Source: an uncultured Victivallales bacterium
Lineage (GTDB): Bacteria; Verrucomicrobiota; Kiritimatiellia; UBA8416
Direction of reading: 5' to 3'
NCBI GenBank assembly: GCA_964387425.1
Contig: CAYLXP010000004.1
Location: 4,246 to 68,245 of the forward strand
DNA length: 64,000 nucleotides
Part shown: piece by piece, positions 1-64,000 of the stretch
Layout of the letters: the number at the start of each line of letters is the position of its first letter
Numbering within the stretch: the stretch's first letter is position 1
Program-made: the position numbers and the translations under genes
Notes under the pieces: generated by a model
What the model saw: the letters and a program-made list of their open reading frames with translations, nothing else
What the model was told of the DNA's origin: nothing
Databases searched by the model: none

Positions 1-2183
1 GCCACGAGTACTTGGATGGCATTCCCCAGTCGGTAGCCACGTTTGTCGTTCTGTTTTAGAGTGTTGTTGGACAGGCCATCAACACCCATCTCCACTTCGA
101 GGCAGCCTGCTTCGCGCAGTAAGCCAATGAACGCTTCGTCCGGTTTGCCCTTCCTCAGGAATGAGCTAACGCTGGTTTGCCCGCCGCCGAACCGCATGTA
201 GCGATTCAGACCCGAGTCAATGACCCAGCGGCAGAAGACCTCAATGTACTCACGATTGCACAGCGTGTTGTCGTCCTCGAGCAGGATCTCGAGCTTGTGG
301 TCAAGACCATGCTCGTACAGGTCTTCGTCCTTCTCCAACAGCACGGCCAACCATCGTCGCCTGATCGCCACGATGACCTCGTTTACCTGGCTCCTCGTGA
401 CCACGTTGGAACGCTGGCAGACCAAGGAGCCTAGCAGTCCTTCCATTGCTTCGCCGTCAAAGAGTCGTGCGTCTGCCGCCAGCAGTCCCCGGGATGACAG
501 ATCCACCGTCAGACTTCTGTTCAGCAGGTTGGCTACGTCTGCCAGTCGGCTTTTAGGGAACTCGTACGCGTCCGCCGGGAACCAGTAGTCCCTCGCCGCT
601 TCGGAGGTTGCGGCATCCTCCCGCAGCGCCGCCGCGATAGCGTCTTCCGTAGCCGGCGGCAGGGGGATCTCCATCGCCAGCATGCCCAGCACGTACTGCT
701 GGAACTTCTCAAAGGCCACGTATCTCTGCTTCCATCCCATGGCCATGCTGCAGAAGTTGCATCGGAACGGACACCCCCTGGCGATGTCGGGATTGATGAT
801 GGTTCTGGATGTTATGGGATTGCCGCCGCCATAGAGGCTGAATGACCCATAGTGGAACATGACCGGGACGTCGAAATCGTGTGGGGCGTTGACCCTGTCC
901 AGGTTGTTGAACATCATGAATCCCGGTGTGTGCAGGAACAGCCCGTCAACATTCTTCAGGGCCGCGATCTGCTCGCGGCTGAGCCCGTCAGTGGTTCGGG
1001 TGCGCCCGATGATACGGAGGACTTCGGGCAGGACCTCTTCTCCCTCGCCCCTGAGCAGGATATTGACTTCCGGGTAGAGCGCGATTGCGGCCTTAGGGTG
1101 CTTGGCAGACGGTCCACCCATGATGATGAAGGATCCCGGGAAGTGCTCGTCAATGGCTGCGCGCAGGGACTTGAGCTGGTCGCCGACCCCGGCCAGTCCC
1201 AGCGGCTGTGTCGCCAGCGAAACGCAGAAAACGGCGGGATCATCCAGGGCGACCTGCTCGCCCGGTTTGACGACCTGCGTGGGGTAGCCCCTCATCTCCA
1301 GGGCGTGGGCGACGAGATAAGGGCCTGAGGTTCCGGAGAAATCGAGCATGACAACCCCCGGGAGCGTTTCTGTCTCCAGGTCCTTACCTACACTCCGCGG
1401 TGACAGTGACCTGCGCTCTTCCGTGGTCGGAGTGACCGGTGCCATGGTGGGGAACGCGTCGCGCAGGAGATCTCTCAGTTCACGGCGGGAGAGCGTCAGG
1501 AGGCGGCTCGCTGCGTATAGTCTCAGATGTCCGTCTTCAAGAATCTCCGCAGCAATGCTGTCGGCAAACGCTGAGTCTGAGGGCCGGCAGAGTGTGGAAC
1601 CCTCGTCGAGGTACCTGTCTGCCTCCAGGACGTCATCTATGATCACGAGCTGGTCATCCTCACCCGTCAAGCGATCTGCGATGTGACCGTAGTCCTGCGG
1701 TATGCTCGCGGTGAAACGGATATCGCACAAGGCGTCGAGGAGTCTTGTCACCGATGCTGCTGCCGTGTCCGTTGGTTCTTCCGCAGTAAAGATGACCTTC
1801 CACCGGCCTGGCGTGCCTACGGTATCGATGAGATAGCTGCCGTTACCGTCAGGCACGGCTGCGGTCTGGATTTGCCCCTCGAGAAAACGACCATCCTCGA
1901 TAGCAGCCAGTGTGGCCTGTCTCCGTTTAGTTTCGATGAGCAGTGTTTCCGGTGAATCGGATAGAGGCGGTCCTTTAAGGGAGGCCTTGATGCCTTCTGC
2001 CAAGCGGGCATCGGGCAGGATGCTGCGTTGTATCGCCCTTGTAGGGTCCTCAACGATCTCTGCAATGAAACGGTCGATCAGGTCCTCGAAAGACGCGGCA
2101 TCTTCAGGGCCGTACTTGCTCCGCAAGGTCTCCCTAGCGTGAGCCAGGGCTGCCTCGAGTCCGAGATCGTACGGTTTGTTCAT
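1..2183 (-). CDS. B12-binding-domain radical SAM protein (3' end runs off window start; N-terminal ~727 aa present)
   Basis: Manual reverse-complement translation from ATG at 2181-2183 (MNKPYDLGLEAALAHARETLRSKYGPED...) gives an uninterrupted frame to position 1. It is absent from the ORF track only because no in-window stop exists. It contains the radical SAM CxxxCxxC motif (INPDIARGCPFRCNFCSMAMGWKQRYVAFE, around 750-800). Upstream is a Rossmann-like stretch (VVMLDFSGTSGPYLVAHALEMRGYPTQVV) typical of the B12-binding domain. Confidence 0.7.
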   Translation of the reverse strand, partial: MNKPYDLGLEAALAHARETLRSKYGPEDAASFEDLIDRFIAEIVEDPTRAIQRSILPDARLAEGIKASLKGPPLSDSPETLLIETKRRQATLAAIEDGRFLEGQIQTAAVPDGNGSYLIDTVGTPGRWKVIFTAEEPTDTAAASVTRLLDALCDIRFTASIPQDYGHIADRLTGEDDQLVIIDDVLEADRYLDEGSTLCRPSDSAFADSIAAEILEDGHLRLYAASRLLTLSRRELRDLLRDAFPTMAPVTPTTEERRSLSPRSVGKDLETETLPGVVMLDFSGTSGPYLVAHALEMRGYPTQVVKPGEQVALDDPAVFCVSLATQPLGLAGVGDQLKSLRAAIDEHFPGSFIIMGGPSAKHPKAAIALYPEVNILLRGEGEEVLPEVLRIIGRTRTTDGLSREQIAALKNVDGLFLHTPGFMMFNNLDRVNAPHDFDVPVMFHYGSFSLYGGGNPITSRTIINPDIARGCPFRCNFCSMAMGWKQRYVAFEKFQQYVLGMLAMEIPLPPATEDAIAAALREDAATSEAARDYWFPADAYEFPKSRLADVANLLNRSLTVDLSSRGLLAADARLFDGEAMEGLLGSLVCQRSNVVTRSQVNEVIVAIRRRWLAVLLEKDEDLYEHGLDHKLEILLEDDNTLCNREYIEVFCRWVIDSGLNRYMRFGGGQTSVSSFLRKGKPDEAFIGLLREAGCLEVEMGVDGLSNNTLKQNDKRGYRLGNAIQVLV

Positions 2184-2484
2184 CTTTCGGTTCACACTCA
2201 ATCCTGATCGTCGACAGTACCTAGATCATCAGCGACATCAATTGGCGGTCACCCCGTGGGTGAATCCCGGTCGGGCCGGAGGCCCAACCCTACCAGCACC
2301 AATTGGTAGGGCTGAGCCTCTGGCTCGGCCGTCAGCGCGTAGCCTGCATTGGCACGCTCTGCGGAGATTTGGCGATTCCGCCTAGATCCCCCTTTTTCGT
2401 TGCCTACAATCTGTTAGCATAGAAAGCACGTGTATGTCGACAGGCGGTGCCGCCGCCGATGATTGCTGTGAGATAGGAGATGCT

Positions 2485-3921
2485 ATGAAGATCAAGCGAA
2501 TTGCCGCAGTGCTGTGTGTTGTCTCAATTCTGGTAGTGGGCTGTGTCTCGCCTCCGCAGAGCGGCACAAAGAAGCTCCCCGACGCGGTGCGGGCAGAGCA
2601 GGTGAAGGATTTGAAGTTCGGCATGTTCATCTGCTGGTCGTTCAGCACCTTCTCCGGGCAGGAGTGGACACGCGGTGTGGACGATGTCGCCTTCTTCAAG
2701 GCCACGGGTTGTGACACAGACCAGTGGTGCCGGACGGCCAAGGAAGCGGGGATGAACTACATTCTCTTTCTGACCAAGCACCATGATGGCTTCTGCCTGT
2801 GGGACACCGATACGACTGACTTCAAGGTGACCAACTCGCCACTGGGGATTGACGTGCTGGCGAAGCTCCGCAAATCCTGCGACAAGTACGGCATTAAGCT
2901 TGCGCTCTACTTCTCGGAAGCCGACTGGTCCTGGATCAAGGAAGAGACCCCCGTTGCGGGAACCACACGGTCCCACAAGGAGTGGCGGAATCCAATCTGG
3001 CGAACGGGGCAGGATACGGAGCTCAAGAAGGCCCAGCTAGAGGAACTCTGCACCCGTTATGGTCCGATCGAGTTCTTCTGGATGGATCATGCCCAGAGCG
3101 ATGGGGGGCTTGATCACGCGCAGACGGCGGAGTGGGTTCGCCGCTTCCAGCCGAATTGCTTTGTCGGTTTCAATCACGGCGATCCAGCCGGACGGCTGTG
3201 CATCCGCGAACGCGGTCGCCCCGGCAAGATCGGTGATGCATCCACCACGAAGTACAACAAGGATGCCGAGAAGGGCTACAAGGGTTACCTGGTGGCTGAA
3301 TTCACCTATCCCATCCTGCCGCCGCACAAAGGCGGCGCGCAATGGTTCTACTCGCTGCCGGAGCATGACGCCCTTTGCCACCCGGCCGAGAAGCTCTACG
3401 CTGACTATGTCGGGGCCGTGGAGTACGGCAACATCTTCTCTCTCGATGTGGGGCCGAACTACGAAGGCAAGCTTCGCGACATCGATGTCGAAACGCTGCG
3501 CAAGGTCGGCGAGATGATCCGCAACCCGCCACCTCCGCCTCCACCACCGCTGCCCGTTGCGGGCGTGACGGCATCCAGTGTCTGGAACGAGGAGTATGCC
3601 CCGTCCATGGCGACAGACGGCGATCTGTTAACTCGCTGGGGAGCGAAGCCCAAGTCCAGGTCCGGGTGGCTGGAGTTGGACTTGGGGGAGGCTCGGACTG
3701 TGTCGGAAATCCGCATTTCGGAATGTGGGTTCCCAAGAACGCAGGAATTCAAGGTTGAGTTCAAACGGGGCGGGAAATGGGAAGTGCTCCTAGAGGGGAC
3801 CACCATTGGCGGCGATCGTCGCTACTCCGTTGACCCCGCTAAGGCCCGCAGAGTGCGGTTAAGCATTCTGAAGGCCTCCGAGGTCCCGAGCTTCGAGGAA
3901 TTCCAGGTTTTCGGCGACTGA
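2485..3921 (+). CDS. alpha-L-fucosidase (GH29) with C-terminal F5/8 type C (discoidin) domain; lipoprotein-type signal peptide
   Basis: HHDGFCLWDTDTTDFKVTNSP and the surrounding text match the GH29 catalytic core. The N-terminus MKIKRIAAVLCVVSILVVGC is a lipobox signal peptide. ATG 2485 follows AGGAGA; the track's upstream start at 2434 adds a non-signal extension. A PPPPPPPPLP linker (about 3526-3555) precedes a discoidin-like domain (SVWNEEYAPSMATDGDLLTRWGAKP...). Confidence 0.85.
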   Translation: MKIKRIAAVLCVVSILVVGCVSPPQSGTKKLPDAVRAEQVKDLKFGMFICWSFSTFSGQEWTRGVDDVAFFKATGCDTDQWCRTAKEAGMNYILFLTKHHDGFCLWDTDTTDFKVTNSPLGIDVLAKLRKSCDKYGIKLALYFSEADWSWIKEETPVAGTTRSHKEWRNPIWRTGQDTELKKAQLEELCTRYGPIEFFWMDHAQSDGGLDHAQTAEWVRRFQPNCFVGFNHGDPAGRLCIRERGRPGKIGDASTTKYNKDAEKGYKGYLVAEFTYPILPPHKGGAQWFYSLPEHDALCHPAEKLYADYVGAVEYGNIFSLDVGPNYEGKLRDIDVETLRKVGEMIRNPPPPPPPPLPVAGVTASSVWNEEYAPSMATDGDLLTRWGAKPKSRSGWLELDLGEARTVSEIRISECGFPRTQEFKVEFKRGGKWEVLLEGTTIGGDRRYSVDPAKARRVRLSILKASEVPSFEEFQVFGD

Positions 3922-4001
3922 GTTCATGCTATGGCCGTGTCGAGTCTTACCGAGAGTGAAGGCTTGAATGTGGACCCGTTCCATTGGATAATGCCAGCAT
4001 C

Positions 4002-4214
4002 ATGAAGATCATCGTGAAAGAAGATGGAGAAGGATTTCTGGCCCGGGTTCGCGGCTCGGATAACCTTTTTGCCTATGGTCTGACTCGCGAGGAGGCTCTC
4101 GACGAGCTATCCGGCGTCATCGAGATGACAATGGACTATCATCTCGAGCAGATCGATATCGAGCGTCGAGCCCGGCAGGAGTTACTGACGAATCGGGCCG
4201 CATATGCCGTATAA
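4002..4214 (+). CDS. hicB: HicB-family antitoxin (UPF0150-like)
   Basis: MKIIVKEDGEGFLARVRGSDNLFAYGLTREEALDEL is HicB-like. The track start at 3984 is a TTG; the in-frame ATG at 4002 is more plausible. It overlaps the downstream hicA by 11 nt. Confidence 0.6.
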   Translation: MKIIVKEDGEGFLARVRGSDNLFAYGLTREEALDELSGVIEMTMDYHLEQIDIERRARQELLTNRAAYAV

Positions 4215-4413
4215 GTATAGGGATATCGAGAGACGGCTTCTCAAGCTCGGCTACAAGATCGTCCGCCAGAAGGGCTCCCACGTCCTGTTTTCCAACGGTG
4301 CGACCACGTTTCCCGTCCCGCGTCACGGAGGCCGGGATATCTCCCCCGGTGTCGAACGGCAGATTCTGAAGCTTCTACGCATCAGCAAAGACGCATTCAG
4401 AGAACTGGGATGA
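4204..4413 (+). CDS. hicA: HicA-family toxin (YcfA-like mRNA interferase)
   Basis: A 69-aa protein with KGSHVLF, a HicA-type motif, and the basic small-protein character typical of HicA. Confidence 0.65.
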   Translation: MPYKYRDIERRLLKLGYKIVRQKGSHVLFSNGATTFPVPRHGGRDISPGVERQILKLLRISKDAFRELG

Positions 4414-4429
4414 TCAGGTTGCGTATAGT

Positions 4430-5068
4430 ATGAAGCGATTGGAAATACCGAGGGTTGCGGATGTCGAGCTGTCGCTCGAGCATGCCGGCTGTCGCCTGGC
4501 TAACGAGCCACAGCACGCTGTCGACACGCTGAACTGGGCTGAGTTTCCGTACCGCCCACGCGTTTCGTTTGCCATCGCGTACGGCGGCGGCGACCTCTAC
4601 GTGCGCTTTGCTGTTGAGGAGGATGCCGTTTTGGCTGAGAAGACCGAAGCCAACGCTGCGGTTTCCCAGGATAGTTGTGTTGAGGTGTTTATTGCCCCGC
4701 ACTCGGACCTCTACTTCAGTTTCGAGTTCAATTGCATTGGAACGGTACTTGTCACGCGTGGCCACGGGCGGGAGGATCTCGAGTGTTTGGATCCAGAGGT
4801 CTTCAGGGGCATTCGCCGCGAGTCGTCCCTGGGGGCAGAGCCCTTCTCCGAGAGGCTGGGGGATACCTCCTGGCAGCTCACCGTCGCGATCCCGCTCGCG
4901 ATTCTCGGGCTCAATGAAGTCGACCTGCCGGGCTACTCATGTCGTGCCAACTTCTACAAGTGTGGCGACAACCTTTCGAAACCTCACTACGTGAGCTGGA
5001 GCCCCATCAACGCTCCAACCCCAGATTTCCACCGTCCGGAGTGCTTTGGCGCTGTTCGGTTCGTCTGA
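4430..5068 (+). CDS. hypothetical protein, possibly CBM9-like/DOMON-like carbohydrate-binding domain
   Basis: A 212-aa ORF with coding-like composition. Features such as FHRPECFG and the alternating beta pattern resemble CBM9_2-type proteins, but this is recalled from memory only. Confidence 0.35.
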   Translation: MKRLEIPRVADVELSLEHAGCRLANEPQHAVDTLNWAEFPYRPRVSFAIAYGGGDLYVRFAVEEDAVLAEKTEANAAVSQDSCVEVFIAPHSDLYFSFEFNCIGTVLVTRGHGREDLECLDPEVFRGIRRESSLGAEPFSERLGDTSWQLTVAIPLAILGLNEVDLPGYSCRANFYKCGDNLSKPHYVSWSPINAPTPDFHRPECFGAVRFV

Positions 5069-5108
5069 GGGTTGTCGCGTCGTCTCAAGGTGCGGACAAC
5101 CGGGTGGA

Positions 5109-6458
5109 TCAGTCGAACATGAGGCGGTAGCTCACTTGCGCAATTGTCTCTTCGATGTTGGCATCCTGTCCGTATCGCGCGCGCTCGGGGCGGGTGGAGT
5201 CGACCGCGAGGTACTCGAAGATGAGGCGGTGATGCTTCGAGATGGTGAACGTATAGGCCGCCATCCATGAGGTGCCATCTTCCGTGCTGTCGTCGTTGTT
5301 CGGAGGTAGGTTGACGGTTTGCCGAAGCGCCATGTCGCGGTCTTTGGCATCGAACCAGTCATGGCGCACGGAGACACGGTGTCTGCCCCAGGGCTTCGTG
5401 AGAAGCACGTATGCTGACCAGTAGTCGACGTCCACGGCGGCCGGACCTCCCATTCGGGTGTCGCCCTGCAGGTACTGCATCATCAAGGACGCATCGGCCG
5501 GCAGGAATAGTTCGGTCCCTACGCTGACGAACCGGGTCCGCCAGGCATACTGCGACCCGTCAAAAGCGGCCGGATCCCCCATGTTGTTGTAGTAAAGGAC
5601 GTTTGCCCGACCATAGTAGTCGAGCTCGGTAAAGCACCCCGTATAGAATCCCATGCGGTCGTCAATCTCCGTGAAGGGCTCGATCCACTGAACCTGCATC
5701 GGGAAGAGCCCGTCATCCTCGAACGCCTCGCGAGGGGGGAGGGCGAGCCGCTCGAATAGCCCGGTCTTGCGATCATGGAGCGACCAGCCGCGCCAGGCCA
5801 ACAGCGTTCCCGTCGGATCGTTGGCTGTGAAGATGGCGGCCAGGATTCCCTGGGTACTCTCGTCGCCCTTTCGCTGCAGGGTGGCTTCGCCACCGATGGT
5901 TCTTACCTCTTCGCCAATCCAGGAGTTGATTGCCGACGGCGTGATGGAGAACGGGCTGGTCCACGCGACCCCGTCGTTTTCGAGTGACACGGGCGGGAAG
6001 AAGGCCCCGAGGCGGCCCTTTAGCTGGAGGGAGGCGCGGGGGGCAGACTTGTACTTGAGGAATCCCTCGACAATGTCGACCCTCACGTCATCCGTATCGA
6101 AATCGAGCTTTGCGTGCAGGTCACCGGACCAGGACCAGCCGAACGGCACATCCAGAACAAGCGAGAGCTCGGCGAGGCGCGCCAGCGTATCGCTATCCGA
6201 TCCGGCCGTTCCGTCCCCGTATCGGAGTTTCCCGAGTCCCTCGTCCAGCCAGGTCTCGGTTGCGTCCACATGGAGCAAGCGTGCATCCATCAGCACGTGA
6301 TAGCCAATGTCGTCCACTACGCCATATACGCCGTGCCCGAGCAACAGCAGCAAGATCGCCACAATTCGGCCGGTTACACACGCCCTTTGCCGGCTCACAC
6401 CCACCAGATCTCTACTCACCCTGTTTCTCCTGTGCGCTTGTTTCTGGAGTGCCAGCAA
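5109..6458 (-). CDS. putative outer-membrane beta-barrel (porin-like) protein; start probably downstream of track start
   Basis: There is an alternating hydrophobic beta-strand pattern with aromatic-rich C-terminal strands (…IAQVSYRLMFD) and a signal-like N-terminus (…RQRACVTGRIVAILLLLLGHGVYG). The track start at 6458 overlaps the upstream EAL gene by 47 nt; a GTG near 6396 would remove the overlap. Confidence 0.4.
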   Translation of the reverse strand: MLALQKQAHRRNRVSRDLVGVSRQRACVTGRIVAILLLLLGHGVYGVVDDIGYHVLMDARLLHVDATETWLDEGLGKLRYGDGTAGSDSDTLARLAELSLVLDVPFGWSWSGDLHAKLDFDTDDVRVDIVEGFLKYKSAPRASLQLKGRLGAFFPPVSLENDGVAWTSPFSITPSAINSWIGEEVRTIGGEATLQRKGDESTQGILAAIFTANDPTGTLLAWRGWSLHDRKTGLFERLALPPREAFEDDGLFPMQVQWIEPFTEIDDRMGFYTGCFTELDYYGRANVLYYNNMGDPAAFDGSQYAWRTRFVSVGTELFLPADASLMMQYLQGDTRMGGPAAVDVDYWSAYVLLTKPWGRHRVSVRHDWFDAKDRDMALRQTVNLPPNNDDSTEDGTSWMAAYTFTISKHHRLIFEYLAVDSTRPERARYGQDANIEETIAQVSYRLMFD

Positions 6459-8829
6459 TACCCCAGGGGGAGTCCCGTAGCCAGCCCTCGAATTCGCTCA
6501 CGGGTAAGGGACGGCTGAAGAAATAGCCTTGTGCGAGGTCGCACCCGAACTCCGACAGCAATCTCAGGGCATGCTCGTCTTCGACCCCTTCCGCAATGAC
6601 CCTGAACCCCAGGTTATGCCCCATTTCAATCGTAGAGCGCACGATTACGGCATCTTCACGGCTCTGCGACAGCTCCATCACGAAGGACTTGTCGATCTTG
6701 ATCTCATGGACCGGCAGCTTTTTGAGATACGCCACCGATGAGTAGCCCGTGCCGAAATCATCGATGGAGAGTATGATCCCCATTGCATTGAGCTGCCTGA
6801 GCATGTCCATTGCTTTCTGCATGTCCTGCATGACGGCGCTCTCCGTAATCTCGAGAATCAGCCAATCCGGCTGCATATCGTGTTGGCTCAGCAATTGCCC
6901 TATGCGGTCGGTCAGCTTTGCGTCAAGAAGGTCCTTTGCCGAGAGGTTGACTGCAACCTTGATGGGATAGCCGTTCTTGTGCCACGTGCTGCACTGCTGC
7001 ATGGCCGTTGCCAGACTGAAGCTCGTGATGCGATCAATGTTGCCGGTCTGCTCCGCAAGCGGAATGAACGTATCGGGGAACACGAAGCCGCTGTCGGGTT
7101 GCTCCCAACGGATCAAGGCTTCTGCGTGTGTGATGCGTCTCGTCTTCAGGCAGATCTTGGGTTGGTAGAAGAGCTGGAACTCGCCGTCCTCAAGGCCCCG
7201 GCGCATCTTCCCCATGAGAGAGAGTCGCTCGGTGCTGTGGGAATCGGTATCCGGAGCGTACACGGCATACCGGACGGGGGACTGCCTGGCATGGTAGAGG
7301 GCCACGTCCGCATGCTGCATGAGCAGTTTCACGGTTTCCCCGTGCAGGGGGTAACATGCCACACCGACATGGGCGTTCACGTCCGCGGCGACATCATCAA
7401 TCCGAAATGGTGCGTCGAAGCATTTCAGGACGTCCCGGGACACGGTCTCGGCATGGTCCGCGTTCATGCCCGGTACGAGTAACATGAACATGTCCGTCGC
7501 AATGCGCGTCACGGGTTCGACCCGCGTGATGCCCTCCGACAACCGTGTGGCAATTTGCTGGACAATCTTGTCGCCGAGTCTATGTCCCAGTGTGCCGTTG
7601 ATCTCGTCGATGCGGTCGAGACCGATAAGCACCACCCCGAGTGGTGTGTTCGGGTTGGTGTCCTTCTGAATGGTCTCTTGTAGAATCTCCTCGAAGCTGA
7701 GCCGGTTTGGCAGACCGGTTAGAGCGTCGTGGTGGGTTTGGTGGTATATCTTCTGCTCCCGCTGCCGGATGCCCGCCATCATGTGGTTGAAACCGTCCGC
7801 CAGGTGCCCCAGTTCGTCGGCCTGCCTGACGGTCACTGGCGTCTCGTAATCCCCGGAGCGGATGCGTCCGGCAGCCTGCGAGAGCGATAGAACAGGTTGC
7901 GTAACACCTCGGGCGATCCACACGCCTGCGGCCAGGACTACTGCCAGGCAGAGCGATGAGAACAGAAGTAGCCACTTCAGCATTGCGCGATACGGGGCCA
8001 TCGCGCGGTCGAGTGAGCACTGCAGAATAGCAAATGCGTCCAGGCTGTTCTCCGGTGTTGGAAGCGGCCGGAAGAGCGCGATACAGCGTTCAGTCCCCAG
8101 CTCCATTCTCGTTGGACGTGCCGGTGCGAAGTTTGGCCAGTCGGCGAGCGCAATATCGGTGCGTCCCGCCGCACCAAGCGTAGAACCCGCGAGGTGGATT
8201 GCCCCGTTTTCGTCGATGGAGCCGAAGCTGATGTCCAGGTCGAATGACGACTGCTGCTTCATGAGCAGGGCCAGCCGATCGTCCACGGCGAACCCTATGC
8301 CGATGCCGGCAATCGGCAACGGAGCCAGAACGGGGGCCATGGCGAACTCGTAGATGACGTTATTCAACACCAACGTGGAGGCTGCCGAGTCGCCCTGGTC
8401 GACAACGTCAACCATGTTTGCGAAAGGAAACTCGTCGGTATGACCTTCCGGTCGTCCGATGTCGGCGACAATCTCGCTCTCGAGGGATACCACCATGGCG
8501 CGATCCGCGTTCATGCGCTCGATCAGGCTGACGAGGGCTGAGCGAATCGTCGCACGGTCGTCGGTCGCGACTGCGGTTCGGAACCCGTGGTCTGCAGAGA
8601 GCACACTGGTCTCTCTCTTCATGCTGGCAGACCTGCTCTCCAACTGGAGCGTGAACGTCTCGCTGGTGTGCAGGAGTTGACGCTCTATCTCGGCAGCCAT
8701 GTTGCGCGTAATGGTCCTGTGAACCAGCGTGGACGTGACAACCTGGAGAATCGTGACGAGGCCGATGAAGAACACGATCAACTTGAAGCGGAACGTCCGG
8801 TAAACAGGAATGGTGATGCTGGAAGCCAT
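6412..8829 (-). CDS. membrane sensor c-di-GMP phosphodiesterase: periplasmic sensor-HAMP-degenerate GGDEF-EAL
   Basis: An N-terminal TM helix, a roughly 270-aa periplasmic region, a second TM helix (LLLFSSLCLAVVLAAGVWIA) and a HAMP-like segment are followed by a GGDEF-like domain. Its signature is replaced (…RIATDMFMLLVP instead of GGDEF/GGEEF). The EAL domain is intact, with EALIRW, DDFGTGYSS and KIDKSFV. Confidence 0.85.
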   Translation of the reverse strand: MASSITIPVYRTFRFKLIVFFIGLVTILQVVTSTLVHRTITRNMAAEIERQLLHTSETFTLQLESRSASMKRETSVLSADHGFRTAVATDDRATIRSALVSLIERMNADRAMVVSLESEIVADIGRPEGHTDEFPFANMVDVVDQGDSAASTLVLNNVIYEFAMAPVLAPLPIAGIGIGFAVDDRLALLMKQQSSFDLDISFGSIDENGAIHLAGSTLGAAGRTDIALADWPNFAPARPTRMELGTERCIALFRPLPTPENSLDAFAILQCSLDRAMAPYRAMLKWLLLFSSLCLAVVLAAGVWIARGVTQPVLSLSQAAGRIRSGDYETPVTVRQADELGHLADGFNHMMAGIRQREQKIYHQTHHDALTGLPNRLSFEEILQETIQKDTNPNTPLGVVLIGLDRIDEINGTLGHRLGDKIVQQIATRLSEGITRVEPVTRIATDMFMLLVPGMNADHAETVSRDVLKCFDAPFRIDDVAADVNAHVGVACYPLHGETVKLLMQHADVALYHARQSPVRYAVYAPDTDSHSTERLSLMGKMRRGLEDGEFQLFYQPKICLKTRRITHAEALIRWEQPDSGFVFPDTFIPLAEQTGNIDRITSFSLATAMQQCSTWHKNGYPIKVAVNLSAKDLLDAKLTDRIGQLLSQHDMQPDWLILEITESAVMQDMQKAMDMLRQLNAMGIILSIDDFGTGYSSVAYLKKLPVHEIKIDKSFVMELSQSREDAVIVRSTIEMGHNLGFRVIAEGVEDEHALRLLSEFGCDLAQGYFFSRPLPVSEFEGWLRDSPWGIAGTPETSAQEKQGE

Positions 8830-8845
8830 CTTCTCCCGGCCCTTT

Positions 8846-9550
8846 CTAGTAGGCTTTGCGCCTCTTCTTGCGGGGCGGTTTCAGCGACAGTTCAACGGTT
8901 GTGCTTGAAGGAGTGTTCTCTCCGATCTGGACGGTCTGCTCGAGATCGTCCGCCTTACCCTTTAGACGTGGGTGCCAGACCGTCATTCGGTAATCACCTG
9001 CAGGTACGCCGGATACGGCCACGCGCCCGTTGCCATCCGACACACCGAAGTAGGGCGTTGACGCCACGTAGATGTAGCCAAGCATCCAGTCATGTATGTT
9101 GCATCCCAGTACGACGAGCCCCGGTTTATCGAAGGTCACCGACTTGTCTTCATTGCGCGAGTAGAGTTTCAGCTCCAGGCGTTTGGCCGGCGAGAAGGAG
9201 TAGACGTGGTGCCGGACATCGTCGTTGTTGGGAAACATCACGGTTGTTCCCACCTGCACCGCCAGCACGCGCGGGACGAACTCAAGGCCGATCTGGTTCA
9301 TGACCGCGTGGGGTGGGGGCGTTGTGGAGTCTGGGGCAGCCCTATCTGTGGGTATCAGGACAACAACAGCATTTGAAACACCCGCCCCTGAGGATGCAAC
9401 TGTAGCATTCAGCGTGCCCGCTCGAGCAGACGCCACCGGCAGAAGAGCGCAGAATATGCTTGCGAGAAAGAGTGCGCCGGTCACTGGCTTGAGAAGCGGG
9501 CAAATCCGCATGTATATCGCGTCGGCTTCAGGCATGGGCCGTCCTTTCAT
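8846..9550 (-). CDS. secreted cupredoxin_1-like domain protein (start probably ATG at 9511)
   Basis: MNQIGLEFVPRVLAVQVGTTVMFPNNDDVRHHVYSFS fits the cupredoxin_1 pattern (F.P..L.V.VG.TV.F.N.D...H.V.S). A signal peptide, MRICPLLKPVTGALFLASIFCALLPVASARA, begins at the internal ATG 9511. The C-terminal half is Ig/carboxypeptidase-regulatory-like, with a KKRRK tail. Confidence 0.45.
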   Translation of the reverse strand: MKGRPMPEADAIYMRICPLLKPVTGALFLASIFCALLPVASARAGTLNATVASSGAGVSNAVVVLIPTDRAAPDSTTPPPHAVMNQIGLEFVPRVLAVQVGTTVMFPNNDDVRHHVYSFSPAKRLELKLYSRNEDKSVTFDKPGLVVLGCNIHDWMLGYIYVASTPYFGVSDGNGRVAVSGVPAGDYRMTVWHPRLKGKADDLEQTVQIGENTPSSTTVELSLKPPRKKRRKAY

Positions 9551-9637
9551 TCCATGTGAACACAGTCTAGGGTCCCCGCGTAGGCCAGTTCAAGCGAAAG
9601 CATTTGACGAGATGCTCTCCATCACGGCGCAAGGCAG

Positions 9638-10792
9638 CTACCGGATGGTAGTCCAGTAGGCTGACATGTCGACGATCGTGCCGGTCTCCATGGCTTGGTC
9701 GATGCCGAAGCAGGTGAAGGCGGAGCGGACACCATCGAGGAGCGTCGTGGGCATGGGAGTATCGTTCAGGATGCAGTGGGCAAGATCCTCCGCCATGCAG
9801 CCATCGGCATTCCCGTGGCCGCCACCCTCGATGGGCTTGAAGCTCTTGGTTTCAGGCTTCCAGCCCACGGGACGATACTCGATTTTCCCGGTCAGTACGT
9901 CTCCCCGGATAGCCCCTTTCGTGCCGCAGATGTAGAAGCGGCGCTCCTGTATCGGGGCATGCGTACAGAGATGGAAGGTGGCGCGGACACCGTTCTCCAT
10001 CTCAAGAATGGCGACCTGGTTGTCGATGACATCCTTGTCGTCGTTGAATGGCGAGATGTTGTCTTCCTTGCCGACAGCCCAGCCGGTTGCCTTGCCCAGA
10101 CCGTAGAAGGGAATTCCTTTCCCGTTCGGTTCGTAGCGGTCCATGAAATGTGCATTTGCGGCTTTGAAGAAATTGAGGCCACCGAAGCTTGCGATACGGC
10201 TTGGGCGAGTGTCCGTCAGCCAGAGCATCAGGTCCATATCGTGGCAGCATTTCTCCAGCAGGAATGAGCCGCCTATTGCATGCCGACGCCGCCAGTTGCC
10301 ATGCATCGCCGCTCCGTGGTTTGGATGCAGCGTTTCGTTGAATTCGAAGCTGATGATGTCACCAACAGCGTCAGCATCCAGCAGTTCTTTGATCTTTATG
10401 TAGAAAGGGGAGTAGCGCAGCACAAACCCGACCACGAAATGGCCGGCGTGGGCACGCGATGCTGCCAGCATCGCGAGGCAGTCATCTTGCGTTGTGGCCA
10501 GCGGCTTTTCGCAGAAGATGTGCTTTCCGGCGTCCAGTGCAGGAATCACATGTTCGCGATGGGCAGCATTGAAGGACCCCACGAGGATCCAGTCGATGTC
10601 TTCGCGGGCAAGCATGTCGTGGTAATCGTCGCAAACCGTCGCGCTCGGGAAGCAGGCGAGGCCATCAGTGATGGACGTCTGCGATATGTCGCACAGCGCC
10701 GCCACCTCGATCGCGCCCTTGCCGGCCTCTGCCACGTTTTGCGCCACTTCACGAGCCCTGAACCCGCATCCGATGATCCCGATCTTCTTCAA
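9638..10792 (-). CDS. Gfo/Idh/MocA family NAD(P)-dependent oxidoreductase
   Basis: The N-terminal Rossmann signature MKKIGIIGCGFRAREVAQN, the EKPLA motif (HIFCEKPLATT) and a 384-aa length match the family. Confidence 0.85.
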   Translation of the reverse strand: MKKIGIIGCGFRAREVAQNVAEAGKGAIEVAALCDISQTSITDGLACFPSATVCDDYHDMLAREDIDWILVGSFNAAHREHVIPALDAGKHIFCEKPLATTQDDCLAMLAASRAHAGHFVVGFVLRYSPFYIKIKELLDADAVGDIISFEFNETLHPNHGAAMHGNWRRRHAIGGSFLLEKCCHDMDLMLWLTDTRPSRIASFGGLNFFKAANAHFMDRYEPNGKGIPFYGLGKATGWAVGKEDNISPFNDDKDVIDNQVAILEMENGVRATFHLCTHAPIQERRFYICGTKGAIRGDVLTGKIEYRPVGWKPETKSFKPIEGGGHGNADGCMAEDLAHCILNDTPMPTTLLDGVRSAFTCFGIDQAMETGTIVDMSAYWTTIR

Positions 10793-11748
10793 AGTTGCCC
10801 CTTTAGATGTAGTTCCGCCTGCAGCGGTCGATGGTCTGACGCGATGGTTTCGGCAATGACGGTGCTGGTTGCATTGGTGCTGAGCCCGCGTGTCACGATG
10901 TAATCAATCTCGGTGCTGGGTTTGTCGGCCGGATACGTCTGTGCGGCGCCCTGCTTGGGTAGCACCGTCCAGCCCGATGCGTAGAGTGCTTGCATGGATG
11001 GCTCATCTCGCTTCGCGTTGAAATCTCCGGCAAGGATGACAGGGTGTGGTCGCGTCGCAAGCTTATCGAGAAGCGTACTCATCTGGGGGAGGCGTCGGCT
11101 GTCCTTGGTCCAGTCCATGTGGACGCAGACGAACGAGACGGGCTTGGGGACGCCGGATGGTTGCACCTGGATCTCTAGTGCGCAGCGGGGTTCCGCGCCC
11201 CGCGGCAGGACGTGTCGGATCGCCTTGAGAATCGGAAAACGCGACAGCACGGCCAGCCCGTATTCGCCACCCTGGAAACTCATAAAGGCTCCGAACGCAT
11301 GCTCCATGCCAAGGAGATTCCCCAGCTCGGCTGCTTGGTCTGTCTTTTCGCTCCGTGTGCAGTTCTTGTCTACTTCCTGTAGCGCCACCAGGTCAGCATT
11401 CAACCGTTTGAGGACTGCTGCGGTGCGTGCCAGGTCGAGCCTGCGATCCATGCCAGCGCCGTGGCGGATGTTGTAGGAGACGACGTTCAGCGGCTTCATG
11501 CCCGCACCCGGCGCCTGTTCGGCATCCGCGCGTTGGCACGACACGGCTGTGGTTGCCGCAACGGCGACAGCTACTAGATGTGCGTTCAATCGTTTGATGG
11601 TATCACCTTGCCGAAGGACGATGCCGCGAGACGGCTCTCGTGTCAACCTGAGAGCTGTGACGGCCTTGACTCCGGAGCTTGGGCGGGTTCTCCCTGCAGT
11701 GATTCCTCGACTTCGCTCTGCTCCGCTCGGAATGACAGCTAAGTTCAA
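10789..11748 (-). CDS. endonuclease/exonuclease/phosphatase (EEP) family protein, probably secreted; start uncertain
   Basis: PLNVVSYNIRHGAGMDRRLDLARTAAVLKRLNADLVALQEVD is the EEP N-terminal catalytic motif. A signal/lipobox-like stretch KRLNAHLVAVAVAATTAVSC lies just upstream, so the true start is probably internal. The stop overlaps the start of the downstream Gfo/Idh/MocA gene by 4 nt (ATGA). Confidence 0.7.
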   Translation of the reverse strand: MNLAVIPSGAERSRGITAGRTRPSSGVKAVTALRLTREPSRGIVLRQGDTIKRLNAHLVAVAVAATTAVSCQRADAEQAPGAGMKPLNVVSYNIRHGAGMDRRLDLARTAAVLKRLNADLVALQEVDKNCTRSEKTDQAAELGNLLGMEHAFGAFMSFQGGEYGLAVLSRFPILKAIRHVLPRGAEPRCALEIQVQPSGVPKPVSFVCVHMDWTKDSRRLPQMSTLLDKLATRPHPVILAGDFNAKRDEPSMQALYASGWTVLPKQGAAQTYPADKPSTEIDYIVTRGLSTNATSTVIAETIASDHRPLQAELHLKGQL

Positions 11749-11796
11749 GTCATCCTGAGCGGAGTCGAAGGATCTCGGAAGTCAGAAAGTGCCGTA

Positions 11797-11826
11797 TTGT
11801 CCTTAGACGCGGCATCCCCATATACT
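11797..11826 (+). promoter_or_regulatory. candidate sigma70-like promoter (TTGTCC-N18-TATACT) upstream of the FGE-fusion gene
   Basis: Found by eye about 85 nt upstream of the preferred ATG at 11911. The track's ORF start at 11797 is the TTG of this hexamer. Confidence 0.25.
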
Positions 11827-11910
11827 CTGCCTATGCTAAATGGGGTGTTTGCAGGAACGGTTGGCGATGGGGAAGTTGTGTCGACCTTCAGAGAGAAACG
11901 GATCTGGACT

Positions 11911-14900
11911 ATGAGAATTATCTTGATGATGGGTGTTTTGTGCGGGGCTGCCGTGATTTCGCAGGCAGCGGAGACGGTAAAGGGGCGGTATGTCCGCGTG
12001 GAGTTGCCGGGTGACGGACGCTATCTCTCCCTGTCGGAGGTGGAGGTCTTCTCGGGTCGCAAGAACATCGCTCCGAAAGGGAAGGCAACGCAGTCATCGC
12101 TCTGGGGTCGCGGCGTAGCGCAACTCGCGATTGATGGCAACACGTCGGGGGAATATGGCGACGGAACGATCACGCACACCGCGAAGAGCACCAACCCGTG
12201 GTGGGAGCTCGACCTGGGGCGGGAGACTGATGTCTCAAAGGTCACGGTTTGGAATCGCGCCAGCATCGGAGAGCGGCTAGACGGTTTTCGCTTGTTGGTG
12301 CTGGACGCCAGTCGCTCACAGACACTGACGGCTTCTGTTCCCAAGGCGGGTCGGAAGATGGATATCGCTACGGACGGAACCGTCAAGACGACGTCAGTTA
12401 AGACTGTGCCCAGCAAGAACTCCGCGGCAAAGGGGCTGGCCGCGCACATTGCCGTGTTTGATCCCGATGCCATGGTTCGTGCCATCAAGGACATGGCGGC
12501 AACCTGGCCGGAGCGTTTCAAGGACGTCGATGAGCTGTTGGCAGGAGTCGAGAAGTGCCGGGCGTTGAAAGATGATGCGTCAAAGGCGGAGGAGATTCTC
12601 GCCTTCCAACGCGAAGTCCTAACGCGCAACCCGCTTCTGGACTTTGATGAGCTACTGTTCGTTCGCCGTGACACCAAAATGTTCGGCAAGTCCCTGCCCG
12701 CTAACTGGCAGAGTAATTCAAGCATTTCGAAGACCGGCTACGACAACGAGATTGCTGTGCTGTCGATCCGTGAACCCGAGAAGACGCGTCAGCTTCACCG
12801 GCCTGACGGCGGGGCCTACGTCGGGGAGGTCGATCTTCATTTCAATGCCGACAAGATGCTCTTCTCATCCATTGGGGAGAATGGCGCCTGGCATGTGTTC
12901 GAAATCGGGGCGGACGGAAAAGGCCTGCGGCGTGTGACGCAGACAACCGAAGTGAACGTGAACAACTACGACCCCTGCTATCTTCCGGACGGACGCATCC
13001 TGTTCACCTCCACGGCTCCGATGGTCGCGGTGCCGTGCGTGAATGGAAACTCGCCGGTCGCGACGCTTTTCATCTCCGACAAGAACGGTGGGGACATGCG
13101 CCAGCTCTGTTTCGATCAGGAGCACAGCTGGAGTCCGCAGGTGATGGCCGACGGACGTGTTCTCTATCAGCGCTGGGAGTATGCCGACCTGGCGCACTCG
13201 AACTCCCGTATTCTCTTCACGATGAATCCTGATGGCACGAATCAGCGCGCAATCTATGGCTCCAACTCGTGGTGGCCGAACTCCTGTTTCTATGCCCGGC
13301 CTGTACCGGGGCATCCCTCCCTGATCGTGGGCATTGTGACGGGGCACCACGGATGCCGCCGGATGGGCGAGCTTGTGCTGTTTGATACCTTCAAGGGGTA
13401 CATGGAAGCCGACGGCGTGGTTCAGCGTATCCCCGGCTACGGCAAGCCGGTTGATCCCAAGGTCGCCGACCGACTCGTCAACGGTAGCTACCCGCTTTTC
13501 CTGCATCCATACCCTTTGAGTGACAAGTACTTCCTTGTCTCCGCTGAGATCTCGAAAGGCGAGTGGGGGATCTATCTTGTCGACGTCTTTGACAACATGA
13601 CGCTCATCAAGAGTGAGCCGGGCTACGCCTTGCTCGAACCCGTGCCACTGCAGAAGACCAAGATGCCTCCCGCGCGACCGGACAAGGTTAACCTGGAGAG
13701 CAAGGATGCCACGGTGTTTATCTCGGACATCTATGAAGGCCCGGGGCTTGAGGGCATTCCTCGCGGTGTGGTCAAGAAGCTGCGTGTCTACACCTACACC
13801 TTTGGATACAACCAGATCGGAGGCTTGCTTGGCACGATTGGCGCCGATGGCCCGTGGGACATGCGCCGCATTCTTGGGACCGTGCCAGTGGAGTCCGATG
13901 GCTCAGCCGCATTCACGGTTCCCGCGAACACGCCGCTTGCGCTCCAGCCTCTTGACGACGAGGGCAAAGCTCTGCAGGTGATGCGCAGCTGGTTTACCGC
14001 CATGCCCGGTGAGAACCTCTCCTGCATCGGCTGCCACGAGCCGCCCGACGCCGGCCCGCCCGTGCGCCGTTCCATCGCCGCGCAGAAAGCGCCCTCCAAG
14101 ATCACGCCATGGTACGGACCGGCCCGGAACTTCGAGTTTGCCCGCGAGGTGCAGCCCGTTCTCGACCGCTACTGCGGCGGCTGCCACGACGGGGAACCCC
14201 GCGACGACGGCAAACAGCTTCCTAGCCTGCGTGGAGACCGCAGTGTCAAGTTCGTGTCCAAAACACCGGGCAGCAGAGGGGCGACATTCTCGGAAGCTTA
14301 TGTCTCCCTGCACGGCTACCTGCGTCGTCCGGGTGAAGAGAGCGGCATGCGTCTGCATAGCCCGATGGAGTTCCACGCGGATAACACTGAGCTGTTCATG
14401 ATGCTCAACAGCGGCCATCACGGGGTGGAGCTTAGCGCAGAGGCCATGGACCGGCTCATCACGTGGTTCGATCTCAACGCGCCCTTCTATGGGCGCTGGT
14501 CCGAATATGGCCACACTCCCGCTGCGGCAAAGGAAGCGGAACGTGCCGAGATGCGTGCCCGCTACGCGAATGTCCATGAAGACCACGAGCACATTGATGA
14601 TGCTCCGCCATCCAAGGTGGAGTTCATCCGCCCCAAGCGCGTACAGCCCAAGGCGGAGGAGAAGGTCTCTTGCTCTGTAGCGCGGGCTCCGCGGGAAGAA
14701 GCCAGGACGCTGGATCTGGGTAACGGCGTCTCTTTGAGTCTGTCGTACGTGCCTGCAGGCAAGCTGTCGAAGGGGGCGAAGGCCGAGGAATTCAAGAGAG
14801 GCTTCTGGATGGGGAGCTACGAGATCACCAACGAGCAGTTCCGCCAGTTCGACCCGGCACACGATAGCATGGAGGAACCGCGGCACGGCTACCAGTTCGG

Positions 14901-15483
14901 CATTACCGGCTATCCCGTCAACGACCCCGACCAGCCGGCCGTGCGGCTTTCGTGGCAGCAGGCCGCCGCCTTCTGCCGGTGGCTCTCGGATAAGAGCGGT
15001 AAGAGCGTCTCGCTGCCTTCCGAGGCGCAGTGGGAGTGGGCTTGCCGCGCGGGGGCATCGACGCCGTTTAGCTTTGGCGAGCTCGACGCCGACTTCACCG
15101 AGTACGCAAACCTCGCGGACGAGACTCTAGTCTGGTTCATCGGCGATCCCTATACGCAGGATCCTGCTGCCGGCTACCAGAAATCCCTCAAGCGATACAA
15201 GGAGCTCAAGGGATCCGACAACGACTGGATTCCGCGCTCCGATCTGAACGACGGCGGTTTTGTTTCCGAGCCGGTTGGCAAGTACAAGCCCAACGCCTGG
15301 GGACTATACGATATGCACGGCAACGTTGCGGAGTGGACTGCTTCGGATGCGAACGGTCAAAAGATCGTGCGCGGCGGTTCGTGGTACGATCGTCCCAAGT
15401 ACGCCACAGCCACTTTCCGCCGTCCATATCGCGACTACCAGCGTGTCTACAACGTTGGATTCCGTGTCGTGGTGGAAGAGTAA
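11911..15483 (+). CDS. secreted multidomain protein: F5/8 type C domain, PD40/TolB-like beta-propeller, two CxxCH haem-c motifs, C-terminal FGE-sulfatase (SUMF1-like) domain
   Basis: A signal peptide MRIILMMGVLCGAAVISQAAE begins at ATG 11911; the track start at 11797 is a TTG. The discoidin-like stretch GRYVRVELPGDGRYLSLSEVEVFSG is followed by propeller-type repeats (…DGRILFTS…, …DGRVLYQRWEY…, …MNPDGTNQRAIYG…). Two CxxCH motifs, LSCIGCHE and YCGGCHDGE, lie about 45 aa apart. The C-terminal FGE domain contains GFWMGSYEITNEQFRQF, WEWACRAG and HGNVAEWT…GGSWYD. Confidence 0.75.
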   Translation: MRIILMMGVLCGAAVISQAAETVKGRYVRVELPGDGRYLSLSEVEVFSGRKNIAPKGKATQSSLWGRGVAQLAIDGNTSGEYGDGTITHTAKSTNPWWELDLGRETDVSKVTVWNRASIGERLDGFRLLVLDASRSQTLTASVPKAGRKMDIATDGTVKTTSVKTVPSKNSAAKGLAAHIAVFDPDAMVRAIKDMAATWPERFKDVDELLAGVEKCRALKDDASKAEEILAFQREVLTRNPLLDFDELLFVRRDTKMFGKSLPANWQSNSSISKTGYDNEIAVLSIREPEKTRQLHRPDGGAYVGEVDLHFNADKMLFSSIGENGAWHVFEIGADGKGLRRVTQTTEVNVNNYDPCYLPDGRILFTSTAPMVAVPCVNGNSPVATLFISDKNGGDMRQLCFDQEHSWSPQVMADGRVLYQRWEYADLAHSNSRILFTMNPDGTNQRAIYGSNSWWPNSCFYARPVPGHPSLIVGIVTGHHGCRRMGELVLFDTFKGYMEADGVVQRIPGYGKPVDPKVADRLVNGSYPLFLHPYPLSDKYFLVSAEISKGEWGIYLVDVFDNMTLIKSEPGYALLEPVPLQKTKMPPARPDKVNLESKDATVFISDIYEGPGLEGIPRGVVKKLRVYTYTFGYNQIGGLLGTIGADGPWDMRRILGTVPVESDGSAAFTVPANTPLALQPLDDEGKALQVMRSWFTAMPGENLSCIGCHEPPDAGPPVRRSIAAQKAPSKITPWYGPARNFEFAREVQPVLDRYCGGCHDGEPRDDGKQLPSLRGDRSVKFVSKTPGSRGATFSEAYVSLHGYLRRPGEESGMRLHSPMEFHADNTELFMMLNSGHHGVELSAEAMDRLITWFDLNAPFYGRWSEYGHTPAAAKEAERAEMRARYANVHEDHEHIDDAPPSKVEFIRPKRVQPKAEEKVSCSVARAPREEARTLDLGNGVSLSLSYVPAGKLSKGAKAEEFKRGFWMGSYEITNEQFRQFDPAHDSMEEPRHGYQFGITGYPVNDPDQPAVRLSWQQAAAFCRWLSDKSGKSVSLPSEAQWEWACRAGASTPFSFGELDADFTEYANLADETLVWFIGDPYTQDPAAGYQKSLKRYKELKGSDNDWIPRSDLNDGGFVSEPVGKYKPNAWGLYDMHGNVAEWTASDANGQKIVRGGSWYDRPKYATATFRRPYRDYQRVYNVGFRVVVEE

Positions 15484-15694
15484 GCATCGCGCTCTCGCGC
15501 GAAGCGGGGCTGTGTTTGCGAAGGGGTATTTCACCATCTCATTTGTGTCTCGTCACCTTGAGTATTTACGGCCTGAAGGCCGAACTACAAACGGTCGTGT
15601 CGGCAGTCCAGGCGTATGTAGTTCGGGCTTTAGCCTGTATCTCGTTTGCCTATGCACCAACGCACAGATGCGCCCACCCCAGCACACTGCAAAT

Positions 15695-15726
15695 CTCTCG
15701 TATTGATGCACGAGGCCGCGTATAAT
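15695..15726 (+). promoter_or_regulatory. candidate promoter: perfect TATAAT -10 hexamer about 34 nt upstream of the 15760 ORF, no convincing -35
   Basis: tataat sits at 15721-15726, and GGAGGG lies 9 nt before ATG 15760. Confidence 0.2.
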
Positions 15727-15759
15727 TGTGGCTAGTCAAAACGTGGAGGGCAATGGCGA

Positions 15760-18000
15760 ATGAGGTCGTTTGGAAGCCTGTCGGTAGCTGCCTCCTGGTT
15801 GCTCCTATTCTCCTGCGCCGCAGAGGCTGAGTTCGTGCGACCAGCCAGCGCGACGGCATCGAGTCGTTGGAGTGCGAATACTGGTGAGTCTCACCTGATC
15901 CAGCTCAGTGGGACTGCCGGGGACAAGACGCTGAGTGCCGAGAGTCCGACGGCCACGCACCCTGAAGACGGTGGCGGTCCTGAGTTTGGCCAGTGGCATA
16001 CCGCCGACGGCGACATGACGAATGGCGCATGGGTTGTATTCGATTTTGGCTTTCCCCGCATTCTGACGCACATCTACATCTGGCAGGCCAACCAGACGGG
16101 GCTATTCGATCGCGGCGTCGATGGCTTCAGTGTGGACGTGTCGACCAATCAGACAGCGTGGCACGAGGCGCTTGCTCCGACCAACCTGGCTATTTCCAGC
16201 GGGGGCGACATCGCGGCCGAGTCCTTTGGGCTATCGAACGCTGATCGCATTCGCTACGCGCGCATCAACATCACATCCACACACGGCAGTACGTATGCGG
16301 GGCTTTCCGAAGTTCGCTTCGAGGCCGTGGCGAACGAATTTCTGGGTGGTGACTTCAACGCGGACACCAATTGGGTCGTCGATTGTCCCTCAAACGGCGT
16401 TTCTGGATACGTCGGCACCGATGGCACGATGTCGTGGCAGGAGCACAACAACTGGGCAGCAGTGACCATCACCAACGGAACCATCTCGCGCACAGGGCAC
16501 TTCAGGAGCCAGCATACGACGTGGAATATCCTCGGTGGGACGCTCGACATCAGTGGCTATCTCCATTGGCGAGCCGGAGTGGCTCTTACGGTGGATGGCG
16601 GGACGGTCAACGTCGGGCTCGACACGCAGCTCGAGAGCAGTCCCAGCTTTCTTTCTGGAACGATTACGTCGGGGGATTACCTATACTTCCGCCGTGCGCT
16701 CTCGATCAACATCCGTGATGCAGTCCTGGAGCTCGATGATCTGCGCTTCTGGAACAATCCTGCCAACCACCCTGAGGCGAATGGCGCCGCGGTTAACTTC
16801 TACTCGGGTGGTGACGGCAGCCTGACCCTCCCCGGTGACCGGGTCTCTTTCCTGACCAGCCTTGTCGAGGGCTCGCATGACCCGTCTGACCCTCGCAGGG
16901 CACCGGATCGTTATGGCGGGCAGGGCGGAGTCGCCTTAGACTTCGACGGCGGACCGTACCCGGTCAACATCAAGCTCGATGGGGATGCAGTTTCGATCGA
17001 TGCCTTCTCGATCAGCTATGATTCTGCCTCCAACAAGACGACCATATGTGTGGCGCCCCCGGACCTGGTCGGCCACTGGGGCTTCGACAGTGATGGTGAA
17101 GATACCTCGGGCTATGGAAACGACGCCGTCATTAAGGGAACGGCCGCGGTTACCCATACAGGTGGCGAGCACGTAATCGGCGGTGGCGCCTTGTCCGTGC
17201 CGGGCTCAAAAGCTAACTACGCTTTCGTCTCCGATGATGGGTTGTACGACGGGAACCTGCCGGCCGTGTTGCGGCTGCCCAACCGGTTCACTGTTGCCGC
17301 CTGGGCTTGGCGTGATTCCGCCGACGACAACCAGAGCTGGATTCTGAGTAATCGATACTGGCAGGATGGCTATGCCCTGGGACGGACTGCGTCGACGCCT
17401 TCCGGGACGAACGCTTACGTATTGGGGCGCTACCAGTCGATTGGACAGCCGGGGCTACAGCTTGCAGATCCGCAGCCCGTGGACGAGAACTGGTTCTTTA
17501 TCGCCGGAACGTTCAGTCGCAGCACGCCCGGCGACAACCAGGCGCTCTACATCAACGGAGAGCTGCGCAATGCCAGCCGGCGGACCTCGGCTTATGGTAT
17601 CAACAACGGAATCCCCCTGGGGATCGGTATCGAACATGTTGAGCTGACGTCCGGGGATGGTCGAAATGCGTGGGATGGGGATATAGACGATGTGTCGATC
17701 TGGAATGGTCCACTGTCCGCGGGCGAGGTGCGCGCCCTCTACAACCTGGCGACGGATGCCGTGCTCAACTACGACGCATCCCGGGTCCATGCCCTGTTTG
17801 AACTCTACGCTGATGGGGCAGGGGGAGGGACGGTCACGTTCGGCAACTACCGTTGGCGCTATGCGGATGGACTGACCGCCACGCGCGACGGACAACTCAA
17901 CGCCCCTCCCGCCGTCTCACGCTATGAGGTGGTGCTGGACGCAAGCAAAGGAACCGGGCTTGTTGCGGCTCCTCGTGGAACGGTGCTGCTGGTGAGGTAG
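15760..18000 (+). CDS. secreted protein with N-terminal F5/8 type C (discoidin)-like domain and C-terminal LamG/concanavalin-A-like domain
   Basis: The signal peptide is MRSFGSLSVAASWLLLFSCAAEA. The discoidin-like region reads …GAWVVFDFGFPRILTHIYIWQANQ…YAGLSEVRFEAV. The LamG-like C-terminus reads …DNQALYINGELRNA…WDGDIDDVSIWNGPLSAGEVRALYNLA. Confidence 0.55.
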   Translation: MRSFGSLSVAASWLLLFSCAAEAEFVRPASATASSRWSANTGESHLIQLSGTAGDKTLSAESPTATHPEDGGGPEFGQWHTADGDMTNGAWVVFDFGFPRILTHIYIWQANQTGLFDRGVDGFSVDVSTNQTAWHEALAPTNLAISSGGDIAAESFGLSNADRIRYARINITSTHGSTYAGLSEVRFEAVANEFLGGDFNADTNWVVDCPSNGVSGYVGTDGTMSWQEHNNWAAVTITNGTISRTGHFRSQHTTWNILGGTLDISGYLHWRAGVALTVDGGTVNVGLDTQLESSPSFLSGTITSGDYLYFRRALSINIRDAVLELDDLRFWNNPANHPEANGAAVNFYSGGDGSLTLPGDRVSFLTSLVEGSHDPSDPRRAPDRYGGQGGVALDFDGGPYPVNIKLDGDAVSIDAFSISYDSASNKTTICVAPPDLVGHWGFDSDGEDTSGYGNDAVIKGTAAVTHTGGEHVIGGGALSVPGSKANYAFVSDDGLYDGNLPAVLRLPNRFTVAAWAWRDSADDNQSWILSNRYWQDGYALGRTASTPSGTNAYVLGRYQSIGQPGLQLADPQPVDENWFFIAGTFSRSTPGDNQALYINGELRNASRRTSAYGINNGIPLGIGIEHVELTSGDGRNAWDGDIDDVSIWNGPLSAGEVRALYNLATDAVLNYDASRVHALFELYADGAGGGTVTFGNYRWRYADGLTATRDGQLNAPPAVSRYEVVLDASKGTGLVAAPRGTVLLVR

Positions 18001-18012
18001 CCGTGGGCTAGC

Positions 18013-19521
18013 TCAGTGTCGAGTCTTTGCCTTCTTGCCACCCTTGCCCTTGTTCGGAACCCACCGGAAGTCCTCACCCTCACAGACGAGTCGGATTTCC
18101 TTGCGTTTGGGACCCTTGCCTTGTGGTGCGGGGTCGCTCGGGATGATGGTTCCCATCCTCTTCTTGATGGGAGCATACTCCGGGTTTGCTGCAAGATTGT
18201 TCCATTCGTTGGGGTCGTTGCGTTGGTCGTAAAGCTCCTCGCCATCAGGGCGCGAGATGTAGCGCCAGTTGCGGTTGACGACACTGTACTGATCGTGATC
18301 GGTGGTGATGACCATGCGGTCCTTGGCCCCGTCGGGATTGCCAAAGACGGGAACCAGGCTCTTCCCGTCGATATCGGGATTGGCAGGTAGCTGGCAGAGA
18401 TCGGTCAGGGTCTTGTAGGTGTCGATCAGCCCAACCGTAACGTCGAGCTTCTTGCCTTTCGGAATGCCGGGGCCGGCCCAGATGAACGGCACGTTGGTCG
18501 TGCGCTCCCAGAGCGTATGCTTGGCCCAGCGGGTCTTCTCACCAAGGTGGTAGCCATTGTCGGACCAGAGCACGACGACCGTGTTGTCAGCATAGGGCGA
18601 CGCCTCGAGTGCATCGAGTACACGGCCCAGCATGGCGTCGGTATACGTGCAGGCGGCAAAGTACCCCTGCATCGCCTTCTTCCACAGGCCGTGCTCGACG
18701 AGAGGATCATGCACCTTGCGTCCGCGGCCCTCGGTCTGGCGGCGGATTGCCGGCGGGAGGTCGTCAAGATCGTCCGCCTTGAAGGGCGGCAATTGGATAC
18801 TCTCCAGCGGATACATGTCGAAGTACTTCTTCGGTGCGTAGTTAGGTTTGTGTGGTGCGTAGGTCCCGAATGCGAGGAAGAAGGGCTTGTCGTGCTCTTG
18901 TTTCAGGAAGTCTGCAGCCCAGTTAGCGCATAGCGTGTCGGCCATCCTCTCTTCGTCTTCGTTCGGCATGGCGAAGTGGTCAAACTCCGGCCAGCCGGTC
19001 ACCTTGCCGGTCTCCGCCAGCGGACGCACTGCCTTGGCGTCGATCGGCGCCCCGGGATCCCATGAGCCCAGGCGCCAGCCCTTCTGCTTGAGATCCTCGT
19101 TCCAGATGTACCAGTAGTCGAAGCCGCGCAGGTCGACGAAACCCTGCATGTGGTGATAAACCTTGCCGCCTCCGTAGACCTTGTAGCCGTTGGCCTTGAA
19201 GTACTGGGGAATATCCATGTGCTTCGGAATGTTGTACATGTGCGGTTCTTCGCCGTAGAGGCCGGAGTTGAAGGGCTGCAGACCGGTCATGATGGCTGTA
19301 CGCGACGGCGTGCAGTAGACACCCGGAGCATGGGCATTTGTGAACACGGTTCCGCGCGCCGCGAGCTTGTCGAGGTTAGGCGACTTCACCCGCGGGTCGC
19401 CCATCGCGTTCATCATGTCGTTCCAGTCATCAACAACAAGGAAGAGAACATTGGGGTGGGGGGCGGCTTGGGCTGCTATTCCGAGAAGAAGTACCAGTAA
19501 CAGGCTAAGTCTCACCATCAT
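18013..19521 (-). CDS. arylsulfatase (type I sulfatase, FGly-dependent), secreted
   Basis: A signal peptide is followed by NVLFLVVDDWND (metal-binding start) and the sulfatase signature C-x-P-x-R within VYCTPSRTAIMTGL, so it needs Cys-to-formylglycine maturation. Confidence 0.9.
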   Translation of the reverse strand: MMVRLSLLLVLLLGIAAQAAPHPNVLFLVVDDWNDMMNAMGDPRVKSPNLDKLAARGTVFTNAHAPGVYCTPSRTAIMTGLQPFNSGLYGEEPHMYNIPKHMDIPQYFKANGYKVYGGGKVYHHMQGFVDLRGFDYWYIWNEDLKQKGWRLGSWDPGAPIDAKAVRPLAETGKVTGWPEFDHFAMPNEDEERMADTLCANWAADFLKQEHDKPFFLAFGTYAPHKPNYAPKKYFDMYPLESIQLPPFKADDLDDLPPAIRRQTEGRGRKVHDPLVEHGLWKKAMQGYFAACTYTDAMLGRVLDALEASPYADNTVVVLWSDNGYHLGEKTRWAKHTLWERTTNVPFIWAGPGIPKGKKLDVTVGLIDTYKTLTDLCQLPANPDIDGKSLVPVFGNPDGAKDRMVITTDHDQYSVVNRNWRYISRPDGEELYDQRNDPNEWNNLAANPEYAPIKKRMGTIIPSDPAPQGKGPKRKEIRLVCEGEDFRWVPNKGKGGKKAKTRH

Positions 19522-19595
19522 ATATCTCCCATTATGTGAGCGTGACTAAATAGAACTGTCGACACTCGTCCCTAAGATTCGGAACCGGTGCGGCT

Positions 19596-21680
19596 CTAGC
19601 GGCAGAGCGCATATTGTCTTGGCTCAGCTTGGCCCTCTAGAACCGAGAGAGCCCCGGCGGCCATCGCTTCCATTTCCATGCCGTCCTTGAAGATGATGAT
19701 CTGGGCCAAGTGCCCAACGCGCTTCTTCAGAGTGGCGACGATGCGGTCTGAGCTTGCCATGTTGCCCGTGAGAACGATGGCGTCGACGGGGCCGTCAATG
19801 GCGATGTGCATGGCCCCGATCTCCTTGGCAATCTGGTAGATCATGGCGTAAACAGCCTTCTCGGCCTCTTCATCTCCATCCTGGATGCGCTTCTCAATCT
19901 CCGGTAACGAGTCTTCTCCGATGTAGGACACCAGGCCCGCGCGTTTGGTCAGCTCTTGCTTGAGGGCGACCTTGTCAAACTCGCCGCTGTAGCACAGGTC
20001 GATCAACTCGTTCTGGGGCAGTGTGCCGGCGCGCTGCCGCGTGAAGGGCCCTTCGCCGAGCAGTGCGATGGTGTTGTCCACGATTCTTCCATGTTTGACT
20101 GCTGCCACGGAGATGCCATCCCCGATGTGCGCAAGCAGGAAGCTGGATCGATCGAATGGGCGGCCAATCATGGCAGCGGCTTTTTGGGCCGACGCCCGAA
20201 TGCTCAGAATGTGCCCGGTGCTCTTGCGTTCGATCGGGGCATAGCCGGAGTAGCGGGCCTCCTCCTTTAGTTCATCCGAAACGACTGGATCGACAGAGAA
20301 CGCGGGGATCTTGTAGTGGTGCGCGAGCCGCGCGGCAATCGGAATGCCCAGGTTGGATGCATGATCCATCTCGGCATAGTCACGCACGGCGCTGACTATG
20401 TCCTTCTCTTCGTGGACCTCGCCATTCTCAACCGAGCAGACCTGGTATACGCCGCCCTTGATGCGCTGGTTCTCCCTGTTGAGGAAACCGCCGCGTCCCA
20501 CGACGGCGTCTAATGCGGGTAAGTCGTCGGTCAGAAAGCCCTGGATTTGCTCGACATAGCGTTCGACCTCTTCGTCCATTGCGCTGCCTGTGAGTCCGGA
20601 AACGTGAGGCCTTGCCACCTCGAACTTCTTCAGGCAGTGGCGGTTCTCGAAGAGGGCGAGTTTCGTGGATGCGGCGCCCGGGTTGATGGTGAGGATGTGG
20701 TGGGCCTCCCGCACCTCGGCGGCAGGCGAAGCGCCCGCTTGCTCGGCCTGCTTCCGGAGGTAGTTTGAGTAGATACAGGCGAGGGCAATTGAATCGATCT
20801 TTGATCGTTCGGGATCCGACCGCGATGAAATCACGTAAGGGGTCTTGATGCCCACCGTGACACAGGCCATGCGGGCCGTCTGTTTTGCCACCATACGCAT
20901 GAGCATCTTGTACATGATGTTGGCGGCATCCAGGGTGGGGTTCACGAGAATATCCGCCTGGCCGGCAACCTGGCGCATGGGGGAGTCTGCGGGGCCGTCC
21001 AGTTTCTTCAAGCGGACGGATTCGGGGTCGACGGAAAGGTCGAAAGACAGGGGCCCGTACACAACAGCGTTATCCCAGTGCGCGCTCGCCAGTTCATGGG
21101 CGAGTACCGTGGAGGGGAGGGCCTGCATCACCTTCTCGTTGCCGGCCAGGAGTGCCACCCTGGGCAAAGGAAGGTTCAGGGCGCACTGTGCAACTTCGAC
21201 GGCATTGTCGATCAGTCCAGTCATGCGACTGTAGTTGAGAATGGCCGACACGCCCGGGTCGGTCATGACCATGGGGACTCCATCGCGAATACAGTCCGCC
21301 TGGAAGACCGTGGCGAGTGACATGGTATCGCGTGTGCGAAGCTTCACGAGTTGGCGATTCAGAATAGGAGTGGAGATATTCCCTTTCTGGATGACATTCG
21401 TTCTGCCAGATCGGGCAAGCTCCAGGATGGTCTCTGCGGTCTGCTCCTGGGAATCCGTACCCACAATATCGGCGGTGGGAATTTCGAGCTCCAACCGGGA
21501 TGCCGCTGCAAGCATGTCTTTCTCATTGCCGACAAGAACGCACTGCTTGACATACGGTTTGTCCCGCACGTTGCGATAGAGAAGTAGGTCGCCTTCGCGA
21601 TCCCCGCCCGCAATCGCGATTGTCTGAGGGGTCAGTGATTCGGCGATGCTTTCGAATTGCGCAATTTCTGTGGCGGCCAT
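19596..21680 (-). CDS. fused phosphate butyryl/acetyltransferase (PTA_PTB domain) - butyrate kinase (Buk) protein, copy 1
   Basis: The N-terminal roughly 320 aa is Ptb/Pta-like (…DPGVSAILNY…VISSRSDPERSKIDSIALAC…). The C-terminal roughly 370 aa is butyrate-kinase-like (ILTINPGAASTKLALFEN…IVLTGNMASS…). The track start at 21845 adds a Pro-rich 55-aa extension and would overlap the ACT gene by 109 nt; ATG 21680 (MAATEIAQF) is preferred. Confidence 0.8.
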   Translation of the reverse strand: MAATEIAQFESIAESLTPQTIAIAGGDREGDLLLYRNVRDKPYVKQCVLVGNEKDMLAAASRLELEIPTADIVGTDSQEQTAETILELARSGRTNVIQKGNISTPILNRQLVKLRTRDTMSLATVFQADCIRDGVPMVMTDPGVSAILNYSRMTGLIDNAVEVAQCALNLPLPRVALLAGNEKVMQALPSTVLAHELASAHWDNAVVYGPLSFDLSVDPESVRLKKLDGPADSPMRQVAGQADILVNPTLDAANIMYKMLMRMVAKQTARMACVTVGIKTPYVISSRSDPERSKIDSIALACIYSNYLRKQAEQAGASPAAEVREAHHILTINPGAASTKLALFENRHCLKKFEVARPHVSGLTGSAMDEEVERYVEQIQGFLTDDLPALDAVVGRGGFLNRENQRIKGGVYQVCSVENGEVHEEKDIVSAVRDYAEMDHASNLGIPIAARLAHHYKIPAFSVDPVVSDELKEEARYSGYAPIERKSTGHILSIRASAQKAAAMIGRPFDRSSFLLAHIGDGISVAAVKHGRIVDNTIALLGEGPFTRQRAGTLPQNELIDLCYSGEFDKVALKQELTKRAGLVSYIGEDSLPEIEKRIQDGDEEAEKAVYAMIYQIAKEIGAMHIAIDGPVDAIVLTGNMASSDRIVATLKKRVGHLAQIIIFKDGMEMEAMAAGALSVLEGQAEPRQYALCR

Positions 21681-21736
21681 TTGAGTCACCTTCCCGTTCG
21701 AAGCCCCTTGCCGTTCAGGCTGAGGCTTTGCTGCCC

Positions 21737-22219
21737 CTACAGAGCGGTGATCGCGTAGACCTGGTCGACCAGGATCCCCTGCTTCTTCAGGCGGTGCAGG
21801 ATCGGGTCGAGCTGGTTTGGGGATCCCCCCAGGAAATACGTCCATCCCGTAGAATCGTTGTACATGAGTTCGCAGGTCAGGAAGGAACTCTCGCCTGCGA
21901 CGTCTTTCGGGGCCAGTTTGCGCTTGGTTTTGGTCACCACCGTCTTGCGGAGGTTGTCGCCGAGGTAGGGATGCTCTTCAACCTTCTTGACCTTGGATAG
22001 GCGACTCAGGATTCGCTTGATCGTCGCCTTTTCCTCTTCGGTACAAGTGAACGTAACCAGAACGGTGCCACCGCAGCCGGACGACGTGTCTGACCCGTGC
22101 CCTACAACCGAGTCGAGCGAGATGCTGCGGTTCGAGAACGCGGAGGCGATGCTAGTCAGGGCCCCTGCGCGGTCATCTACCCAGATGCGAATAAACCAAT
22201 GCTTGATTGCCTTGCTCAC
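21737..22219 (-). CDS. ACT-domain protein
   Basis: IRIWVDDRAGALTSIASAFSNRSISLDSV is an ACT-type regulatory fold motif. The protein is 160 aa, and its stop overlaps the upstream Ptb-Buk copy 2 start by 4 nt. Confidence 0.55.
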   Translation of the reverse strand: MSKAIKHWFIRIWVDDRAGALTSIASAFSNRSISLDSVVGHGSDTSSGCGGTVLVTFTCTEEEKATIKRILSRLSKVKKVEEHPYLGDNLRKTVVTKTKRKLAPKDVAGESSFLTCELMYNDSTGWTYFLGGSPNQLDPILHRLKKQGILVDQVYAITAL

Positions 22220-24336
22220 GACGAAACCCTCCTGTTCAAACTGTATTGCAGCGGCTTCTCCCTGCCGCTGAGAACCCGGCAGGCCCCCCTGGCCATGGCC
22301 ACCATTTCGAGCGATTCCCGGTATACTACGATGGGCCCCAGCGATGCGATGCGTCGACGGATACCACGGAGCAGGAGTGATGAGCGTACCATGCCGCCGG
22401 TCAGCACGATGGCTTCGACCTTGTGCTCCACGGCAGCGGCCATGGCCCCGATGTCCTTGGCTACCTGGTAAGCCATCGCTTCTACGACCCGCGCGGCCTT
22501 CTTATCACCACTTAGCGCTAATTCCCCAATTCTCTCCAGGCGATCGTCGCCGAGGTAAGAAACCAGTCCGCCCCGCTTGGTCAGTTCAGTGATTAGCTCG
22601 GCCTTGGACATGCCGCCGTCGTAGCACAGGTCGATCAGCTCCTTCTGCGGCACTCCCCCCGTCCTCTGTGGCGTGAAGGGACCCTCTCCGAGGAGCGCGA
22701 TGGTGTTGTCGATCATGCGTCCCTTGCGAATAGCTGCAATTGTGATTCCACCACCCAGATGCCCCACAACCACGTTTACCGCTTTCGGGTCGCGCTGGTT
22801 GTCCTCGGCAAACTGGTGCACGGCTGCCTTGATGCTCAGCGCGTGCGCCGTGCTCTTGCGCGTGATTCCGGCGTAGCCTGAGAGTTCTGCCTCGGGACAG
22901 AATTCATCAACGACCACGGGGTCCACGGCGTAGGCCGGCAGGGTGAGTCGCCGCGCATATGCCGCGGCCATGGGAATGCCCAGGTTGGATGCATGATCCA
23001 TCTCTGCGAACTCGGTTACCCCGCGCACGATGTCTTCCTGTACGCGCACCTTGTTCCGCTTGACGTCGGCCACCAGGTAGGTTCCGCCCTTGAGCTTGCC
23101 TTTCGGGCGTTTGAGGAATCCGCCGCGGCCCACGATGGCCGTGAGTCCTCGCACCTTGTGCTTGCGCAGAAAGGCGTCGACTTGTTCGATGCGTTCATCG
23201 ACTTCGGCCTGCAGGTCGCTGCCCGGCAGGAGCTTCGATGCGTAGGAGAGTTCCTGTTCGTGAAGGCAGGTGTCATTCTCGAAAACGGCTACCTTGGTGG
23301 ACGTAGAGCCAGGATTGATCGTCAGGATTCTCTGCGCTTTGGCAGCCTTCCGCTTTGCTGTCGCAACCCTTTCGCGGTGTCCCGTGCGTTCTGCATAGAC
23401 ACAGCACAGCGCGATTGAGTCGAGTTTGGTCTCGAGCGGGTCGGAGCGCGAGAGGATGCCGTAGGGGACTTCCACCCCCGTTGTGATTCCGGCCATGGAG
23501 GCATCCCCGTACTTGGCCATGGCCATGATGGTCTTGTAGACGGCGTTGGCCGTGTCGATCCCCGGGCATACCAGCACATCCGCCCGACCTGCCACCTGGC
23601 GCGCATTCCGGGAGGCAGGCATGCCCTTGCAGGAAACCGATTCCATATCTGTGGCCAGGTCAAACGACAGCGGACCGCACACGATCATGTCATTCCACTT
23701 GCGCTCGGCCAGTGCCGCGGCCATCACGGAAGAGTGAAGGGACGGGATAACTTTCTCGTTTGCGGAGAGCAGTGCAACACGCGGTTTCTCGATCCCGGTG
23801 ACGACCCGGCAAACGTCGGCGGCGCTCTCAATGAGGTCGATCAGGCGCCCGTAGGTGCATTCGGTTGTCACACCCGGGTCGGTAAGAAACATGGGGCGCC
23901 CGTCGGCCAGGGGTGCGGCGTCAAACATCGTCACCTGGCCCATGGTGTTGCGGACGCGCAGCTTGAGAATAGCCCGGCTGAGGGTGGGGGTGGAGATGTC
24001 GCCCTTGATGATGATGTCGGCACGACCCTTTCGTACCAAATCAACGGTCTTGGCGGCGGTTTCCTCGTCCGAGGCCGTGTTGAGAATATGGGATTCCGGA
24101 ACGTCAATCCCGACCTTGTGTGTGGCAACCCGGATACGGTCGGCATCGCCGATCAGCAGGCAGTCGCGGATGATGCCGTGGTCCCGGGCCGACTCGAGGA
24201 GCCTCAGGTCATCCTCTCGATGGCCGCCGGGGATGACGACGTTTTTCGGCGCCATCGCCCCGGCAACTTCGAGTAGATCAGAAACACCGGCGACCTTGGG
24301 AAGGTCGCCGGTGTTCCGGTTGTTCGTTTGAGTCAT
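22216..24336 (-). CDS. fused phosphate butyryl/acetyltransferase - butyrate kinase protein, copy 2
   Basis: It has the same architecture as copy 1: a Ptb-like N-terminal half, then RILTINPGSTSTKVAVFEN…AIVLTGGMVRSSLL in the Buk-like C-terminal half. It is a paralog of copy 1. Confidence 0.8.
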   Translation of the reverse strand: MTQTNNRNTGDLPKVAGVSDLLEVAGAMAPKNVVIPGGHREDDLRLLESARDHGIIRDCLLIGDADRIRVATHKVGIDVPESHILNTASDEETAAKTVDLVRKGRADIIIKGDISTPTLSRAILKLRVRNTMGQVTMFDAAPLADGRPMFLTDPGVTTECTYGRLIDLIESAADVCRVVTGIEKPRVALLSANEKVIPSLHSSVMAAALAERKWNDMIVCGPLSFDLATDMESVSCKGMPASRNARQVAGRADVLVCPGIDTANAVYKTIMAMAKYGDASMAGITTGVEVPYGILSRSDPLETKLDSIALCCVYAERTGHRERVATAKRKAAKAQRILTINPGSTSTKVAVFENDTCLHEQELSYASKLLPGSDLQAEVDERIEQVDAFLRKHKVRGLTAIVGRGGFLKRPKGKLKGGTYLVADVKRNKVRVQEDIVRGVTEFAEMDHASNLGIPMAAAYARRLTLPAYAVDPVVVDEFCPEAELSGYAGITRKSTAHALSIKAAVHQFAEDNQRDPKAVNVVVGHLGGGITIAAIRKGRMIDNTIALLGEGPFTPQRTGGVPQKELIDLCYDGGMSKAELITELTKRGGLVSYLGDDRLERIGELALSGDKKAARVVEAMAYQVAKDIGAMAAAVEHKVEAIVLTGGMVRSSLLLRGIRRRIASLGPIVVYRESLEMVAMARGACRVLSGREKPLQYSLNRRVSS

Positions 24337-24362
24337 TGTTCTTTGTCTGTCGTCAGTAGTGA

Positions 24363-24986
24363 CTAGGCCGCAGCAGCTTCAGATCCTGATCCTGCTGTCA
24401 CCTTTGCTTCGTACGCACCGCGCCAGGCGACGGTGATGAAGCCGAAGATCTGGCCCACGATGCAGCCGATCATTTCCGGGACGGCTACGGACATGAATCC
24501 GGGCATGTCGTGAGCGATACCGATCTTGACCGCTTCGCCGGCTTCGTTGAGGCCAACCCCGCCGCCAAGTGTCATGATGGCGAAGAACATGCCTGATCCG
24601 ATGAAGAGGCCGGGAATGAAGTCGAACATAGGCACGCGTTCCAGGCTGATCGCGGGAATAACGATGATGAAGACCGCGAGAGCATAGGACAGGTAGTAGT
24701 TCGGCGCCTCGGCTGAGCCCAGGGGAACCGCCAGCGCATCACCCATCAGCATGATGATGATCGAGGCGATGATACCGCTGAGGTACGCGAGGACGACCTT
24801 CACACCGTTCTTGGGTGTGCACCCGGCGGCGAAGTAGACGGCCCACGCCTGGAACGTGACGAAGATGAGAAGTCCCGGGCCTCCGACGGCCGCGGTTGAG
24901 CCCGGTACGAACTTGGCAATCAGCATGAGAATTGCCGCCTGAACGCCCAGCAGAATAGGGATGATGATGAATTTACCAAATGACAT
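24363..24986 (-). CDS. multi-pass inner-membrane protein (about 6 TM), unknown function, possibly a small transporter or DUF1097-like
   Basis: It is highly hydrophobic (IIIPILLGVQAAILMLIAKFV…, …VVLAYLSGIIASIIIMLMG…, …GLFIGSGMFFAIMTLGGG…) and tightly packed between Ptb-Buk 2 and the LsrF-like gene. Confidence 0.5.
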   Translation of the reverse strand: MSFGKFIIIPILLGVQAAILMLIAKFVPGSTAAVGGPGLLIFVTFQAWAVYFAAGCTPKNGVKVVLAYLSGIIASIIIMLMGDALAVPLGSAEAPNYYLSYALAVFIIVIPAISLERVPMFDFIPGLFIGSGMFFAIMTLGGGVGLNEAGEAVKIGIAHDMPGFMSVAVPEMIGCIVGQIFGFITVAWRGAYEAKVTAGSGSEAAAA

Positions 24987-25000
24987 GATTGTTCTCCTTT

Positions 25001-25879
25001 TTACTTAGATGCTTTGAGGTCGTTAAACATAGTGAAGGCGTCTGCCGGTGTCGCACCGTCATGCACCACATGCCCGACAGCCTTGATCATGGCAATCGGA
25101 TCTTCCGACTGGAACACGTTGCGCCCCATATCAACGCCCGCAGCGCCATCGTTGATGGCCTTGTAGGCGAGCTCGAGCGCTTCGTCCTCGGGAAGCTTCT
25201 TGCCGCCCGCGATCACAATCGGAACCGGACAGCAGGCCGTAACCTTCTCGAAGCCCTCCGTGTAGTAGGTCTTCACGATGTTCGCCCCGTTCTCCGCGCA
25301 GATGCGCGACGCAAGACCGAAGTAGCGTGCATCGCGCGCCATGTCCTTGCCAACCGCCGTGACACCCATCACGGGGATCTCGAAGCGCTGCCCGAGGTCG
25401 GCCAGCTCGTAGAGGTTGGCGATCGTCTGCGCTTCCATGTCGGGATCGCCAATCGCCAGCATGATCGCCATCGCCGAGGCGTTCAGACGCACGGCGTCTT
25501 CCACGTCGATGATCACGTTGTCGTTCAGCTGCGTCAGGATCGAGGTGCCGGCGTCAGAGCGCAGGCAGATCGGCTTGTTGTAGGTCGGCGGGATGCAGGT
25601 GCGGATGATGCCGCGTGCGCCCATCAGGCAGTCTGCATGCTCAACCAGCGGGACGATGTTGAGGTCGATACGCTCCACGCCGGAGGTCGGCCCCATGATG
25701 AACCCGTGGTCAAACGCCAGCATGACCGTCTTGCCGGTGTCGGGCCGGAAGATTCGGGACATGCGGTCCTTCATCCCCCAACCCATGTTGTCGCACCCTT
25801 TCAGGTGGAATCCCTGGCTTTCGGCCGGCTTGTCCAAGCCGAAATCCTTGCCGTCTCTGATGTCGTCTAAATCCGCCAT
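25001..25879 (-). CDS. lsrF: LsrF-type DhnA-family class I aldolase/thiolase (3-hydroxy-5-phosphonooxypentane-2,4-dione thiolase-like)
   Basis: The 292-aa length matches LsrF. The N-terminus [18 protein letters not shown]…HLKGC…WGM…[18 protein letters not shown] closely matches E. coli LsrF as I recall it (MADLDDIKDGKDF…[12 protein letters not shown]…). [28 protein letters not shown](V/I)FQS and IAMIKAV are also conserved. Confidence 0.7.
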
Positions 25880-26514
25880 TACTCTAGTCCTTTCTTCAGT
25901 CCCTCAAATAGAAGCGCCATTGAGGTCGCCCCGGGGTCAACGTGTCCGATTGACCGCTCCCCGATGTTCTTTGCCCGGCCGAACGTGGCCTGCATTTCCT
26001 TCGTCGATTCAGCCCCCTTGACGGCAGCTTCCGCACCAGCAGCCAGTGCCGTAAGAACACAAGGCTGTGCGTCTGCCGATTCCCGAAGGGCGGCCAGTGC
26101 CGGAACGAGCGTGTCGATCATGGTCTTTCCACCCACTTCAGCCCGGGTGTTCTTCCGGAGCTTTGCGACGCCTGACTCCAGCATGGAGACAAACGTGGTG
26201 CAGTCGATGGGACCTTCTTCAGGTGTGGCATTGCTCATGCCGATGAAGAGCGAACCATACAACGGGCTGGTAGAACCGGCGTCCGTCGACATGGCTGCCC
26301 AGCCGATCGCTTTGAGCAACGTTTTGAGCTCATTGCTCTCGTCCTTTTCGATGGTATCAATGATAGCGTCAGCCACCTTTGAGACCGCCGTCCCGTGATC
26401 ACCATCACCGGTAGCCGAGTCGAGCTGGGACAGGTGGTCCCGGTTCTCTTTGAGCAATCCGGCTGCCGTCTGAAGCATACTGACGACAGAGCTGTAATCT
26501 ACTGTTTCCGGCAC
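25879..26514 (-). CDS. dhaL: dihydroxyacetone kinase ADP-binding subunit DhaL
   Basis: The 211-aa length and [20 protein letters not shown]…, an all-helical DhaL-type sequence, match DhaL. Its stop overlaps the LsrF start by 1 nt. Confidence 0.8.
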
Positions 26515-26595
26515 CTCAGGCCTCCTTTTCGAGGTGTTTGTGAAGGATCGAAGATCCCCGCCGCAGGGCGGGGATCTCCGGTAAGGTCTGGTTGC

Positions 26596-27597
26596 CTAGC
26601 GCGTTACCCAGAACGGCGCGTCCGACGGAGCCTTCATCAGTTCGACCAGCTCGTCATCCAGTTTCGCGGCGCACATCTGGAATCCGCCCATTTCCTGAAC
26701 GGTGAGGTACTCACCGACCAGTGCGTGGGCGACGGTTATGCCCTGCGACTCGGCGTAGTTCTTGGTCGCACGGAACACGATGAACTGTTCCATCAGCGTG
26801 GTTGCGCCGGCGCCGTTGATCATGAGCATGATCTTGTCGCCGCTTGCGCAGTTGGCGGCAGGCAGAACCTGCGTGGCCATCTTGACTGCCGTCTCGTCAG
26901 CCGTCAGCATCTTCGAGCTACCCGTGCCGGCTTCGCCGTGCTGGCCCATGCCGATCTCCATCTCGTCGTCCGCGAGGTCGAAAATCGCGCCCCCGGACTG
27001 CGGGTGGGTTGCGGTCTTGAGCGCAACCGCCAGCGTGGCCATGTTGTCGTTGATCTTCTCGGCCACGGCGTAGACTTCGTCCAGGCTCTTGCCGGCCTCG
27101 GCCGCGGCGCCAGCCACCTTGTACAGCGGAATGCAGCCGGCCAGGCCGCGCTTGTCCTCTATCGGAGCGTCGGCGCCCGGTGCAATGTCTTCGTGCGTCA
27201 GGATCATCTTGACGTTGATGCCTTCTTCTTCCGCCATTTCCATGGCCATATTGCCGCTCATGACGTCGCCTTCGTGATTCAGCACCACGAAGAGGATACC
27301 GGCGTCGCGCTTGAGCAGGCGCATGGCTTCGACGACTTTCGGGGCACCCGGGGCGGCGAAGACGTCGCCGACAACCGACGCGTCCAGCATGCCTTCGCCC
27401 ACGAAACCGCTCAGGGCGGGCTCGTGACCGGCGCCGCCGAGCGTGATGATCGCGACTTTGCTCTCATCCTTCGGGGTGGCACGCATGACGATTTTGTCGG
27501 ATACCAGTTTGACCTGCTCCGGGTTGGCGCCGCAGTAGCCTTCCAGCAGTTCGGCGGTGAGGTTGTCGGGATCGTTGATGAATTTCTTCATTGGCAT
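26596..27597 (-). CDS. dhaK: dihydroxyacetone kinase substrate-binding subunit DhaK
   Basis: The 333-aa length, GGAGHEPALSGFVGEGMLDASVVGDVFAAP (the GHEP hemiaminal-His motif) and FVVLNHEGDVM match DhaK. No DhaM-like gene is in the operon. Confidence 0.85.
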   Translation of the reverse strand: MPMKKFINDPDNLTAELLEGYCGANPEQVKLVSDKIVMRATPKDESKVAIITLGGAGHEPALSGFVGEGMLDASVVGDVFAAPGAPKVVEAMRLLKRDAGILFVVLNHEGDVMSGNMAMEMAEEEGINVKMILTHEDIAPGADAPIEDKRGLAGCIPLYKVAGAAAEAGKSLDEVYAVAEKINDNMATLAVALKTATHPQSGGAIFDLADDEMEIGMGQHGEAGTGSSKMLTADETAVKMATQVLPAANCASGDKIMLMINGAGATTLMEQFIVFRATKNYAESQGITVAHALVGEYLTVQEMGGFQMCAAKLDDELVELMKAPSDAPFWVTR

Positions 27598-27624
27598 GAT
27601 GTGTTCTCCTTTTTCTGATGTGAA

Positions 27625-27969
27625 TTAGTATGCGGATCCAGCGTCGCCACCGGACATTTCCATGAACTCGATCGGGCAGCCTTCGCCATCGACGATGAAC
27701 GCGATGCGGAGCGACTCGTTAACGGCGACGGGATCGAGAATGACCTTCTGTCCCGCAATGGCCGCGTCGAGGTCTTCGACGATATAGGCGATATGCGTGT
27801 GATCCTGGATTTCGCGAGGCATTTCGCAGTCGGCGTCGAAACGCAACCACTCAATGTTGTGTTCGCTGTTCGCAAAATCGGTGAGATGGAGCTTCATACC
27901 CTCGGCGTATGTCTCGCCCGCTTTGGACTCTGTTGTGGGGATTCCCACATGGCTGAATGTCTTCGTCAT
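27625..27969 (-). CDS. small VOC (glyoxalase/bleomycin-resistance-like) fold protein
   Basis: The N-terminus FSHVGIPTTESK… and IAYIVEDLDAAI resemble the VOC betaalphabetabetabeta start motifs. The protein is 114 aa and tightly linked to dhaK. Confidence 0.4.
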   Translation of the reverse strand: MTKTFSHVGIPTTESKAGETYAEGMKLHLTDFANSEHNIEWLRFDADCEMPREIQDHTHIAYIVEDLDAAIAGQKVILDPVAVNESLRIAFIVDGEGCPIEFMEMSGGDAGSAY

Positions 27970-27995
27970 CTATCGTCCTCCCGTGTTTGCTGATT

Positions 27996-28742
27996 CTAGT
28001 GACCCGTGCTCTTGAATTCCATGTCCGGCTTACTGAAGTGCACGTGATTGTGGTACGTGGCACCTTCCGTGATGATCGCACCGTCCGGCCCCGCGATGAT
28101 GCCATGCCAGGCTTCGGGATCCTGGAGCTTGTACATGATGTTCTTCTTCGCATCGCGATGGGTGATGTATTTCGACTTGAACCACTTCTCGCCATAGCCC
28201 CAGGGACGCTGGTCTTCGGGAAGGTCGCTGATCTTCATCTCGTCGCCGTGCTTGTACTCACCGTAGAAGCGAACGTCGCCGTAGCGAACGTGCCAGGCTT
28301 CCATTTTCGGCGGCAGGTCTTCCGGGCCGCCCAGGTGGGCGTGCTCGGGCAGCGTCTGTCCGGGCAGCAGGTAGATTTCGTGCAGCAGGTAGCCGAAGTG
28401 TGCATCCTTGAACTTGCCCTTGTACTTGCCGGCGCCGGTGGACTTGTACTCGCCCTTTTCGTTCAGCCAGAAGATGCCGCCCATGCCCAGCGCCAGGATG
28501 TTGCCCTGGTTGAAGTCGCAGACCCAGAATTCATCGGTCTTGAGTACGTCCGGAATCGGGTAGTTGAAACGCTCAAACATGTCGTAGTAGGCCTGCTTGA
28601 CCTCCTCGATATTCATCTTCCCGTCATCATAGAAGCTCTCCACGCATCCTCCTTTTCCAACCTTTGGCGCGGTTGCACACCCCGAAAGGATTCCCGCTAC
28701 TCCGACTGCTACCGACATTGCTACGACATGCCTCTTCTTCAC
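27996..28742 (-). CDS. lipoprotein, D-lyxose ketol-isomerase-like cupin
   Basis: LLPGQTLPEHAHLGGPEDLP and WHVRYGDVRFYGEY resemble the YdaE-type lyxose isomerase motifs (FPGQTCPEHRHPP, FRCRYGKVYLY). The preferred start is GTG 28742, 5 nt after AAAGGAGGG. It gives a classical lipoprotein signal, MKKRHVVAMSVAVGVAGILSGC. The track start at 28817 lacks an RBS and leaves only 26 nt to the divergent AraC gene. Confidence 0.55.
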   Translation of the reverse strand: MKKRHVVAMSVAVGVAGILSGCATAPKVGKGGCVESFYDDGKMNIEEVKQAYYDMFERFNYPIPDVLKTDEFWVCDFNQGNILALGMGGIFWLNEKGEYKSTGAGKYKGKFKDAHFGYLLHEIYLLPGQTLPEHAHLGGPEDLPPKMEAWHVRYGDVRFYGEYKHGDEMKISDLPEDQRPWGYGEKWFKSKYITHRDAKKNIMYKLQDPEAWHGIIAGPDGAIITEGATYHNHVHFSKPDMEFKSTGH

Positions 28743-28843
28743 CACTGCCCTCCTTTTTGTCAACGCGTGTCCTTGCCGCACGATGACCTGTTCCGATTGG
28801 ACCGAAATAGTAGTCACTACGCGAGTAGAAGGGAATAGAAGGA

Positions 28844-29782
28844 ATGATGTTTCTTCTTGTGTTTTTTGACATGGATGTGCAGCCTGTTGGCGGTATGGCG
28901 GAGCGACAAGAACAGATTCGGGTTTCCACCGTCGTTATGAACGGCCTGGTGGAGGAAATTGGCCAGACACTTGGGGTGGGGGTGTTGAATTGTGCACCCG
29001 CGGAACCGACGGTGGAGGTCATTGCCGAGGTAGAGGGTACGGTCGGGTTCTGCTTTCATATGAACCGTGGACTGCAGATTCCTCTACATACGTCGGCTCC
29101 CGGCAAAGCGATTGTGGCATCTCTACTGCCTGATGATCGTGAGGATGTGATCTCGCGGATGTCCTTCAAGGTGTTCACCGACTACACGATCTCGACCCCT
29201 GGTGCATTCAGAACGGAGCTCAAGGAGGTTAGTCAGCTTGGATACTCCATCGATCGGAATGAGCAGGTCCTGAATTGCCACTGTATCGGTGTGCCCGTCT
29301 GCTTTCCTGGCGAGACCAACGTGGCGGCCCTCTGGACCACGGGACCGGCCAACATGCTGCCCGAGGACTCTTTTCCCGAGGTCGCCCGGCTCCTTGCGAA
29401 GGGCGCTGATGAGATCGAGGCGGCCCTGGGTGGAGCGAGCAGGGAGATAAACGCCGAGTACATACACCACGTGGTTGCCCGTGCGATCCAGATGATGGAT
29501 GTGACGCTGAATCAGCGGATGGACATGAAGCAAGTGGCGGCCGACCTCTGCGTGAGTTACTCCTGGTTCCGCCAGGCCTTCAAGAAACGCACCGGCTTGA
29601 GCCCGAATCAGTACCATATGCAGCGGCGGATCGAAAAGGCGAAGGAGCTACTCGCCAGCCCGCATGTAAAGGTCAAGGACGTCTCCGCGCAATTGGGCTT
29701 CTCCGATGAGTGCTACTTCTCCACCCGCTTCAAACAGCAAACCGGCCAGAGCCCGCAGGCATATCGGGATGGGCTGAGCTGA
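28844..29782 (+). CDS. AraC-family transcriptional regulator with N-terminal ligand-binding domain (start possibly ATG 28895)
   Basis: The C-terminal AraC HTH reads …MKQVAADLCVSYSWFRQAFKKRTGLSPNQYHMQRRIEKAKELL…LGFSDECYFSTRFKQQTGQSPQAYR. The gene is divergent from the catabolic operon. Confidence 0.75.
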   Translation: MMFLLVFFDMDVQPVGGMAERQEQIRVSTVVMNGLVEEIGQTLGVGVLNCAPAEPTVEVIAEVEGTVGFCFHMNRGLQIPLHTSAPGKAIVASLLPDDREDVISRMSFKVFTDYTISTPGAFRTELKEVSQLGYSIDRNEQVLNCHCIGVPVCFPGETNVAALWTTGPANMLPEDSFPEVARLLAKGADEIEAALGGASREINAEYIHHVVARAIQMMDVTLNQRMDMKQVAADLCVSYSWFRQAFKKRTGLSPNQYHMQRRIEKAKELLASPHVKVKDVSAQLGFSDECYFSTRFKQQTGQSPQAYRDGLS

Positions 29783-29959
29783 AACTGCATTTCGAACGTC
29801 GAACATCGAACATCGAACTCAGAACATCGAACGTCGAACACTGAAGTCTGTTCTCTCCTGGCTTGTCGAGTGTCCTGGCAAAAGAAAGTAGAACGTGACA
29901 ACTGCACCGGGAATAGAGACAATCTGATGAAATGTGAAGTTGCGCGGGAGGACTCCGTT

Positions 29960-30202
29960 ATGACCGAAGATCTACATCAAAGGATTACGATGAACCCGGG
30001 AGTGATGGCGGGCAAGGCCGTCATTCGGGGAACTCGGATCGCTGTCGACCTGGTTGTTCGAATGGTTGCGCAGGGAATCCCCGAGGAAGAACTGCTGCGG
30101 GAGTACCCTAGGCTGACGAAGGAAGATATCCAGGCGGCCCTCATGTATGCGGCAGACGTGGTCGCTCACGAAGACGTGTATCCTCTACCCGTCGCAGTCT
30201 AG
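29960..30202 (+). CDS. DUF433 family antitoxin-like protein
   Basis: The 80-aa protein MTEDLHQRITMNPGVMAGKAVIRGTRIAVDLVV…EDIQAALMYA matches the DUF433 pattern. ATG 29960 lies 8 nt after GGGAGGA; the track start at 29870 lacks this. Confidence 0.65.
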   Translation: MTEDLHQRITMNPGVMAGKAVIRGTRIAVDLVVRMVAQGIPEEELLREYPRLTKEDIQAALMYAADVVAHEDVYPLPVAV

Positions 30203-30209
30203 GACGCCC

Positions 30210-30572
30210 AATGCTCCGCTTCATCGTAGACGAATCGACTGGCACATCTGTTGCCAACTGCCTGCGTGATGCCGACTGTGATGTTGTTGTGGTCTCTGAG
30301 TCTATGCCTGCGGCCGATGACGTGGATATCCTGGCTCTGGCGGAGTAGGAAGATCGGATCGTTGTCACCAACGACAAGGATTTCGGGGAACTCGTCTTTC
30401 GCAGTGGTAAGGGGCATGCGGGAGTCATTCTTTTCCGCTTGCAGGATGAGTCTGCGGCGAACCGTGTGCGCATGGCGGCCATCATCTTGGAGCGGCATGG
30501 TGACCAGCTTGCCGGGAGCTTTGTCGTCGTCACCGAGAACAGCATCCGAATCCGTCCCGCTGTGAGTGGATA
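30210..30572 (+). pseudogene. DUF5615 (PIN-like) toxin-like gene interrupted by an in-frame TAG at 30345-30347
   Basis: Manual translation gives MLRFIVDESTGTSVANCLRDADCDVVVVSESMPAADDVDILALAE-*-EDRIVVTNDKDFGELVFRSGKGHAGVILFRLQDESAANRVRMAAIILERHGDQLAGSFVVVTENSIRIRPAVSG. Both halves match the DUF5615 consensus (…FLVDE…, …RILVT.DKDFGELVFR…HAGVIL.R). Uninterrupted, the gene would encode about 120 aa. Confidence 0.6.
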
Positions 30573-30990
30573 GTCGTCTTCCTCTGCCGGACAAGATGTC
30601 CGGCCTACCAAGGAAGTTTCCATGATGTATGATCCGGCGGAGGCAAGACGCCTCGCGCCTGAAACTGGCCTCGAGAGCTACTCGGACTGTCGCATCGGAA
30701 GACGATAGCGGGCGACGAGAGCGCTAGACGATTGATATGATCACTACTCGTTATCCGTTCTCGCCCCCTATCGTCAACCGGTTCCCCTTCTTGTTGGCTC
30801 CATTTCGATCCCGTGTCAAATCGCACAAGTCGATTTATCATAACCCTCATTTTCTGTTGAAGTCCCTTGCTCTACACTGCTCGTGATGAGACGGAGAGAG
30901 TAGTGCAAGCTTCCAGCTTGCGAGTTCACAAGCAAGATGCTTGTGCTACACTATTGGACTACAAGTGAACTGACTGGAGATAAACAGGAC

Positions 30991-33900
30991 ATGAACCCTA
31001 CTACGAAACTGAGAATACTGAGTTTGGCATCCATGCTACTGATCACCGCGTCATCAATGTGGGCAGGCACCTGCACCTTCAGCGACTGGCGCGTGAGTCA
31101 CGAAGGCAAAGTCACAAACTGGGTGGGAAGCGTGAAAGCAACCCAGGGGTTGCCGGAATGGTACGACGAAACCGAATGGCAGATGAATCGCGGCAAACGC
31201 TTCTCCAACAAGAAAGCCGACATCTATGCGGTGTGCGAGGTCACGGCTGATCGCGCCTATACCCAAGGCCTGTCGATATCAGGCCATACCAAAATACGTC
31301 TCAATGGTAGGGAGGTGGAACCGTACGAGAAACTGAACATCTTCAGTTTGGCTCTCAAGCGCGGCAAGAACGTCTTCGAAGTCAAGGCCCTGAAGGGCGG
31401 GAGCAAACTGCTGCTTACACGCGTGAACCTGGATCACATGTTTGTGCCAACCAATGCCAAGATCCGGAATGCGGAGCTCGCGATTAATGCACTGGGGAAG
31501 CGGTATTCTGACTATCCAGCAAAGAAGCATCTTGCGCGCCTGAAGGCGCTCAAGAAGAACAAGGCATCTGACGAAGAGGTCGAGAAACTGCGCTATCGTG
31601 CGCTGGTGTTGGACAACCCCGATGTTGATTTCGACAAGATCCTGTTCCGGGCGTCAAAGAGTACCTCCATGCCGGCCAACTGGCTGGGCAACGCCTCGTA
31701 CATTCGCAGCCGCGGTTCGGAACGCCAGGTGAACTTCAATGATGAGCTGTTGACGCTCAATCTGAAGAACCGCGCCATGGCGCCTGTCTGCAAGGGCGCC
31801 GACTCGCGTGAGGCATTCATGGATATTGCGCTGGATTACGATGGGACGAAGTTCCTCTTCTCCGGTGTCGATCTCGAGAGCAATAGCTTCCAGGTGTACG
31901 AGATGAATGTTGATGGCACCGGTAGGCGGCGCATCACCACGCCGGTACCGGCGATCGACAACTACAATGGGATTTACCTGCCGGGCGGCAAAATCCTCTT
32001 CTGCTCGACATCATCCCTCAACGCCGTGCCATGCGTTTCGGGTAGCCAGTATGTTGGGAACCTCTACGAAATCAACCCCGACGGATCCGGCATGCGCCAG
32101 GTGACCTTTGACCAGGAAAACGACTGGTACCCCTGGGTGACCGACGATGGTCGGGTGATGTACCTGCGCTGGGAGTACACCGACAACGCACACTATTTCA
32201 CGCGGATCCTCATGAAGATGAATCCCGACGGAACCAACCAACGGTCCATCTACGGTTCAAACTCCTATTTCCCGAACACCATGTTCTATGCCAAATCGAT
32301 CCCCGGGCGACCCTCGCAGTTTGCGGCGATCTGTTCGGGGCACCATGGAGTGTCGCGCGCGGGCGAGTTGATCATTTTTGACACGGCCAAGGGTGAGTTC
32401 GAGGCAGATGGTGCTGTGCAGCGGATTCCAGGGCGCGGCGAGGAGGTTGAACCCGCGGTTATCGACCAGTACATGAGTGGCAAGTGGCCGCGGTTTCTGC
32501 ATCCTTATCCGTTGAGCGAGGACTTCTTTCTGGTGTCCGGCCAATTGGATCCCCGGCAGAGATGGTCTCTTTACCTGGTGGATCGCTATGATAACATGAT
32601 CAAGCTCGCCGAGTCCGATCGGCATCTCTACGAGCCCGTGCCCCTGAAAGCGCGTAAGCGTCCCCCCGTCCGGCCTGACAGCCGGAACTTCGCCGCGGAG
32701 GATGCAACGCTATTCATCCAGGACATCTACGAAGGTCCGGGATTGGAAGGGGTTCCCCGCGGGACGGTCAAGTCGCTACGGCTCTTTACTTATGGCTATG
32801 CCTATCGCCAGGTGGGCGGTCATGAGGCTCTTGCTGTTGAGGGCGGTTGGGACACGAAGCGTGTGCTCGGCACGGTGCCCGTAGAGGAGGACGGCTCTGT
32901 CATGTTCAAGATTCCGCACAGCAAGCCGATCTCCATCCAGCCGCTGGATAAAGATGGGCGTGCATTGCAGTTGATGCGTAGCTGGCTGACGGCCATGCCC
33001 GGTGAACGGCTTTCCTGCATTGGTTGCCACGAGCGCAGCAATACGGCGCCGCCGCCACGCGTTGCCGCTGCGGCGCGCAAGGCTCCCGAGAACCTCACGC
33101 CCTGGAGAGGCATTGCGCGTCCGTACGGGTTCGGTTTTAAACGTGAGGTGCAGCCCGTACTCGACAAGTTCTGTGCGGGTTGTCACAAAGGCCAGGATGG
33201 CCGTCCCAACTTCGCAGACGCCACCGAAGAACAGTTCGGTAGGCGGCGCTTCGGCAAATCCTATCTTGCTCTGCATCCCTACGTGCGCCGGCCCGGTCCC
33301 GAGAGCGATATGCATCTGCTTCCGCCCATGGAGTACCACCCATCAACCAGCGAGCTGGTTCAGTTGTTGGAGAAGGGTCACTATGGGGTTGAGTTGGACG
33401 AGGACGCATGGTCCCGCCTGATTACGTGGATCGACCTCAATGTGCCCTACCACGCGACCTGGCTCGAGGAGCGCAACTACGACGAGGCCACCCAACAGAA
33501 GGCCGCCGATACCGTGGCGCTCAAGAAGCGCTACGCCGGTATCGACGACAACATCGAGTGGATGCCTAAACGGCCCATTGAAACGCCGGAATTCATCAAA
33601 CCCAAGCCGGTCAAGCGCACCGCGGATACCGTGACCCTGGATGGTTGGCCCCTCAGCGAGCAGGGCGCGAAAGCGCTCGCGGGTGAGACCAGGAGCTTCA
33701 AGGTTGGCGGGCGCAAAATGACCTTCGTGAAAGTTGCCGCCGGAAAATTCGTGATGGGTTCAAAAGATGGCGCCCTTGATGAAGCTCCGCGGAGCATCGT
33801 TTCGATCGACAAGCCGTTCTGGATGTCCGTGAAGGAGCTCACGAACCGGGAGTACAGCGATTTTGATCCCACGCACGACAGCGGGGCGATCGATCAGCAG

Positions 33901-34515
33901 TGGAAAGACCACATCTTTCCCGGCTATCCCGCGGGCGAGCCGGAAATGCCGGTCATTCGCGTCAGCTGGAACGAGGCGATGGCATACTGCAAGTGGGCCT
34001 CGGAGGAGAGCGGGGTCAAGGTCTCGCTGCCGACCGAAGCGCAGTGGGAATGGGCGGCCCGTGCCGGCAGTGGCGATGGTTTCCATTTTGAGAAAGCGCA
34101 GATAGCGGAATATGCAAACCTGGCCGACGAGAGCATCGGGTTGTTGGCCGTGAAGGGCGTGGATCCAAAACCCATCTCCGAAAGCTCGCGCTCACCGGTG
34201 ACTGACTTCGTTCCGCGCGATGCATCATTCGACGATGGCCGCCTGACGCCGTCCGGTACGGCGCAGTATGCCGCGAATCCGTGGGGACTGTTCGATATGC
34301 ACGGCAACGTCTCCGAATGGACGCGCTCCGACTACGCCGCCTACCCGTACAAGGCCGACGACGGCCGCAACGGCGGGAACGTTGACGTGCGCAAGGTGGC
34401 CCGTGGAGGCTCGTGGCGTGATCGTCCGCACCGCGCGACGGCTTCATTCCGCCTGCCGTACGAAGCGCACCAGAAGGTCTTCAACGTCGGCATTCGTCTT
34501 GTGATCGAGGAGTAA
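30991..34515 (+). CDS. paralog of the PD40 beta-propeller, two-CxxCH, FGE-sulfatase domain fusion protein (different N-terminal domain)
   Basis: A signal peptide MNPTTKLRILSLASMLLITASSMWA begins at ATG 30991. It is about 60% identical to the 11911-15483 protein across the propeller and haem regions (FIQDIYEGPGLEGVPRG…LSCIGCHERS…FCAGCHKGQDG). The C-terminal FGE domain contains FWMSVKELTNREYSDF, WEWAARAG and HGNVSEWT…GGSWRD. Confidence 0.75.
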   Translation: MNPTTKLRILSLASMLLITASSMWAGTCTFSDWRVSHEGKVTNWVGSVKATQGLPEWYDETEWQMNRGKRFSNKKADIYAVCEVTADRAYTQGLSISGHTKIRLNGREVEPYEKLNIFSLALKRGKNVFEVKALKGGSKLLLTRVNLDHMFVPTNAKIRNAELAINALGKRYSDYPAKKHLARLKALKKNKASDEEVEKLRYRALVLDNPDVDFDKILFRASKSTSMPANWLGNASYIRSRGSERQVNFNDELLTLNLKNRAMAPVCKGADSREAFMDIALDYDGTKFLFSGVDLESNSFQVYEMNVDGTGRRRITTPVPAIDNYNGIYLPGGKILFCSTSSLNAVPCVSGSQYVGNLYEINPDGSGMRQVTFDQENDWYPWVTDDGRVMYLRWEYTDNAHYFTRILMKMNPDGTNQRSIYGSNSYFPNTMFYAKSIPGRPSQFAAICSGHHGVSRAGELIIFDTAKGEFEADGAVQRIPGRGEEVEPAVIDQYMSGKWPRFLHPYPLSEDFFLVSGQLDPRQRWSLYLVDRYDNMIKLAESDRHLYEPVPLKARKRPPVRPDSRNFAAEDATLFIQDIYEGPGLEGVPRGTVKSLRLFTYGYAYRQVGGHEALAVEGGWDTKRVLGTVPVEEDGSVMFKIPHSKPISIQPLDKDGRALQLMRSWLTAMPGERLSCIGCHERSNTAPPPRVAAAARKAPENLTPWRGIARPYGFGFKREVQPVLDKFCAGCHKGQDGRPNFADATEEQFGRRRFGKSYLALHPYVRRPGPESDMHLLPPMEYHPSTSELVQLLEKGHYGVELDEDAWSRLITWIDLNVPYHATWLEERNYDEATQQKAADTVALKKRYAGIDDNIEWMPKRPIETPEFIKPKPVKRTADTVTLDGWPLSEQGAKALAGETRSFKVGGRKMTFVKVAAGKFVMGSKDGALDEAPRSIVSIDKPFWMSVKELTNREYSDFDPTHDSGAIDQQWKDHIFPGYPAGEPEMPVIRVSWNEAMAYCKWASEESGVKVSLPTEAQWEWAARAGSGDGFHFEKAQIAEYANLADESIGLLAVKGVDPKPISESSRSPVTDFVPRDASFDDGRLTPSGTAQYAANPWGLFDMHGNVSEWTRSDYAAYPYKADDGRNGGNVDVRKVARGGSWRDRPHRATASFRLPYEAHQKVFNVGIRLVIEE

Positions 34516-34583
34516 TTCTCGTTGAATGGGCAAGGACATCAAGCTAGTGGGGCCTGGGGGAGGACCCACGGAGTGGAGACATG

Positions 34584-34712
34584 CGTCGTCCTTCGGACGC
34601 CGCGGCGTGCGCTCGGAGATCGCACGCTACTGAGAGCCACGCTGGCGTGGCCTACTCCCAGGTAGCCGTTGCTCTCCGAGCGACGGCAGCAACGCCCGGA
34701 GGGCGGTGAATG
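34584..34712. repeat. copy A of a roughly 130 bp structured intergenic repeat (conserved arms, variable centre)
   Basis: cgtcgtccttcggacgccgcggcgtgcgctcggagatcgcacgctactga … gtagccgttgctctccgagcgacggcagcaacgcccggagggcggtgaatg is near-identical to 41810-41943. Each arm carries its own hairpin (gcgtgcg-N9-cgcacgc; gttgct-N14-agcaac). gcgctcggaga in the left arm is the reverse complement of tctccgagcg in the right arm. Confidence 0.6.
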
Positions 34713-34759
34713 AGCAGTGCACTGGGAGTGCGAAAGAGCTAGCAACAGGAGAAACAGGT

Positions 34760-35983
34760 ATGAGAACACCGGATCTGAGCCGGCGCACGTTCATCAAGGC
34801 CGCCGGGGCGGCCGTCGCGGTCCCCAACATCATCACATCCAACGCACTGGGCTCCAACGGGGTGCCTCCCGCCAGTGAACGCATTGTTATGGCCGGTCTT
34901 GGCATGGGGGGGCGCGGTCGGGGCGTGCTGGGCGAGTTCCTGGGCCAGGCCTCCATCCAGGTGGTTGCCGTCAATGACGTCAAGAAGGACACGATGGCAG
35001 GCGCCAAGAGCATGGTTGATAAGAAATACGGGAACAGTGACTGCCAGGCTCACGAGGATTACCGTGAGATCCTGGCTCGTGACGATATCGACATGGTTTT
35101 CTGTGCGCCGCCGGATCACTGGCACGCGCAGATGATGATCGACGCCTGCAAGGCGGGCAAGGACGTGATGTGCGAGAAACCGCTCACCCTGACGATTGCG
35201 GAAGGTCGCAAGATCGTCCAGGCGGCCAGGCAGTATGGTCGTATCGCTGCGGGCGGCAGCCAGCGTGTGCTGCAGGATTACGGCCGCGCGGCCTGTGCGG
35301 CCAACAGCGGGAAGTTCGGGAAGATCCTCTCCGCCAACGCCTCGCCCGGCGGGCCACCGAACCCCTGCTATCTCGGCGAGCAGCCTGTTCCTGACAACAT
35401 CAACTGGGATCTCTGGCTCGGTCCGGCGCCCTGGGCTCCTTATCACGCTTACCGCTGCGGTCGTGCCTACGGCCTGAGCGGCAAAGGTTTCCGGACGTGG
35501 GAGGATTACTCAGGCGGCATGATGACCGACTGGGGCGGCCACAAATTCGGTGGTGCGCTGCACGGTCTGCAACTCGATCACACCGGCCCGACCGAGATTC
35601 ATCCTCCCAAGGATGGACAGCCACTGACCTACGTCTTTGCGACCGGCCAGACGTTGAAGGTCCAGGGCGGACCCAACTACGTATGCGAGGGCGGTACAGT
35701 TTCCAGGGACAACCTGCGCCACAAGGTGCCGGCGGGTCTACGTTGGTACTCTGGTGGTGCCAAGACGCTCGTCCAGGATTTTGTCCACTGCGTCAAGACA
35801 CGCGAGACGCCATTCCGGGACGTCGAGTGGGCGCATCGTACGGCGACCGTTTGCCACCTGGGCAACATAGCGCTGAAGCTCAAGCGCTCCCTGAAGTGGG
35901 ATCCCGACAAAGAGGACTTCATCGGCGATGTAGAAGCAAGCCGAATGGTAGATCGCCCGCGTCGTGGCCCCTGGCAGATTTAG
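34760..35983 (+). CDS. periplasmic (Tat-signal) Gfo/Idh/MocA family oxidoreductase
   Basis: The N-terminus MRTPDLSRRTFIKAAGAAVAV is a twin-arginine motif. A Rossmann region (RIVMAGLGMGGRG…), EKPLTLT and a roughly 410-aa length follow. The ATG at 34760 is preferred over the track start at 34706, which lies inside repeat copy A. Confidence 0.8.
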   Translation: MRTPDLSRRTFIKAAGAAVAVPNIITSNALGSNGVPPASERIVMAGLGMGGRGRGVLGEFLGQASIQVVAVNDVKKDTMAGAKSMVDKKYGNSDCQAHEDYREILARDDIDMVFCAPPDHWHAQMMIDACKAGKDVMCEKPLTLTIAEGRKIVQAARQYGRIAAGGSQRVLQDYGRAACAANSGKFGKILSANASPGGPPNPCYLGEQPVPDNINWDLWLGPAPWAPYHAYRCGRAYGLSGKGFRTWEDYSGGMMTDWGGHKFGGALHGLQLDHTGPTEIHPPKDGQPLTYVFATGQTLKVQGGPNYVCEGGTVSRDNLRHKVPAGLRWYSGGAKTLVQDFVHCVKTRETPFRDVEWAHRTATVCHLGNIALKLKRSLKWDPDKEDFIGDVEASRMVDRPRRGPWQI

Positions 35984-36002
35984 AGAATTGGAAGGAAAAC
36001 TC

Positions 36003-38432
36003 ATGAAGACGCTATTTGCATTCATATTGGTTTCAGCTGCCTTGGCCGGTTCGGCCCGGGCAGACCTGTGGGATGATCTTGCCCGGTACGAAATGGGTGA
36101 CGCAACAAACAAGGCACCGATGCAGGTGACCGAGTTGATTACCGAAACGGCCGTGGGCGAGCGAGGGGAGATAGAGGCGCGGTTCATTGCGCTTTTGCAG
36201 TCCGACGCAGCGACCCCGGCGGCCAAGTGGTTTGCCTGCCGTATGCTGCAGCGGGTCGGTACGGAGGCGTGTGTGCCGGTACTGGCTTCGTTACTGCATG
36301 AAGAGAAGCTCTCCCACTATGCCAGGCTCACACTGGAGCGGTTGACCGATTCCGATGCGGCCGGCAAAGCCTTGCTCAAGGCGGTCAAGGATGCACCCGA
36401 TCAGCTCAAGATTGGCATTATCGGGAGTCTTGGCGTACGCGGCGATGAATCTGCCGTCAAGACGATCGCTAGATACACGAAGAGCGAGAATCTTGCGCTC
36501 GCGAAGGCAGCGGCAGAGGCATTGGGTAAGATTGGCGGAAAACCTGCCGCGGCGGCGCTTCGCAAAGCGCTCGCGGAGCAGGCAGCGCTGCCCGTTGACG
36601 CTGACGCGCTGTTGGCCCGTGCCGAGGCGATCAAAGACCCGGGGACGTTCTACCGTCGGGGGGAGAGCACGGGTGTGACCGCAATGGGTGAAGACTGCGT
36701 GACCTCAGAGGGGAAGCCGGGCTGGAAGGGGGAGTATTTCAACGGTTCTGGCTGCGATGGCGAGCCCGTACTGGTTCGTCATGATGAGAGCATCCAGTTC
36801 AACTGGGATAAGGGGAGCCCCGGCGAAGGCATCCAGGCGGACCATTTCACGGTTCGCTGGACCGGCACCGTGACGCCCCCGGAATCGAGGCTGTATACCC
36901 TTTTCTCGGATGCTGATGATAGTATCTCGATTGCGGTCGATGGTGCGCTGCTGACGAGTGCTTCAAAAGGGAGCTTCAAGCGGGAGGCCCAGGTCGAACT
37001 CGAGGCGGGGGCCGCGTACACCGTGGTGGTAACCTATGGAGAACTGGCAGGGCATGCTCGAATCACGCTGGATTGGGACTGTCCGTTGCCTGGACATCAT
37101 GAGGCGAAAGCGTGTGCGTTGGCCGCGGTGGTTCCCGTGGCGCAGCAGGGCAGTCTTCTGGCCTCAGGGGACGGCTTGCGGCCCGACGACGCATATACGC
37201 TCCTGATGGAGGGGCGCAACCCCGGCATTCGCACGGGTGCGTTCATTCAGCTTGCGGCCGCGGATCCAAAGCGCGCCAAAGCTGTGCTGATGGAAGCGCT
37301 CAACAAGGCGGATGACCCGATTCGGCCGGAGCTCCTTCGTGCTGGGATGGAGCATGGCGACGCAATGACGCGGGATGTCCTGGTCGCCAAGCATCTCTGC
37401 AATGGCAATCCTGCCGACCAGCTTGTGCTTCTCGCCGCTATTGAGGATCTCAACTATGCCGAGTACGAGCCGGAGGTCATTGAGCTTCTGGCCGCCTCGG
37501 GCGGGAAGCTTCAGGATGCAGCCATCTACACGCTTGCGACGATTGGCGGCGTGGCAAGTTTCAAGCCGCTGTATGACCTGTACTCCAAGAATCCCAGTGA
37601 CGCCGTGACCTATGCCATCACCGCCTTGCCCGTGCCGTCGGTGGATGCTCAACTCCTGAAGACGGTTGGCGAAGGCGATGACATGGCGGCACGCCTGTCT
37701 GCGATGACGCCCCTGGTGCTTCGGAATCCTGCCGGGGCGATAGCGCTGCTCAACCGGTTGGCAGGCGCGGGTCATCCGGACGAGATCCGGAAAGGCGCCT
37801 ACAAGGCCCTGGAGTCCATTAACGACCTGGATACCTGCAAGGTTCTTTCTGCTGCCGTGGTTAAAGATGATGCATGGCGGAAGCCGGCTCAGCTGACGTT
37901 GAAGCGTGTCTGTGTCTACCGGAACGAACCACAGGCCATCTGGAGTGGAGCGTTTGCTCCGGCGCTGGAGTCCGCAGACAATGGCGGCCGCGAAGCGCTG
38001 CTGGCAATTCTCGACGGCGTGGCCTGCAATGAATCCCTGGCGTACCTGAAGAAAGCGATTGAGACTCCCGGGGATCCGCTAAGGCCTGCGGCTCTTCGCT
38101 CCCTGGCCCGGTGGCCACACTTCAACGCCGGTGAGGCGTGGGTGACCATCGCAGCCGCACAGGGCTCAGCCCCCGAAGACGTTACCGCCGCTGAACGCGG
38201 AATTGTGCGTGTGCTCACGCGCAAGGAGATCAGCGCAAAAGCTGATCAGCGCGTGAAACTTGCTGCCAGGGCCATCCAGAAGGGACCAACCCCGGAGTTC
38301 AAGCAGGCAATCCTGGGTTGTTATGAGAAACCGTCCAAGGATGACATGGCGGCCATCAAGAAGCACTGGAAGCCGTTGCTGAATGATGCCAACAGCAATA
38401 TTGTGGCTCGGGTGCAGGCGCTGATGAAGTAG
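36003..38432 (+). CDS. secreted HEAT-repeat protein with embedded PA14 domain
   Basis: ATG 36003 lies after GGAAGGA; the signal peptide is MKTLFAFILVSAALAGSARA. Repeated alanine-rich HEAT-like units run throughout. The PA14-like segment reads PGWKGEYFNGSGCDGEPVLVRHDESIQFNWDKGSPGEGIQADHFTVRWTGTV…YTVVVTYGELAGHARITLDWD. Confidence 0.7.
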   Translation: MKTLFAFILVSAALAGSARADLWDDLARYEMGDATNKAPMQVTELITETAVGERGEIEARFIALLQSDAATPAAKWFACRMLQRVGTEACVPVLASLLHEEKLSHYARLTLERLTDSDAAGKALLKAVKDAPDQLKIGIIGSLGVRGDESAVKTIARYTKSENLALAKAAAEALGKIGGKPAAAALRKALAEQAALPVDADALLARAEAIKDPGTFYRRGESTGVTAMGEDCVTSEGKPGWKGEYFNGSGCDGEPVLVRHDESIQFNWDKGSPGEGIQADHFTVRWTGTVTPPESRLYTLFSDADDSISIAVDGALLTSASKGSFKREAQVELEAGAAYTVVVTYGELAGHARITLDWDCPLPGHHEAKACALAAVVPVAQQGSLLASGDGLRPDDAYTLLMEGRNPGIRTGAFIQLAAADPKRAKAVLMEALNKADDPIRPELLRAGMEHGDAMTRDVLVAKHLCNGNPADQLVLLAAIEDLNYAEYEPEVIELLAASGGKLQDAAIYTLATIGGVASFKPLYDLYSKNPSDAVTYAITALPVPSVDAQLLKTVGEGDDMAARLSAMTPLVLRNPAGAIALLNRLAGAGHPDEIRKGAYKALESINDLDTCKVLSAAVVKDDAWRKPAQLTLKRVCVYRNEPQAIWSGAFAPALESADNGGREALLAILDGVACNESLAYLKKAIETPGDPLRPAALRSLARWPHFNAGEAWVTIAAAQGSAPEDVTAAERGIVRVLTRKEISAKADQRVKLAARAIQKGPTPEFKQAILGCYEKPSKDDMAAIKKHWKPLLNDANSNIVARVQALMK

Positions 38433-38646
38433 GTGTTTGTCAGGTAACCCCGGGCCGTCTCGGCCCGAGGGCGGATCGGCTATACGGATGAGATATCCTC
38501 GGCAGCGGTTGCTGATCACATGATGCCTCGCGTGGATCTGCGCTGGCCCCGGGACGGGGCCGCGCTACTGGGAAGTCGGGAACGTTGGAGAATGGACGGG
38601 AATAACGCTCATGAAGCGTGCATGGCTGAACAGAGGAGGATGCAAG

Positions 38647-41600
38647 ATGGTTAAGCGGTTAGTGTGGGGTGCAGCGTTCGCAGTATTGATCGTGGGAATG
38701 GTGGCTCCTCAGTGCGAGGCGGCCGAGACTAGCGCTCCTGACGAGGGCGGCATTTGGATTACCGAAACAGCTAAGCAGCGTGATGCGCGCATGGCTTGGT
38801 GGCGCGAGGCGCGCTTCGGCATGTTCATCCACTGGGGGCTGTATGCAATTCCGGCCGGTGAGTGGGAGGGCAACACGAACCACGCCGAATGGATCAAGCG
38901 GACCGCAAAGATCCCGGTTGAGACCTATGACAAGTTCGTCGATCAGTTCAACCCGGTGAAGTTCGATGCCGATGCCTGGGTGAAGATGGCAAAACGTGCC
39001 GGCATGAAGTACATCGTGATCACCTCGAAGCATCATGACGGCTTCTGCCTCTGGCCCAGCAAGGTCTCCGAGTACGACATTGAGTCTACGCCCTACAAGG
39101 AGGATTTGCTGGGTCCGCTGACCGAAGCGTGCGAGAAGCACGACGTCAGGATGTGTTTCTACCACTCCATCATGGATTGGCACCATCCGCACTACACGCC
39201 CAAGCACGGTTGGGACCCCGGTACAATGCCGAAAGAGGGTGAGCCCGACTACAGCAAATATATAACCTACATGAAGGGGCAGCTCAAGGAGCTGGTCGAG
39301 GACTACGACCCCGGGGTGATGTGGTTTGACGGTGAGTGGGAAGGCACCTGGACGCACGAGATGGGCAAAGACCTGTACGAATACGTGCGCGGGCTCGATA
39401 ACGACATCATCATCAACAACCGTGTCGACAAGGGGCGCAAGGGCATGCACGGCCTGACGAAAGAGGGTGCATACCGGGGAGACTTTGGCACGCCTGAGCA
39501 GGAGATTCCCGCGACGGGATTGCCTGGCGTTGACTGGGAATCGTGCATGACGATGAACCGCAAGTGGGGGTGGAACAAGGCCGATACCCATTGGAAGTCG
39601 AGTGAGGACCTGATCCAGAAGCTGGCGGATATCGCCTCCAAGGGCGGCAACTTCCTGCTCAATATCGGACCCAAGGCTGACGGCACGTTCCCCGACAAGG
39701 CCATCGAACGTCTTGAGGAAATCGGTAAGTGGATGGACGTCAATAGCGAGTCCATCTACGACACCCAGGCCAGCCCGTTCGAGCTCTTCGACTGGGGGCG
39801 CTGTACGATGAAGAAGATCGGGTGGGGCAAGACCCGGCTTTACCTGCACGTGTTCAAATGGCCCGAATCGGGAAAGCTCTCTGTACCCATTAGCAACAAG
39901 GTCAAGGATGTGTCCCTGCTGGCGGATCCGGATGCCAAGCTGACAACGGACAGCGGCGAGTTCAAACTGACAATCGCGCTGCCGGAGACCGCTCCGGATG
40001 CCGCGAATTCAGTCGTCGTACTGGACATTGCAGGTGAGCCTGAGGTCGTGACGATCAATCCCTATGCCAACGAAACTGAAGAAGAACGCGATGCACGGAT
40101 GAAATGGTGGCGCGAGTCCCGCTTCGGTATGTTCATCCACTGGGGTGTCTATGCCGTCCCCGCCGGGACGTATGACGGGAAGCAGATCCCGGGCATTGGA
40201 GAGTGGATCATGCGGCGTGGCAAAATTCCGGTAGAGCGCTACCGCAAGTATGCCGCCGAGTTCAATCCGGTGAAGTACGATCCGGATGCCTGGGTCCGGT
40301 TGGCCAAAGAGGCCGGGATGAAGTACATCGTGATCACCTCCAAGCACCATGATGGCTTTGCTCTGTTCGATTCGAAGGTCACGGATTGGGATATCGTCGA
40401 TGCAACGCCATACGGCAAGGATTTGCTGAAACCGTTGGCCGAGGCGTGCCGCAAGCATGGGATGAAGCTGGGGTTCTATTACTCCCAGGCGCAGGACTGG
40501 ACGCACCCCGGTGGAGCCGGAACGGGATGGGACCCCGCTCAGGAGGGGGACATGACCGAGTACATCCGCAAGATTGCCGCGCCGCAGGTGCGTGAGATCC
40601 TGAGCAACTATGGCGACCTTGCCGTGTTGTGGTGGGATACGCCTGCCAACATGACGAAAGAGCGCGCAGAACTCTTGCTCCCGTTGATTCGCCTGCAGCC
40701 CGGAGTCATCCACAACAACCGGTTGGGTGGGGGGTATCGTGGCGACACCGATACGCCCGAGCAGCACATCCCGGCAACCGGTATCAAGGGCCGTGACTGG
40801 GAAACCTGCATGACCATGAACCGAACGTGGGGCTGGAAGAGCTATGACCACGACTGGAAGAGCGTGCAGATGCTGATACGCAACCTCTGCGATATTGCGT
40901 CGAAGGGGGGCAACTACCTGCTGAATGTGGGGCCCAAGCCGGACGGGACGATTCCCGATGAGAGCATCGAGCGCCTCCAGGCCGTTGGCGAGTGGATGAA
41001 GACGTACGGCGAGGCAATCTACGGAACGTCCGCCAGCCCCTGCAAGCGTCCTGCGTGGGGCCGTATTACGCGCAAGGCGTGTGACGGCAAGACAACGCTC
41101 TACCTGCACGTTTTCGAGTGGCCGGCCGACGGCAAGCTCAAGTTGTGGGTCGGTGGCGAAGTTGATTCAGCGTCGCTGCTGGGAGAGCCCGACAGGGTGA
41201 TCACGGCCACATCGGCTGAAGGTGCGACAGAGGTCACGCTCAGGGGAGAGGCTCCGGACCCGAACGCATCCGTGGTCAAGGTTGTCTACACGGGTGACAT
41301 CGAGGTGACGGATGCCCTGGCCCGTGTGAACGCAGACGGCAGCTACCAGCTGGATGCTGTGGATGCTGTGCTGCACGGCGGCCTGAAGACGGAAACCAAG
41401 GATCACAAGCCCAATATTGGGTTCTGGCTCAAATCGAGTGACTATGTGGAATGGAAGGTCCAGGTCGATAAGCCCGGCACGTTTGACGTAGCAGCTGAGC
41501 TGGCCATTCAGAATGGTGGTCAGGAAGTACGCATGGTTGTGCAGCAGGGCAAGATGAAGCCGGTAACGGCACTCCAGGCCAAGCTCGAAGCCACGGGTGG

Positions 41601-41739
41601 CTATGAGAAATTCAAGACCGTACCACTTGGGCAGCTGACGTTCAAAACGGCCGGCAAGGCAACCGTTGCGCTCCGGACCAAGGCAGAAGGTTGGAAGCCA
41701 ATCAACGTTCGGCATCTCAAGCTGGTGCCGGTGGAGTAG
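38647..41739 (+). CDS. tandem double-GH29 alpha-L-fucosidase (two complete catalytic modules in one polypeptide), secreted
   Basis: ATG 38647 lies after GAGGAGGA; the signal peptide is MVKRLVWGAAFAVLIVGMVAPQCEA. Module 1 reads …ARMAWWREARFGMFIHWGLYAIPAGEW…MKYIVITSKHHDGFCLWPSK…. Module 2 reads …ARMKWWRESRFGMFIHWGVYAVPAGTY…MKYIVITSKHHDGFALFDSK…. Each module is followed by a beta-sandwich region. Confidence 0.85.
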   Translation: MVKRLVWGAAFAVLIVGMVAPQCEAAETSAPDEGGIWITETAKQRDARMAWWREARFGMFIHWGLYAIPAGEWEGNTNHAEWIKRTAKIPVETYDKFVDQFNPVKFDADAWVKMAKRAGMKYIVITSKHHDGFCLWPSKVSEYDIESTPYKEDLLGPLTEACEKHDVRMCFYHSIMDWHHPHYTPKHGWDPGTMPKEGEPDYSKYITYMKGQLKELVEDYDPGVMWFDGEWEGTWTHEMGKDLYEYVRGLDNDIIINNRVDKGRKGMHGLTKEGAYRGDFGTPEQEIPATGLPGVDWESCMTMNRKWGWNKADTHWKSSEDLIQKLADIASKGGNFLLNIGPKADGTFPDKAIERLEEIGKWMDVNSESIYDTQASPFELFDWGRCTMKKIGWGKTRLYLHVFKWPESGKLSVPISNKVKDVSLLADPDAKLTTDSGEFKLTIALPETAPDAANSVVVLDIAGEPEVVTINPYANETEEERDARMKWWRESRFGMFIHWGVYAVPAGTYDGKQIPGIGEWIMRRGKIPVERYRKYAAEFNPVKYDPDAWVRLAKEAGMKYIVITSKHHDGFALFDSKVTDWDIVDATPYGKDLLKPLAEACRKHGMKLGFYYSQAQDWTHPGGAGTGWDPAQEGDMTEYIRKIAAPQVREILSNYGDLAVLWWDTPANMTKERAELLLPLIRLQPGVIHNNRLGGGYRGDTDTPEQHIPATGIKGRDWETCMTMNRTWGWKSYDHDWKSVQMLIRNLCDIASKGGNYLLNVGPKPDGTIPDESIERLQAVGEWMKTYGEAIYGTSASPCKRPAWGRITRKACDGKTTLYLHVFEWPADGKLKLWVGGEVDSASLLGEPDRVITATSAEGATEVTLRGEAPDPNASVVKVVYTGDIEVTDALARVNADGSYQLDAVDAVLHGGLKTETKDHKPNIGFWLKSSDYVEWKVQVDKPGTFDVAAELAIQNGGQEVRMVVQQGKMKPVTALQAKLEATGGYEKFKTVPLGQLTFKTAGKATVALRTKAEGWKPINVRHLKLVPVE

Positions 41740-41809
41740 GGGTCGGCTGGGGCAGGCTGCTGGCGTCCTCCTCCGCTGGATCGTACAGGCAAAGCTCAGG
41801 GAACGGTAT

Positions 41810-41943
41810 TCGTCGTCCTGCGGACGCCGCGGCGTGCGCTCGGAGATCGCACGCTACTGAAGAGCTCGCCGGCATGCGCTGGGGCTTCTTTAGTAGCCGT
41901 TGCTCTCCGAGCGACGGCAGCAACGCCCGAAGGGCGGTGAATG
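41810..41943. repeat. copy B of the roughly 130 bp structured intergenic repeat
   Basis: ttcgtcgtcctgcggacgccgcggcgtgcgctcggagatcgcacgctactgaagag … tagtagccgttgctctccgagcgacggcagcaacgcccgaagggcggtgaatg has the same arms as copy A, with a different roughly 35-nt centre. It lies between the convergent fucosidase and uvrC genes. Confidence 0.6.
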
Positions 41944-41960
41944 CGCCACGGTTCAGACGC

Positions 41961-43430
41961 CTACTCCGACCCCGCCAGCGCCTGCCAGATGGTGCGGGCG
42001 AATTCGGGGCCGATGCCGGGTACGGCGGCGATCCCGTCCGGTCCGGCGTTGAGCATGCGGCGGACCGATCCGAAGTGGTTGAGCAGTTGCTGTTTCCGCT
42101 TCGGGCCGATGCCGGGAATGTCATCCAGTACGGATTCCCGGATGCGCCTGCTGCGCAGGGTCCGGTGGTAGGTGATGGCGAAGCGGTGGGCTTCATCCCG
42201 CAGCCGTTGCAGAACCTTAAGGGCCTCCGAATCCTTGTGCAGCCTCAAGGGTGGCCCGTCGTCCGCCCAGTGAAGCTCTTCGTACCGTTTGGCGAGTCCT
42301 GCCGTGGGGATCTCGGGACAGTCCAGTTTTTCCAGGACAGCGCGGGCCGCCCGGAGCTGAGTAATGCCGCCGTCTACCAGGATCAGGTCAGGGAAGGGGG
42401 CTTTCTCGTCGCGCAATGCCGTGACGCGGCGTCGGACGACCTCGGCCATCATGGCGGGATCGTCGATGCCCTTCACGGTCTTGATGCGAAAGCGGCGATA
42501 GCGGTTCTTGGCGGGCATGCCGTCAACGGCGCAGACCATGCTGGCAACTGCATATGTCCCTGAGATGTTCGAGATGTCGAAGGCCTCGATGATGGCCGGT
42601 GGCGAGGGCAGTTCGAGCGCATCCTGCAGCTCGGCAACACCCCGGGCGGCAGCTTCCTTGCGCATCTGCGGCGTGGGCGCCACGCGCGCATGCTGACGTA
42701 CCGCCTTCTGCAGCAGAAAGAGCGTGTCGCGCAGGCCGGCGGCCCGCTCGAAGTCGAGCGCCTCCGAGGCTTCGTTCATGCGCGCGCGCAGTTCCTTCAA
42801 CAACTCCGGGCGATGCCCGCGCAGGAAGGCGCACGCCTCTTCAAACCGGGAGCGGTAATCGGCTTCCGAGATCTTGTCGACGCAGGGGGCTGTGCAGAAG
42901 CGGACGACATCGTTGATGCAGTGCTTATAGGTTTCGGTGTCCGGCTGCCGCGGCGTACATTTGCGGATGCCAAACTGCTTCTCGACGAAGTCCAGGGTGG
43001 CACGGGCCGCATGCGCAGAGGCGTATGGCCCGAAATAGTAGGCGCCATCCTCGCGCCGGATGCGGACGAGCGTGAAACGGGGTAGGGGATCACGGGGATT
43101 GGCCCGCAGCAAGAGAAAGCGTTTATCGTCCTTGAAAGAGATGTTGTAGCGGGGACGGTAGGCCTTGATCAGTTTGCCCTCGGTGAGCACGGCGGCAGCT
43201 TCGTTGTGGACCACGATGATGTCGATATCCCTGATGGTTTTGACCATGCCGCGGACCTTGGGGGTTGCACTCTTGAGCGAGGCTTCACGGAAATAGGAGC
43301 GGACGCGTTTACGCAGGGAGCGGGCCTTGCCGACGTAGATGATCTTCCCGTTCCGGTCCCGCATCAGGTAACAGCCGGGCTTGTCGGGGAGATTGCGGAG
43401 CTTCTCTTTGAGCTGGTCGGAGATAGTCAT
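41961..43430 (-). CDS. uvrC: excinuclease ABC subunit C (UvrC), shortened form
   Basis: The GIY-YIG N-terminus reads PDKPGCYLMRDRNGKIIYVGKARSLRKRVRSYF. A UVR motif (ALDFERAAGLRDTLFLL) and a C-terminal tandem HhH (IPGIGPKRKQQLL…VPGIGPEFARTI) follow. At 489 aa it is shorter than typical UvrC. Confidence 0.8.
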   Translation of the reverse strand: MTISDQLKEKLRNLPDKPGCYLMRDRNGKIIYVGKARSLRKRVRSYFREASLKSATPKVRGMVKTIRDIDIIVVHNEAAAVLTEGKLIKAYRPRYNISFKDDKRFLLLRANPRDPLPRFTLVRIRREDGAYYFGPYASAHAARATLDFVEKQFGIRKCTPRQPDTETYKHCINDVVRFCTAPCVDKISEADYRSRFEEACAFLRGHRPELLKELRARMNEASEALDFERAAGLRDTLFLLQKAVRQHARVAPTPQMRKEAAARGVAELQDALELPSPPAIIEAFDISNISGTYAVASMVCAVDGMPAKNRYRRFRIKTVKGIDDPAMMAEVVRRRVTALRDEKAPFPDLILVDGGITQLRAARAVLEKLDCPEIPTAGLAKRYEELHWADDGPPLRLHKDSEALKVLQRLRDEAHRFAITYHRTLRSRRIRESVLDDIPGIGPKRKQQLLNHFGSVRRMLNAGPDGIAAVPGIGPEFARTIWQALAGSE

Positions 43431-43669
43431 TGGCTAATGGTCATCCGTCATTGGCCATTGGTCAACGGAATTCGGCGTGAGTGCAAGTCGAGATCCTCGC
43501 TCGGGAGCCCCGACTCTGCAAGGAGACGTTTGTTCGTTGATCCCGGCCGGCCAGAGGGCCAGCCCTGCCGTTCTCGAGAGTCGCGTGTGCCGGTCGACTG
43601 GTAGGGTTGGGCCTCTGGCCCGACCGGCGTTGAGCGCAGAACCATCCTGTCAGACACCCGAATCTCTCG

Positions 43670-45799
43670 TCAGTTCAACACTCGATGAACAGCGTCGGCG
43701 AGAACGCGCGTGGTCATGGGTTTCATGATGTACTCGCGGATGCCAAGTTCCCGAGCCTTCTCGTCGTTGATGGCCTCGCTGAAACCGGAGCAGAGCACGA
43801 TGGGGAGATCAGGCCGCTCCTGGAGAATGCGCCGGGCCAGTTCCGCACCTGTTAATGTCGGCATCGTCTGGTCGGTAACCACGCAGTCGTAGCGATCGGG
43901 ATTGGTCTCGAATGCCTCGAGGGCCTTGACGCTGGAGCCGTAGGCTTCGATGTCATACCCAAGGTGCCTCAGTGCGATCTCAATCATCTGGACGATGGCC
44001 TCTTCATCATCCACGACCAGGATCATTTCGCCTTTCCCGCGCGGAAGGGGCGGTGCGGGTGTTCCGCTCTCACGCTCTTCGATATCGGGGGTGCAGATCG
44101 GCAGGAAAACGTTGAAGGTCGTGCCTTCGCCCGGTTCGCTGTAGACTGTGACGGCGCCGTCGTGAAGCTTCACGATGCCATGGACAGTCGAAAGCCCGAG
44201 CCCGGTTCCGTCGCGACCGCGCTTGGTTGTGAAGTAGGGCTCGAAAATGCGGTCGCGCACCTCTGATGTCATGCCGTGCCCCGTGTCGCAGATCGACATA
44301 TGGGCATACTGACCGGGAGGCAGGATGAGCTGCCCAGCCTCTTTCTCTTCGTGGAACTCGATCTTCTCGAGACGGGCATCCAGGATCCCGCCATGTTCAC
44401 GCATGGCGTGGTAAGCGTTGGTGCAGAGGTTCATGATGATCTGATGCATCTGGGTGGCATCGGCCAGCACAGGGGGGCAGTCCGCCGCAATAGTCTGCTG
44501 AATATCGATGGTGGAAGGCAGGGTGCCGCGCAGCAGCTTCAGGGCCTCTTTCATGATGGGCGCCAGCAACAGCGGTTTGCGCTCCTGTTCTGTGCGGCGG
44601 CTGAAGGTCAGGATCTGTGCGACGAGGTCCGCGGCGCGCTTGGCGGCCTTGAAGACCTCGACCATGTTGGCATGGGCAGCACTATCGTCATCCGAGTCCT
44701 GCATTGCAAGTTCCGTGTAGCCGATGACTGCGCTCAGGATGTTGTTAAAGTCGTGGGCGATGCCGCCGGCTAGCGTGCCAAGTGCCTCCATCTTCTGGGC
44801 TTGGCGGAGTTGCGACTCGAGGAGTGACTCGTGGGTGACGTCCCGGCCGATGGCCACGTAGTGGGTCGTCGTGCCGAGGTCGTTCTTGACGGGCGAGATT
44901 GTCGTCTCCAGTTCAACGGTGGTGCCGTCCTTACAGCGCTCCACCAGGGTCCCGTGCCAGACACGGCCGCGGTTGAGGTCGTTATTCAAGCTCTGGTAGA
45001 ACGCATCGTTGTGACGGCCGCTGCGGAACATCTTGGGGGTCTGTCCCACGACCTCGTCAGGCAGGTACCCCATCTTGGCGATAAACGTGGGATTGACGTA
45101 TTCAATCACGTCTTCGGCATCGGTGATGACAATGGTCTCGGCGGCCTGCTCGACCACCGTGGCGAGGCGCTGGAGTTGGGTTTGGGCCTGGTGACGTCCC
45201 GAGACGTCCACATGCGTCCCAATGGCCTTGAGCGGCGTGCCGTCGTTCGTCCACTCCACGACCTTGGCGCGGTCGAGAATCCAAAGCCACTCCCCGGTCT
45301 TGGTCTTAACGCGGTATTCGGCCCGGTAAACCGGAGATTGGCCGGAGAAGAGCGTCAGGAGCGAGGATTTGGCGCGCTTGTGGTCATCCGGATGGGTTTG
45401 CTCCGACCACCAGGTGAAATGCGGTTCGACTTCGCCCGGCTGGTATCCAAGCATCTGGGCACATCGGTCATCCGCTTTGAACTCGCCGGTGGGGATGTTC
45501 CACTCCCAGAGTCCCATGGTTGCGCTGTCGAGGGCGACTTCGATCTGGTTGCGGTGCTGCCGCAGTTCTCCCATCACGCGTCGCTGGTTGAAGCGATGCA
45601 CGAGCAGGAAGACGATCGTGGCGGCCAGGGTGACAATCAGGATGGGGTAGCCGAAGTGTGGATCTGTGGGATCAAGCGTCCACAGTGAGTCTCCGGCCGC
45701 CAACACGGGCAGGGCCGGGAGCAGTAGTGCTGTAATAGCCGTCAGGCGTCGACGTTTGCCTCGTCTACATCGTTCTACCGTGTGCGTCCTACATCTCAT
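43670..45799 (-). CDS. hybrid sensor histidine kinase / response regulator (TM-PAS-PAS-HisKA-HATPase-REC)
   Basis: PAS-like segments ([13 protein letters not shown]…; [18 protein letters not shown]…) are followed by the H-box [11 protein letters not shown]. The HATPase motifs are [11 protein letters not shown] and GTGLGLS. The C-terminal receiver reads [11 protein letters not shown]…[10 protein letters not shown]. Confidence 0.85.
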
Positions 45800-45878
45800 A
45801 GTGATTGCGCTGGTGCAATTCCCCAGTTCGTACCTCGCAGTGAAGCTACTTTAGGCGAATAGCCGCATTAAGACGACA

Positions 45879-47123
45879 CTATTCTTCCCAGCGGCGAAGG
45901 ACCAGCACGCCGTTGTTTCCCCCGAAACCGAAGCTGTTCTTCAGCGCGAAGGGGCGTTCAAGAGGCTGGGCTGCCTTGCCCACGAGGCAGGCGTCACACT
46001 CGGGATCGGGATTGTCGAGGTTGAGGTTGGCGGGGATGGTGTTTTGCTCCAGCGCGAGGACGGTTCCCAGGGCCTCCATGGCTCCCGAGCCACCGAGAAG
46101 ATGTCCGAAATAGGACTTTGTTGAGCCCATCGGGGTGGTGGCAGCAGCCGGACCAAGCGCCAGCTTCACGGCCGCACACTCGGAGGGGTCATTGGCGCCG
46201 GTGGCAGTGCCGTGGGCATTGATGTAGCCGACGTCCTCTGCAGCGATGCCGGCGCTGGCGATGGCGGCGGTGATGGCCTTCGCCTGTCCCTCGGCGTCGG
46301 GTGCGGTAATGTGCTTGGCGTCGGACGATTCGCCGTAGCCGCAGATCTCGGCCCGGATGGTGGCACCGCGTTTGCGTGCGCTGTCCAGGCTCTCCAGGAC
46401 GAGGGCGGCGGCACCTTCGCCGATGACACAGCCGTCACGATCGCTGTCAAACGGGCGGCAGCTCGTGGCGGGGTCAGGATTCTTGGACATGACGCCGAGA
46501 CGGTCCCACGCGATCATCGTGAAGGGATCAAAAATGCTGTCGGCACCGCCGCAGAGCGCCGCGTCGATGTAACCGTCAGCAATCATGCGAAATCCGACGC
46601 CGATTGCGGTCGTGGATGAGGTGCAGGCGGAGGTCATGACATAGTTGGGGCCGGTGAGCCGGTAGCGGATAGCCGCTTGTGAGCAGATGGCGTTGGCCAT
46701 GCAGCGCGGGACCGTGGTGGGACGCACGCCCTTGATGCCCTTCGCAAGGTAGCTCTGGACAGAGGCGTAGTAGCTCTCGGTGCATCCGATGCCGGTGCCG
46801 ATGAGCGTGGCGACCTCCTGCGGCTCATAGGGTGGGGCGCCGTCAATGAGCCCGGCCTGTTTCAGGGCCTGGTCGGCTGCAAAGATTCCGCTATCGACGG
46901 TCATGTCGGTGTAGCGCATGCGCAGCTCGCGCAAGGCATCCTGCAGGGCCTCGCGGTCTACGACACCGCCTACCTTGGTTTTCAGCTCGCTGGTGTCAAT
47001 GTGCTCGACGGTGCGGATGCCGGTTTGGCCGTTCGCCAGCCCGTCCCATAGGGGAGCCTCACCAAGCCCGTAGGTAGATGCGGCCCCCAGCCCTGTAATC
47101 ACGACGCGACGTTTGTCTGACAT
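45879..47123 (-). CDS. fabF: beta-ketoacyl-ACP synthase II
   Basis: RRVVITGLGAASTYGLG, the active-site Cys context SACTSS and the His motifs (HGTATG, GHLLGGSGA) match FabF. The protein is 414 aa. Confidence 0.9.
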   Translation of the reverse strand: MSDKRRVVITGLGAASTYGLGEAPLWDGLANGQTGIRTVEHIDTSELKTKVGGVVDREALQDALRELRMRYTDMTVDSGIFAADQALKQAGLIDGAPPYEPQEVATLIGTGIGCTESYYASVQSYLAKGIKGVRPTTVPRCMANAICSQAAIRYRLTGPNYVMTSACTSSTTAIGVGFRMIADGYIDAALCGGADSIFDPFTMIAWDRLGVMSKNPDPATSCRPFDSDRDGCVIGEGAAALVLESLDSARKRGATIRAEICGYGESSDAKHITAPDAEGQAKAITAAIASAGIAAEDVGYINAHGTATGANDPSECAAVKLALGPAAATTPMGSTKSYFGHLLGGSGAMEALGTVLALEQNTIPANLNLDNPDPECDACLVGKAAQPLERPFALKNSFGFGGNNGVLVLRRWEE

Positions 47124-47221
47124 ATCCGGCTCTCTCCTTTAAGCGCTTCCCATCCTATCAAAAACCTCACCCCCCCATGGGGCTAGTCAACATTCCACAT
47201 AGCCTTTTGTGGCTCACTAGA

Positions 47222-47330
47222 TGTCGTCTAAGGGGCTAGGTGTTAGGCGCCAGGCGTTAGAAAAGAAGGGGTTAGGATCTAGGCGTTAGGCGCTAGCAAC
47301 CTCTACTAATGCCTAGTGCCTAGCCCCTAA
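47222..47330. repeat. CTAG/TTAGG-rich low-complexity repeat cluster (left copy), inverted relative to the 49481-49760 copies
   Basis: ggggctaggtgttaggcgccaggcgttagaaaagaaggggttaggatctaggcgttaggcgctagc…ctaatgcctagtgcctagcccctaa contains an internal inverted repeat ggggctagg / cctagcccc and tandem aggcgttag motifs. Its reverse complement shares ctaggcattag and ctagcgccta with the region upstream of pilT. Confidence 0.4.
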
Positions 47331-47399
47331 TCCCTTCGTCTGCCCACAGCTCTGAACCTCGCCACTCACGCTTTCATACTCCTCGTAGAGCTCTTGGCA

Positions 47400-48146
47400 C
47401 TACGCATTCCCCATGAATAGCCCACCGTCGACATGCAGGACTTGGCCGGCGATGTATCCCGAGGCTTCCGATAGCAGAAAAGCGGCTACACTAGCAACTT
47501 CTTCAGGGACTGCAAAGCGTCCCATCGGGATGTTGAGGCTCTTGCGCATGTCGGCGGGCAGGAATTCGGTCATGTCGGTCTCGACCAGCCCCGGAGAGAT
47601 GGCGTTGACTCGGATTCCGAGACGCGCCGCCTCAAAAGCGAGCGACTTGGTCAGGCTGACAAGCCCGGCCTTGCTGGCTGCGTAGTCGGCGCCCATCCAT
47701 TTTCCCGGGCCGTGCGCGGCGATCGAAGCCATGTTTACGATGCAGCCCTGCTTCTGGCGGCGCATGATCGGGTAGGCAGCCTGGCAAACCTGTACAGCGG
47801 CCTCGAGGTTGACGCGGAACGTGTCCTGCCACTTCTGAGGGGTCAAGCCACGGAAGGCAACGGCCTTTCCGCCGCCGGCGTTGTTGACGACGCCGTCCAG
47901 TCTTTCGGTCGCCGTGTGGAACGAGGAGACGACAGATTCTGCTGCGCCCTCGTCCCCGAGGTCACCTGAGACTGCCACGGTCCGGCTGCTGTGTAGCTCC
48001 CGGCAGACAACCTCAACACGGTCGTGGTTGCGGCCATGGACGCCGACGATGGCTCCCTCCGCAAGTAGCCGTTTGGCGATGGCGCGCCCAATCCCCCGCG
48101 TAGAGCCGGTTACAAGAATGGCCTTATCTTTTAGATCTGGATACAT
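47400..48146 (-). CDS. fabG: SDR-family 3-oxoacyl-ACP reductase-like protein
   Basis: The SDR NAD-binding motif is AILVTGSTRGIGRAIA; the catalytic motif is YAASKAGL. The protein is 248 aa. Confidence 0.8.
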   Translation of the reverse strand: MYPDLKDKAILVTGSTRGIGRAIAKRLLAEGAIVGVHGRNHDRVEVVCRELHSSRTVAVSGDLGDEGAAESVVSSFHTATERLDGVVNNAGGGKAVAFRGLTPQKWQDTFRVNLEAAVQVCQAAYPIMRRQKQGCIVNMASIAAHGPGKWMGADYAASKAGLVSLTKSLAFEAARLGIRVNAISPGLVETDMTEFLPADMRKSLNIPMGRFAVPEEVASVAAFLLSEASGYIAGQVLHVDGGLFMGNA

Positions 48147-48222
48147 GATTCACCCGTTATTGGTTGGCTGTTGCCAGATACTGGTTACTGATCACTGGTT
48201 CCTGATGACTGATAACTGACAG

Positions 48223-49314
48223 CTAGCCCCCGAGAATGCGTTTGTCTTCGTCGAGGAAGATGCCCTGGAGATTCATGCGTAGCGATTCCGGGTTAGTGGC
48301 GTGACGCATGCCCTCGGCCTCGGTGATCAGCCCGCTCTTGATCAGCCCGTAGATGGACTGGTTGAACGACTGCATCCCGTCTTCCTTGCCGGTTTCGATG
48401 GCGGCGCCGAGGACGTCGAGCTGGTTGCGTTCGAGGAGCTTCCGGACGGTTGACGTGTTGATCATGATTTCGACGGCCGGGACAACGCTGCCGCCTGTAT
48501 CTGCAATGAGGCGCTGGCAGACTACGGCGTGAAGGTTCGCGGCGATCGCCATGCGAATGTTGTCGTGCTCGCCGGCGGGAAACACGTCGAGGATACGCGG
48601 TACGGCGAGGTCGGCTGTCCCGGCATGTATCGTGGAAAGCACGAGGTGACCGGTTTCGGCTGCCAGGAAGGCGGTTCGAATACTGGTGGCGTCGCGCATC
48701 TCACCGATCAGGATGACGTCCGGGTCCTGGCGCATGAGATGTTTGAGGGATCTCTCAAAACTCAGTGTGTCGAGCCCCACCTCACGCTGCGTGATGACCG
48801 ACTGGTCGTCGGTGAACACATATTCGATTGGGTCCTCGACCGTGATGATACGGCGGCGCTGCGTGCGGTTGATCTCGCCGATGATGGCGGCCAGCGTGGT
48901 CGACTTGCCGCTGCCGGTGGTGCCGGAAAGGAGAATGATGCCGCGCTTGACGTGGGCCAGGTCCGCGAGCTGTTCGGGGACCCGGATGGCTGAGAAGGTC
49001 GGGATATCATCCTTCACGTGCCGCATGGCGACCGTAGGCAGCCCTTGGGATAGGAAGACGTTGACGCGAAAGCGCCCCACACCCTCTTCGTGATGTGAGA
49101 AGTCGGCTTCGTGCTCACGGGCGAACGTCTCATGGAGATAGGCGGGGATGATCTCATTGATGATCGGCTGCAGGGAGTCCAGCGGGAGGGGCGCGAATCC
49201 GCTTTCGGTCAGCTCGCCGCCAACACGGTAGAACGGCTCCTGGTTGGTCTTCAGATGGATGTCTGAGGCCCCGACCGCGATCGCGCGTTCAAGCAGCTCA
49301 TGAATACTCGACAT
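48223..49314 (-). CDS. pilT: type IV pilus retraction ATPase PilT/PilU family
   Basis: IHELLERAIAVGASDIHL, the Walker A ILLSGTTGSGKSTTLAAII and the Asp/His boxes match PilT. ATG 49314 lies 8 nt after GAGGAG; the track start at 49392 adds 26 aa. Confidence 0.85.
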   Translation of the reverse strand: MSSIHELLERAIAVGASDIHLKTNQEPFYRVGGELTESGFAPLPLDSLQPIINEIIPAYLHETFAREHEADFSHHEEGVGRFRVNVFLSQGLPTVAMRHVKDDIPTFSAIRVPEQLADLAHVKRGIILLSGTTGSGKSTTLAAIIGEINRTQRRRIITVEDPIEYVFTDDQSVITQREVGLDTLSFERSLKHLMRQDPDVILIGEMRDATSIRTAFLAAETGHLVLSTIHAGTADLAVPRILDVFPAGEHDNIRMAIAANLHAVVCQRLIADTGGSVVPAVEIMINTSTVRKLLERNQLDVLGAAIETGKEDGMQSFNQSIYGLIKSGLITEAEGMRHATNPESLRMNLQGIFLDEDKRILGG

Positions 49315-49480
49315 GATTCTATCTCCTCTCAACCGGGACACGCGCCTCCGAGGCGGAAACACATCCTGCATGAGAGCAGAAAACGTATCCAACAGGTATT
49401 GTACTGATGCTTGTGATCAGCACTCTAACGTTTTCCGCCAAGGGGGTCAACGGGAGGCTTCTGCACTGCGCCCCAGCGCA

Positions 49481-49560
49481 GAAGCCAGTGGCTAGGTGCT
49501 AGTTGTTGCTAGGCATTAGGTCGGTCAAGCTAGCCTCTAGCTGATGACTGCCAAGACATC
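49481..49560. repeat. CTAG-rich repeat cluster (right copy) in the 440-nt pilT-lptFG intergenic region
   Basis: tggctaggtgctagttgttgctaggcattaggtcggtcaagctagcctctagctgatgac is followed by the direct repeat catcgctgaca…catcgctgaca. A further fragment, tctagcgcctagggcctaac, lies at about 49737-49756. This region is visibly less GC-rich than the flanking genes. Confidence 0.35.
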
Positions 49561-49830
49561 GCTGACACCAAGAAGTGCCACGGCATCGCTGACAGCCAGA
49601 AAAACCAACGGATAACGCACAATTTGACAAGCTCCATAACTAGCTAGATGTAAGAGGCTTATAGGGCACGTTAGATTAACAACTTCATCATGGTATACAC
49701 TGTTGTAAGCGATGTCCTGGCAGTCATCATCTAGCGCCTAGGGCCTAACTCCTCTACGCGTGGGGTAAGCATCTGTCTTGCGTTGCGGCAACACTCTGAG
49801 TCTCAGTTTCTTGCGAGCAGCGTGACTGCC

Positions 49831-50934
49831 TCAACGAATCCGCGCCATCATCGCGAGCCCGATGAGGCAGAAGACCGCGTTGGCAAGCCAGGCGCCCGCC
49901 CAGGGAGGAACCATGCCCGTGGACCCGACGACCAGGCCCACCTGGGCGAGGGCGTAGAAACTGGCGAGCAGGGCGATAGCGGTGAAAACGGCGGTGAGCA
50001 TGCCCTGGCGCCCCGTGCGGGCGCCGGCGGGAATCGCGAACAGGATCACGATGAAACAGGCCCACGGCATGGCCAGGCGGCTGTGGAGATTGTAGCGCTT
50101 CTCGGCAAGAGCTCGCTCGGAGAGGTGGTTCTCTGTGCGGCGCAGGTAGTTGTGCATTTCGCGGATGTTGAGGAACATCCAGGGGCGTACCGTACTGACA
50201 AAGGCTGAAGGGGTCTCGGTGTACTCGCGCATCTCGACGACACTAGACTCATCGACACCGATCAGTTCCTGTTCTCCGATAGGGTTGTCATTGGTGCCGA
50301 AGCGCTGAATGCGGGGGGCGTGGAACCACCATTGCCCGTCGAGGTACTCGGCCCGTTCGGTGGTGACAACGCTCTGGCGCAGGCCCTCCGCCGTTTCTTG
50401 TTTCACCTCGACGTGCTGCAGCCGGTTGGGATTCTTGGTGTCAAAGTGCTTGATGACCCATTGACGAGAATGCTCGGGATTCAGGTAGATGCACTGATCG
50501 ATGACCTTGGTTTCGAGGCGCTTGAACTTGTGGGCGCGTATCTCCTCGGCCCACTCCATAGCGTGCGGGGTCCAGGTTTCGTTGAGTGCGCCGGTGCCGA
50601 GGCTGAAGGCGAATCCGACGCCGAGAAAAGGTACCATGATGCGGTAGATGCTGACGCCGCTCGCGCGCATGGCGACAAGTTCATTGCTGCGCGTCAATCC
50701 GTAGAGCGTATAGAGCGTGGCCAGCATGAGGGACGCCGGTGCCAGGTACTGCATGGTGGGGCCGAGGATCGAGAAGTAAAAGCGCACGATGATGTGCCAG
50801 GGCGGCCTGGCGTCGATGATACGGCTCATATCGCCGAATAGCTCGCCGATGATGAGGATCATGACAAAGGCGAGCAGGCAGTAGAAGACCGGTACCAGGA
50901 ACTCGCGCAGCAGGTGTTTGTCGATTAGTTTCAT
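49831..50934 (-). CDS. LptF/LptG (YjgP/YjgQ) family LPS export permease
   Basis: MKLIDKHLLREFLVPVFYCLLAFVMILIIGELF… gives the typical three N-terminal TM helices, a periplasmic beta-jellyroll region and C-terminal TM helices. ATG 50934 (MKLIDKH) is preferred over the track start at 50973. Confidence 0.75.
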   Translation of the reverse strand: MKLIDKHLLREFLVPVFYCLLAFVMILIIGELFGDMSRIIDARPPWHIIVRFYFSILGPTMQYLAPASLMLATLYTLYGLTRSNELVAMRASGVSIYRIMVPFLGVGFAFSLGTGALNETWTPHAMEWAEEIRAHKFKRLETKVIDQCIYLNPEHSRQWVIKHFDTKNPNRLQHVEVKQETAEGLRQSVVTTERAEYLDGQWWFHAPRIQRFGTNDNPIGEQELIGVDESSVVEMREYTETPSAFVSTVRPWMFLNIREMHNYLRRTENHLSERALAEKRYNLHSRLAMPWACFIVILFAIPAGARTGRQGMLTAVFTAIALLASFYALAQVGLVVGSTGMVPPWAGAWLANAVFCLIGLAMMARIR

Positions 50935-51102
50935 TACGCGCACACAGTAGCCGCTACGGGGGCGAGGGTTCAAGATTCAAAGGTCGGGGTGTCGTGTGTC
51001 GGGTGTTGCGTGTCGGGTATCAACGTTGGAGAGGCTTTTCTGTTGATTGGGAAGGGGGGAGGGGGTAGCGTGGCTCGCGTATTAAATGAAAGGATTTTGA
51101 CA

Positions 51103-52989
51103 ATGCCGTCGTTTCTTATCCCCGTTCGTCGCCTGCGCCAGCTTCCCGGAGCATTCTCATGGCCGAAGCGCGTTGTTCTGAGCAGCGCACGTGATGCGGA
51201 TCGCGTTGCCCTGGAGGGGCTGCAGGCCAGCCTGAAGCTGGAGTTGAAGCGGCCGTCACGACTGGTGTGGACGGCGGCAGGCGGGGGCGATGTGCGGATT
51301 GTGCGACAGCCGGGCGTTGGCGGGGCCGAGGGGTATCGTCTGACCGTGCGCGAGGACGGAGTCGAGATTGTCGCCGCCTCCGATGCCGGCGCTTTCTACG
51401 GGGTCCAGACCCTTCGCGAACTGATCACGATGCATGGAGAGAAGCTGCCCTGTTGCCGTATCGACGATTCACCCGACTTTGCGCGCCGGGCGGTCTACTA
51501 TGACTGTGCCCGCGGGAAAGTGCCGACCGTTGACACACTGAAGGCGCTCGTCGAGCGACTGGCGAGCTGGAAGATCAACGAGCTTCAGCTCTACATCAAG
51601 AACACCTTTACCTGGAAGGCGCATCCAAAGGTCAGCCGTGGATTCAGTCCGTTCACGCCGGAAGACCTGCTGGAGGTCCAGGCGCATTGCAAGAAGCACC
51701 ACATTCGGTTTGTGCCGTCGATGGCGACGCTTAGCCACAATGAGCTCTTCCTGCAGCTTCCCGAGTATCGTCACCTGGCAGAGCTTCCGGGACACTCCGG
51801 TTGGGAAGGGGGCACCATGCTCTGTCCGACCGACCCGAAATCGTTCAAGTTCGTGGAATCGCTGTACGCGGAGTTTGTGCCTTTGTTCGAGGCTACGGAC
51901 ATGAATGTCTGCTGCGATGAACCTTGGGAGTTGGGGAAGGGGCGTAGCAAGCGCGTCGCCGACAGGCGTGGACGAGGCCCTGTCTATTTTGACTTTCTCA
52001 AGAAGGTGCATGGTCTCTGCGAACGTCACGGTAAGCGCATGAATGTCTGGGCGGATATTGTGCTCAAGTACCCGGAGCTGATTCCTGAGCTGCCATCCGA
52101 CATCGTGATGCTGAACTGGGACTACGCCGGCGAGTGCAAACGCATGGCCCGCTCCCGTGAGATTGTTGATGCGGGGCAGCCGGTTATGGTTTGCCCTGGG
52201 ACAAGCGGTTGGCAGCGGCATGGGACTGATATGCCCAACGCTATGGCGAACGTCTCGAAATCCGCCGCAATCGGTCGACGCCACAAGGCCGAGGGGATGC
52301 TGAATACGGACTGGGGTGATTTCGGACACCGCAACCCGCTGGGAGTCAGTCTGCACGGCTATGCGCATGGGGCAGCCCATTCGTGGCATGGCCGGGCCGT
52401 GGATGAGAAGAGCTTCACGGAGACCTTCGCGTTTCACCTGTTCGGTGACGGGGATGGGCGGCTGGCGTCGGCCTTGCGTACATTGGGGTCGACCGGTGAA
52501 ATGCTGAAGGACGCCTACTGCCTCTACCCTTCGCTCATCGAACCACTGCTGCCACCGATTGACCGTTTCCTGAAGCGCTTCCGCCGGGTACCGATCGCCG
52601 CGCACTATCCGGCGGCGTTGCCGAACGCGATCGAACGTCCTGCGCGCGAGGACCTGGCCCGCGTGGTCGACGCGCTGAGTGTCCGGAACCTCTGGCACAA
52701 ACCGGGGCGCAAGCTGGGGCTGTTTGAGACACAAGCCCTGCTGGATTGCCACCTTGCGACGGAAATGGACATCGTGGCCGCGAAGCGCGCCCTGCTGGGA
52801 CAACGCCTGCGGGCAGGGGAGAAGGTGCGACCGAGAGAACTTGTCGCGTGGGCCGATGACATGCGCCAGCTTACCGCCATGTTCGAGTATCTCTGGATGA
52901 CCCGCAACCGCCCTTCGCGCCTCAAGGACAACTTGAAGCTGATGGGACTGGCCGAGGACGATGCGCGATCTCTCGCCGCCTCGCCTTGA
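51103..52989 (+). CDS. GH20-like beta-N-acetylhexosaminidase-family protein
   Basis: A GH20b-like N-terminal domain (GYRLTVREDGVEIVAASDAGAFYGVQTLRELI) is followed by RIDDSPDFARRAVYYDCARGKVPT (the R..D.PRF.YRG..D..R pattern), a TIM-barrel region and a D-E catalytic pair in a CCDEPWE context (GGDE replaced by CCDE). ATG 51103 (MPSFLIP…) is preferred over the Cys-rich track start. Confidence 0.55.
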   Translation: MPSFLIPVRRLRQLPGAFSWPKRVVLSSARDADRVALEGLQASLKLELKRPSRLVWTAAGGGDVRIVRQPGVGGAEGYRLTVREDGVEIVAASDAGAFYGVQTLRELITMHGEKLPCCRIDDSPDFARRAVYYDCARGKVPTVDTLKALVERLASWKINELQLYIKNTFTWKAHPKVSRGFSPFTPEDLLEVQAHCKKHHIRFVPSMATLSHNELFLQLPEYRHLAELPGHSGWEGGTMLCPTDPKSFKFVESLYAEFVPLFEATDMNVCCDEPWELGKGRSKRVADRRGRGPVYFDFLKKVHGLCERHGKRMNVWADIVLKYPELIPELPSDIVMLNWDYAGECKRMARSREIVDAGQPVMVCPGTSGWQRHGTDMPNAMANVSKSAAIGRRHKAEGMLNTDWGDFGHRNPLGVSLHGYAHGAAHSWHGRAVDEKSFTETFAFHLFGDGDGRLASALRTLGSTGEMLKDAYCLYPSLIEPLLPPIDRFLKRFRRVPIAAHYPAALPNAIERPAREDLARVVDALSVRNLWHKPGRKLGLFETQALLDCHLATEMDIVAAKRALLGQRLRAGEKVRPRELVAWADDMRQLTAMFEYLWMTRNRPSRLKDNLKLMGLAEDDARSLAASP

Positions 52990-53262
52990 GCTCCTCGGAG
53001 CAACGCGCTGCCCCTCCTTCCGTCCCTCTTTCAGCCTTTCGGTCTTTCAGCTTCTCAGTGTTTTCCCCTATGGATACCCTTGCACATCAGTGTAAGCTCC
53101 GCATAATTGACGGGCACGGAGTGTGCCTTGGTTCGGTGAACACAGAGCCGCAAAGAGGCGCAGAAGTCGCAAAGACGGGCAGAGAACAAGGATGTTGATG
53201 CCCGCGGGCGATATCATACGTATTATCGCCCACAATAACTAATAGCTGTTGGGCTCGACAAA

Positions 53263-53949
53263 ATGAGAATACGGACACTAACACTGAGCATCGTGGCGCT
53301 GGTCCTTACGCTGGTGGCAGTTCGCAGCGAACCCGTTGAGCAGAGGCTTGATCGGCCGTTTGAACCACCAATGTGGCGAGCCAACTGGCCGCTTCGCGGC
53401 ATGCTGGGGCAGGTCGCGTCAATGGCTCAACTGAAGGCGACGTTCGATCAGAGCGTCCCCGAATCCGCTGACGCTGATCTGTTCCTTCAGGGCAACTACC
53501 TTGGCCTGCCCTGTCGCTATATGCTCTCCTGGTTGCTGCATTTCGGTGGTCTCACGGCCACCATTCAGGAGGATTCACTTGTTGTCATGAACGGGTCAAT
53601 GCGCAGCGATCAGCCCCTCTTTCAGCACCACGCTGAAACCAATGGCGCGTGGGTAGTCCGGCTGAAGGAACGCCTCAGGCAGCGTGTTTCAGTTCCCGCC
53701 GGGAAATGGGATTGTGGCCAGTTGCTGCAGTTCGTTGGCTACAAGTCCAACGTGTTCTCCATTGTCGATCCCGCGGTCTTTCCCCAAGGCAATGCGCCGA
53801 GTCTTCACGTGGAGTTCCACGACGAGCAGGTCTCGACCATTCTGGATCAGCTGTGCACGAGTCTGGGCTTCGAGCAACGCTTCCAAGGCGGAGTCGTTTT
53901 CATCACGAGGGAACAGAACAAGAGGGAGCCCAAGCCCGCTCGACGCTAG
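53263..53949 (+). CDS. hypothetical secreted protein
   Basis: A signal peptide (MRIRTLTLSIVALVLTLVAVRSEP) and ORF-like composition. I recognised no family. Confidence 0.4.
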   Translation: MRIRTLTLSIVALVLTLVAVRSEPVEQRLDRPFEPPMWRANWPLRGMLGQVASMAQLKATFDQSVPESADADLFLQGNYLGLPCRYMLSWLLHFGGLTATIQEDSLVVMNGSMRSDQPLFQHHAETNGAWVVRLKERLRQRVSVPAGKWDCGQLLQFVGYKSNVFSIVDPAVFPQGNAPSLHVEFHDEQVSTILDQLCTSLGFEQRFQGGVVFITREQNKREPKPARR

Positions 53950-54035
53950 CACAAACAGCCGCGGACGGCTGTCTGCGCAGCGTCAGCGGCGACGTTGGCG
54001 CTTGACAGAGATACCAATAGTGATACTATAGCACC

Positions 54036-54293
54036 ATGGCAAGGGTTGACGACATAGTCGCGCTTATGAGGCGCAATCCGAAAGGAATTCGGTTCACAGA
54101 CGCTTGCCGCGTCTGCGATCACTACTTCGGTCAACCAAGGCAGAAGGGATCAAGCCACAGGGTCTACAAGACCCCGTGGCAAGGTGATCCGCGCGTCAAC
54201 ATTCAGAACGCCAAGGGCAGAGCCAAGGCGTATCAGGTCAAACAGATCCTAAGAGCGATCGAGAGGTTGGACTATGAAAGCCATTCGAAATGA
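54036..54293 (+). CDS. hicA: HicA-family toxin
   Basis: The 85-aa protein contains …QKGSSHRVYKTPW…, a HicA GSHH-type motif. Confidence 0.7.
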   Translation: MARVDDIVALMRRNPKGIRFTDACRVCDHYFGQPRQKGSSHRVYKTPWQGDPRVNIQNAKGRAKAYQVKQILRAIERLDYESHSK

Positions 54294-54606
54294 TCACTAT
54301 ACCTACCGGGTGACCTGGTCAGAAGATGATCAGGAGTACGTCGGGCTGTGTGCAGAATTCCCCAGCCTGAGCTGGTTGTCCAGCTCCCCCGAAGCCGCGC
54401 TTCGCGGCATTCGCGGAGTCGTCGCGGACGTCGTCGCCGACATGAAGAAATCACGCGAGCGAGTGCCTGAGCCGCTGGCAAGCCGTAAGTTCAGCGGCAA
54501 GTTTATGGTTCGAGTCCCTCCGGACGTTCACCGTGAACTCACCGTCGAGGCGGCCGAAGCAGGCGTGAGCCTCAACCGTCTTGCCACCGTCAAGCTAGCC
54601 CACTGA
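54274..54606 (+). CDS. hicB: HicB-family antitoxin with C-terminal ribbon-helix-helix
   Basis: YTYRVTWSEDDQEYVGLCAEFPSL is a HicB N-terminal-type sequence. The C-terminal KFMVRVPPDVHRELTVEAAEAGVSLNRL is a CopG/RHH motif. It overlaps hicA by 20 nt. Confidence 0.7.
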   Translation: MKAIRNDHYTYRVTWSEDDQEYVGLCAEFPSLSWLSSSPEAALRGIRGVVADVVADMKKSRERVPEPLASRKFSGKFMVRVPPDVHRELTVEAAEAGVSLNRLATVKLAH

Positions 54607-54714
54607 GGCGAATGCGCCTATAAGGCCAGTGGAGCGTACGGCTTACAGCCGCCGCTCACTGCCGACGTTGGCCCAAGAAGGACGAATTGACCGCTATACG
54701 CCAATGGCGTATAG

Positions 54715-55038
54715 TTGAATGCGATGGTATTCAAAGAAACAAGCGTTTTCACCCGGCAGATCAGCAAGCTGATTCCTGATGAAGCCTATCGGGAGTTTCA
54801 GCAGGAATTGATCTTCAACCCGACCGCCGGCGACCTGATCAAAGGAAGCGGTGGTCTGAGGAAGATACGCTGGCGCTCTGCGACGGGTGGGAAGCGCGGT
54901 GGAATCAGGGTGATATACTATTGGTATGTTGCTGACAGTGAGATCTTCCTGCTTCTTGCCTACGGCAAGAACGAGAAGGCTGATCTGTCACCCAAAGAAA
55001 TCAAGATCCTACGGACCTTGGTTGAGGAGAATATGTGA
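54715..55038 (+). CDS. RelE/ParE-superfamily toxin (HigB-like / addiction-module killer protein)
   Basis: GLRKIRWRSATGGKRGGIRVIYYWYVADSEIFLLLAYGKNEKADL matches the HigB-type conserved core. Confidence 0.7.
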   Translation: MNAMVFKETSVFTRQISKLIPDEAYREFQQELIFNPTAGDLIKGSGGLRKIRWRSATGGKRGGIRVIYYWYVADSEIFLLLAYGKNEKADLSPKEIKILRTLVEENM

Positions 55039-55328
55039 TGAAGAAGGAACTATTTGACGAACTCGTCGAGAGTATTGAGGAAGCGGGAAAGATACGCAAA
55101 GGCTTGGTCAAGCCTTCCCGCGTATTTCGTTACCGCCCTGTGGATATCAAGCGCATCCGCAAGAGACTCCATGTATCCCAATCCCAGTTCTCTCTTATGA
55201 TTGGCGTGAGCAAATCGACCCTCCAGAATTGGGAGCAGGGGCGTCGTGAGCCGGAGGGGCCGGCAAAAGCACTGCTTCGCGTTGTCGACAAACAACCGGA
55301 AGCCGTCCTGCAAGCGCTCCAAGCCTGA
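55035..55328 (+). CDS. XRE-family HTH antitoxin (HigA-like)
   Basis: The HTH reads LHVSQSQFSLMIGVSKSTLQNWEQGRREP. It overlaps the toxin gene by 4 nt (ATGA). Confidence 0.7.
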   Translation: MMKKELFDELVESIEEAGKIRKGLVKPSRVFRYRPVDIKRIRKRLHVSQSQFSLMIGVSKSTLQNWEQGRREPEGPAKALLRVVDKQPEAVLQALQA

Positions 55329-55412
55329 CCACAGACGGGCCAACATCAGCTTCGAGACCGACGTGAAACAGCCGCGAATACGCGACTGCTTCACGCGGCT
55401 CAAGCAAGCGTT

Positions 55413-55685
55413 GTGAGGAGAAAGATGATGAATGATACGGACAAGAGGAAGTACGGTGGGCTGGCGCTATCCCTGTGTCTCGGCGGTCTCGTACTCGCCA
55501 TTGCAGTCGGCATGCTCGCTCGGTTGCTGCAGCACAATGCGGACATGCCCGCATATCTGATCTTCCTCGGATTCCAGGTTGCCGGGTTTGTTCTCGGAAT
55601 CGTTTCCCGGCAGGATGCCCTCGGCAAGACGGCGTACATCACTTCGGCTGTCTTGGCGGTTGGGTCAGTCTTGTTCCTGGGATGA
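55413..55685 (+). CDS. small two-TM membrane protein, hypothetical
   Basis: There are two hydrophobic helices: GGLALSLCLGGLVLAIAVGMLA and YLIFLGFQVAGFVLGIV. Confidence 0.35.
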   Translation: MRRKMMNDTDKRKYGGLALSLCLGGLVLAIAVGMLARLLQHNADMPAYLIFLGFQVAGFVLGIVSRQDALGKTAYITSAVLAVGSVLFLG

Positions 55686-55780
55686 GACAAGCGACCTCGC
55701 AACGAGGTCTCTCCACGGTATTTGCTGATTCGCACGGCTCATCAGCTGAACCGTGAGCACGACGTTGTCCATCAGAGGGG

Positions 55781-58700
55781 TCAAGGCGTCGGATCGAGCC
55801 ATACGCCGCCACGGTAGACCGCTTTCGGGTCGTCTGTATTGATGTTCCAGATGATGCTGTCTTCAGCCGGGACCTTCACAAAGCCGGGAACATCCACCCA
55901 CTGTGCGTCCCGTTCCATGCTTGTACGGGACTTCAAGCGGTAGTATCGCGCCATACCCGGGTGCTCATCTCCCGTCGTGCGCATAGTGAACCCGATCCGC
56001 GGGCGGCCGTTTGATGAGGCAACATCGAGGGAGAAGAAGTCGAGGGCATTGGTGGGGTCGGTTCCCGCGATGTACTCGCCGCCATTCAGCAGGCCATCCC
56101 CGTCCCAGTCGTCCAGTTCGCCACCAAGGGGAACGTCTGTTCCCTTGAAATGCCGCATCTCCCACGCATCCGGCATGTTGTCGTTATCGTCATCAATGTC
56201 GTACCGCGGTGGCATGCTGTATGCCGCAAAGGTCTCTGCCTCCATGACGGTTGCGTACTCGGCCCATAGCCAGTCTTCAGATCGCGTGGCGTGCGCCACG
56301 CGGAACTCATCTACGGTACCCTCAAAGAAGTCGCCGGGCACGCCGTTCGCATTCAGGCACCCGAGCGTGGGGGCGGCTGCCAGCGAGTAGGCAGTCGGGG
56401 ACCCGACCGAGACCAGGTTTCCTCCGTTCAGAGCGCCTCTGGGTTGCGTGCCGTCCACCGTCAAGGCGAGGTGATGCCATGTGCCTGTGGCGGCCATGGT
56501 CGCGGCGCCAACCTCGGTCGAGTTGACGCCGTATCGCCACAAGTAGTTTCCAATCGTACGCCCGGCGATGAGCAGGCGACTTCCGCCGGATGCATCCTCG
56601 GAGCCGAAGACGGTGCTTGCCTTCTGTGGCTTCGCCCAGAGCGTGACGGTCAATGGCGCCGTGGCCGACACGTAGTCGCCGGTGCCGAGGCCGGGCGCGA
56701 TGTAGGCGTCGACACCGTTACAGTGGCGAGCACTGCCGATAGCGCCTGCAGCGTCGGTTGATGTCCCGTGATTGGTTGCGACCAGGCCCGCGACCGAGTC
56801 CGTAAAGTCGTCCCCGAAGTGCCACACCCCGGTGAACCCCTCTGACCACGTGGATCCGTCGGTCACGTAGACGGGGACATTCGTCAAGTTCGTGGAGCCC
56901 CAGTAGGCCCAGATGAACGTTTCCGGGGTCAACTCCGGGATGCGGACCCAAACGGTGGAGACTCCATTCGTGTTCCACTCATCAATCTCGTAGACGAGTG
57001 AACTCCGTTCGGTGCTGTCCGCGAAGCGGAGATCGCGCCCATCCTCGTCTGCGAAGTCGGCATAGGAAAATCCATCGAGGCCTTCATGCAGGCGCACGAG
57101 AGCAGGGAAGTTCTCGAGCGGGGTAGGGCGATTGTAGCCGTCGAACGCGATTTGCATCCGGTTCACCTCCTTGACGGGAGGTGGGCCATATACGGTGATA
57201 CGGTGCTGCCGGGATGTGTAGCCTTGGCCCAAGGCGTCGGTCAGTTCGATGCGGAGGTCGTAGATCCCCTCGTGCGTCATTGTGTCAAGGTAGGCGTAGT
57301 AGGGCGCGGTTTCGTCGCGGTGGAGTAGGGTGTCGTTGGCATAGAACTCGACGTGCTGGATCGCGTTTGTGACCGTGCCCGGGTCGACTTCCGCCTCGAA
57401 TAGTTCCGCGATTGGCGTCATGAAGAACGAGCCATCCAGGGGGCGCTTGATCGAGACCGCATCGGGGGAGGATCCCGGTGAGCCACCCGATACCGGGAGC
57501 CAGTAGTTCGGGTTGCGACCGTAACGATCAGGCCAGACGCGGCGCAGGGCGGCTCCCTCGCCGTCCGCGCCTTCCGGCCAGGGCGAGCGGTCGAAGTAGA
57601 TCACTTCATCGACAATCACCCACGAGATTGAATCGCCAATCACGTCGGGCGCCTGTGGCCGTTCAAGGGCAATGCGCTCGCCGCGGTTCGAGAGCTTGCC
57701 GCCCAGCGGTCCCAGCAAGGTCAGGTCGCCCTCCTCCAGACCATAGGCATCCAGGAAGGCGGCGCGGGCCGAGGTATTCGTAGCGGGATCGAACGACACC
57801 ACGACGAGGTAGCCGCCGGCGGGGATAACCGTGTTGCTCGGGAAGGTGTAGCCAACGCCATCGAGACGCCATGGTCCCTCCGCGTTCCATAGATCTACGG
57901 CGGCATCCGTTGGATTGTAGATCTCGATGAACTCATCATTGGTGTTGTCTTCGGGGTGCGTCGCTGTCGGTTGCGGGTGGTACATGACCTTCCCAATGAC
58001 CACGTGCTCCGCTGGTGCGGTATTCGTTGCGTCCGGGGTCGGCGTCAACGCGTACCAGTCGATCGTTCCATCGGGGTAGCGTCCCAGGGAGGTGTCGTTC
58101 TCCTGCCCCTTGAATACGACGGCATCTGCAATCCGTGCGTTGGTGGTTCCGTCGAGGTATGAGAGGAAGACGCTCTCGCCGGCCTTGTTGAGCCCGAATC
58201 CTGACACGCCATCCGGGTTGAAGTGTAGCCGTTCAGTCAACGTAATGCGTTCGCCTGCATTGAGTACGCGATTGGTTGGTAGCGCGTAGTTTGTCAGGAG
58301 ATCGATGTCATCACTGAGATACCACTCTGCCAGGGAGATCGTCCCGGAGCTAACATTCAGGATCTCGACCCAGTCGTCCGAATCCAGCGGGGGTGCCTGC
58401 AGGGTGTCGGTGTGGGCTGTGATCTCGTTAATCACCAGTGTGGCGGGTGGGGCGGGGTCGGGACTGCCCGGAGAGCCGCCGATGAGGGTGCTGGCGCGCC
58501 AGTTGCCACCGTAGTCGAGACCCTGTTCCGTGACGGCTAGGTCCACGGGGACGAGCGCATGCCCTCCGCCGTCGGCTGTCGCAGGCCATCCGCGTCCATC
58601 ACCATAGGAGAAATTGAAGATAGCGAGGCCGCCGCTGGCGGTCTCAAGCCGCAGCTCCTCGCCTCCGTTGGCGAGCTTGCCCGAATAGGGCCCCGTGATC

Positions 58701-61700
58701 GCTGCAGAGCCGTCCAGCCCGTAGTGCGCGCGGAACGTGGCCTCCGATGGATGTCGCGTCAGAACGAGGTAGCCGCCTGGCAGCAGAACTGTCCCGTTCG
58801 TGAAGACATAGTCGATGCCGCTCGCGAATGCGGCTCCCGCCAGGTGGAGAGGCAGGTTGGTGCTTGCGTTGTGCAGCTCGATGAATTCGTAGTCACTCCC
58901 GGCCGGTGGATTGTACATCACTTCTGTTACGCGCAGGTGGCTGATGAGTTCGTAGCGATTGTCCGAGTCGCTGGTCGTGAATTCAACGGGCGCCGACCAG
59001 TGACTCGCATACCCGGTGCCGGTTGTGTTGTCCAGCATGCGTACGCGTACGCGGTAGGTGCGGCCGACCTCCAGGTGCTGGGCGGGGATCTTCACCTGGT
59101 TCGTGTAGGTGGTGATGTCGCCGGATTCCCATACGGGGCTGTATTCCCACTGGCGACGGGTAGTCACGGGATCGAACGTGGGTGATACCATGTCTGTGAC
59201 ATCACCCACGCGCCACTGCAGCGCTCCGAACGAGTCGTCGCCTTGCGGATCCGAGAAGGCGCTGCACTGGAAGACAAGGCCATTGATGGGGTAGTTGGTG
59301 TCGCCGACATACGTCACGGTGGGCGTGTTGGGGATCTGGTCGCCGTGTCCCTCCTCGTTCGCAAGGTCCAACAGAACCGCTCGTTGTCCTCCGGCGGGGA
59401 TGTCCGGTCCGGTGCTGCCTGACCAGCCGTAGAACGCGAAGTTCTTCATGTCCTGGATCTTCTCAGCGAATGACCAGTACTTGGACGCCGAGTGCGTTCC
59501 TGCGTCGGCGGGCGCGCTGATCCAGCGATCCCGCTCCGCCATGGCGAACTCACCGACGATGCCGGCGTGATCGTCGATCCACGTGTTTATCACCTCTTCC
59601 GTCCAAAGCAGGTCGATGAACTCACGCATGTAGTTTCGGTACTGCCGCTTGAATATCGGTTTTCCGTAGCTGCCAAACACACAATACTTGGGGTAGTCCT
59701 CGGCGCCGTTCCCCCAGTTGGGGCCCCAGCTCGCGTCCGCATCGTGCGGCAGAACGGTCAGGCGGCCGTAGATATTCGTGCTGCCGTCGAGTCCGAAATA
59801 CCAAGCGCGGTTTTTAAGGTGCGAGTTGGCGATCTTGAAATCCTGGTGCCGAATCGCCCGGCAGACGGTATGGCAACGGTACCAGTGGTAAAGGTCGATG
59901 TGCTCTTCTATCCACTGGTCTGTGCGGTCGGGGTAGTAGTCGCTCCGGACATAGTTGAAGTCGCTGCCGTCCCCGACGGAGTACCGCCCCTGGTGCCGCT
60001 GGAGTCGCTCCGGGTCGAATTGACCGTTCTTGAGCTTGTAGACGTTGCCGTCGCTGAGGTCGTGCGCATCCAGGAAGCGCGCATCGTAGTTCTCGATCGC
60101 GAGGTTCATCCCCTGGAAGTCGCCGTAGTACTGGCCGTTTGCGCCGGACGGCGCTTCCTCGACACCTTTTACGACGCGGTAGTGGAACAAGTGTGAGAAG
60201 GGCGCCGGAGTACCCACCAGGTTCCAGAGATGGAAGTTCATGTTCTCGGTCATTCCGAAATTGAAGATGTCCTTGTTGTCGAAGAGCTTCCCGACGTTCA
60301 ACGTCTTCCAGCGGGTGGGGTAGCGCTTGCCATAGTTGTCGCGGGCTTCGAGGTAGCGGCCCTTGTTGAAACGGACTCGGAAGGAGCGCTTGCCGGCGAG
60401 TCCATAGCGGTCGTTGTGCTGGCGCAGACGGTAGAAGACATGGTCGTAGACCTTGCCTTCATAGACAAAGGCGCCGGGCCAGTTGAACCGGCGGCGAGCG
60501 CCGTCATTGCTGGAGGGAATCCGGTCGGCTGAGTTATAGGCGTAACACTCCTCGTAGTCGGCTGCGCGCGTCACCATGTGATAGACGGGTAGTCGATGCA
60601 TGACGTTCGTGTCGTAGGTGTGGCCGGCGCCGTCCGGGTGGACGGAGCGCGTGGCGGCCGTGTAGGGCGGGACGCCGCTGTACACGAAGCAGGCAAAATT
60701 GAGTTGGGGATCGTCGTCAAAGGGGGCTGTGTGTCCGAGTCCAATGCCATCCGTGGCCGTGATGCGGTAGCGCACGAGCGTGCGGTTCATGGGCTGGGGC
60801 GGTAGCAGCACCGAGTAGATGTCATCCCCCGCCACTTCGTCAGGCCACACGCCGTTGTCGACCATGTTGGTCTGCTGCCAGTTCGCGGGATCCCAGTAGG
60901 CCGCGTTCGTCGGTGCAGGCGCATACGGCGTGGACAACAGCGTGGCATGGTCAAGGGGCAGCAATGCCGGGATGAAGCTGCCCGGCAGGACGACCTGGTA
61001 GTCCAGCGTGACGTTCGCCACACCGTTGGTGTCTGTAATCTTGGCGGTAACGACAATCGCTTCGTTGGTGGCCGGCTGCCTCGGCGTGTGATTTACCTGC
61101 CGCATCTGGGGCGCAACGTTGAGGGCCCACATGCTGTTGACTCTGCCAGGCGTTGGCGCACCACCGTCCCGGCTGGCGGTCAGTTCCAGGTCGAAGACGA
61201 AGTCGCTGCTGCCCACTCTCGTGTTCAGGGCATGCACGGCGACGATATTCGTGCCTTCCACGAACAGGCTTGCGGCGTTCGTGATCGTTAACGTCTCCCA
61301 GGTCGCCTCGTGGTTGACCGCCACACCGTTGTGTGGGATTTCGCCGGCTGCAACATGGAAGCGATTCAGTTCAGTGCCATTGAGCCAGACAATGCAGCCG
61401 TCATCGACGTAGACGCGCAGGGTCGCAGACTGGGGCAGGCTGGCAAGCGACGGCACGATGATGGCGTGACGCAGGTACACCGAAGTGAATTGATTGAACA
61501 TGTTGGTGAGCGTCGTGTTGAGCGTGTAGCCCGAACCATTCTCATAGCCAATGGGGGTTTGCCCCGTATTCCAGGATGCATCCTCCTCGAATACGATTTG
61601 CCGCCAGGCATTGGAGGGCGACGACGCCTCGGACGTCCCTTCGCGGTAGTGCCATTGGGAGGACGCCATGGGAATATAGGAGATCGACGTCGCGTCGTGA

Positions 61701-62278
61701 GCACTTGGTCGCCAGCTTGCTCCCAGGTCGTTGTCGAGGGAAGGATGAACAAGCTCCATGGAGCTGCCCTCGCCGGCGGAAGCCGTTGGCCATGGGAATC
61801 CAACGCTATAGTCGACCTCGTCGATCTCGTCGCCGTTGGCATCGCGGAGGCGAACGGTTTCGCCGGCGCTGTCCAGTCGCCCCTGGAAGGGGCCAAACGC
61901 ATGCGTACCGAAGTGGGCGAAGAGCGTGTTGGTGTTTTCAGCGACAACCAGGTATTCGCCGGGGGCCAGCAGCGTATTGCTCGGGAACGTGTAGTCGAAT
62001 CCGGCTGAGAAGTACCATCCGGCCATATCGACCGTGGTTGTGTCGGCGTTGTAGAGTTCAACGAATTCAAGGAGTTCTGTGTTGTTTGTCGGATCGTAAT
62101 GGATCTCGTTGATCAGGATGTCGGGACGCGCCAAGCCAGCTATGGGGAGCACGCACACGGCAGCCGCCAGCCCGACGGCTACTTTCGTCCACGACTGTCG
62201 GTACCCAGTCCTCATCGCTATCCTATCCAATCCAGACATTCCCCGAATCTTAGCACATTTTCGCCCTGAATGCGCCAT
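55781..62278 (-). CDS. giant secreted protein: multiple lamin-tail domains (LTD), CotH kinase-like domain, LamG/ConA-like domain, Asp-rich dockerin/TSP3-like Ca-binding segment
   Basis: Four LTD motifs are present (ILINEIHYDP…EFVELYN; LRVTEVMYNPPAGSDYEFIELHN; LVINEITAHTD…DWVEILN; VVIGKVMYHP…EFIEIYN). The CotH-like core reads …KRSFRVRFNKGRYL…WKTLNV…HLWNLVGTPAP…NGQYYGDF…NVYKLKNG…. A LamG-like region (…GTVDEFRVAHATRSEDW) follows, then DIDDDNDNMPDAWE…DDWDGDGLLNGGEYIAGTDPTN. A signal peptide begins at internal Met 62215 (MRTGYRQSWTKVAVGLAAAVCVLPIAGLA). Confidence 0.8.
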   Translation of the reverse strand: MAHSGRKCAKIRGMSGLDRIAMRTGYRQSWTKVAVGLAAAVCVLPIAGLARPDILINEIHYDPTNNTELLEFVELYNADTTTVDMAGWYFSAGFDYTFPSNTLLAPGEYLVVAENTNTLFAHFGTHAFGPFQGRLDSAGETVRLRDANGDEIDEVDYSVGFPWPTASAGEGSSMELVHPSLDNDLGASWRPSAHDATSISYIPMASSQWHYREGTSEASSPSNAWRQIVFEEDASWNTGQTPIGYENGSGYTLNTTLTNMFNQFTSVYLRHAIIVPSLASLPQSATLRVYVDDGCIVWLNGTELNRFHVAAGEIPHNGVAVNHEATWETLTITNAASLFVEGTNIVAVHALNTRVGSSDFVFDLELTASRDGGAPTPGRVNSMWALNVAPQMRQVNHTPRQPATNEAIVVTAKITDTNGVANVTLDYQVVLPGSFIPALLPLDHATLLSTPYAPAPTNAAYWDPANWQQTNMVDNGVWPDEVAGDDIYSVLLPPQPMNRTLVRYRITATDGIGLGHTAPFDDDPQLNFACFVYSGVPPYTAATRSVHPDGAGHTYDTNVMHRLPVYHMVTRAADYEECYAYNSADRIPSSNDGARRRFNWPGAFVYEGKVYDHVFYRLRQHNDRYGLAGKRSFRVRFNKGRYLEARDNYGKRYPTRWKTLNVGKLFDNKDIFNFGMTENMNFHLWNLVGTPAPFSHLFHYRVVKGVEEAPSGANGQYYGDFQGMNLAIENYDARFLDAHDLSDGNVYKLKNGQFDPERLQRHQGRYSVGDGSDFNYVRSDYYPDRTDQWIEEHIDLYHWYRCHTVCRAIRHQDFKIANSHLKNRAWYFGLDGSTNIYGRLTVLPHDADASWGPNWGNGAEDYPKYCVFGSYGKPIFKRQYRNYMREFIDLLWTEEVINTWIDDHAGIVGEFAMAERDRWISAPADAGTHSASKYWSFAEKIQDMKNFAFYGWSGSTGPDIPAGGQRAVLLDLANEEGHGDQIPNTPTVTYVGDTNYPINGLVFQCSAFSDPQGDDSFGALQWRVGDVTDMVSPTFDPVTTRRQWEYSPVWESGDITTYTNQVKIPAQHLEVGRTYRVRVRMLDNTTGTGYASHWSAPVEFTTSDSDNRYELISHLRVTEVMYNPPAGSDYEFIELHNASTNLPLHLAGAAFASGIDYVFTNGTVLLPGGYLVLTRHPSEATFRAHYGLDGSAAITGPYSGKLANGGEELRLETASGGLAIFNFSYGDGRGWPATADGGGHALVPVDLAVTEQGLDYGGNWRASTLIGGSPGSPDPAPPATLVINEITAHTDTLQAPPLDSDDWVEILNVSSGTISLAEWYLSDDIDLLTNYALPTNRVLNAGERITLTERLHFNPDGVSGFGLNKAGESVFLSYLDGTTNARIADAVVFKGQENDTSLGRYPDGTIDWYALTPTPDATNTAPAEHVVIGKVMYHPQPTATHPEDNTNDEFIEIYNPTDAAVDLWNAEGPWRLDGVGYTFPSNTVIPAGGYLVVVSFDPATNTSARAAFLDAYGLEEGDLTLLGPLGGKLSNRGERIALERPQAPDVIGDSISWVIVDEVIYFDRSPWPEGADGEGAALRRVWPDRYGRNPNYWLPVSGGSPGSSPDAVSIKRPLDGSFFMTPIAELFEAEVDPGTVTNAIQHVEFYANDTLLHRDETAPYYAYLDTMTHEGIYDLRIELTDALGQGYTSRQHRITVYGPPPVKEVNRMQIAFDGYNRPTPLENFPALVRLHEGLDGFSYADFADEDGRDLRFADSTERSSLVYEIDEWNTNGVSTVWVRIPELTPETFIWAYWGSTNLTNVPVYVTDGSTWSEGFTGVWHFGDDFTDSVAGLVATNHGTSTDAAGAIGSARHCNGVDAYIAPGLGTGDYVSATAPLTVTLWAKPQKASTVFGSEDASGGSRLLIAGRTIGNYLWRYGVNSTEVGAATMAATGTWHHLALTVDGTQPRGALNGGNLVSVGSPTAYSLAAAPTLGCLNANGVPGDFFEGTVDEFRVAHATRSEDWLWAEYATVMEAETFAAYSMPPRYDIDDDNDNMPDAWEMRHFKGTDVPLGGELDDWDGDGLLNGGEYIAGTDPTNALDFFSLDVASSNGRPRIGFTMRTTGDEHPGMARYYRLKSRTSMERDAQWVDVPGFVKVPAEDSIIWNINTDDPKAVYRGGVWLDPTP

Positions 62279-62415
62279 TTAAGAGCCGCACGCTAGCAAA
62301 ATCCCGATCTTAAGAACACCCGTATTCTAAAGGGGGAACGTGTGCGAACCCCTGGAGAGGAGAGTCATGGGCCGGTGTGCCTCGGCTCGTTCGCCAAAAT
62401 AGTGGTGTTGGGTAG

Positions 62416-62443
62416 TTGACTTGAGGCGGGGCTTTGATAAGGT
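62416..62443 (+). promoter_or_regulatory. candidate promoter for gapA (TTGACT-N16-TAAGGT with a TG-n extended -10)
   Basis: Found by eye about 55 nt upstream of the strong RBS GGAGGTAAGGAGAGAA that precedes ATG 62499. Confidence 0.25.
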
Positions 62444-62480
62444 GTGCCAAATTTTTAACGGTTTGAAGGGCAAACCATAG

Positions 62481-63506
<1,026 letters not shown>

Positions 63507-63536
63507 GTCGGAACGGCTTTAGCTGAAACCAATGTG

Positions 63537-63570
63537 AGGACACTGAGGTCATGAACGGCCTCAGTGTCCT
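63537..63570 (+). terminator. hairpin between gapA and pgk (12-bp perfect stem aggacactgagg / cctcagtgtcct), possible weak terminator or attenuator
   Basis: A perfect inverted repeat with a 10-nt loop is followed by tgtt. The T-tract is poor, so termination is likely partial at best. Confidence 0.35.
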
Positions 63571-63619
63571 TGTTACATAATAAAGGTGGCGCTCCTGGCG
63601 CGATGAGGATAACGGCGGA

Positions 63620-64000
63620 ATGAACAAGAAGACGATCAGCGACATCAATTTTCAGGGCAAACGCGCGCTCATGCGTGTGGATTTCAATGTTCCGCTGGAC
63701 GGGACTACCGTCAGTGATGATACCCGTATTCGCGCGGCATTGCCGTCGATCCAGCACGTGCTGGACAATGGCGGATCGCTCGTGCTGATGAGTCATCTTG
63801 GCCGCCCGAAGGGGCAGGCGAAGCCGGAATTCAGCCTGAAGCCGGCGGCGGACCACCTGGCGGAGTTGATCGGTCGCGAAGTCAAGTTTGCGCCGGACTG
63901 CGTCGGTGACGCTGTTAAGCTCATGGCGGACTCGCTGCAGCCGGGTGAAATCCTGGTGCTGGAGAACCTGCGCTTCCACGCTGAAGAAGAGGGTAAGCCC
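63620..64000 (+). CDS. pgk: phosphoglycerate kinase (5' part; continues beyond window end)
   Basis: [25 protein letters not shown] is the PGK N-terminal signature, and the ORF continues open to position 64000. GAGGA precedes the ATG. Confidence 0.9.

Follow-up and report, generated by a model that had tools for sequence, protein, structure and literature searches.

The gene at 11911..15483 (+) of the window, the whole 64,000-nucleotide stretch of DNA that was analysed, encodes a five-part exported protein composed of an F-type lectin, a helical linker, a six-bladed propeller, two conserved CxxCH haem-c sites and a C-terminal PF03781 (FGE-fold) domain. The chances are about even that it works as an exported haem-c redox module tethered to glycans in the periplasm. 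Its lectin and linker precede a complete unit resembling hydrazine synthase alpha (HzsA) and an FGE fold of the Cys-less PorK/GldK/PvdO kind. Because this end domain lacks the copper-binding cysteines, it is most unlikely to act as a sulfatase-maturing (formylglycine-generating) enzyme.

The reading frame was open over 11797..15483 (+), and the ATG at 11911 gave a product of 1190 aa plus stop beginning MRIILMMGVLCGAAVISQAA, which was analysed through the ORF list, its translation, Pfam and an AlphaFold2 model (pLDDT 85, pTM 0.79). This N-terminus (11911..11970, +), read directly from the sequence, looks like a Sec-type signal peptide; covalent haem c attachment requires export. Three Pfam matches exceeded the curated cut-offs (F5_F8_type_C / NedA-like, HZS_alpha and FGE-sulfatase). 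The exported fusion described in the initial annotation was thus confirmed by the reading frame, the signal-peptide-like N-terminus, the Pfam matches, the CxxCH sites, the propeller and the FGE fold. An identical copy of the protein was carried by 17 metagenomic contigs.

The F-type (fucose-binding) lectin domain covers aa 22-165 (11974..12405, +). Its best match by phmmer against the PDB was FBP32 (3CQO, E 8e-40), and Sm-hPAF, a fucolectin-related protein and eel agglutinin (1K12) were also found; the alignment showed that the fucose-binding His/Arg/Arg triad was retained as H-x26-R-x5-R. Pfam placed an F5_F8_type_C / NedA-like domain at aa 59-169. The earlier "discoidin" label was refined to an F-type fucolectin. 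The lectin was modelled partly at low confidence, and the helical linker that follows (aa 169-237; 12415..12621, +) was modelled as four helices with pLDDT >90; sequence conservation starts at this linker. Among the 120 best matches the N-terminal modules were NPCBM (43), F5/8-C type (29), CBM6 (4), LamG (2) and DUF4960 (1), a tally confirmed for selected members. That these glycan-binding modules are interchangeable points to a carbohydrate target and not to an unfolded sulfatase polypeptide.

The initial annotation had remarked that the layout recalls HzsA-like proteins, and the relationship proved to be stronger: in the AlphaFold2 model, residues ~200-900 form a full-length structural homologue of HzsA (Foldseek to 5C2V, 787 aligned columns, E 4e-27, TM 0.61 normalised to HzsA). 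The propeller (aa ~240-610; 12628..13740, +) corresponds to the HzsA N-terminal domain, as seen in Foldseek matches to 5C2V chains A/D and TolB, and bears the superfamily-invariant RW[E/D]YxD (421-426) and H479-H480, which are also kept in FGE-less paralogues. It is followed by the HZS_alpha middle domain (13765..14040, +; PF18582, aa 619-710, E 6e-32) with haem site 1 (C705-I-G-C708-H709, nt 14023-14037), where phmmer aligned SCIGCHEPPDAG with ICSGCHYGSYRG of 5C2V_A. The region of this site was invariant in the family and in the FGE-less paralogues, and so was Q689-x-M691-R692-S693 upstream of it. The second haem domain (14107..14508, +) corresponds by alignment to that of HzsA haem alpha-II, with RNFEFAREVQPVLDRYCGGCHDGE against HzsA RTVDFRRDIQPILDAKCAMCHDSN at haem site 2 (C755-G-G-C758-H759, nt 14173-14187), and contains a weak Pfam match to Cytochrome_CBB3. 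H836 (nt 14416-14418), invariant across the superfamily, is a candidate distal haem ligand.

Exactly 45 residues lie between CIGCH (aa 705-709) and CGGCH (aa 755-759), in agreement with the earlier estimate of about 45. The pair did not arise by chance, as indicated by three observations. Shuffled versions of the protein held a mean of 0.003 CxxCH each, with two or more in only 1 of 200,000 shuffles; when all six frames of the window were scanned for open frames of 100 codons or more, the motif occurred only in this gene and its paralogue; and the pair was present in 156/156 family sequences examined, spaced by 49-53 residues in 154, so that the check on orthologs proposed in the initial annotation found the motifs invariant. 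Motifs and homology together suggest that both sites bind haem. Furthermore, about 240 positions showed conservation of 95% or more across the 120 closest homologues, including many polar propeller residues and both haem sites.

The C-terminal domain (aa 955-1187; 14773..15471, +; PF03781, E 1e-29) adopts the FGE fold, which is C-type-lectin-like, without the FGE copper-binding Cys pair. No Cys occurs downstream of residue 1045 in the 1190-aa protein, and the C336...C341 loop of human SUMF1 aligned with W-x-D-R-P, three residues shorter, within the loop GGSWYDRPKYATATFR (nt 15373-15420). The pair was missing from both copies in the window, and C-x4-C was found in 0/152 members of the family survey. 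The closest solved sequences were PorK/GldK (E 1e-17) and PvdO (5e-15), followed by human FGE (5e-12), and the best structural match by Foldseek was PvdO (5HHA, E 4e-12). These relatives supported the fallback proposal of the initial annotation, re-use of the fold as in PvdO, and the likeness to the structural protein PorK means that a purely architectural role is possible. The family is widely mis-annotated as FGE, strictly anaerobic Kiritimatiellia included.

A second full-length paralogue was found at 30937..34515 (+) by tblastn, Pfam and translation, as an ORF of 1192 aa with a likely start at M19 (nt 30991). It showed 44% identity over aa 213-1190, Pfam matches to HZS_alpha and FGE-sulfatase and CxxCH motifs at nt 33016-33030 and 33172-33186, with no lectin detectable by Pfam and an FGE loop free of Cys. 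The arylsulfatase noted earlier is an S1 formylglycine-type enzyme with a signal peptide and C-T-P-S-R (18013..19521, -; Pfam Sulfatase E 7e-51; translation) and does lie 2.5 kb downstream; no evidence links it functionally to the gene. Two GH29 genes identified by Pfam, a 1042-aa alpha-L-fucosidase carrying CBM6/35 that lies beyond the 3' end of the paralogue (38611..41739, +) and one with an F5/8-C domain (2434..3921), are consistent with a fucose-glycan utilisation neighbourhood. The radical SAM gene mentioned earlier proved to be a sub-threshold match, not of the SPASM/anSME type, in an ORF (3..2225, -) that the edge of the window truncates. Neither an HzsBC-like partner gene nor a further c-type cytochrome was found in the window; a partner, if there is one, would therefore have to be encoded in another part of the genome.

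A PVC origin of the window was supported by its UvrC, which is closest to that of Kiritimatiellia, Verrucomicrobia and Lentisphaerae MAGs. The protein is one of a very large and so far uncharacterised family with its centre in the PVC bacteria, whose members are probably glycan-targeted redox proteins. The HzsA-like core retrieved 6,466 cluster representatives at E<=1e-3 and 1,504 at E<=1e-30, and the full protein more than 3,098 90%-identity clusters. The FGE-like domain was present in 104 of 122 complete close representatives (85%); paralogues without it retain the propeller and haem core in full, six residues (H429, R433, Y461, R484, H822 and H860) were invariant only in FGE-bearing members, and one natural fusion (P0019) joins an FGE-bearing unit to an FGE-less unit. 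The family spans strictly anaerobic and aerobic lineages, with sheep-rumen Kiritimatiellae, Tannerellaceae and Victivallales alongside Isosphaeraceae and Opitutaceae, which counts against an obligately O2-dependent reaction. Sulfatases made up only 3/109 immediate neighbours across 39 loci, and none lay within 10 kb of the 84%-identical orthologue, so the argument from proximity is weak. Other glycan catabolism neighbours (GH29, GH109-like, GH78, BNR, GH43, GH20, GFO/IDH/MocA) varied, as did sulfatases, from locus to locus, and are to be read against PVC genomes, where such genes are common everywhere. The only recurrent linked gene, which encodes an HzsBC-like protein combining a propeller with a di-haem peroxidase-type part, occurred in 7/38 loci, with stop and start codons overlapping between the HzsBC-like partner and the family gene in L009, L013 and L012; partner-linked members were dispersed over the family tree. 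Nitrogen-cycle genes were absent from every neighbourhood examined.

As a glycan-tethered redox module in a polysaccharide-degrading bacterium, the protein would be held by its lectin (in relatives, by NPCBM, CBM6 or LamG) on a particular glycan, either in the periplasm or at the cell surface. Haem 2 (H759, probably with H836) may pass electrons to a soluble partner or receive them from it. Haem 1, with ordinary His ligation through H709, would sit at the interface of the propeller and middle domain beside the invariant polar cluster of RWEYxD, H479-H480 and QxMRS, a putative reaction or hand-over site. The FGE-fold domain would serve as a ligand- or partner-binding module and not as a copper oxidase. 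Some relatives appear to work with the product of the adjacent gene, an HzsBC-like protein with a propeller and a CCP/MauG-type di-haem part, much as HzsA and HzsBC work together.

Other readings are less probable. It is unlikely that the Cys-less FGE fold is itself a dehydrogenase of the PvdO type, catalysing a two-electron oxidation of a glycan-linked or aromatic substrate with the haems as electron sink. PvdO, the best structural match, is a periplasmic protein on which an oxidation depends; it was purified without cofactor and inactive, and it has been suggested to need an electron-transport partner, cytochrome-c maturation having been implicated (PMC6206403). The di-haem fusion could be read as a Rosetta-stone link, and the six residues confined to FGE-bearing members would fit. 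Nevertheless, by sequence the domain is nearer to PorK/GldK, it scored 73 bits in the PvdO NCBIfam model against a cut-off of 500, catalysis in vitro has never been shown for PvdO itself, and the FGE-less paralogues imply a core that functions without this domain.

Conversion of a small N-species (NO, NH2OH) at haem 1, on the pattern of hydrazine synthase alpha, by an HZS-like nitrogen-oxide/hydroxylamine enzyme with an unlinked HzsBC-like partner is quite unlikely. The defining Tyr591 iron ligand of HzsA is not conserved (CIGCHEPPD here, CSGCHYGSY in HzsA), Cys303 of its Zn site aligns to Pro in a weak alignment, the NCBIfam hydrazine_alpha score was 55 bits against a cut-off of 800, and key HZS residues are unconserved in non-anammox homologues (Hagglund et al., PMC12758564). 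The lack of nitrogen-cycle neighbours and the glycan-binding modules are also hard to square with it, despite the full-length structural homology to HzsA, both haem sites included, the HzsBC-like genes translationally coupled to family members in several loci and scattered over the tree, and the association of NirV and other FGE-fold proteins with nitrite reduction (bioRxiv 10.1101/2021.05.21.445229).

A non-catalytic adhesin, scaffold or sensor, in which ligands are bound by lectin and FGE fold while the haems play a structural or redox-reporting part, is improbable. Cys-less FGE folds do serve as binding or structural modules in PorK/GldK, DGR variable proteins and T6SS immunity proteins (bioRxiv 10.1101/2021.05.21.445229), and the gene stands alone without a conserved operon, but the conservation pattern is typical of enzymes, HzsA is a catalytic subunit, and coupling to a peroxidase-type di-haem partner is repeated.

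Finally, the leading proposal of the initial annotation, a periplasmic O2-independent or electron-transfer-linked sulfatase-maturation enzyme whose FGE fold binds the CxPxR motif and whose haems accept the two electrons of the Cys to formylglycine oxidation, is highly improbable: the PF03781 domain, the exported Cys-type sulfatase nearby (sulfatases in 5/38 loci), the Kiritimatiellia-like organism from a sulfatase-rich group with anaerobic cultured members (PMC6388578) and a window without a recognisable anSME speak for it, whereas both the copper-binding and the substrate-binding Cys are absent from the two copies in the window, a result that the initial annotation itself had named as refuting, the fold resembles PorK/GldK and PvdO more than FGE, sulfatases are rare neighbours, the variable carbohydrate-binding modules ill suit an enzyme acting on unfolded polypeptides, the FGE-less paralogues keep the core, and cultured Kiritimatiellales already encode anSME (PMC6388578).

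In a literature search, no paper was found describing the combined lectin, HzsA-like and FGE-fold architecture, or experiments on any family member. A related account is that of Hagglund et al. 2025 (PMC12758564), who selected only co-localised alpha/beta-gamma pairs and described non-anammox HzsA homologues of unknown function (clades I-IV). These occur in other phyla as well as Planctomycetota, ligate haem alpha-I through the canonical His and, in some cases, have fused beta-gamma-like genes beside them; the supplementary hit table of that study includes one 1110-aa "SUMF1/EgtB/PvdO family" protein, with no mention of an FGE-fold fusion or glycan-binding modules. HzsA of Kuenenia stuttgartiensis (PDB 5C2V/5C2W) is likewise exported and shares the propeller, the haem alpha-I middle domain and the C-terminal haem alpha-II domain at 17% identity; unlike HzsA, our protein carries an additional lectin and FGE-fold domain and has neither an HzsBC gene in the window nor an anammox context. 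The triad is shared with F-type lectins such as FBP32, eel agglutinin and Streptococcus fucolectin-related proteins, whereas the domain lacks the vicinal Cys pair seen in animal lectins and is joined to a redox protein instead of a lectin array or glycoside hydrolase. With FGE (SUMF1/FGE; PDB 1Y1E, 2Q17, 6MUJ) the C-terminal domain shares fold, Pfam family and the motifs WMG..EVTN, LPTEAEWE, HGNV.EWT, RGGS and GFR, but it lacks the Cu(I)-binding pair, the structural disulfide partners and the ~20-residue insert of human FGE, contains another insert, and is fused to a cytochrome. PvdO and PorK/GldK (9MZU, 9OTS, 9MYJ) are likewise periplasmic Cys-less FGE-fold proteins, and PorK, a structural protein, shares the GGSW-x-D loop; in contrast to them, our protein lies far below the equivalog cut-offs, has no pyoverdine or T9SS context, and holds the FGE fold as a single module of a 1190-aa cytochrome.

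One long open frame was present at 11797..15483 (+) in the six-frame ORF list of the window, and its first ATG, at position 11911, gave a protein of 1190 aa, hereafter the target. Its N-terminus, MRIILMMGVLCGAAVISQAA, is predicted to be a typical Sec signal, and no good lipobox could be read from it. Pfam matches above the curated thresholds were obtained for an F5/8-type-C/NedA-like domain (aa 59-169), for the HZS alpha middle domain PF18582 (aa 619-710, E 6e-32) and for FGE-sulfatase PF03781 (aa 955-1187, E 1e-29), and a weak cytochrome-c match was located near the second of the two CxxCH motifs, CIGCH (aa 705-709) and CGGCH (aa 755-759). The ORF, the Pfam domains and both CxxCH motifs bore out the layout proposed in the initial annotation, a fusion of a discoidin domain, a propeller, two haem-c motifs and an FGE domain.

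The structure of the target was modelled with AlphaFold2 from a 74-sequence family alignment (pLDDT 85, pTM 0.79). In a Foldseek search with this model, the best PDB match by far was the alpha subunit of hydrazine synthase, HzsA (5C2V, chains D/A), with an E of 4e-27, 787 aligned columns and a TM of 0.61 normalised to HzsA. This match indicated that residues ~200-900 formed a complete HzsA-like unit, composed of a propeller, a middle domain with the haem alpha-I site and a C-terminal domain with the haem alpha-II site, and the core of the target is thus homologous to HzsA. When aligned to 5C2V_A, the first haem motif of the target, SCIGCHEPPDAG, corresponded to ICSGCHYGSYRG in HzsA, and the second, RNFEFAREVQPVLDRYCGGCHDGE, to RTVDFRRDIQPILDAKCAMCHDSN. 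At haem alpha-II, which is bis-His in HzsA, the CxxCH and its flanking motif were conserved, and H836, which was invariant, may serve as the distal ligand.

The CxxCH pair was not due to chance, since shuffled versions of the target held a mean of 0.003 CxxCH, with two in only 1 of 200,000 shuffles, and since a six-frame search of the 64-kb window, covering open frames of 100 codons or more, found such motifs only in the target and in a paralogue (window copy 2). Both motifs were invariant in the 74-sequence alignment. The pair was present in all 156 sequences examined, with a spacing of 49-53 residues in 154 of them, and was spaced by exactly 50 residues in 119 of the 120 best matches, so that the loss of these motifs among relatives, which would have refuted the initial proposal, did not occur. 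Judged by the CxxCH motifs together with the signal peptide, the target is a predicted c-type cytochrome with covalently bound haem. The family core comprised 239 positions that were at least 95% conserved among 120 sequences. Comparison of the FGE-bearing members with FGE-less paralogues yielded a set of superfamily-wide invariants, namely R421-W-[E/D]-Y-x-D426, D441-G442, H479-H480, D663-G-S665, Q689-x-M691-R-S693, E701, both CxxCH, E710, Y797, H836 and W852-x-D854, and a set conserved specifically in FGE-bearing members, which included H429, R433, Y461, R484, H822 and H860, among others.

The domain initially called discoidin was indeed present at the N-terminus, where a more exact name could be given to it: it matched FBP32 (E 8e-40) as well as streptococcal and eel fucolectins and, judging from these matches, is specifically an F-type fucolectin. 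The His...Arg...Arg fucose-binding triad was kept in the alignment to FBP32 and Sm-hPAF, as the motif H-x26-R-x5-R at aa ~87-121, and it marks the domain as a predicted fucose binder. By our own count, spot-checked on selected members, the N-termini of the 120 best matches carried NPCBM (43), F5/8-C type (29), CBM6 (4), LamG (2) or DUF4960 (1) modules, and in about 40 no module was recognised. Glycan-binding domains have been exchanged modularly among family members, the N-terminal part differing from member to member and the core, from residue ~240 to the C-terminus, being strongly conserved.

The family was large. More than 3,098 clusters at 90% identity were recovered with the full-length query (E<=1e-10), and an exhaustive search with the core (aa 230-900) gave 6,466 representatives of 50%-identity clusters at E<=1e-3, 3,945 at 1e-10 and 1,504 at 1e-30. 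Among the best 150 core matches, 122 were complete through both haem motifs, 104 of these with an FGE-like domain, and the remainder were mostly truncated fragments. A scan of one genome per species placed full-length members, among the matches listed, in Planctomycetota (Pirellulaceae, Phycisphaerae, Isosphaeraceae and Thermoguttaceae), Verrucomicrobiota (Opitutaceae and Limisphaerales), Kiritimatiellia (including a sheep-rumen MAG), Lentisphaerota, Victivallales, Hydrogenedentota, Armatimonadota, Tannerellaceae and Bacteroidales. Among these listed matches, the family spanned both aerobic and strictly anaerobic lineages, and the closest relative in the genome collection was ~51% identical. 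Full-length members were also present on contigs of MAGs labelled Nitrospiraceae/Nitrospirales (loci L001, L014 and L015); these carriers lie outside the PVC-centred range, which points to horizontal transfer or mis-binning. A protein identical to the target, flanked by the same genes, was encoded on 17 metagenomic contigs. The assignment of the window to a PVC bacterium was supported by UvrC (41961..43430), which was 64-65% identical to UvrC of Kiritimatiellia, Verrucomicrobia and Lentisphaerae MAGs.

Window copy 2 (30937..34515, +) was a full-length paralogue with both CxxCH motifs, 44% identical to the target over aa 213-1190, in which an unrecognised N-terminal domain of ~150 aa stood in place of any Pfam-detectable lectin. 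Tandem family copies were also found at loci L001 and L017. At some loci there were paralogues with the propeller and haem core and without the FGE-like domain (e.g., L012, 15358..18009), and in one homologous protein of 1976 aa (P0019) an FGE-bearing HzsA-like unit was fused to an FGE-less one. This fusion mirrors the adjoining paralogue pairs of loci L012 and L026 and hints that both kinds may act as a pair.

Clustering of the neighbours of 38 full-length loci, together with a Pfam census, revealed no conserved operon other than the association, at 7 of these loci, with the most frequent linked gene, HzsBC-like, whose product is a YVTN-type propeller fused to a CCP/MauG-type di-haem domain, a protein type described by Hagglund et al. 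(PMC12758564). The HzsBC-like gene overlapped the gene of a family member at L009 (1..1680 and 1677..5147) and at L013 (2189..4075 and 4072..7527), and that of an FGE-less member at L012 (15358..18009 and 18009..19901); judging from this overlap of stop and start codons, the two genes may be translationally coupled in the manner of an HZS-like complex. Tight coupling of family members to the HzsBC-like gene was occasional. In a neighbour-joining tree without support values, the partner-linked members were scattered over the family, and the member at L025 (Kiritimatiellia; HzsBC-like gene at 6340..8379) was, among the sequences sampled, the one closest to window copy 2. Unlike HzsA, which is encoded with hzsB/hzsC, the target had no HzsBC-like gene within the 64-kb window, in which the target and window copy 2 were also the only predicted c-type cytochromes. 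A small Mala_s_1-like/arylsulfotransferase-like beta-propeller protein was observed directly after the family member at L009 (5144..6100), and another at L008 (18352..19365).

The arylsulfatase said to lie 2.5 kb away from the target proved to be a Cys-type S1 sulfatase with a signal peptide and the motif C-T-P-S-R, located 2.5 kb downstream on the opposite strand. With this gene, the ORF, the Pfam domains and the CxxCH statistics, the observation made in the initial annotation was confirmed as written. Nevertheless, the proximity of the sulfatase did not hold up as a functional link: sulfatases were present at 5 of the 38 loci and accounted for only 3 of the 109 genes immediately adjacent to family members, 137 different Pfam families being counted in this census, and the genomic tie between the family and sulfatases is weak. 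A sulfatase-linked operon was rejected as well, since nothing but the HzsBC-like gene was conserved. No anSME-type radical SAM gene was found in the window. The ORF at 3..2225 (-), which runs off the window edge, had a CPFRCNFC motif and only sub-threshold matches to Radical_SAM and Radical_SAM_N2; it was of the N2 type and not of the anSME/SPASM type, so that the window held no recognisable sulfatase-maturation gene.

Glycan utilisation was the common theme of the neighbourhoods, though such genes abound in these phyla. The neighbours of an 84% identical orthologue were PIG-L, a glucosamine isomerase, an SSF transporter, a GH109-like gene and a sugar ABC transporter; other family members lay near a GH78 rhamnosidase or a BNR sialidase-like gene, and both window copies were surrounded by GH29 fucosidases, a CBM9 protein, LamG and PA14 proteins, GH20 and GFO/IDH/MocA oxidoreductases, one of them with a TAT signal. 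The region 3' of window copy 2 encoded this TAT-signal oxidoreductase, a HEAT+PA14 protein and a large GH29 fucosidase, and upstream of the same copy lay the gene of a regulator (28844..29782, +) in which an IclR-type C-terminal ligand domain was joined to an AraC-type HTH_18 DNA-binding domain, an uncommon pairing. The Ptb-Buk genes reported earlier were represented by the expected PTA_PTB and kinase-family domains in an unusual, fused and duplicated form, as two adjoining proteins of ~700-750 aa (19596..21845 and 22216..24336, both -) in which PTA_PTB is fused to an acetate/butyrate-kinase-family domain. Additionally, the window contained a giant protein of 2165 aa (55781..62278, -) with four lamin-tail domains, Big_7, DUF2341 and LamG, and two ORFs of 449 and 293 aa (5109..6458, -, and 27957..28838, +) with no Pfam match at E<=0.001.

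Among structures similar to the C-terminal FGE-fold domain, Foldseek ranked PvdO (5HHA) first, a DGR variable protein next and the true FGEs of human, S. coelicolor and T. curvata (E 1e-10 to 1e-8) after these; by sequence, the ranking was PorK/GldK (E 1e-17), PvdO (5e-15) and human FGE (5e-12). The target had 14 Cys, the last at residue 1045. In a MAFFT alignment, GGSYMC336HRSYC341YRYRC346 of human SUMF1 was set against GGSW---YDRPKYATATFR of the target, with C336 in a three-residue deletion, C341 opposite the invariant Pro1162 and C346 opposite Ala. With 374 residues and Cys at 218, 235, 336, 341, 346 and 365, the SUMF1 sequence used as reference agreed with the published numbering. A C-x4-C pair was found in none of 152 family members, whose FGE loops had no Cys (73), one (76) or two (3), and even the structural 'EWAC' Cys was lacking in window copy 2. 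Two cysteines are needed by FGE for copper binding (bioRxiv 10.1101/2021.05.21.445229), and with these ligands absent the FGE reading had to be abandoned. Judging from the sequence comparisons, the tail of the target is homologous to Cys-less FGE folds. Asp1160 of the replacement loop was also considered as a catalytic residue and rejected: the same GGSW-x-D loop is present in PorK, a structural protein, and Asp1160 is therefore no sign of a new catalysis.

We propose that the target would act as a glycan-tethered periplasmic redox module, in which haem 2 (His759, probably with His836) would relay electrons, haem 1 (His709) would face the conserved propeller cluster and the FGE-like domain may bind a ligand or a partner. 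That the whole family constitutes a new class of glycan-targeted haem-c oxidoreductases, an HZS-type two-site machine re-used in polysaccharide degradation or modification, is a speculative and rather doubtful extension. In such a class an alpha-like unit could work with or without a CCP/MauG-like beta-gamma unit, swappable CBMs could determine what is bound and acted on, and the Cys-less FGE fold could provide a substrate or partner pocket; the family would then be a large non-anammox reservoir and the source of hydrazine synthase alpha.

An attractive alternative is a PvdO-like dehydrogenase that delivers electrons to haems within the same polypeptide, since purified PvdO was inactive and carried no cofactor and is suspected to need an electron-transport partner (PMC6206403); nevertheless, the PorK-like sequence affinity of the domain and the existence of FGE-less paralogues weaken this alternative. 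HZS-like nitrogen chemistry would need an unlinked partner and is improbable, given the loss of HzsA-specific ligands, the presence of glycan-binding modules and a setting in which nothing of the nitrogen cycle is encoded. The dense conservation of polar residues is hard to square with a non-catalytic binding role. Finally, a sulfatase-maturation enzyme is unlikely: the striking hypothesis of a haem-c-linked, O2-independent maturation was unsupported, its haem part surviving with the invariant CxxCH motifs and its FGE part falling with the copper-binding Cys.

The absence of the copper ligands bears on how PF03781 genes are read. These genes are tallied as FGEs in studies of anaerobic Kiritimatiellota, whose cultured members ferment glycans anaerobically and encode a single anSME alongside many PF03781 genes, a combination noted as 'paradoxical' by van Vliet et al. 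(PMC6388578), and in the description of Pontiella they were likewise taken as FGEs, that is, sulfatase activators (PMC10880615). A family without copper ligands partly removes this paradox and makes PF03781 counts unfit as evidence of sulfatase maturation capacity. A widespread annotation is corrected by the finding, and attention is drawn to a putative redox component of PVC glycan metabolism; the repeated fusion of a conserved two-haem protein to different CBMs suggests that polysaccharide breakdown in PVC bacteria may include a redox step, or an accessory for electron transfer, that has gone unrecognised. Neither the individual domains nor non-anammox HzsA homologues are new as such, and family members are already in public databases, one of them in a supplementary table of Hagglund et al. 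(PMC12758564); literature searches for HZS_alpha + FGE found no paper that deals with the combination of CBM, HzsA-like unit and FGE fold or with what it does. This large and diverse family of complete HzsA-like units from bacteria other than the anammox group, in some cases still coupled to HzsBC-like genes, enlarges the pool of candidate relatives of hydrazine synthase (Hagglund et al., PMC12758564).

Among the known systems, EgtB/OvoA gave scores of 25-28 bits against cut-offs of 360-400, and their N-terminal DinB_2 domain with a 3-His iron site had no counterpart in the target, in which Pfam gave no DinB match. PorK/GldK and PvdO were likewise below equivalog level, with 74 bits against a cut-off of 350 and 73 bits against 500, respectively; the target had neither a good lipobox, as a lipoprotein like the former would, nor T9SS genes nearby, and its likeness to the latter was one of fold only, no pyoverdine genes (pvdMNO/pvdP context) being found in the window. 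With FGE/SUMF1 the target shares the fold and the PF03781 domain, but the two active-site Cys through which FGE binds Cu(I) and substrate (human C336 and C341) are missing. In the comparison with HzsA, the target scored 54.8 bits against the NCBIfam hydrazine_alpha cut-off of 800. The HzsA iron ligand Tyr591 was replaced by Asp713 (CIGCHEPPD versus CSGCHYGSY), Cys303 of the HzsA zinc site was paired with Pro469 in a weak stretch of the alignment, and the diversion of the CxxCH His to a Zn site with Cys303, a mark of haem alpha-I in HzsA, is not expected in the target. A similar loss of HzsA-specific ligands has been described for the non-anammox homologues of Hagglund et al. (PMC12758564). The target does share with HzsA the layout of a propeller, a middle haem domain and a C-terminal haem domain.

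Follow-up and report, generated by a model that had tools for sequence, protein, structure and literature searches.

Which pathway could unite a dihydroxyacetone-type kinase, an LsrF-family enzyme and two fused acyl kinases in a single run of genes is the question raised by this locus, found in an uncultured marine Victivallales bacterium within a window (the whole stretch of DNA analysed) of 64,000 nucleotides. Ten co-directional, closely spaced minus-strand genes occupy positions 18013-28742 and encode, in order, a lipoprotein cupin, a VOC protein, DhaK, DhaL, an LsrF homologue, a DUF1097 protein, a Ptb-Buk fusion, an ACT protein, a second Ptb-Buk fusion and an S1 sulfatase. The first nine open reading frames, reported in an earlier sequence-only reading, were all recovered; its gene order was corrected in one point, the ACT gene being located between the two Ptb-Buk genes. 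The features are as follows.

28844..29782, plus strand: divergent regulator (IclR_C, 71 bits, plus HTH_18/HTH_AraC).
27996..28742, minus strand: exported lipoprotein cupin, D-lyxose-isomerase fold (structure match, ribosome-binding site, signal peptide, lipobox; maximal open reading frame to 28817).
27625..27969, minus strand: VOC (glyoxalase-fold) metalloenzyme, 114 aa, cytoplasmic, candidate ketol isomerase (AF2 model and conserved ligands).
26596..27597, minus strand: DhaK, substrate-binding subunit of a dihydroxyacetone-type kinase (Dak1, 344 bits).
25879..26514, minus strand: DhaL, nucleotide-binding subunit (Dak2; TIGR02365, 163 bits against a cut-off of 138).
25001..25879, minus strand: LsrF-family class I (Schiff-base) enzyme (NF006081, 452 bits against a 297-bit equivalog cut-off).
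24363..24986, minus strand: DUF1097 polytopic membrane protein, candidate transporter (PF06496, 52.8 bits).
22216..24336, minus strand: Ptb-Buk fusion 1, phosphotransacylase plus acyl kinase (PTA_PTB and Acetate_kinase; TIGR02707 butyrate kinase, 333 bits against 289).
21737..22219, minus strand: ACT-domain protein, 160 aa (ACT, 29 bits; weak AHAS-small-subunit-like matches).
19596..21680, minus strand: Ptb-Buk fusion 2 (PTA_PTB and butyrate kinase; TIGR02707, 321 bits against 289).
18013..19521, minus strand: S1 sulfatase (Sulfatase and SGSH_C domains), 74 nt downstream of Ptb-Buk 2.
30937..34515, plus strand: hydrazine-synthase-alpha-like di-haem beta-propeller, exported, with a C-terminal FGE-fold domain (HZS_alpha and FGE-sulfatase).

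The intergenic gaps across the nine genes are 26, 27, 81, -1, 14, 26, -4 and 56 nt. No terminator-like sites were found on the minus strand inside the cluster, nor any Rfam elements in a search of the cluster. The S1 sulfatase is probably the tenth and last gene of the transcription unit; two sulfatases are embedded within the homologous cluster of locus L010, and a sulfatase is not a general partner of the core in the comparative loci. The regulator is indeed divergent, with an AraC-type helix-turn-helix and a ligand domain, as had been suggested, but the latter is a fused IclR-type effector domain and the protein is not a classical AraC regulator. Classical IclR regulators take its position in L010 and L091.

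At least 24 contigs from this population show an identical gene order, and the core is known from more than 100 independent loci; the arrangement is far beyond chance. In neighbourhood comparison the nine genes did not prove to be conserved as one unit. What is conserved is VOC-DhaK-DhaL-LsrF, usually with the exported cupin, while Ptb-Buk 1 and the ACT gene constitute a separate module; the full nine-gene set is confined to the window's own population and the cluster is mosaic in origin. This four- to five-gene core is kept across phyla and GC contents, its loci belonging to Kiritimatiellae, Verrucomicrobiota, Lentisphaerota, Planctomycetota and anaerobic and gut metagenomes. The cupin plus DhaK/L was identified in 34 PVC loci, and LsrF in 23 of the 32 DhaK/L-linked loci counted. 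Among 80 metagenome loci with an LsrF identity of 71-82%, the upstream genes were present, where DNA exists, in 57/59 (DhaL), 43/46 (DhaK) and 40/42 (VOC) cases.

Judged from its sequence, the aldolase-family gene at 25001-25879 is a genuine LsrF-family member, and its product is predicted to be a CoA-dependent thiolase releasing DHAP. The protein shares 58% identity with E. coli LsrF, matches PDB 3gkf/4p2v at E 1e-108 and keeps all catalytic residues (D57, H58, K203, G226, G227, D251, M252, G253 and R254); the LsrF-specific Asp251 and all other LsrF active-site residues were invariant in the more than 20 homologues checked. The enzyme is thus of the LsrF type, as had been proposed, rather than an ordinary FBP aldolase/ADH synthase. 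The DhaKL-linked LsrFs form a separate clade to which E. coli LsrF is sister and within which it is not nested, so the substrate may differ. With the Lsr AI-2 pathway of E. coli and Salmonella the locus shares a true LsrF-family terminal enzyme and, as proposed here, a common logic in which a hydroxy-diketone would be phosphorylated, its carbonyl shifted and the product cleaved to DHAP and acyl-CoA. It differs in that the kinase is DhaK/DhaL and not the FGGY kinase LsrK, the candidate isomerase has a VOC fold whereas LsrG has an ABM fold, the locus also has a cupin and haem-c proteins that are exported, and the acyl-CoA would be coupled to Ptb-Buk. A search for homologues of LsrB/A/C/D, LsrK, LsrG and LsrR, including the LsrACDB transporter and the LsrR regulator, detected none either in the window or among about 95 PVC loci, and the 80 metagenome loci gave a single weak LsrA-like ABC ATPase match (L110).

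As in the DhaKLM dihydroxyacetone kinase of E. coli and Lactococcus lactis, DhaK and DhaL are separate subunits in which the motifs of the substrate and nucleotide sites are conserved. The best PDB match of DhaK is L. lactis DhaK 3ct4 (E 8e-64), with which the GHEP, NxxGD and GxHGE motifs are shared; the hemiaminal His and the catalytic Asp/His are retained, and the GDGDHG motif of DhaL aligns with E. coli DhaL (3pnl_B). In contrast to DhaKLM, DhaK scores only 319 where the TIGR02363 equivalog model requires 406, and the loci searched contained neither DhaM nor a PTS partner. ATP is the presumed phosphoryl donor. Since the kinase genes are here always embedded between the VOC gene and LsrF, the substrate is probably not free dihydroxyacetone. 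DhaK chemistry requires a carbonyl beside the phosphorylated hydroxyl, and the LsrF substrate P-HPD has exactly such an end.

Neither the cupin nor the VOC protein was matched by Pfam. The likely start of the cupin is GTG 28742, with AGGAGG 6 nt upstream, from which the N-terminus reads MKKRHVVAMSVAVGVAGILSG with C as the next residue, a lipoprotein signal. A phmmer search gave a weak match to the B. subtilis D-lyxose isomerase 2y0o (E 1e-4), while the core of the AlphaFold (AF2) model matched D-lyxose isomerases 7nzo/2y0o with TM 0.71-0.79 (E 1e-8); the metal ligands H159/H161/E173/H238 are invariant among homologues. The AF2 model of the VOC protein (pLDDT 87) was closest to PDB 2r6u and C. 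acetobutylicum glyoxalase I (2qh0/3hdp). Its H/E/H/E metal site is complete and of the glyoxalase-I type; even among distant relatives H7, E40 and E101 never vary, and H59 hardly does. This family, with 388 representatives at E<=1e-10, has no Pfam model of its own. Both earlier assignments, a D-lyxose-isomerase-like cupin and a VOC fold, are upheld at fold level. Glyoxalase-I-type chemistry is enediol isomerase chemistry. Cupin homologues carry Tat or Sec lipoprotein signals, and export signals occur in nearly all lineages; the cupin would therefore act in an extracytoplasmic step and not as a cytoplasmic front end.

Ptb-Buk 2 is a paralogue of fusion 1 (45.5% identical); its most likely start is 21680 (694 aa), which is preceded by GGAAGG and is also used by the gene callers. 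For fusion 1 the Ptb models scored below cut-off, and its relatives (67-74% identity) lie in PtbBuk-ACT modules elsewhere. The ACT protein, whose gene overlaps by 4 nt, is a probable regulatory partner of Ptb-Buk 1; it is 70% identical to the product of an ACT gene following Ptb-Buk in L095, and such genes are also found in L097 and L103. The module shares phosphotransacylase and acyl kinase with those of fermenters (Clostridium butyrate; Enterococcus/Bacillus ptb-buk-bkd), and its relatives have POR-type 2-oxoacid oxidoreductases as neighbours. Unlike those systems, both activities are fused in one chain of about 700 aa paired with a small ACT protein, and two copies, with Ptb halves far under the Ptb equivalog cut-offs, are placed behind the LsrF gene. 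Acyl-CoA enzymes were identified near the core in 14/34 core loci and 1/53 cupin-only control loci; the 14 positive loci fall into about four lineages, and the counts are therefore not independent. Three kinds flank the core in differing lineages and gene orders: Ptb-Buk (window, L028 and L103; Buk alone in L010), YiiD_C thioesterase (L012, L015, L016, L091) and four-subunit 2-oxoacid:ferredoxin oxidoreductase, POR (L009, L034, L036, L039, L040, L046, L054). The association of LsrF with acyl-CoA-consuming enzymes, first noted in the window, thus recurs in independent arrangements and favours CoA-dependent cleavage to DHAP and acyl-CoA.

Other frequent partners of the core, not considered previously, are exported c-type haem proteins. 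The protein at 30937-34515, a likely extracytoplasmic partner of the module, aligns colinearly with PDB 5c2v_A, shares both CXXCH motifs with it and lacks the FGE Cys pair. Of 34 loci, 17 have this haem/propeller protein or a related one in the neighbourhood of the core. In the window a Tat-exported Gfo/Idh/MocA gene was observed beside the haem protein. In many lineages the module includes, besides large exported haem-c proteins, genes dedicated to cytochrome c biogenesis as well as DUF1080 and FkbO/RidA-like genes, and a DUF1080 "3-keto-disaccharide hydrolase" gene lies inside the cluster in L161. Periplasmic keto-glycoside pathways (Agrobacterium glucoside 3-dehydrogenase/3-keto-disaccharide hydrolase; Gfo/Idh/MocA oxidative glycoside cleavage) share the extracytoplasmic redox proteins and, in some loci, DUF1080. 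Their dehydrogenases are FAD or Gfo enzymes, however, whereas the haem proteins here are hydrazine-synthase-alpha-like, and they reduce the keto-sugar back to sugar without phosphorylation and thiolytic cleavage; the resemblance may serve as a lead only.

Our best explanation, tentative and taken as a whole somewhat short of an even chance, is that the region is one transcription unit assembled from two modules, which would degrade a keto-sugar by thiolysis to DHAP and acyl-CoA and then form ATP. Module 1 (cupin-VOC-DhaK-DhaL-LsrF), which is conserved, would break down a small keto-sugar, either a diulose or a hydroxy-diketone. Outside the cytoplasm the cupin would probably carry out a ketol/aldose-ketose isomerisation yielding a hydroxyacetone-type end (CO-CH2OH), its substrate perhaps being made by the neighbouring exported haem-c proteins. 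The product would be imported, with DUF1097 as candidate transporter in the window; this gene adjoins the core in 7/87 cupin loci (e.g. L010, L012, L015, L033, L062, L091), and other lineages have MFS or SSF transporters. DhaK/DhaL would then phosphorylate the primary hydroxyl beside the ketone, and the VOC metalloenzyme, as a functional analogue of LsrG, would move the carbonyl via an enediol to give a 1-phospho-3-hydroxy-2,4-diketone. From a Schiff base at Lys203 the LsrF homologue would transfer the acyl part to CoA, so that DHAP is released and acetyl-, glycolyl- or lactyl-CoA is formed. Module 2 (both Ptb-Buk fusions and the ACT partner of the first) would convert this short acyl-CoA via acyl-phosphate to free acid and ATP. 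The gene identities, the LsrF type and the acyl-CoA link of the sequence-only reading are retained here.

Several observations count against this two-module explanation: no transporter is conserved across the compared loci, the kinase is accompanied by neither DhaM nor a PTS partner, E. coli LsrF lies outside the DhaKL-linked clade, 20/34 core loci have no acyl-CoA gene nearby, and Ptb-Buk1-ACT, which elsewhere stands by itself or beside POR with no link to LsrF, could serve fermentation in general and be present by chance or for co-expression. In two Verrucomicrobia (L032 and L066), moreover, a generic DhnA-type aldolase without Asp251 replaces LsrF, which fits aldol cleavage equally well. 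These last points, with the predominance of aldolases in the DhnA/DeoC superfamily and a FucO-like Fe-ADH near the core in L091, would suit a scheme in which a ketose formed by the cupin is phosphorylated by DhaKL, and the resulting ketose-1-phosphate is split into DHAP and lactaldehyde or acetaldehyde by the LsrF homologue, working simply as a class I aldolase; the Ptb-Buk/ACT genes would be an unrelated adjacent fermentation module. This would be a non-orthologous isomerase-kinase-aldolase route like those for L-fucose (FucI/FucK/FucA), L-rhamnose and 5-deoxyribose (the DrdI/DrdK/DrdA shunt). Ketose formation, 1-phosphorylation and C3-C4 cleavage to DHAP would be shared with the Fuc and Drd routes, but all three enzymes come from other families, the isomerase is exported, a VOC enzyme is added and cleavage falls to a member of the thiolase-type LsrF family and not to a class II aldolase. 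The fucosidases and the sulfatase that flank the cluster in the window also speak for this scheme; such neighbours are not general (GH29 in 2/26 and 0/38, sulfatases in 5/26 and 0/38 long loci), and the suggested fucose or 6-deoxyhexose substrate is left without comparative support. Given in addition the invariant Asp251 and other LsrF residues, the equivalog-level score to a thiolase family, the enrichment of acyl-CoA enzymes and an always-present VOC enzyme left without a role, simple aldol cleavage is considered unlikely.

More doubtful still is a non-orthologous scavenging of AI-2 (DPD), in which the exported cupin would turn exogenous DPD into 3,5-dihydroxy-2,4-pentanedione, followed by import, phosphorylation by DhaKL to P-HPD, cleavage by LsrF to DHAP and acetyl-CoA, and conversion by Ptb-Buk to acetate and ATP. 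It accords with the close identity to E. coli LsrF with all residues kept, with the hydroxyacetone end that unphosphorylated P-HPD offers to DhaK chemistry, with a marine, digester and human gut spread as for a ubiquitous compound, and with a module not tied to particular glycoside hydrolases. The near-complete lack of other Lsr components and the separate LsrF clade argue against it, and large exported haem-c proteins, cytochrome c biogenesis, DUF1080 and FkbO/RidA-like genes are hard to justify for a trace signal. That the nine genes are unrelated neighbours with no common pathway would agree with the mosaic origin and the restriction of the full set to one population, but it is already contradicted for the core by its retention in more than 100 loci; with overlapping or 14-81-nt spacings, no internal terminator and at least three distinct gene orders in which Ptb-Buk adjoins the core, it is very improbable.

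The operon had been put forward as undescribed, and a literature search found no paper describing the module. The module is widespread and apparently not described before, and its union with ATP-yielding acyl-CoA enzymes in this bacterium probably marks an unknown route of keto-sugar breakdown.

Ten successive ORFs were located on the minus strand from 18013 to 28817, with gaps of 26, 27, 81, -1, 14, 26, -4, 56 and 74 nt, and a regulator gene lies divergent to them:

27996-28817, minus strand: cupin ORF (273 aa)
27625-27969, minus strand: VOC protein (114 aa)
26596-27597, minus strand: DhaK (Dak1, 344 bits)
25879-26514, minus strand: DhaL (Dak2; TIGR02365, 163 bits against a cut-off of 138)
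25001-25879, minus strand: LsrF, DeoC/DhnA type (NF006081, 452 bits against a cut-off of 297)
24363-24986, minus strand: DUF1097 membrane protein (profile search)
22216-24336, minus strand: first PTA_PTB and butyrate kinase fusion (Ptb-Buk), about 700 aa (TIGR02707, 333 bits against 289)
21737-22219, minus strand: ACT protein (160 aa), between the two Ptb-Buk fusions
19596-21680, minus strand: second Ptb-Buk fusion, about 700 aa (TIGR02707, 321 bits against 289)
18013-19521, minus strand: S1 sulfatase, last gene of the block
28844-29782, divergent: regulator with an IclR-type effector domain and an AraC-type HTH (profile search)

No terminator-like site was found on the minus strand inside the block by the terminator scan, nor any Rfam element by the Rfam scan; like these two, the promoter scan was uninformative. 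The window belongs to a Kiritimatiellae bacterium, the 90% cluster of its DhaK including a protein that is named from this class. At least 24 metagenome contigs encode a protein identical to the window LsrF and keep the gene order, and the gene cluster noticed in the sequence-only reading was confirmed. The regulator, there called AraC, carries HTH_18/HTH_AraC, but its effector domain is IclR_C and not the AraC-type N-terminal domain, so that it falls outside the AraC family proper; classical IclR regulators hold its position in related clusters. Compared with the homologous loci L010, L012, L033 and L028, the region 25879-28742 is a mosaic. The nearest relatives of the cupin, VOC and LsrF (66-89%) are in one genome set and those of DhaK, DhaL and DUF1097 (70-91%) in a second, a pattern that suggests recombination between two module versions.

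The LsrF homolog has 58% full-length identity to E. coli LsrF and was assigned at the curated equivalog cut-off to NF006081 (3-hydroxy-5-phosphonooxypentane-2,4-dione thiolase; 452.3 bits against 297, residues 1-289 of 291). To our knowledge LsrF is so far the sole DhnA-type enzyme that acts as a thiolase, and is known only from enteric AI-2 quenching. The Schiff base Lys203, the general base Asp57 and the phosphate site (His58, Gly226, Gly227, Gly253, Arg254) are kept in the window protein together with Asp251 and Met252, and the same nine positions are identical in 20 PVC homologs. Asp251 sets LsrF apart from FBP aldolase and ADH synthase, both of which have Ala there (PMC2728841). Loss of the thiolase residues would have marked an ordinary aldolase; since all nine positions are kept, the protein is LsrF-type. 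With two DhnA-type aldolases as the root, a neighbor-joining tree placed E. coli LsrF as sister to all 103 DhaKL-linked sequences, and not nested among them. DhaK (Dak1) has the hemiaminal His and the catalytic His/Asp, and DhaL (Dak2) the Asp triad. These residues are shared with the PTS-dependent DhaKLM system, but DhaK scores under its equivalog cut-off (TIGR02363, 318.7 bits against 406.25) and no DhaM homolog is encoded in the window or in any compared locus.

The conservation of the cluster was investigated from two directions. A scan with the cupin alignment, taking one genome per species, gave 80 loci, all from MAGs of Kiritimatiellae, Verrucomicrobiota (Puniceicoccaceae, Akkermansiaceae), Lentisphaerota/Victivallales and Planctomycetota (Phycisphaerae, Sedimentisphaerales, Pirellulales). 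Based on tblastn with the window proteins, the cupin and DhaK/DhaL occur together in 34 loci, as a rule accompanied by the VOC gene and LsrF and in several gene orders, and in the cupin tree the DhaK-linked cupins form clades of their own. A metagenome scan with the window LsrF gave a further 80 loci at 71-82% identity, with GC contents from 0.37 to 0.67 and human-gut assemblies among them. Neighbors were counted by tblastn and Pfam of selected ORFs because greedy ORF calling gave antisense artefacts in high-GC loci. Where DNA exists upstream of LsrF, DhaL was present in 57/59 metagenome loci, DhaK in 43/46 and VOC in 40/42; the cupin was detectable in 25/39. LsrB, LsrC, LsrD, LsrG, LsrR and LsrK were absent from the window and from every core locus (tblastn with E. 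coli K-12 proteins), and none of these proteins, nor DhaM, is encoded next to the core in the PVC or the 80 metagenome loci; one weak match to an LsrA-like ABC ATPase occurs in metagenome locus L110. From this comparison the conserved unit is VOC-DhaK-DhaL-LsrF with an exported cupin, and not the nine-gene set that had been proposed. A full-text literature search returned no description of the module and none of an LsrF homolog in PVC bacteria, and papers on Kiritimatiellales physiology make no mention of its genes. The enzyme families are known already, which is not so for their combination.

In other lineages the module often has an additional member, a protein of about 380 aa with FkbO/Hyg5-like (chorismatase-type) and RidA domains, which is absent from the 64-kb window:

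L094 8168-9295; L117 5190-6344; L168; L167 and L173-175: FkbO/Hyg5-like and RidA protein
L137, L138, L141, L147, L149, L150, L162 and L165: the same protein, downstream of LsrF

Neither the cupin ORF nor the VOC ORF has a Pfam or NCBIfam match, even at E<=10, and structure prediction was therefore needed. For the cupin the only sequence match was to the B. subtilis D-lyxose isomerase 2y0o (phmmer E 1e-4). The core of its AlphaFold model has pLDDT above 85, the N-terminus being of low confidence, and the best Foldseek matches were the D-lyxose isomerases 7nzo and 2y0o (TM 0.71-0.79, E 1e-8), with L-ribose isomerases ranking next. All of 15 homologs keep the PEHxH motif, E173 and H238, which align to the 2y0o motifs; the protein thus has the fold and the His/His/Glu/His metal site of the D-lyxose/D-mannose isomerase cupins (PF07385), and lies outside the PF07385 sequence profile. 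AGGAGG sits 6 nt 5' of the likely start codon GTG at 28742, and the N-terminus MKKRHVVAMSVAVGVAGILSG, followed by Cys, is a lipoprotein signal. In its homologs the signal is of the Tat type (RRxxLK) or the Sec type, with a lipobox. The signal is absent only from the L103 homolog (10880-11560, downstream of LsrF), all other examined cupins being exported. Based on these signals, the cupin is a predicted extracytoplasmic enzyme. The VOC protein was modeled (AF2, pLDDT 87) with the paired beta-alpha-beta-beta-beta fold of the VOC/glyoxalase I superfamily, matching 2r6u, 2qh0 and 3hdp. Even relatives at 31-51% identity have H7, E40 and E101 without exception and H59 almost without exception, and this H/E/H/E site is a glyoxalase-I-type metal site. 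The protein stays under the Pfam gathering score, and its family, with 388 representatives at E<=1e-10 in a library of 1.8 billion proteins, is essentially invisible to Pfam. Members P0298-P0302, P0312 and P0313 of this small VOC family are tandem duplications of 214-276 aa with two matched stretches.

The Buk halves of both fusions pass TIGR02707, and the Ptb halves are far under TIGR02706 (166 and 140 bits against 410) with the PTA_PTB Pfam domain present. The single-chain family has 455 matches at E<=1e-20, mostly labelled "butyrate kinase" alone, in Verrucomicrobiota, Planctomycetota, Brocadiia, Nitrospirota and others. Relatives of the first fusion at 67-68% identity lie, in the absence of LsrF, in a module of a 154-aa protein, Ptb-Buk and ACT, in one case with a four-subunit 2-oxoacid:ferredoxin oxidoreductase after it. 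The conserved 154-aa protein, which precedes the fusion in relatives, has no Pfam match and on comparison (L095, L097) was not DUF1097. A fusion of the first type is always followed by the 160-aa ACT protein (window, with a 4-nt overlap, and L095, L096, L097 and L103). The L095 ACT protein is 70% identical to that of the window, so that the first Ptb-Buk and ACT form a module in their own right. Ptb-Buk has been joined to the core repeatedly and in different orders: in the window it follows LsrF/DUF1097, in L028 it follows LsrF immediately, in L103 it lies upstream of VOC, and L010 has a lone Buk. YiiD_C thioesterase occurs at four core loci (L012, L015, L016, L091) and the four POR subunits at seven of Phycisphaerae type. 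These three unrelated enzyme types share only acyl-CoA as substrate and point to a CoA thioester as the probable product of the core pathway. An acyl-CoA-handling gene is present at 14/34 core loci against 1/53 cupin-only loci, a contrast that is suggestive and gives no clean statistic since the 14 positives represent about four lineages.

DhaK forms a hemiaminal to the carbonyl beside the hydroxyl that is phosphorylated, and LsrF forms a Schiff base at the ketone beside the phosphate and transfers the acyl group of a 2,4-diketone to CoA. Taken together, these chemistries make a 1-phospho-3-hydroxy-2,4-diketone, R-CO-CHOH-CO-CH2OP, the likely intermediate. The natural candidate for the enediol shift, which is the task of LsrG in the Lsr pathway, would be the VOC enzyme with its glyoxalase-I-type site. 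LsrF would release DHAP and R-CO-SCoA, which Ptb-Buk in the window organism could convert to the acid and ATP; R may be acetyl, glycolyl or lactyl. As a whole, this scheme of DhaKL, VOC, LsrF and Ptb-Buk is given a little less than an even chance. It retains the thiolytic logic of the sequence-only reading, which is partly supported, by the LsrF residues and the acyl-CoA neighbors; fucose as the source of the substrate and the nine-gene unit are not supported. GH29 genes were present in 2/26 and 0/38 long loci and sulfatases in 5/26 and 0/38, so that the fucosidase and sulfatase setting of the window is not general and a fucose-specific pathway is unsupported. Two GH29 fucosidase genes flank the region, at 2434-3921 and 38611-41739 (double GH29 with CBM).

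Other explanations were weighed against thiolysis. Chance juxtaposition is excluded for the core. A plain aldolase role for the LsrF homolog, with an unrelated Ptb-Buk module, is favored by two Verrucomicrobia in which a generic DhnA/ADH-synthase-like aldolase takes the LsrF position after DhaL (L032 8961-9791; L066 about 6726-7523). These aldolases are 24-26% identical and have Val-Tyr in place of the Asp251-Met252 kept in the window protein and its PVC homologs, and the aldolase explanation is considered unlikely. The canonical Lsr system for AI-2 uptake and processing, in which LsrACDB, LsrK, LsrG and LsrR are encoded with LsrF, was rejected on the tblastn results for the window and the core loci; the window LsrF stands with another kinase and another isomerase. 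A non-orthologous route for scavenging AI-2 (DPD), ending in the same LsrF family, seems decidedly improbable.

A recurrent neighbor of the core is an exported protein of about 1100-1300 aa with HZS_alpha and FGE-sulfatase domains, found twice in the window:

30937-34515: HZS_alpha/FGE-sulfatase protein, copy 1
11797-15483: HZS_alpha/FGE-sulfatase protein, copy 2, with an extra discoidin (F5/8 type C) domain

Over its first 900 residues this protein aligns colinearly with hydrazine synthase alpha (beta-propeller), both CXXCH haem sites included. The FGE-fold domain lacks the FGE Cys pair and is nearest to PorK/GldK and PvdO; it was therefore rejected as a true formylglycine-generating enzyme. 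Such proteins are frequent core neighbors in non-anammox PVC bacteria. They, a beta-propeller/di-haem CCP-MauG-like protein or a Mala_s_1-like propeller lie near the core in 17/34 PVC loci. Some clusters (6/30 metagenome loci) have a ResB/CcsA cytochrome c biogenesis gene of their own. In L174, from human gut, the order is FkbO/RidA-like, cupin, HZS/FGE, ResB-CcsA, VOC, DhaK, DhaL, LsrF, Mala_s_1-like and MFS, the fused ResB/CcsA gene (5418-7916) lying between the HZS/FGE and VOC genes. Its embedding there implies a haem protein integral to the module. L161 has a DUF1080 "3-keto-disaccharide hydrolase" gene between DhaL and LsrF. With the exported cupin, these genes suggest an extracytoplasmic origin of the kinase substrate, in which an oxidative step may be involved. 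Lying 3' of copy 1 of the HZS/FGE gene in the window are a Tat-signal Gfo/Idh/MocA oxidoreductase (34706-35983) and a HEAT and PA14 protein (35964-38432).

A wider proposal, which we regard as doubtful, is that VOC-DhaKL-LsrF with the exported cupin forms the cytoplasmic half of a widespread and so far unrecognized "oxidative-thiolytic" sugar pathway. Exported HZS-alpha-like haem-c proteins with lectin-like (FGE-fold/discoidin) domains would oxidize sugars or glycans extracellularly to keto-sugars, which the cupin would isomerize to diuloses. After import these would be phosphorylated, isomerized and split by CoA to DHAP and hydroxyacyl- or acetyl-CoA, and Ptb-Buk would yield one extra ATP per sugar in anaerobic PVC bacteria, including gut species.

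The LsrF family is the fixed end-point of a different and much more widespread gene module, hosted by polysaccharide degraders of the PVC superphylum and by digester and human-gut anaerobes. The module differs from the enteric setting of LsrF in its kinase and its isomerase, and it adds an exported cupin resembling an isomerase and, often, c-type haem proteins dedicated to it. The enzymes concerned are small and soluble, which makes the hypothesis directly testable. If the thiolytic explanation is true, this would be a new route to substrate-level ATP from a sugar-derived diketone, and would give a function to the unannotated cupin, the VOC family of 105-115 aa, DUF1097 and the HZS-alpha/FGE-fold proteins; "lsrF" matches in metagenomes would then indicate catabolism and not quorum quenching. 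If the oxidative proposal is also true, AI-2 quenching by enteric LsrF would represent one offshoot of a far larger catabolic family.

Follow-up and report, generated by a model that had tools for sequence, protein, structure and literature searches.

The tandem genes F1 and F2, each encoding a phosphate acyltransferase (Ptb) half and an acyl kinase (Buk) half in one polypeptide, and the ACT-domain gene between them form the distal end of one catabolic operon of a marine PVC bacterium, probably Verrucomicrobiales-like, in the window, which is the whole 64,000-nucleotide stretch of DNA analyzed here (Table 1). The operon runs in the order cupin, 114-aa protein, DhaK, DhaL, LsrF, DUF1097, F1, ACT and F2, possibly with a sulfatase as its last gene, and no terminator-like site was found on the minus strand within the cluster. 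On sequence evidence, the fusions probably recover ATP from acyl-CoA at the end of this sugar-breakdown operon. The reading that we favor, at a probability of roughly 0.6, combines an inserted F1-ACT pair of clade A, which would be gated, with a clade-B fusion, F2, which would be ungated, both drawing ATP from LsrF-derived acyl-CoA.

Table 1. Coordinates and characteristics of the operon genes, the F1 domains and the divergent regulator in the window.
Feature	Positions	Strand	Remarks
Sulfatase	18013-19521	minus	PF00884 174 bits; 74 nt downstream of F2; same place in L096, 87% identity
F2, clade-B Ptb-Buk fusion	19596-21680	minus	694 aa; Ptb aa ~6-307, Buk aa ~329-691; without own ACT partner
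ACT protein	21737-22219	minus	160 aa, GTG start; putative F1 regulatory subunit, IlvH-like with two domains
F1, clade-A Ptb-Buk fusion	22216-24336	minus	706 aa; Ptb N-terminal, Buk C-terminal
F1 Buk (acyl kinase, ASKHA) half	22234-23331	minus	aa ~336-701; 1saz/1x9j alignment aa 336-701; NF002834 aa 334-698
F1 inter-domain linker	23332-23385	minus	aa ~318-335; family alignment columns ~395-420
F1 Ptb (phosphate acyltransferase) half	23386-24285	minus	aa ~18-317; NCBIfam Ptb models aa 19-317; 7vg9 alignment aa 30-315
DUF1097 membrane protein	24363-24986	minus	207 aa; PF06496 52.8 bits; same operon position in L010, L096, L099
LsrF orthologue (CoA-dependent thiolase, class I aldolase fold)	25001-25879	minus	passes equivalog model NF006081, 452 bits vs cut-off 297
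DhaL (Dak2) kinase subunit	25879-26514	minus	PF02734 150 bits
DhaK (Dak1) kinase subunit	26596-27597	minus	PF02733 344 bits
114-aa protein, faint glyoxalase/VOC similarity	27625-27969	minus	conserved with operon
D-lyxose-isomerase-like cupin, first operon gene	27996-28643	minus	215 aa; PDB 2y0o E 6e-5; PGQTxPEHxH motif
Divergent regulator, IclR_C ligand domain and AraC-type HTH	28844-29782	plus

Each of the two genes is a true in-frame fusion, as the sequence-only reading had proposed. Pfam identifies PTA_PTB and Acetate_kinase domains in both F1 and F2 (97 and 59 bits, respectively, in F1), and both proteins pass the NCBIfam butyrate kinase model TIGR02707 (333 and 320 bits; cut-off 289 bits). 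The Ptb half aligns end to end with the C. acetobutylicum Ptb structure (E 1e-37) and the Buk half with that of T. maritima Buk2 (E 6e-69); the F1 boundaries (Table 1) leave between the halves a linker that differs within the family alignment in both length and sequence. The family-invariant Ptb residues K195, D226, K237, N264, K268, S296, R297 and D299 are present in both copies, together with the Buk motifs and residues NPGxxS, RGG, HASN, VDP, H498, HxGxG, R558 and E677; the two proteins are 46% identical across 690 residues, with an unbroken frame. The longest ORF for F2 (19596-21845, 749 aa) runs into the ACT gene; translation most likely begins at the ATG at 21680, giving 694 aa, because AAGGTG lies 6 nt upstream, independent gene calls also give 694 aa and orthologues measure 694-707 aa. 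An origin of the fusions in a chimeric contig, or in a frameshift falsely joining ptb and buk, is effectively refuted: its only support is the general risk of metagenome assemblies, whereas the identical F1(706)-ACT(160)-F2(694) layout, with the same gene lengths and unbroken ORFs, recurs in at least eight contigs of separate JGI metagenomes, full-length fused homologues from independent sources number in the hundreds, and the fusion alignments are free of stops outside Lachnospiraceae and two other loci. The continuity between the halves assumed in the sequence-only reading is upheld by these contigs.

Sequence comparison places both proteins in an old, widespread and conserved fused family with an early split into two clades. 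Fusions of about 700 aa form 457 clusters (90%) for F1 and 234 for F2, and 246 confirmed fusion stretches occur among GTDB species representatives from more than 10 phyla, including PVC, Nitrospirota, Spirochaetota and Hydrogenedentota; the only database name for the family is "butyrate kinase". That such a fusion is unusual, as the sequence-only reading presumed, is true of Firmicutes but not of the many other phyla that hold this family. Clades were assigned from neighbor-joining trees, and those of the whole protein, the Ptb half and the Buk half agree on a deep separation that puts F1 in clade A and F2 in clade B. Much closer orthologues exist elsewhere, 74-91% identical to F1 and 72-87% identical to F2, as against only 46% between the two. 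Clade B is limited to PVC bacteria and usually comes last in a cupin-VOC-DhaK-DhaL-LsrF-DUF1097 operon; the F2 orthologues in L056 (72% identity), L052/L054 (64%) and L082 (54%) lie directly after DhaK-DhaL-LsrF and are not accompanied by ACT. Clade-A modules are mostly stand-alone, in unrelated biosynthetic or mixed neighborhoods, so the general role of the family is broader than the LsrF pathway. Among the clade-A-specific positions, 20 of 32 fall in the Ptb half, whose N-terminal region carries a patch, LVESARDHGI, that is invariant in clade A and specific to it.

Alignment with a near relative, L096, indicates that the F1-ACT cassette entered a clade-B operon in the intergenic space that separates DUF1097 from F2, with no local duplication, since L096 carries the same operon with F2 only (identities of 94% for the cupin, 94% for DhaK, 97% for LsrF, 87% for F2 and 87% for the sulfatase). 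The junction sequences align with L096 on both sides of F1-ACT, and in L010 the same operon has F1-ACT in place of F2. The sequence-only reading had instead seen a tandem duplication, and a local event of this kind, with later divergence of the copies into two acyl specificities (for example acetyl/propionyl versus butyryl/branched) and an ACT protein shared between them, would account for two adjacent paralogous fusions. We consider it unlikely, and the duplication itself is contradicted by the separate deep clades of F1 and F2 in all three trees, by their closer orthologues elsewhere and by the lack of F1-ACT at exactly the same site in L096, while the link of ACT to clade A alone speaks against sharing. 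A change of specificity could follow from the position of F1 E302, the equivalent of CaPTB Glu285, which is R/K/A in clade B, and from a few other conserved positions; nonetheless, in other genomes the same operon has a fusion of just one clade, which may be either A or B (L010 versus L096 and L099), and this argues for a common substrate. Taken with G640N, a substitution found in F2 alone in the otherwise at least 95% conserved LTGG motif, the E302 replacement implies that F1 and F2 could differ in kinetics or specificity.

The ACT gene follows the fusion in every clade-A locus with room for one and never in clade B, with a median gap of 16 nt; in 17 of 61 loci the two genes overlap by 4 or 8 nt. 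In the window, GTGA contains both the stop codon of F1 and the start codon of ACT, with AGGAGG upstream, but 56 nt separate ACT from F2; of the translational coupling formerly proposed between the two copies, only the F1-ACT part holds, and the ACT gene is better described as a fixed downstream partner of clade-A fusions than as an element between two copies. The ACT protein is highly conserved, and its family comprises 657 clusters, with 53-60% identity across phyla. Pfam finds an ACT domain in the protein, its profile matches E. coli IlvH (2f1f) over the full length, and the top Foldseek matches of its AF2 model (pLDDT 82) are all AHAS regulatory subunits, so that the protein is assigned the fold of the small subunit of acetolactate synthase (IlvH), with its two domains. 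The resemblance to IlvH/IlvN, the best profile and structure matches, extends to size (~160 aa), to the combination of an ACT domain with an ACT-like second domain, and to a gene immediately 3' of the catalytic gene that encodes a separate polypeptide. In contrast, the protein scores far below the curated cut-offs (TIGR00119, 15.9 versus 56.9; NF008864, 20.8 versus 119), the valine-site residues of IlvH are altered (N11 to D16, N29 to S34), and it pairs with a Ptb-Buk fusion or with a Ptb that stands alone, not with a ThDP enzyme. Gene associations suggest that the ACT protein tracks the Ptb half: Ptb-only and ACT pairs exist without a Buk gene, and in one case a single ORF encodes Ptb and ACT together. 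The concentration of clade-A-specific positions in the Ptb half, including the LVESARDHGI patch, points the same way. The proposal that the protein is a regulator is plausible, and a regulatory division of labor between the copies, also suggested earlier, gives the best fit to the data.

The upstream genes indicate which substrate the fusions may receive. Among about 73 non-redundant loci, at least 12 have DhaKL-LsrF next to a fusion; they represent both clades and show several different gene orders. The cupin is kept upstream of DhaK in L052, L054, L096, L097 and L099. The LsrF orthologue matches E. coli LsrF structures over its full length (E 4e-108) and retains the KTY lysine; LsrF converts P-HPD and CoA to DHAP and acetyl-CoA, according to PMC6410053 (citing Marques et al. 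2014). The operon thus shares with the AI-2 pathway of E. coli (LsrK, LsrG, LsrF) an LsrF orthologue and the same logic of kinase, isomerase and thiolytic cleavage to DHAP and acetyl-CoA, but it uses DhaK/DhaL where the Lsr pathway has the FGGY-type LsrK, and it terminates in Ptb-Buk fusions that could turn acyl-CoA into ATP. LsrG was not detected; the cupin isomerase and the 114-aa protein occur instead, and the Lsr transporter and LsrR are absent. In the proposed route, the cupin isomerase and the DhaKL kinase would yield a phosphorylated keto-sugar, which LsrF and CoA would cleave to DHAP and either acetyl-CoA or another short acyl-CoA close to it. The Ptb half would convert this acyl-CoA to an acyl phosphate, and the Buk half would transfer the phosphate to ADP, releasing the free acid and repaying the ATP spent by DhaKL. 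The ACT protein would act as a ligand-sensing regulatory subunit docking on the Ptb half of F1, and the operon would therefore have two isozymes for the same step, F1-ACT under allosteric gating and F2 ungated. A point against this route is that a cupin aldose-ketose isomerase and a DHA-type kinase alone yield no 2,4-diketone, which LsrF requires.

Both halves keep the folds, the Ptb-then-Buk order and the conserved catalytic and binding residues of the clostridial ptb-buk system (C. acetobutylicum Ptb 7VG9, T. maritima Buk2 1SAZ) and align with it over their full length. Unlike the clostridial enzymes, F1 and F2 are each a single polypeptide with a short variable linker, and clade-A fusions come with an ACT partner of their own where none is known for the clostridial proteins; the separate ptb and buk genes of Lachnospiraceae relatives encode proteins only ~34% identical to the fusions, and, compared with TmBuk2, the F1 Buk half carries an insertion at aa ~425-437. 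At 166 and 140 bits, the Ptb halves fall far short of the curated Ptb equivalog cut-off of 410, and they may therefore prefer acyl groups other than butyryl or acetyl. With Pta-AckA the fusions share the conversion of acyl-CoA through acyl phosphate to acid and ATP and the PTA_PTB and ASKHA acetokinase superfamilies, but they belong to other subfamilies, scoring far below the cut-offs of the AckA and Pta models. E. coli-type Pta carries an N-terminal regulatory domain, whereas F1 and F2 are fused and regulation would be via a separate ACT subunit.

The Ptb and Buk reactions are reversible, and the fusions could instead run from acid and ATP through acyl phosphate to acyl-CoA, scavenging acids with short or branched chains to serve, for instance, as carbon sources or fatty-acid primers, with ACT sensing branched-chain amino acids. 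Geobacter has been proposed to activate butyrate via Ptb and Buk (PMC2700814), the closest structural relatives of ACT are valine-binding AHAS small subunits, and the neighborhoods of most clade-A modules are compatible with such a role. We nevertheless regard the activating direction as improbable here: the valine-site residues are not conserved, and the repeated linkage of both clades to an acyl-CoA-producing LsrF thiolase favors the ATP-yielding direction in this operon. It is very improbable that one of the two fusions, F2 being the likelier candidate, is impaired in catalysis and serves as a pseudo-enzyme or scaffold in hetero-oligomers with F1. Ptb and Buk are oligomeric enzymes (PMC9706017), and F2 combines its unique G640N with the variants NPGAAS and HIGDG; yet all family-invariant catalytic positions are kept, similar variants (NPGATS, NPGSMS, HLGSG, LTGA) occur in sole-copy family members, and in many genomes this operon has an F2-type protein as its only fusion, which indicates that clade B functions alone. 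Around the operon, the window carries sulfatase and fucosidase genes.

The window encodes two proteins, F1 and F2, in which an N-terminal phosphate butyryltransferase (Ptb) half is joined to a C-terminal butyrate kinase (Buk) half, together with an ACT-domain protein encoded directly after F1. Open reading frames, Pfam and NCBIfam models, and structure alignments all bear out this arrangement, which had been described from the sequence alone. F1 and F2 share 46% identity across 690 residues, with the reading frame unbroken. In the kinase half, both exceed the cut-offs of the equivalog model TIGR02707 (289.1 bits; F1 333.3, F2 320.1) and of the subfamily model NF002834 (222 bits; F1 373.2, F2 356.1), and residues 336-701 of F1 give a full-length alignment to T. 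maritima butyrate kinase 2 (1saz/1x9j, E 6e-69). In the transferase half, both lie above the PF01515 gathering score of 24 (F1 97.2 bits, F2 57.7 bits), and residues 30-315 of F1 align with the solved C. acetobutylicum Ptb (CaPTB) at E 1e-37. The curated Ptb models TIGR02706 (cut-off 410.5) and NF004472 (cut-off 399) failed for both proteins, with matches in the N-terminal ~300 residues scoring 166 bits in F1 and 140-141 bits in F2. Judged from sequence, the Ptb halves are a divergent Ptb-like subfamily and not equivalogs of clostridial Ptb.

Features of the fusion operon and its surroundings, in window positions
Feature	Position	Strand	Description
F1	22216-24336	minus	706 aa; PTA_PTB then Acetate_kinase (Pfam)
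ACT protein	21737-22219	minus	160 aa; ACT domain (Pfam); GTG start
F2	19596-21680	minus	694 aa; PTA_PTB then Acetate_kinase (Pfam)
DUF1097 membrane protein	24363-24986	minus	
114-aa protein	27625-27969	minus	second operon gene; sub-threshold glyoxalase/VOC similarity
D-lyxose-isomerase-like cupin	27996-28643	minus	first operon gene; PDB 2y0o, E 6e-5, metal motif kept
Regulator	28844-29782	plus	divergent; IclR_C ligand domain, AraC-type HTH_18 replacing the usual IclR HTH
HZS_alpha/FGE-sulfatase protein	11797-15483	plus	~1200 aa; HZS_alpha 'middle domain', C-terminal FGE-sulfatase domain
HZS_alpha/FGE-sulfatase protein	30937-34515	plus	~1200 aa; same domains
Fucosidase	38611-41739	plus	1042 aa; two alpha-L-fucosidase stretches and CBM35
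Large ORF	55781-62278	minus	2165 aa

Direct reading of the DNA shows that the F1 stop and the ACT start have GTGA in common, with AGGAGG upstream. The longest F2 frame, starting at 21845, extends into the ACT gene; the ATG at 21680, preceded by AAGGTG 6 nt upstream, gives the shorter protein listed in the table, which matches independent gene calls and orthologue lengths and leaves a 56-nt spacer from the ACT stop. Translational coupling, proposed for the ACT gene on both sides, therefore holds between F1 and ACT and fails between ACT and F2. A look-up of an ACT protein 99% identical to that of the window recovered at least eight contigs from different JGI metagenomes with identical gene order and lengths: DhaK, DhaL, an aldolase-fold protein, DUF1097, the 706-aa fusion, the 160-aa ACT protein, the 694-aa fusion and a sulfatase. 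These independent data confirm that the linkers between the halves are continuous and rule out an assembly artefact.

Searches with F1 and F2 returned 457 and 234 clusters, respectively. The best 120 of the 457 F1 clusters are all ~700 aa long with both Pfam domains, and the named homologues among these 120 are labelled "butyrate kinase" only. Scanning a single genome for each GTDB species gave 246 confirmed fusion stretches, all in MAGs, which span Planctomycetota, Verrucomicrobiota, Kiritimatiellia, Lentisphaerota, Brocadiia, Spirochaetota, Fibrobacterota, Hydrogenedentota, Chloroflexota, Nitrospirota (Dissulfurispiraceae and Nitrospiraceae) and others; all relatives are MAGs or metagenome contigs, and the window itself was assigned to an organism through its closest relatives alone, a contig labelled Verrucomicrobiales and a Roseibacillus MAG. 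Mean column identity in a 31-sequence alignment is 60%, and the inter-domain linker is the sole strongly variable segment besides the termini. Matches in Lachnospiraceae/Coprococcus (34% identity) were rejected as fused relatives: stop codons lie inside the alignments, which therefore represent classical separate adjacent ptb and buk genes. A literature search returned no described Ptb-Buk fusion, no ACT partner of butyrate kinase and no DhaK-LsrF pathway; papers on Geobacter (PMC2700814) and on wetlands treat ptb and buk as separate genes only.

Window proteins were compared by tblastn with 87 fetched loci, and a neighbour-joining tree (BLOSUM distances, no support values) resolves a deep two-way split into clades A and B. 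Clade A holds F1; MAGs supply its nearest relatives at 66-74% identity, and one metagenome cluster reaches 91%. Clade B holds F2, the nearest relatives being a Roseibacillus MAG (72%), Kiritimatiellae/Lentisphaerae (64%) and Thermoguttaceae (54%). At all clade-A loci whose sequence extends far enough downstream, an ACT homologue directly follows the fusion; among the fetched loci the ACT gene is absent from all those of clade B, whose members all belong to PVC. Separate neighbour-joining trees of the Ptb and Buk halves reproduce this split and place F1 and F2 as before, and therefore the fusion is older than the A/B divergence and its domains have not been swapped. Under a strict criterion (at least 90% of clade A and at least 85% of clade B), only G163S and I260L are clade-diagnostic; a looser, one-sided criterion yields 32 positions conserved in clade A and not in B, 20 of them in the Ptb half. 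Stand-alone Ptb genes (L076, L079, L083, L084, L087) nest within clade A and, by this placement, are secondary fissions.

This topology bears on how the pair arose. The sequence-only reading took F1 and F2 for a fusion duplicated in tandem; because they fall in different deep clades in the whole-protein tree and in both half-trees, a recent tandem duplication is rejected, and the two are instead old paralogues brought together. A close relative, L096, carries the operon as cupin, 114-aa protein, DhaK, DhaL, LsrF, DUF1097, F2 and sulfatase, with no gene between DUF1097 and F2. Its identity to the window is 94% for the cupin, 89% for the 114-aa protein, 94% for DhaK, 90% for DhaL, 97% for LsrF, and 87% for both F2 and the sulfatase. 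The junctions align at the 3′ end of DUF1097 and over the ~45 nt preceding the F2 start codon, so that the difference between the two loci is a clean F1-ACT cassette. Either the cassette was inserted in the window lineage or it was deleted elsewhere; insertion is the likelier, since the more distant L097, L099/L100, L052 and L054 also carry only a clade-B fusion in the same operon. In L010, a Verrucomicrobiota single-cell genome, DhaK, DhaL, LsrF and DUF1097 accompany an F1-type fusion and ACT without F2, and this operon position is therefore open to either clade. From these comparisons, the window, with a fusion of each clade, resembles an intermediate state. The DUF1097 proteins of the window and L096 (3351-3947) are 64% identical, compared with 87-97% for the other operon genes; DUF1097 may have been brought in together with the F1-ACT insertion, or been disturbed by it. 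Clade-A paralogy also occurs in non-tandem form, since a single MAG (MFD02416.bin.2.262) holds two separate clade-A fusion and ACT loci (L030 and L058). A further clade-A fusion with ACT (L045) lies on a contig binned as a Bathyarchaeia archaeon; the pair was either horizontally transferred or wrongly binned.

Residues conserved in CaPTB comprise K186, D217, K228, N250, K254, S279, R280, D282 and E285 (PMC9706017). The equivalents K195, D226, K237, N264, K268, S296, R297 and D299 are invariant in our alignment, F1 and F2 included; the counterpart of E285, E302, is retained in F1 and clade A and is R, K or A throughout clade B, including F2. The Buk motifs NPGxxS, RGG, HASN, VDP, H498, HxGxG, R558 and E677 are likewise invariant, also in F2, and by motif position would correspond to the acetate kinase catalytic residues. 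F2 departs from at least 95% of its relatives at three positions only, of which G640N in LTGG stands out. Nothing in these residues indicates that either copy is a pseudo-enzyme, and small kinetic or specificity differences between F1 and F2 are conceivable.

The ACT protein matches PF01842 over residues 10-74 with 29.3 bits (gathering score 27). Its homologues form 657 clusters of 158-164 aa that keep 53-60% identity across phyla, with long invariant stretches including DRAGALTSIASAFSN, VVGHG, EEHPY and LRK. Only 15 representatives in a 1.84-billion-protein library matched the ACT alignment profile at E <= 1e-30, and the family is therefore very compact (few 50% clusters); this search added no new family links and gained one Ptb-ACT ORF, P0289. 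The family profile aligns over its whole length with E. coli IlvH (2f1f; residues 10-154 to 5-148) and also matches the plant AHAS small subunit. The AF2 model (pLDDT 82) contains two βαββαβ units, and in a Foldseek comparison with the PDB AHAS regulatory subunits take all of the top 20 places (TM ~0.5-0.59). The protein shares with IlvH/IlvN the two-domain fold, composed of an ACT and a C-terminal ACT-like domain, but does not reach their thresholds (TIGR00119, 15.9 against 56.9; NF008864, 20.8 against 119), and therefore the name 'acetolactate synthase small subunit' given to homologues at JGI is unjustified. At the valine-binding positions of IlvH, the ACT family carries other, invariant residues (D16, S34). 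Whereas IlvH adjoins the AHAS catalytic gene, the ACT gene lies downstream of either a Ptb-Buk fusion gene or one for Ptb in 61 non-redundant loci. It starts a median of 16 nt after the preceding stop codon, and in 17 of the 61 the two genes overlap by 4 or 8 nt.

At some loci a Ptb gene without a Buk half precedes ACT, and no Buk gene lies within 8 kb. These pairs, P0289 and the clade-A positions in the Ptb half together tie the ACT protein to that half of the fusion. Those positions include a clade-A-specific patch, LVESARDHGI (F1 residues 46-55), which Ptb-only proteins keep too. By inference, the ACT protein would serve as a regulatory subunit that binds a ligand and docks on the Ptb domain. 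The Ptb-only pairs (L079, L083, L084, L087) come from Planctomycetota, Anaerolineales and Phycisphaerae MAGs and have a Ptb of 326-328 aa; in L079 and L083, a CAP-domain protein gene follows. P0289, a metagenome protein of 500 aa, joins a clade-A-like Ptb and ACT in one ORF whose linker has a Met where ACT normally begins, and is either a genuine fusion or the result of stop-codon loss; its AF2 model from the single sequence, with pLDDT 40 and pTM 0.31, is too poor to use. Downstream of the fusion in L038, L050, L060 and L075 (Phycisphaerae/Sedimentisphaerales/Pirellulales MAGs), only ~75-100 ACT residues were matched, and this subclade may therefore have a shortened, single-domain ACT partner.

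Upstream of F1, on the same strand, lie genes for DUF1097, LsrF, DhaL, DhaK, the 114-aa protein and the cupin. LsrF passes the equivalog model NF006081 (452.3 bits; cut-off 297), aligns with E. coli LsrF over its full length (E 4e-108), and keeps the IVKTYY motif, the context of the Schiff-base lysine. Unlike in the E. coli-type lsr operon, with LsrK, LsrG, LsrACDB and LsrR, its neighbours here are DhaK/DhaL, the cupin, DUF1097 and Ptb-Buk. Pfam and PDB searches with the 114-aa protein gave only sub-threshold glyoxalase-like hints; it may, with the cupin, stand in for LsrG-type isomerisation. Several PVC genomes keep both genes upstream of DhaK. Of ~73 non-redundant loci, at least 12 have DhaKL-LsrF beside a fusion; these loci represent both clades and differ in gene order, and in L038, L060 and L075, DhaK-DhaL-LsrF comes after the fusion and not before it. 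A promoter and terminator scan found fewer sites than in shuffled controls, and the minus strand of the cluster has none, which is compatible with a single operon without proving it.

According to PMC6410053, which cites Marques et al. 2014 on this point, LsrF converts a phosphorylated 2,4-diketone and CoA to DHAP and acetyl-CoA. On the simplest reading, the fusions would take acyl-CoA from LsrF, the Ptb half would convert it to acyl phosphate, and the Buk half would make ATP, repaying the ATP spent by DhaKL. Since the fusions adjoin LsrF, the context points to an acetyl or other short acyl substrate in the cell, rather than butyrate. The neighbourhood contains sulfatases, FGE-sulfatase proteins and a double alpha-L-fucosidase, which suggests that the operon's sugar derives from sulfated fucans. 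Most clade-A modules elsewhere are stand-alone in unrelated contexts, and the family's general role is therefore probably broader, namely coupling of short acyl-CoA to ATP in anaerobes.

Tentatively, with a probability of about 0.3, the operon would be an undescribed ATP-neutral or ATP-yielding route of polysaccharide-degrading marine PVC bacteria, and clade A would have a wider role in ATP formation. A (deoxy)keto-sugar from sulfated fucan would be phosphorylated and thiolytically cleaved to DHAP and a short acyl-CoA, whose thioester the fused Ptb-Buk would harvest. Clade-A Ptb-Buk and the IlvH-like subunit would form an allosterically controlled, hetero-oligomeric acyl-CoA/ATP-coupling enzyme that had not been recognised before. 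Many uncultured anaerobes (Planctomycetota, Nitrospirota, Spirochaetota, Hydrogenedentota) would rely on it as their main module of substrate-level phosphorylation.

The kinds of component, Ptb, Buk, an ACT regulatory subunit and LsrF, are already known, databases already list the fused proteins under a generic name, and new chemistry is not implied. New with respect to the searchable literature are the existence of a widespread and conserved family with this fused architecture, the obligate IlvH-like partner of one clade, the recurrent coupling to DhaKL-LsrF and, in the window, partnered and partner-less paralogues side by side. Ptb and Buk serve as marker genes of butyrate fermentation in metagenome surveys; a fused protein automatically named "butyrate kinase" in PVC, Nitrospirota, Spirochaetota or other lineages, most of them uncultured, is probably misread, both as to its substrate and in that a single gene covers the two steps. 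The constant presence of the IlvH-like partner suggests a putative allosterically regulated phosphotransacylase/kinase complex, on which no paper was found in the searchable literature. The repeated DhaKL-LsrF linkage suggests energy conservation from thiolytic sugar cleavage, by which LsrF-type thiolases would gain a role beyond quorum-signal disposal. The window may serve as a natural experiment, with putatively regulated and unregulated isozymes adjacent and a near relative carrying only one.

Among the other genes of the window, the divergent IclR_C/HTH_18 regulator is kept beside the operon in the same population (L088), and L099 has a plain IclR regulator. One of the two HZS_alpha/FGE-sulfatase proteins also has F5/8 type C domains. 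The fucosidase, together with several sulfatases, points to sulfated-fucan degradation; a fucosidase is also found near the DhaKL-LsrF-fusion operon in L099.
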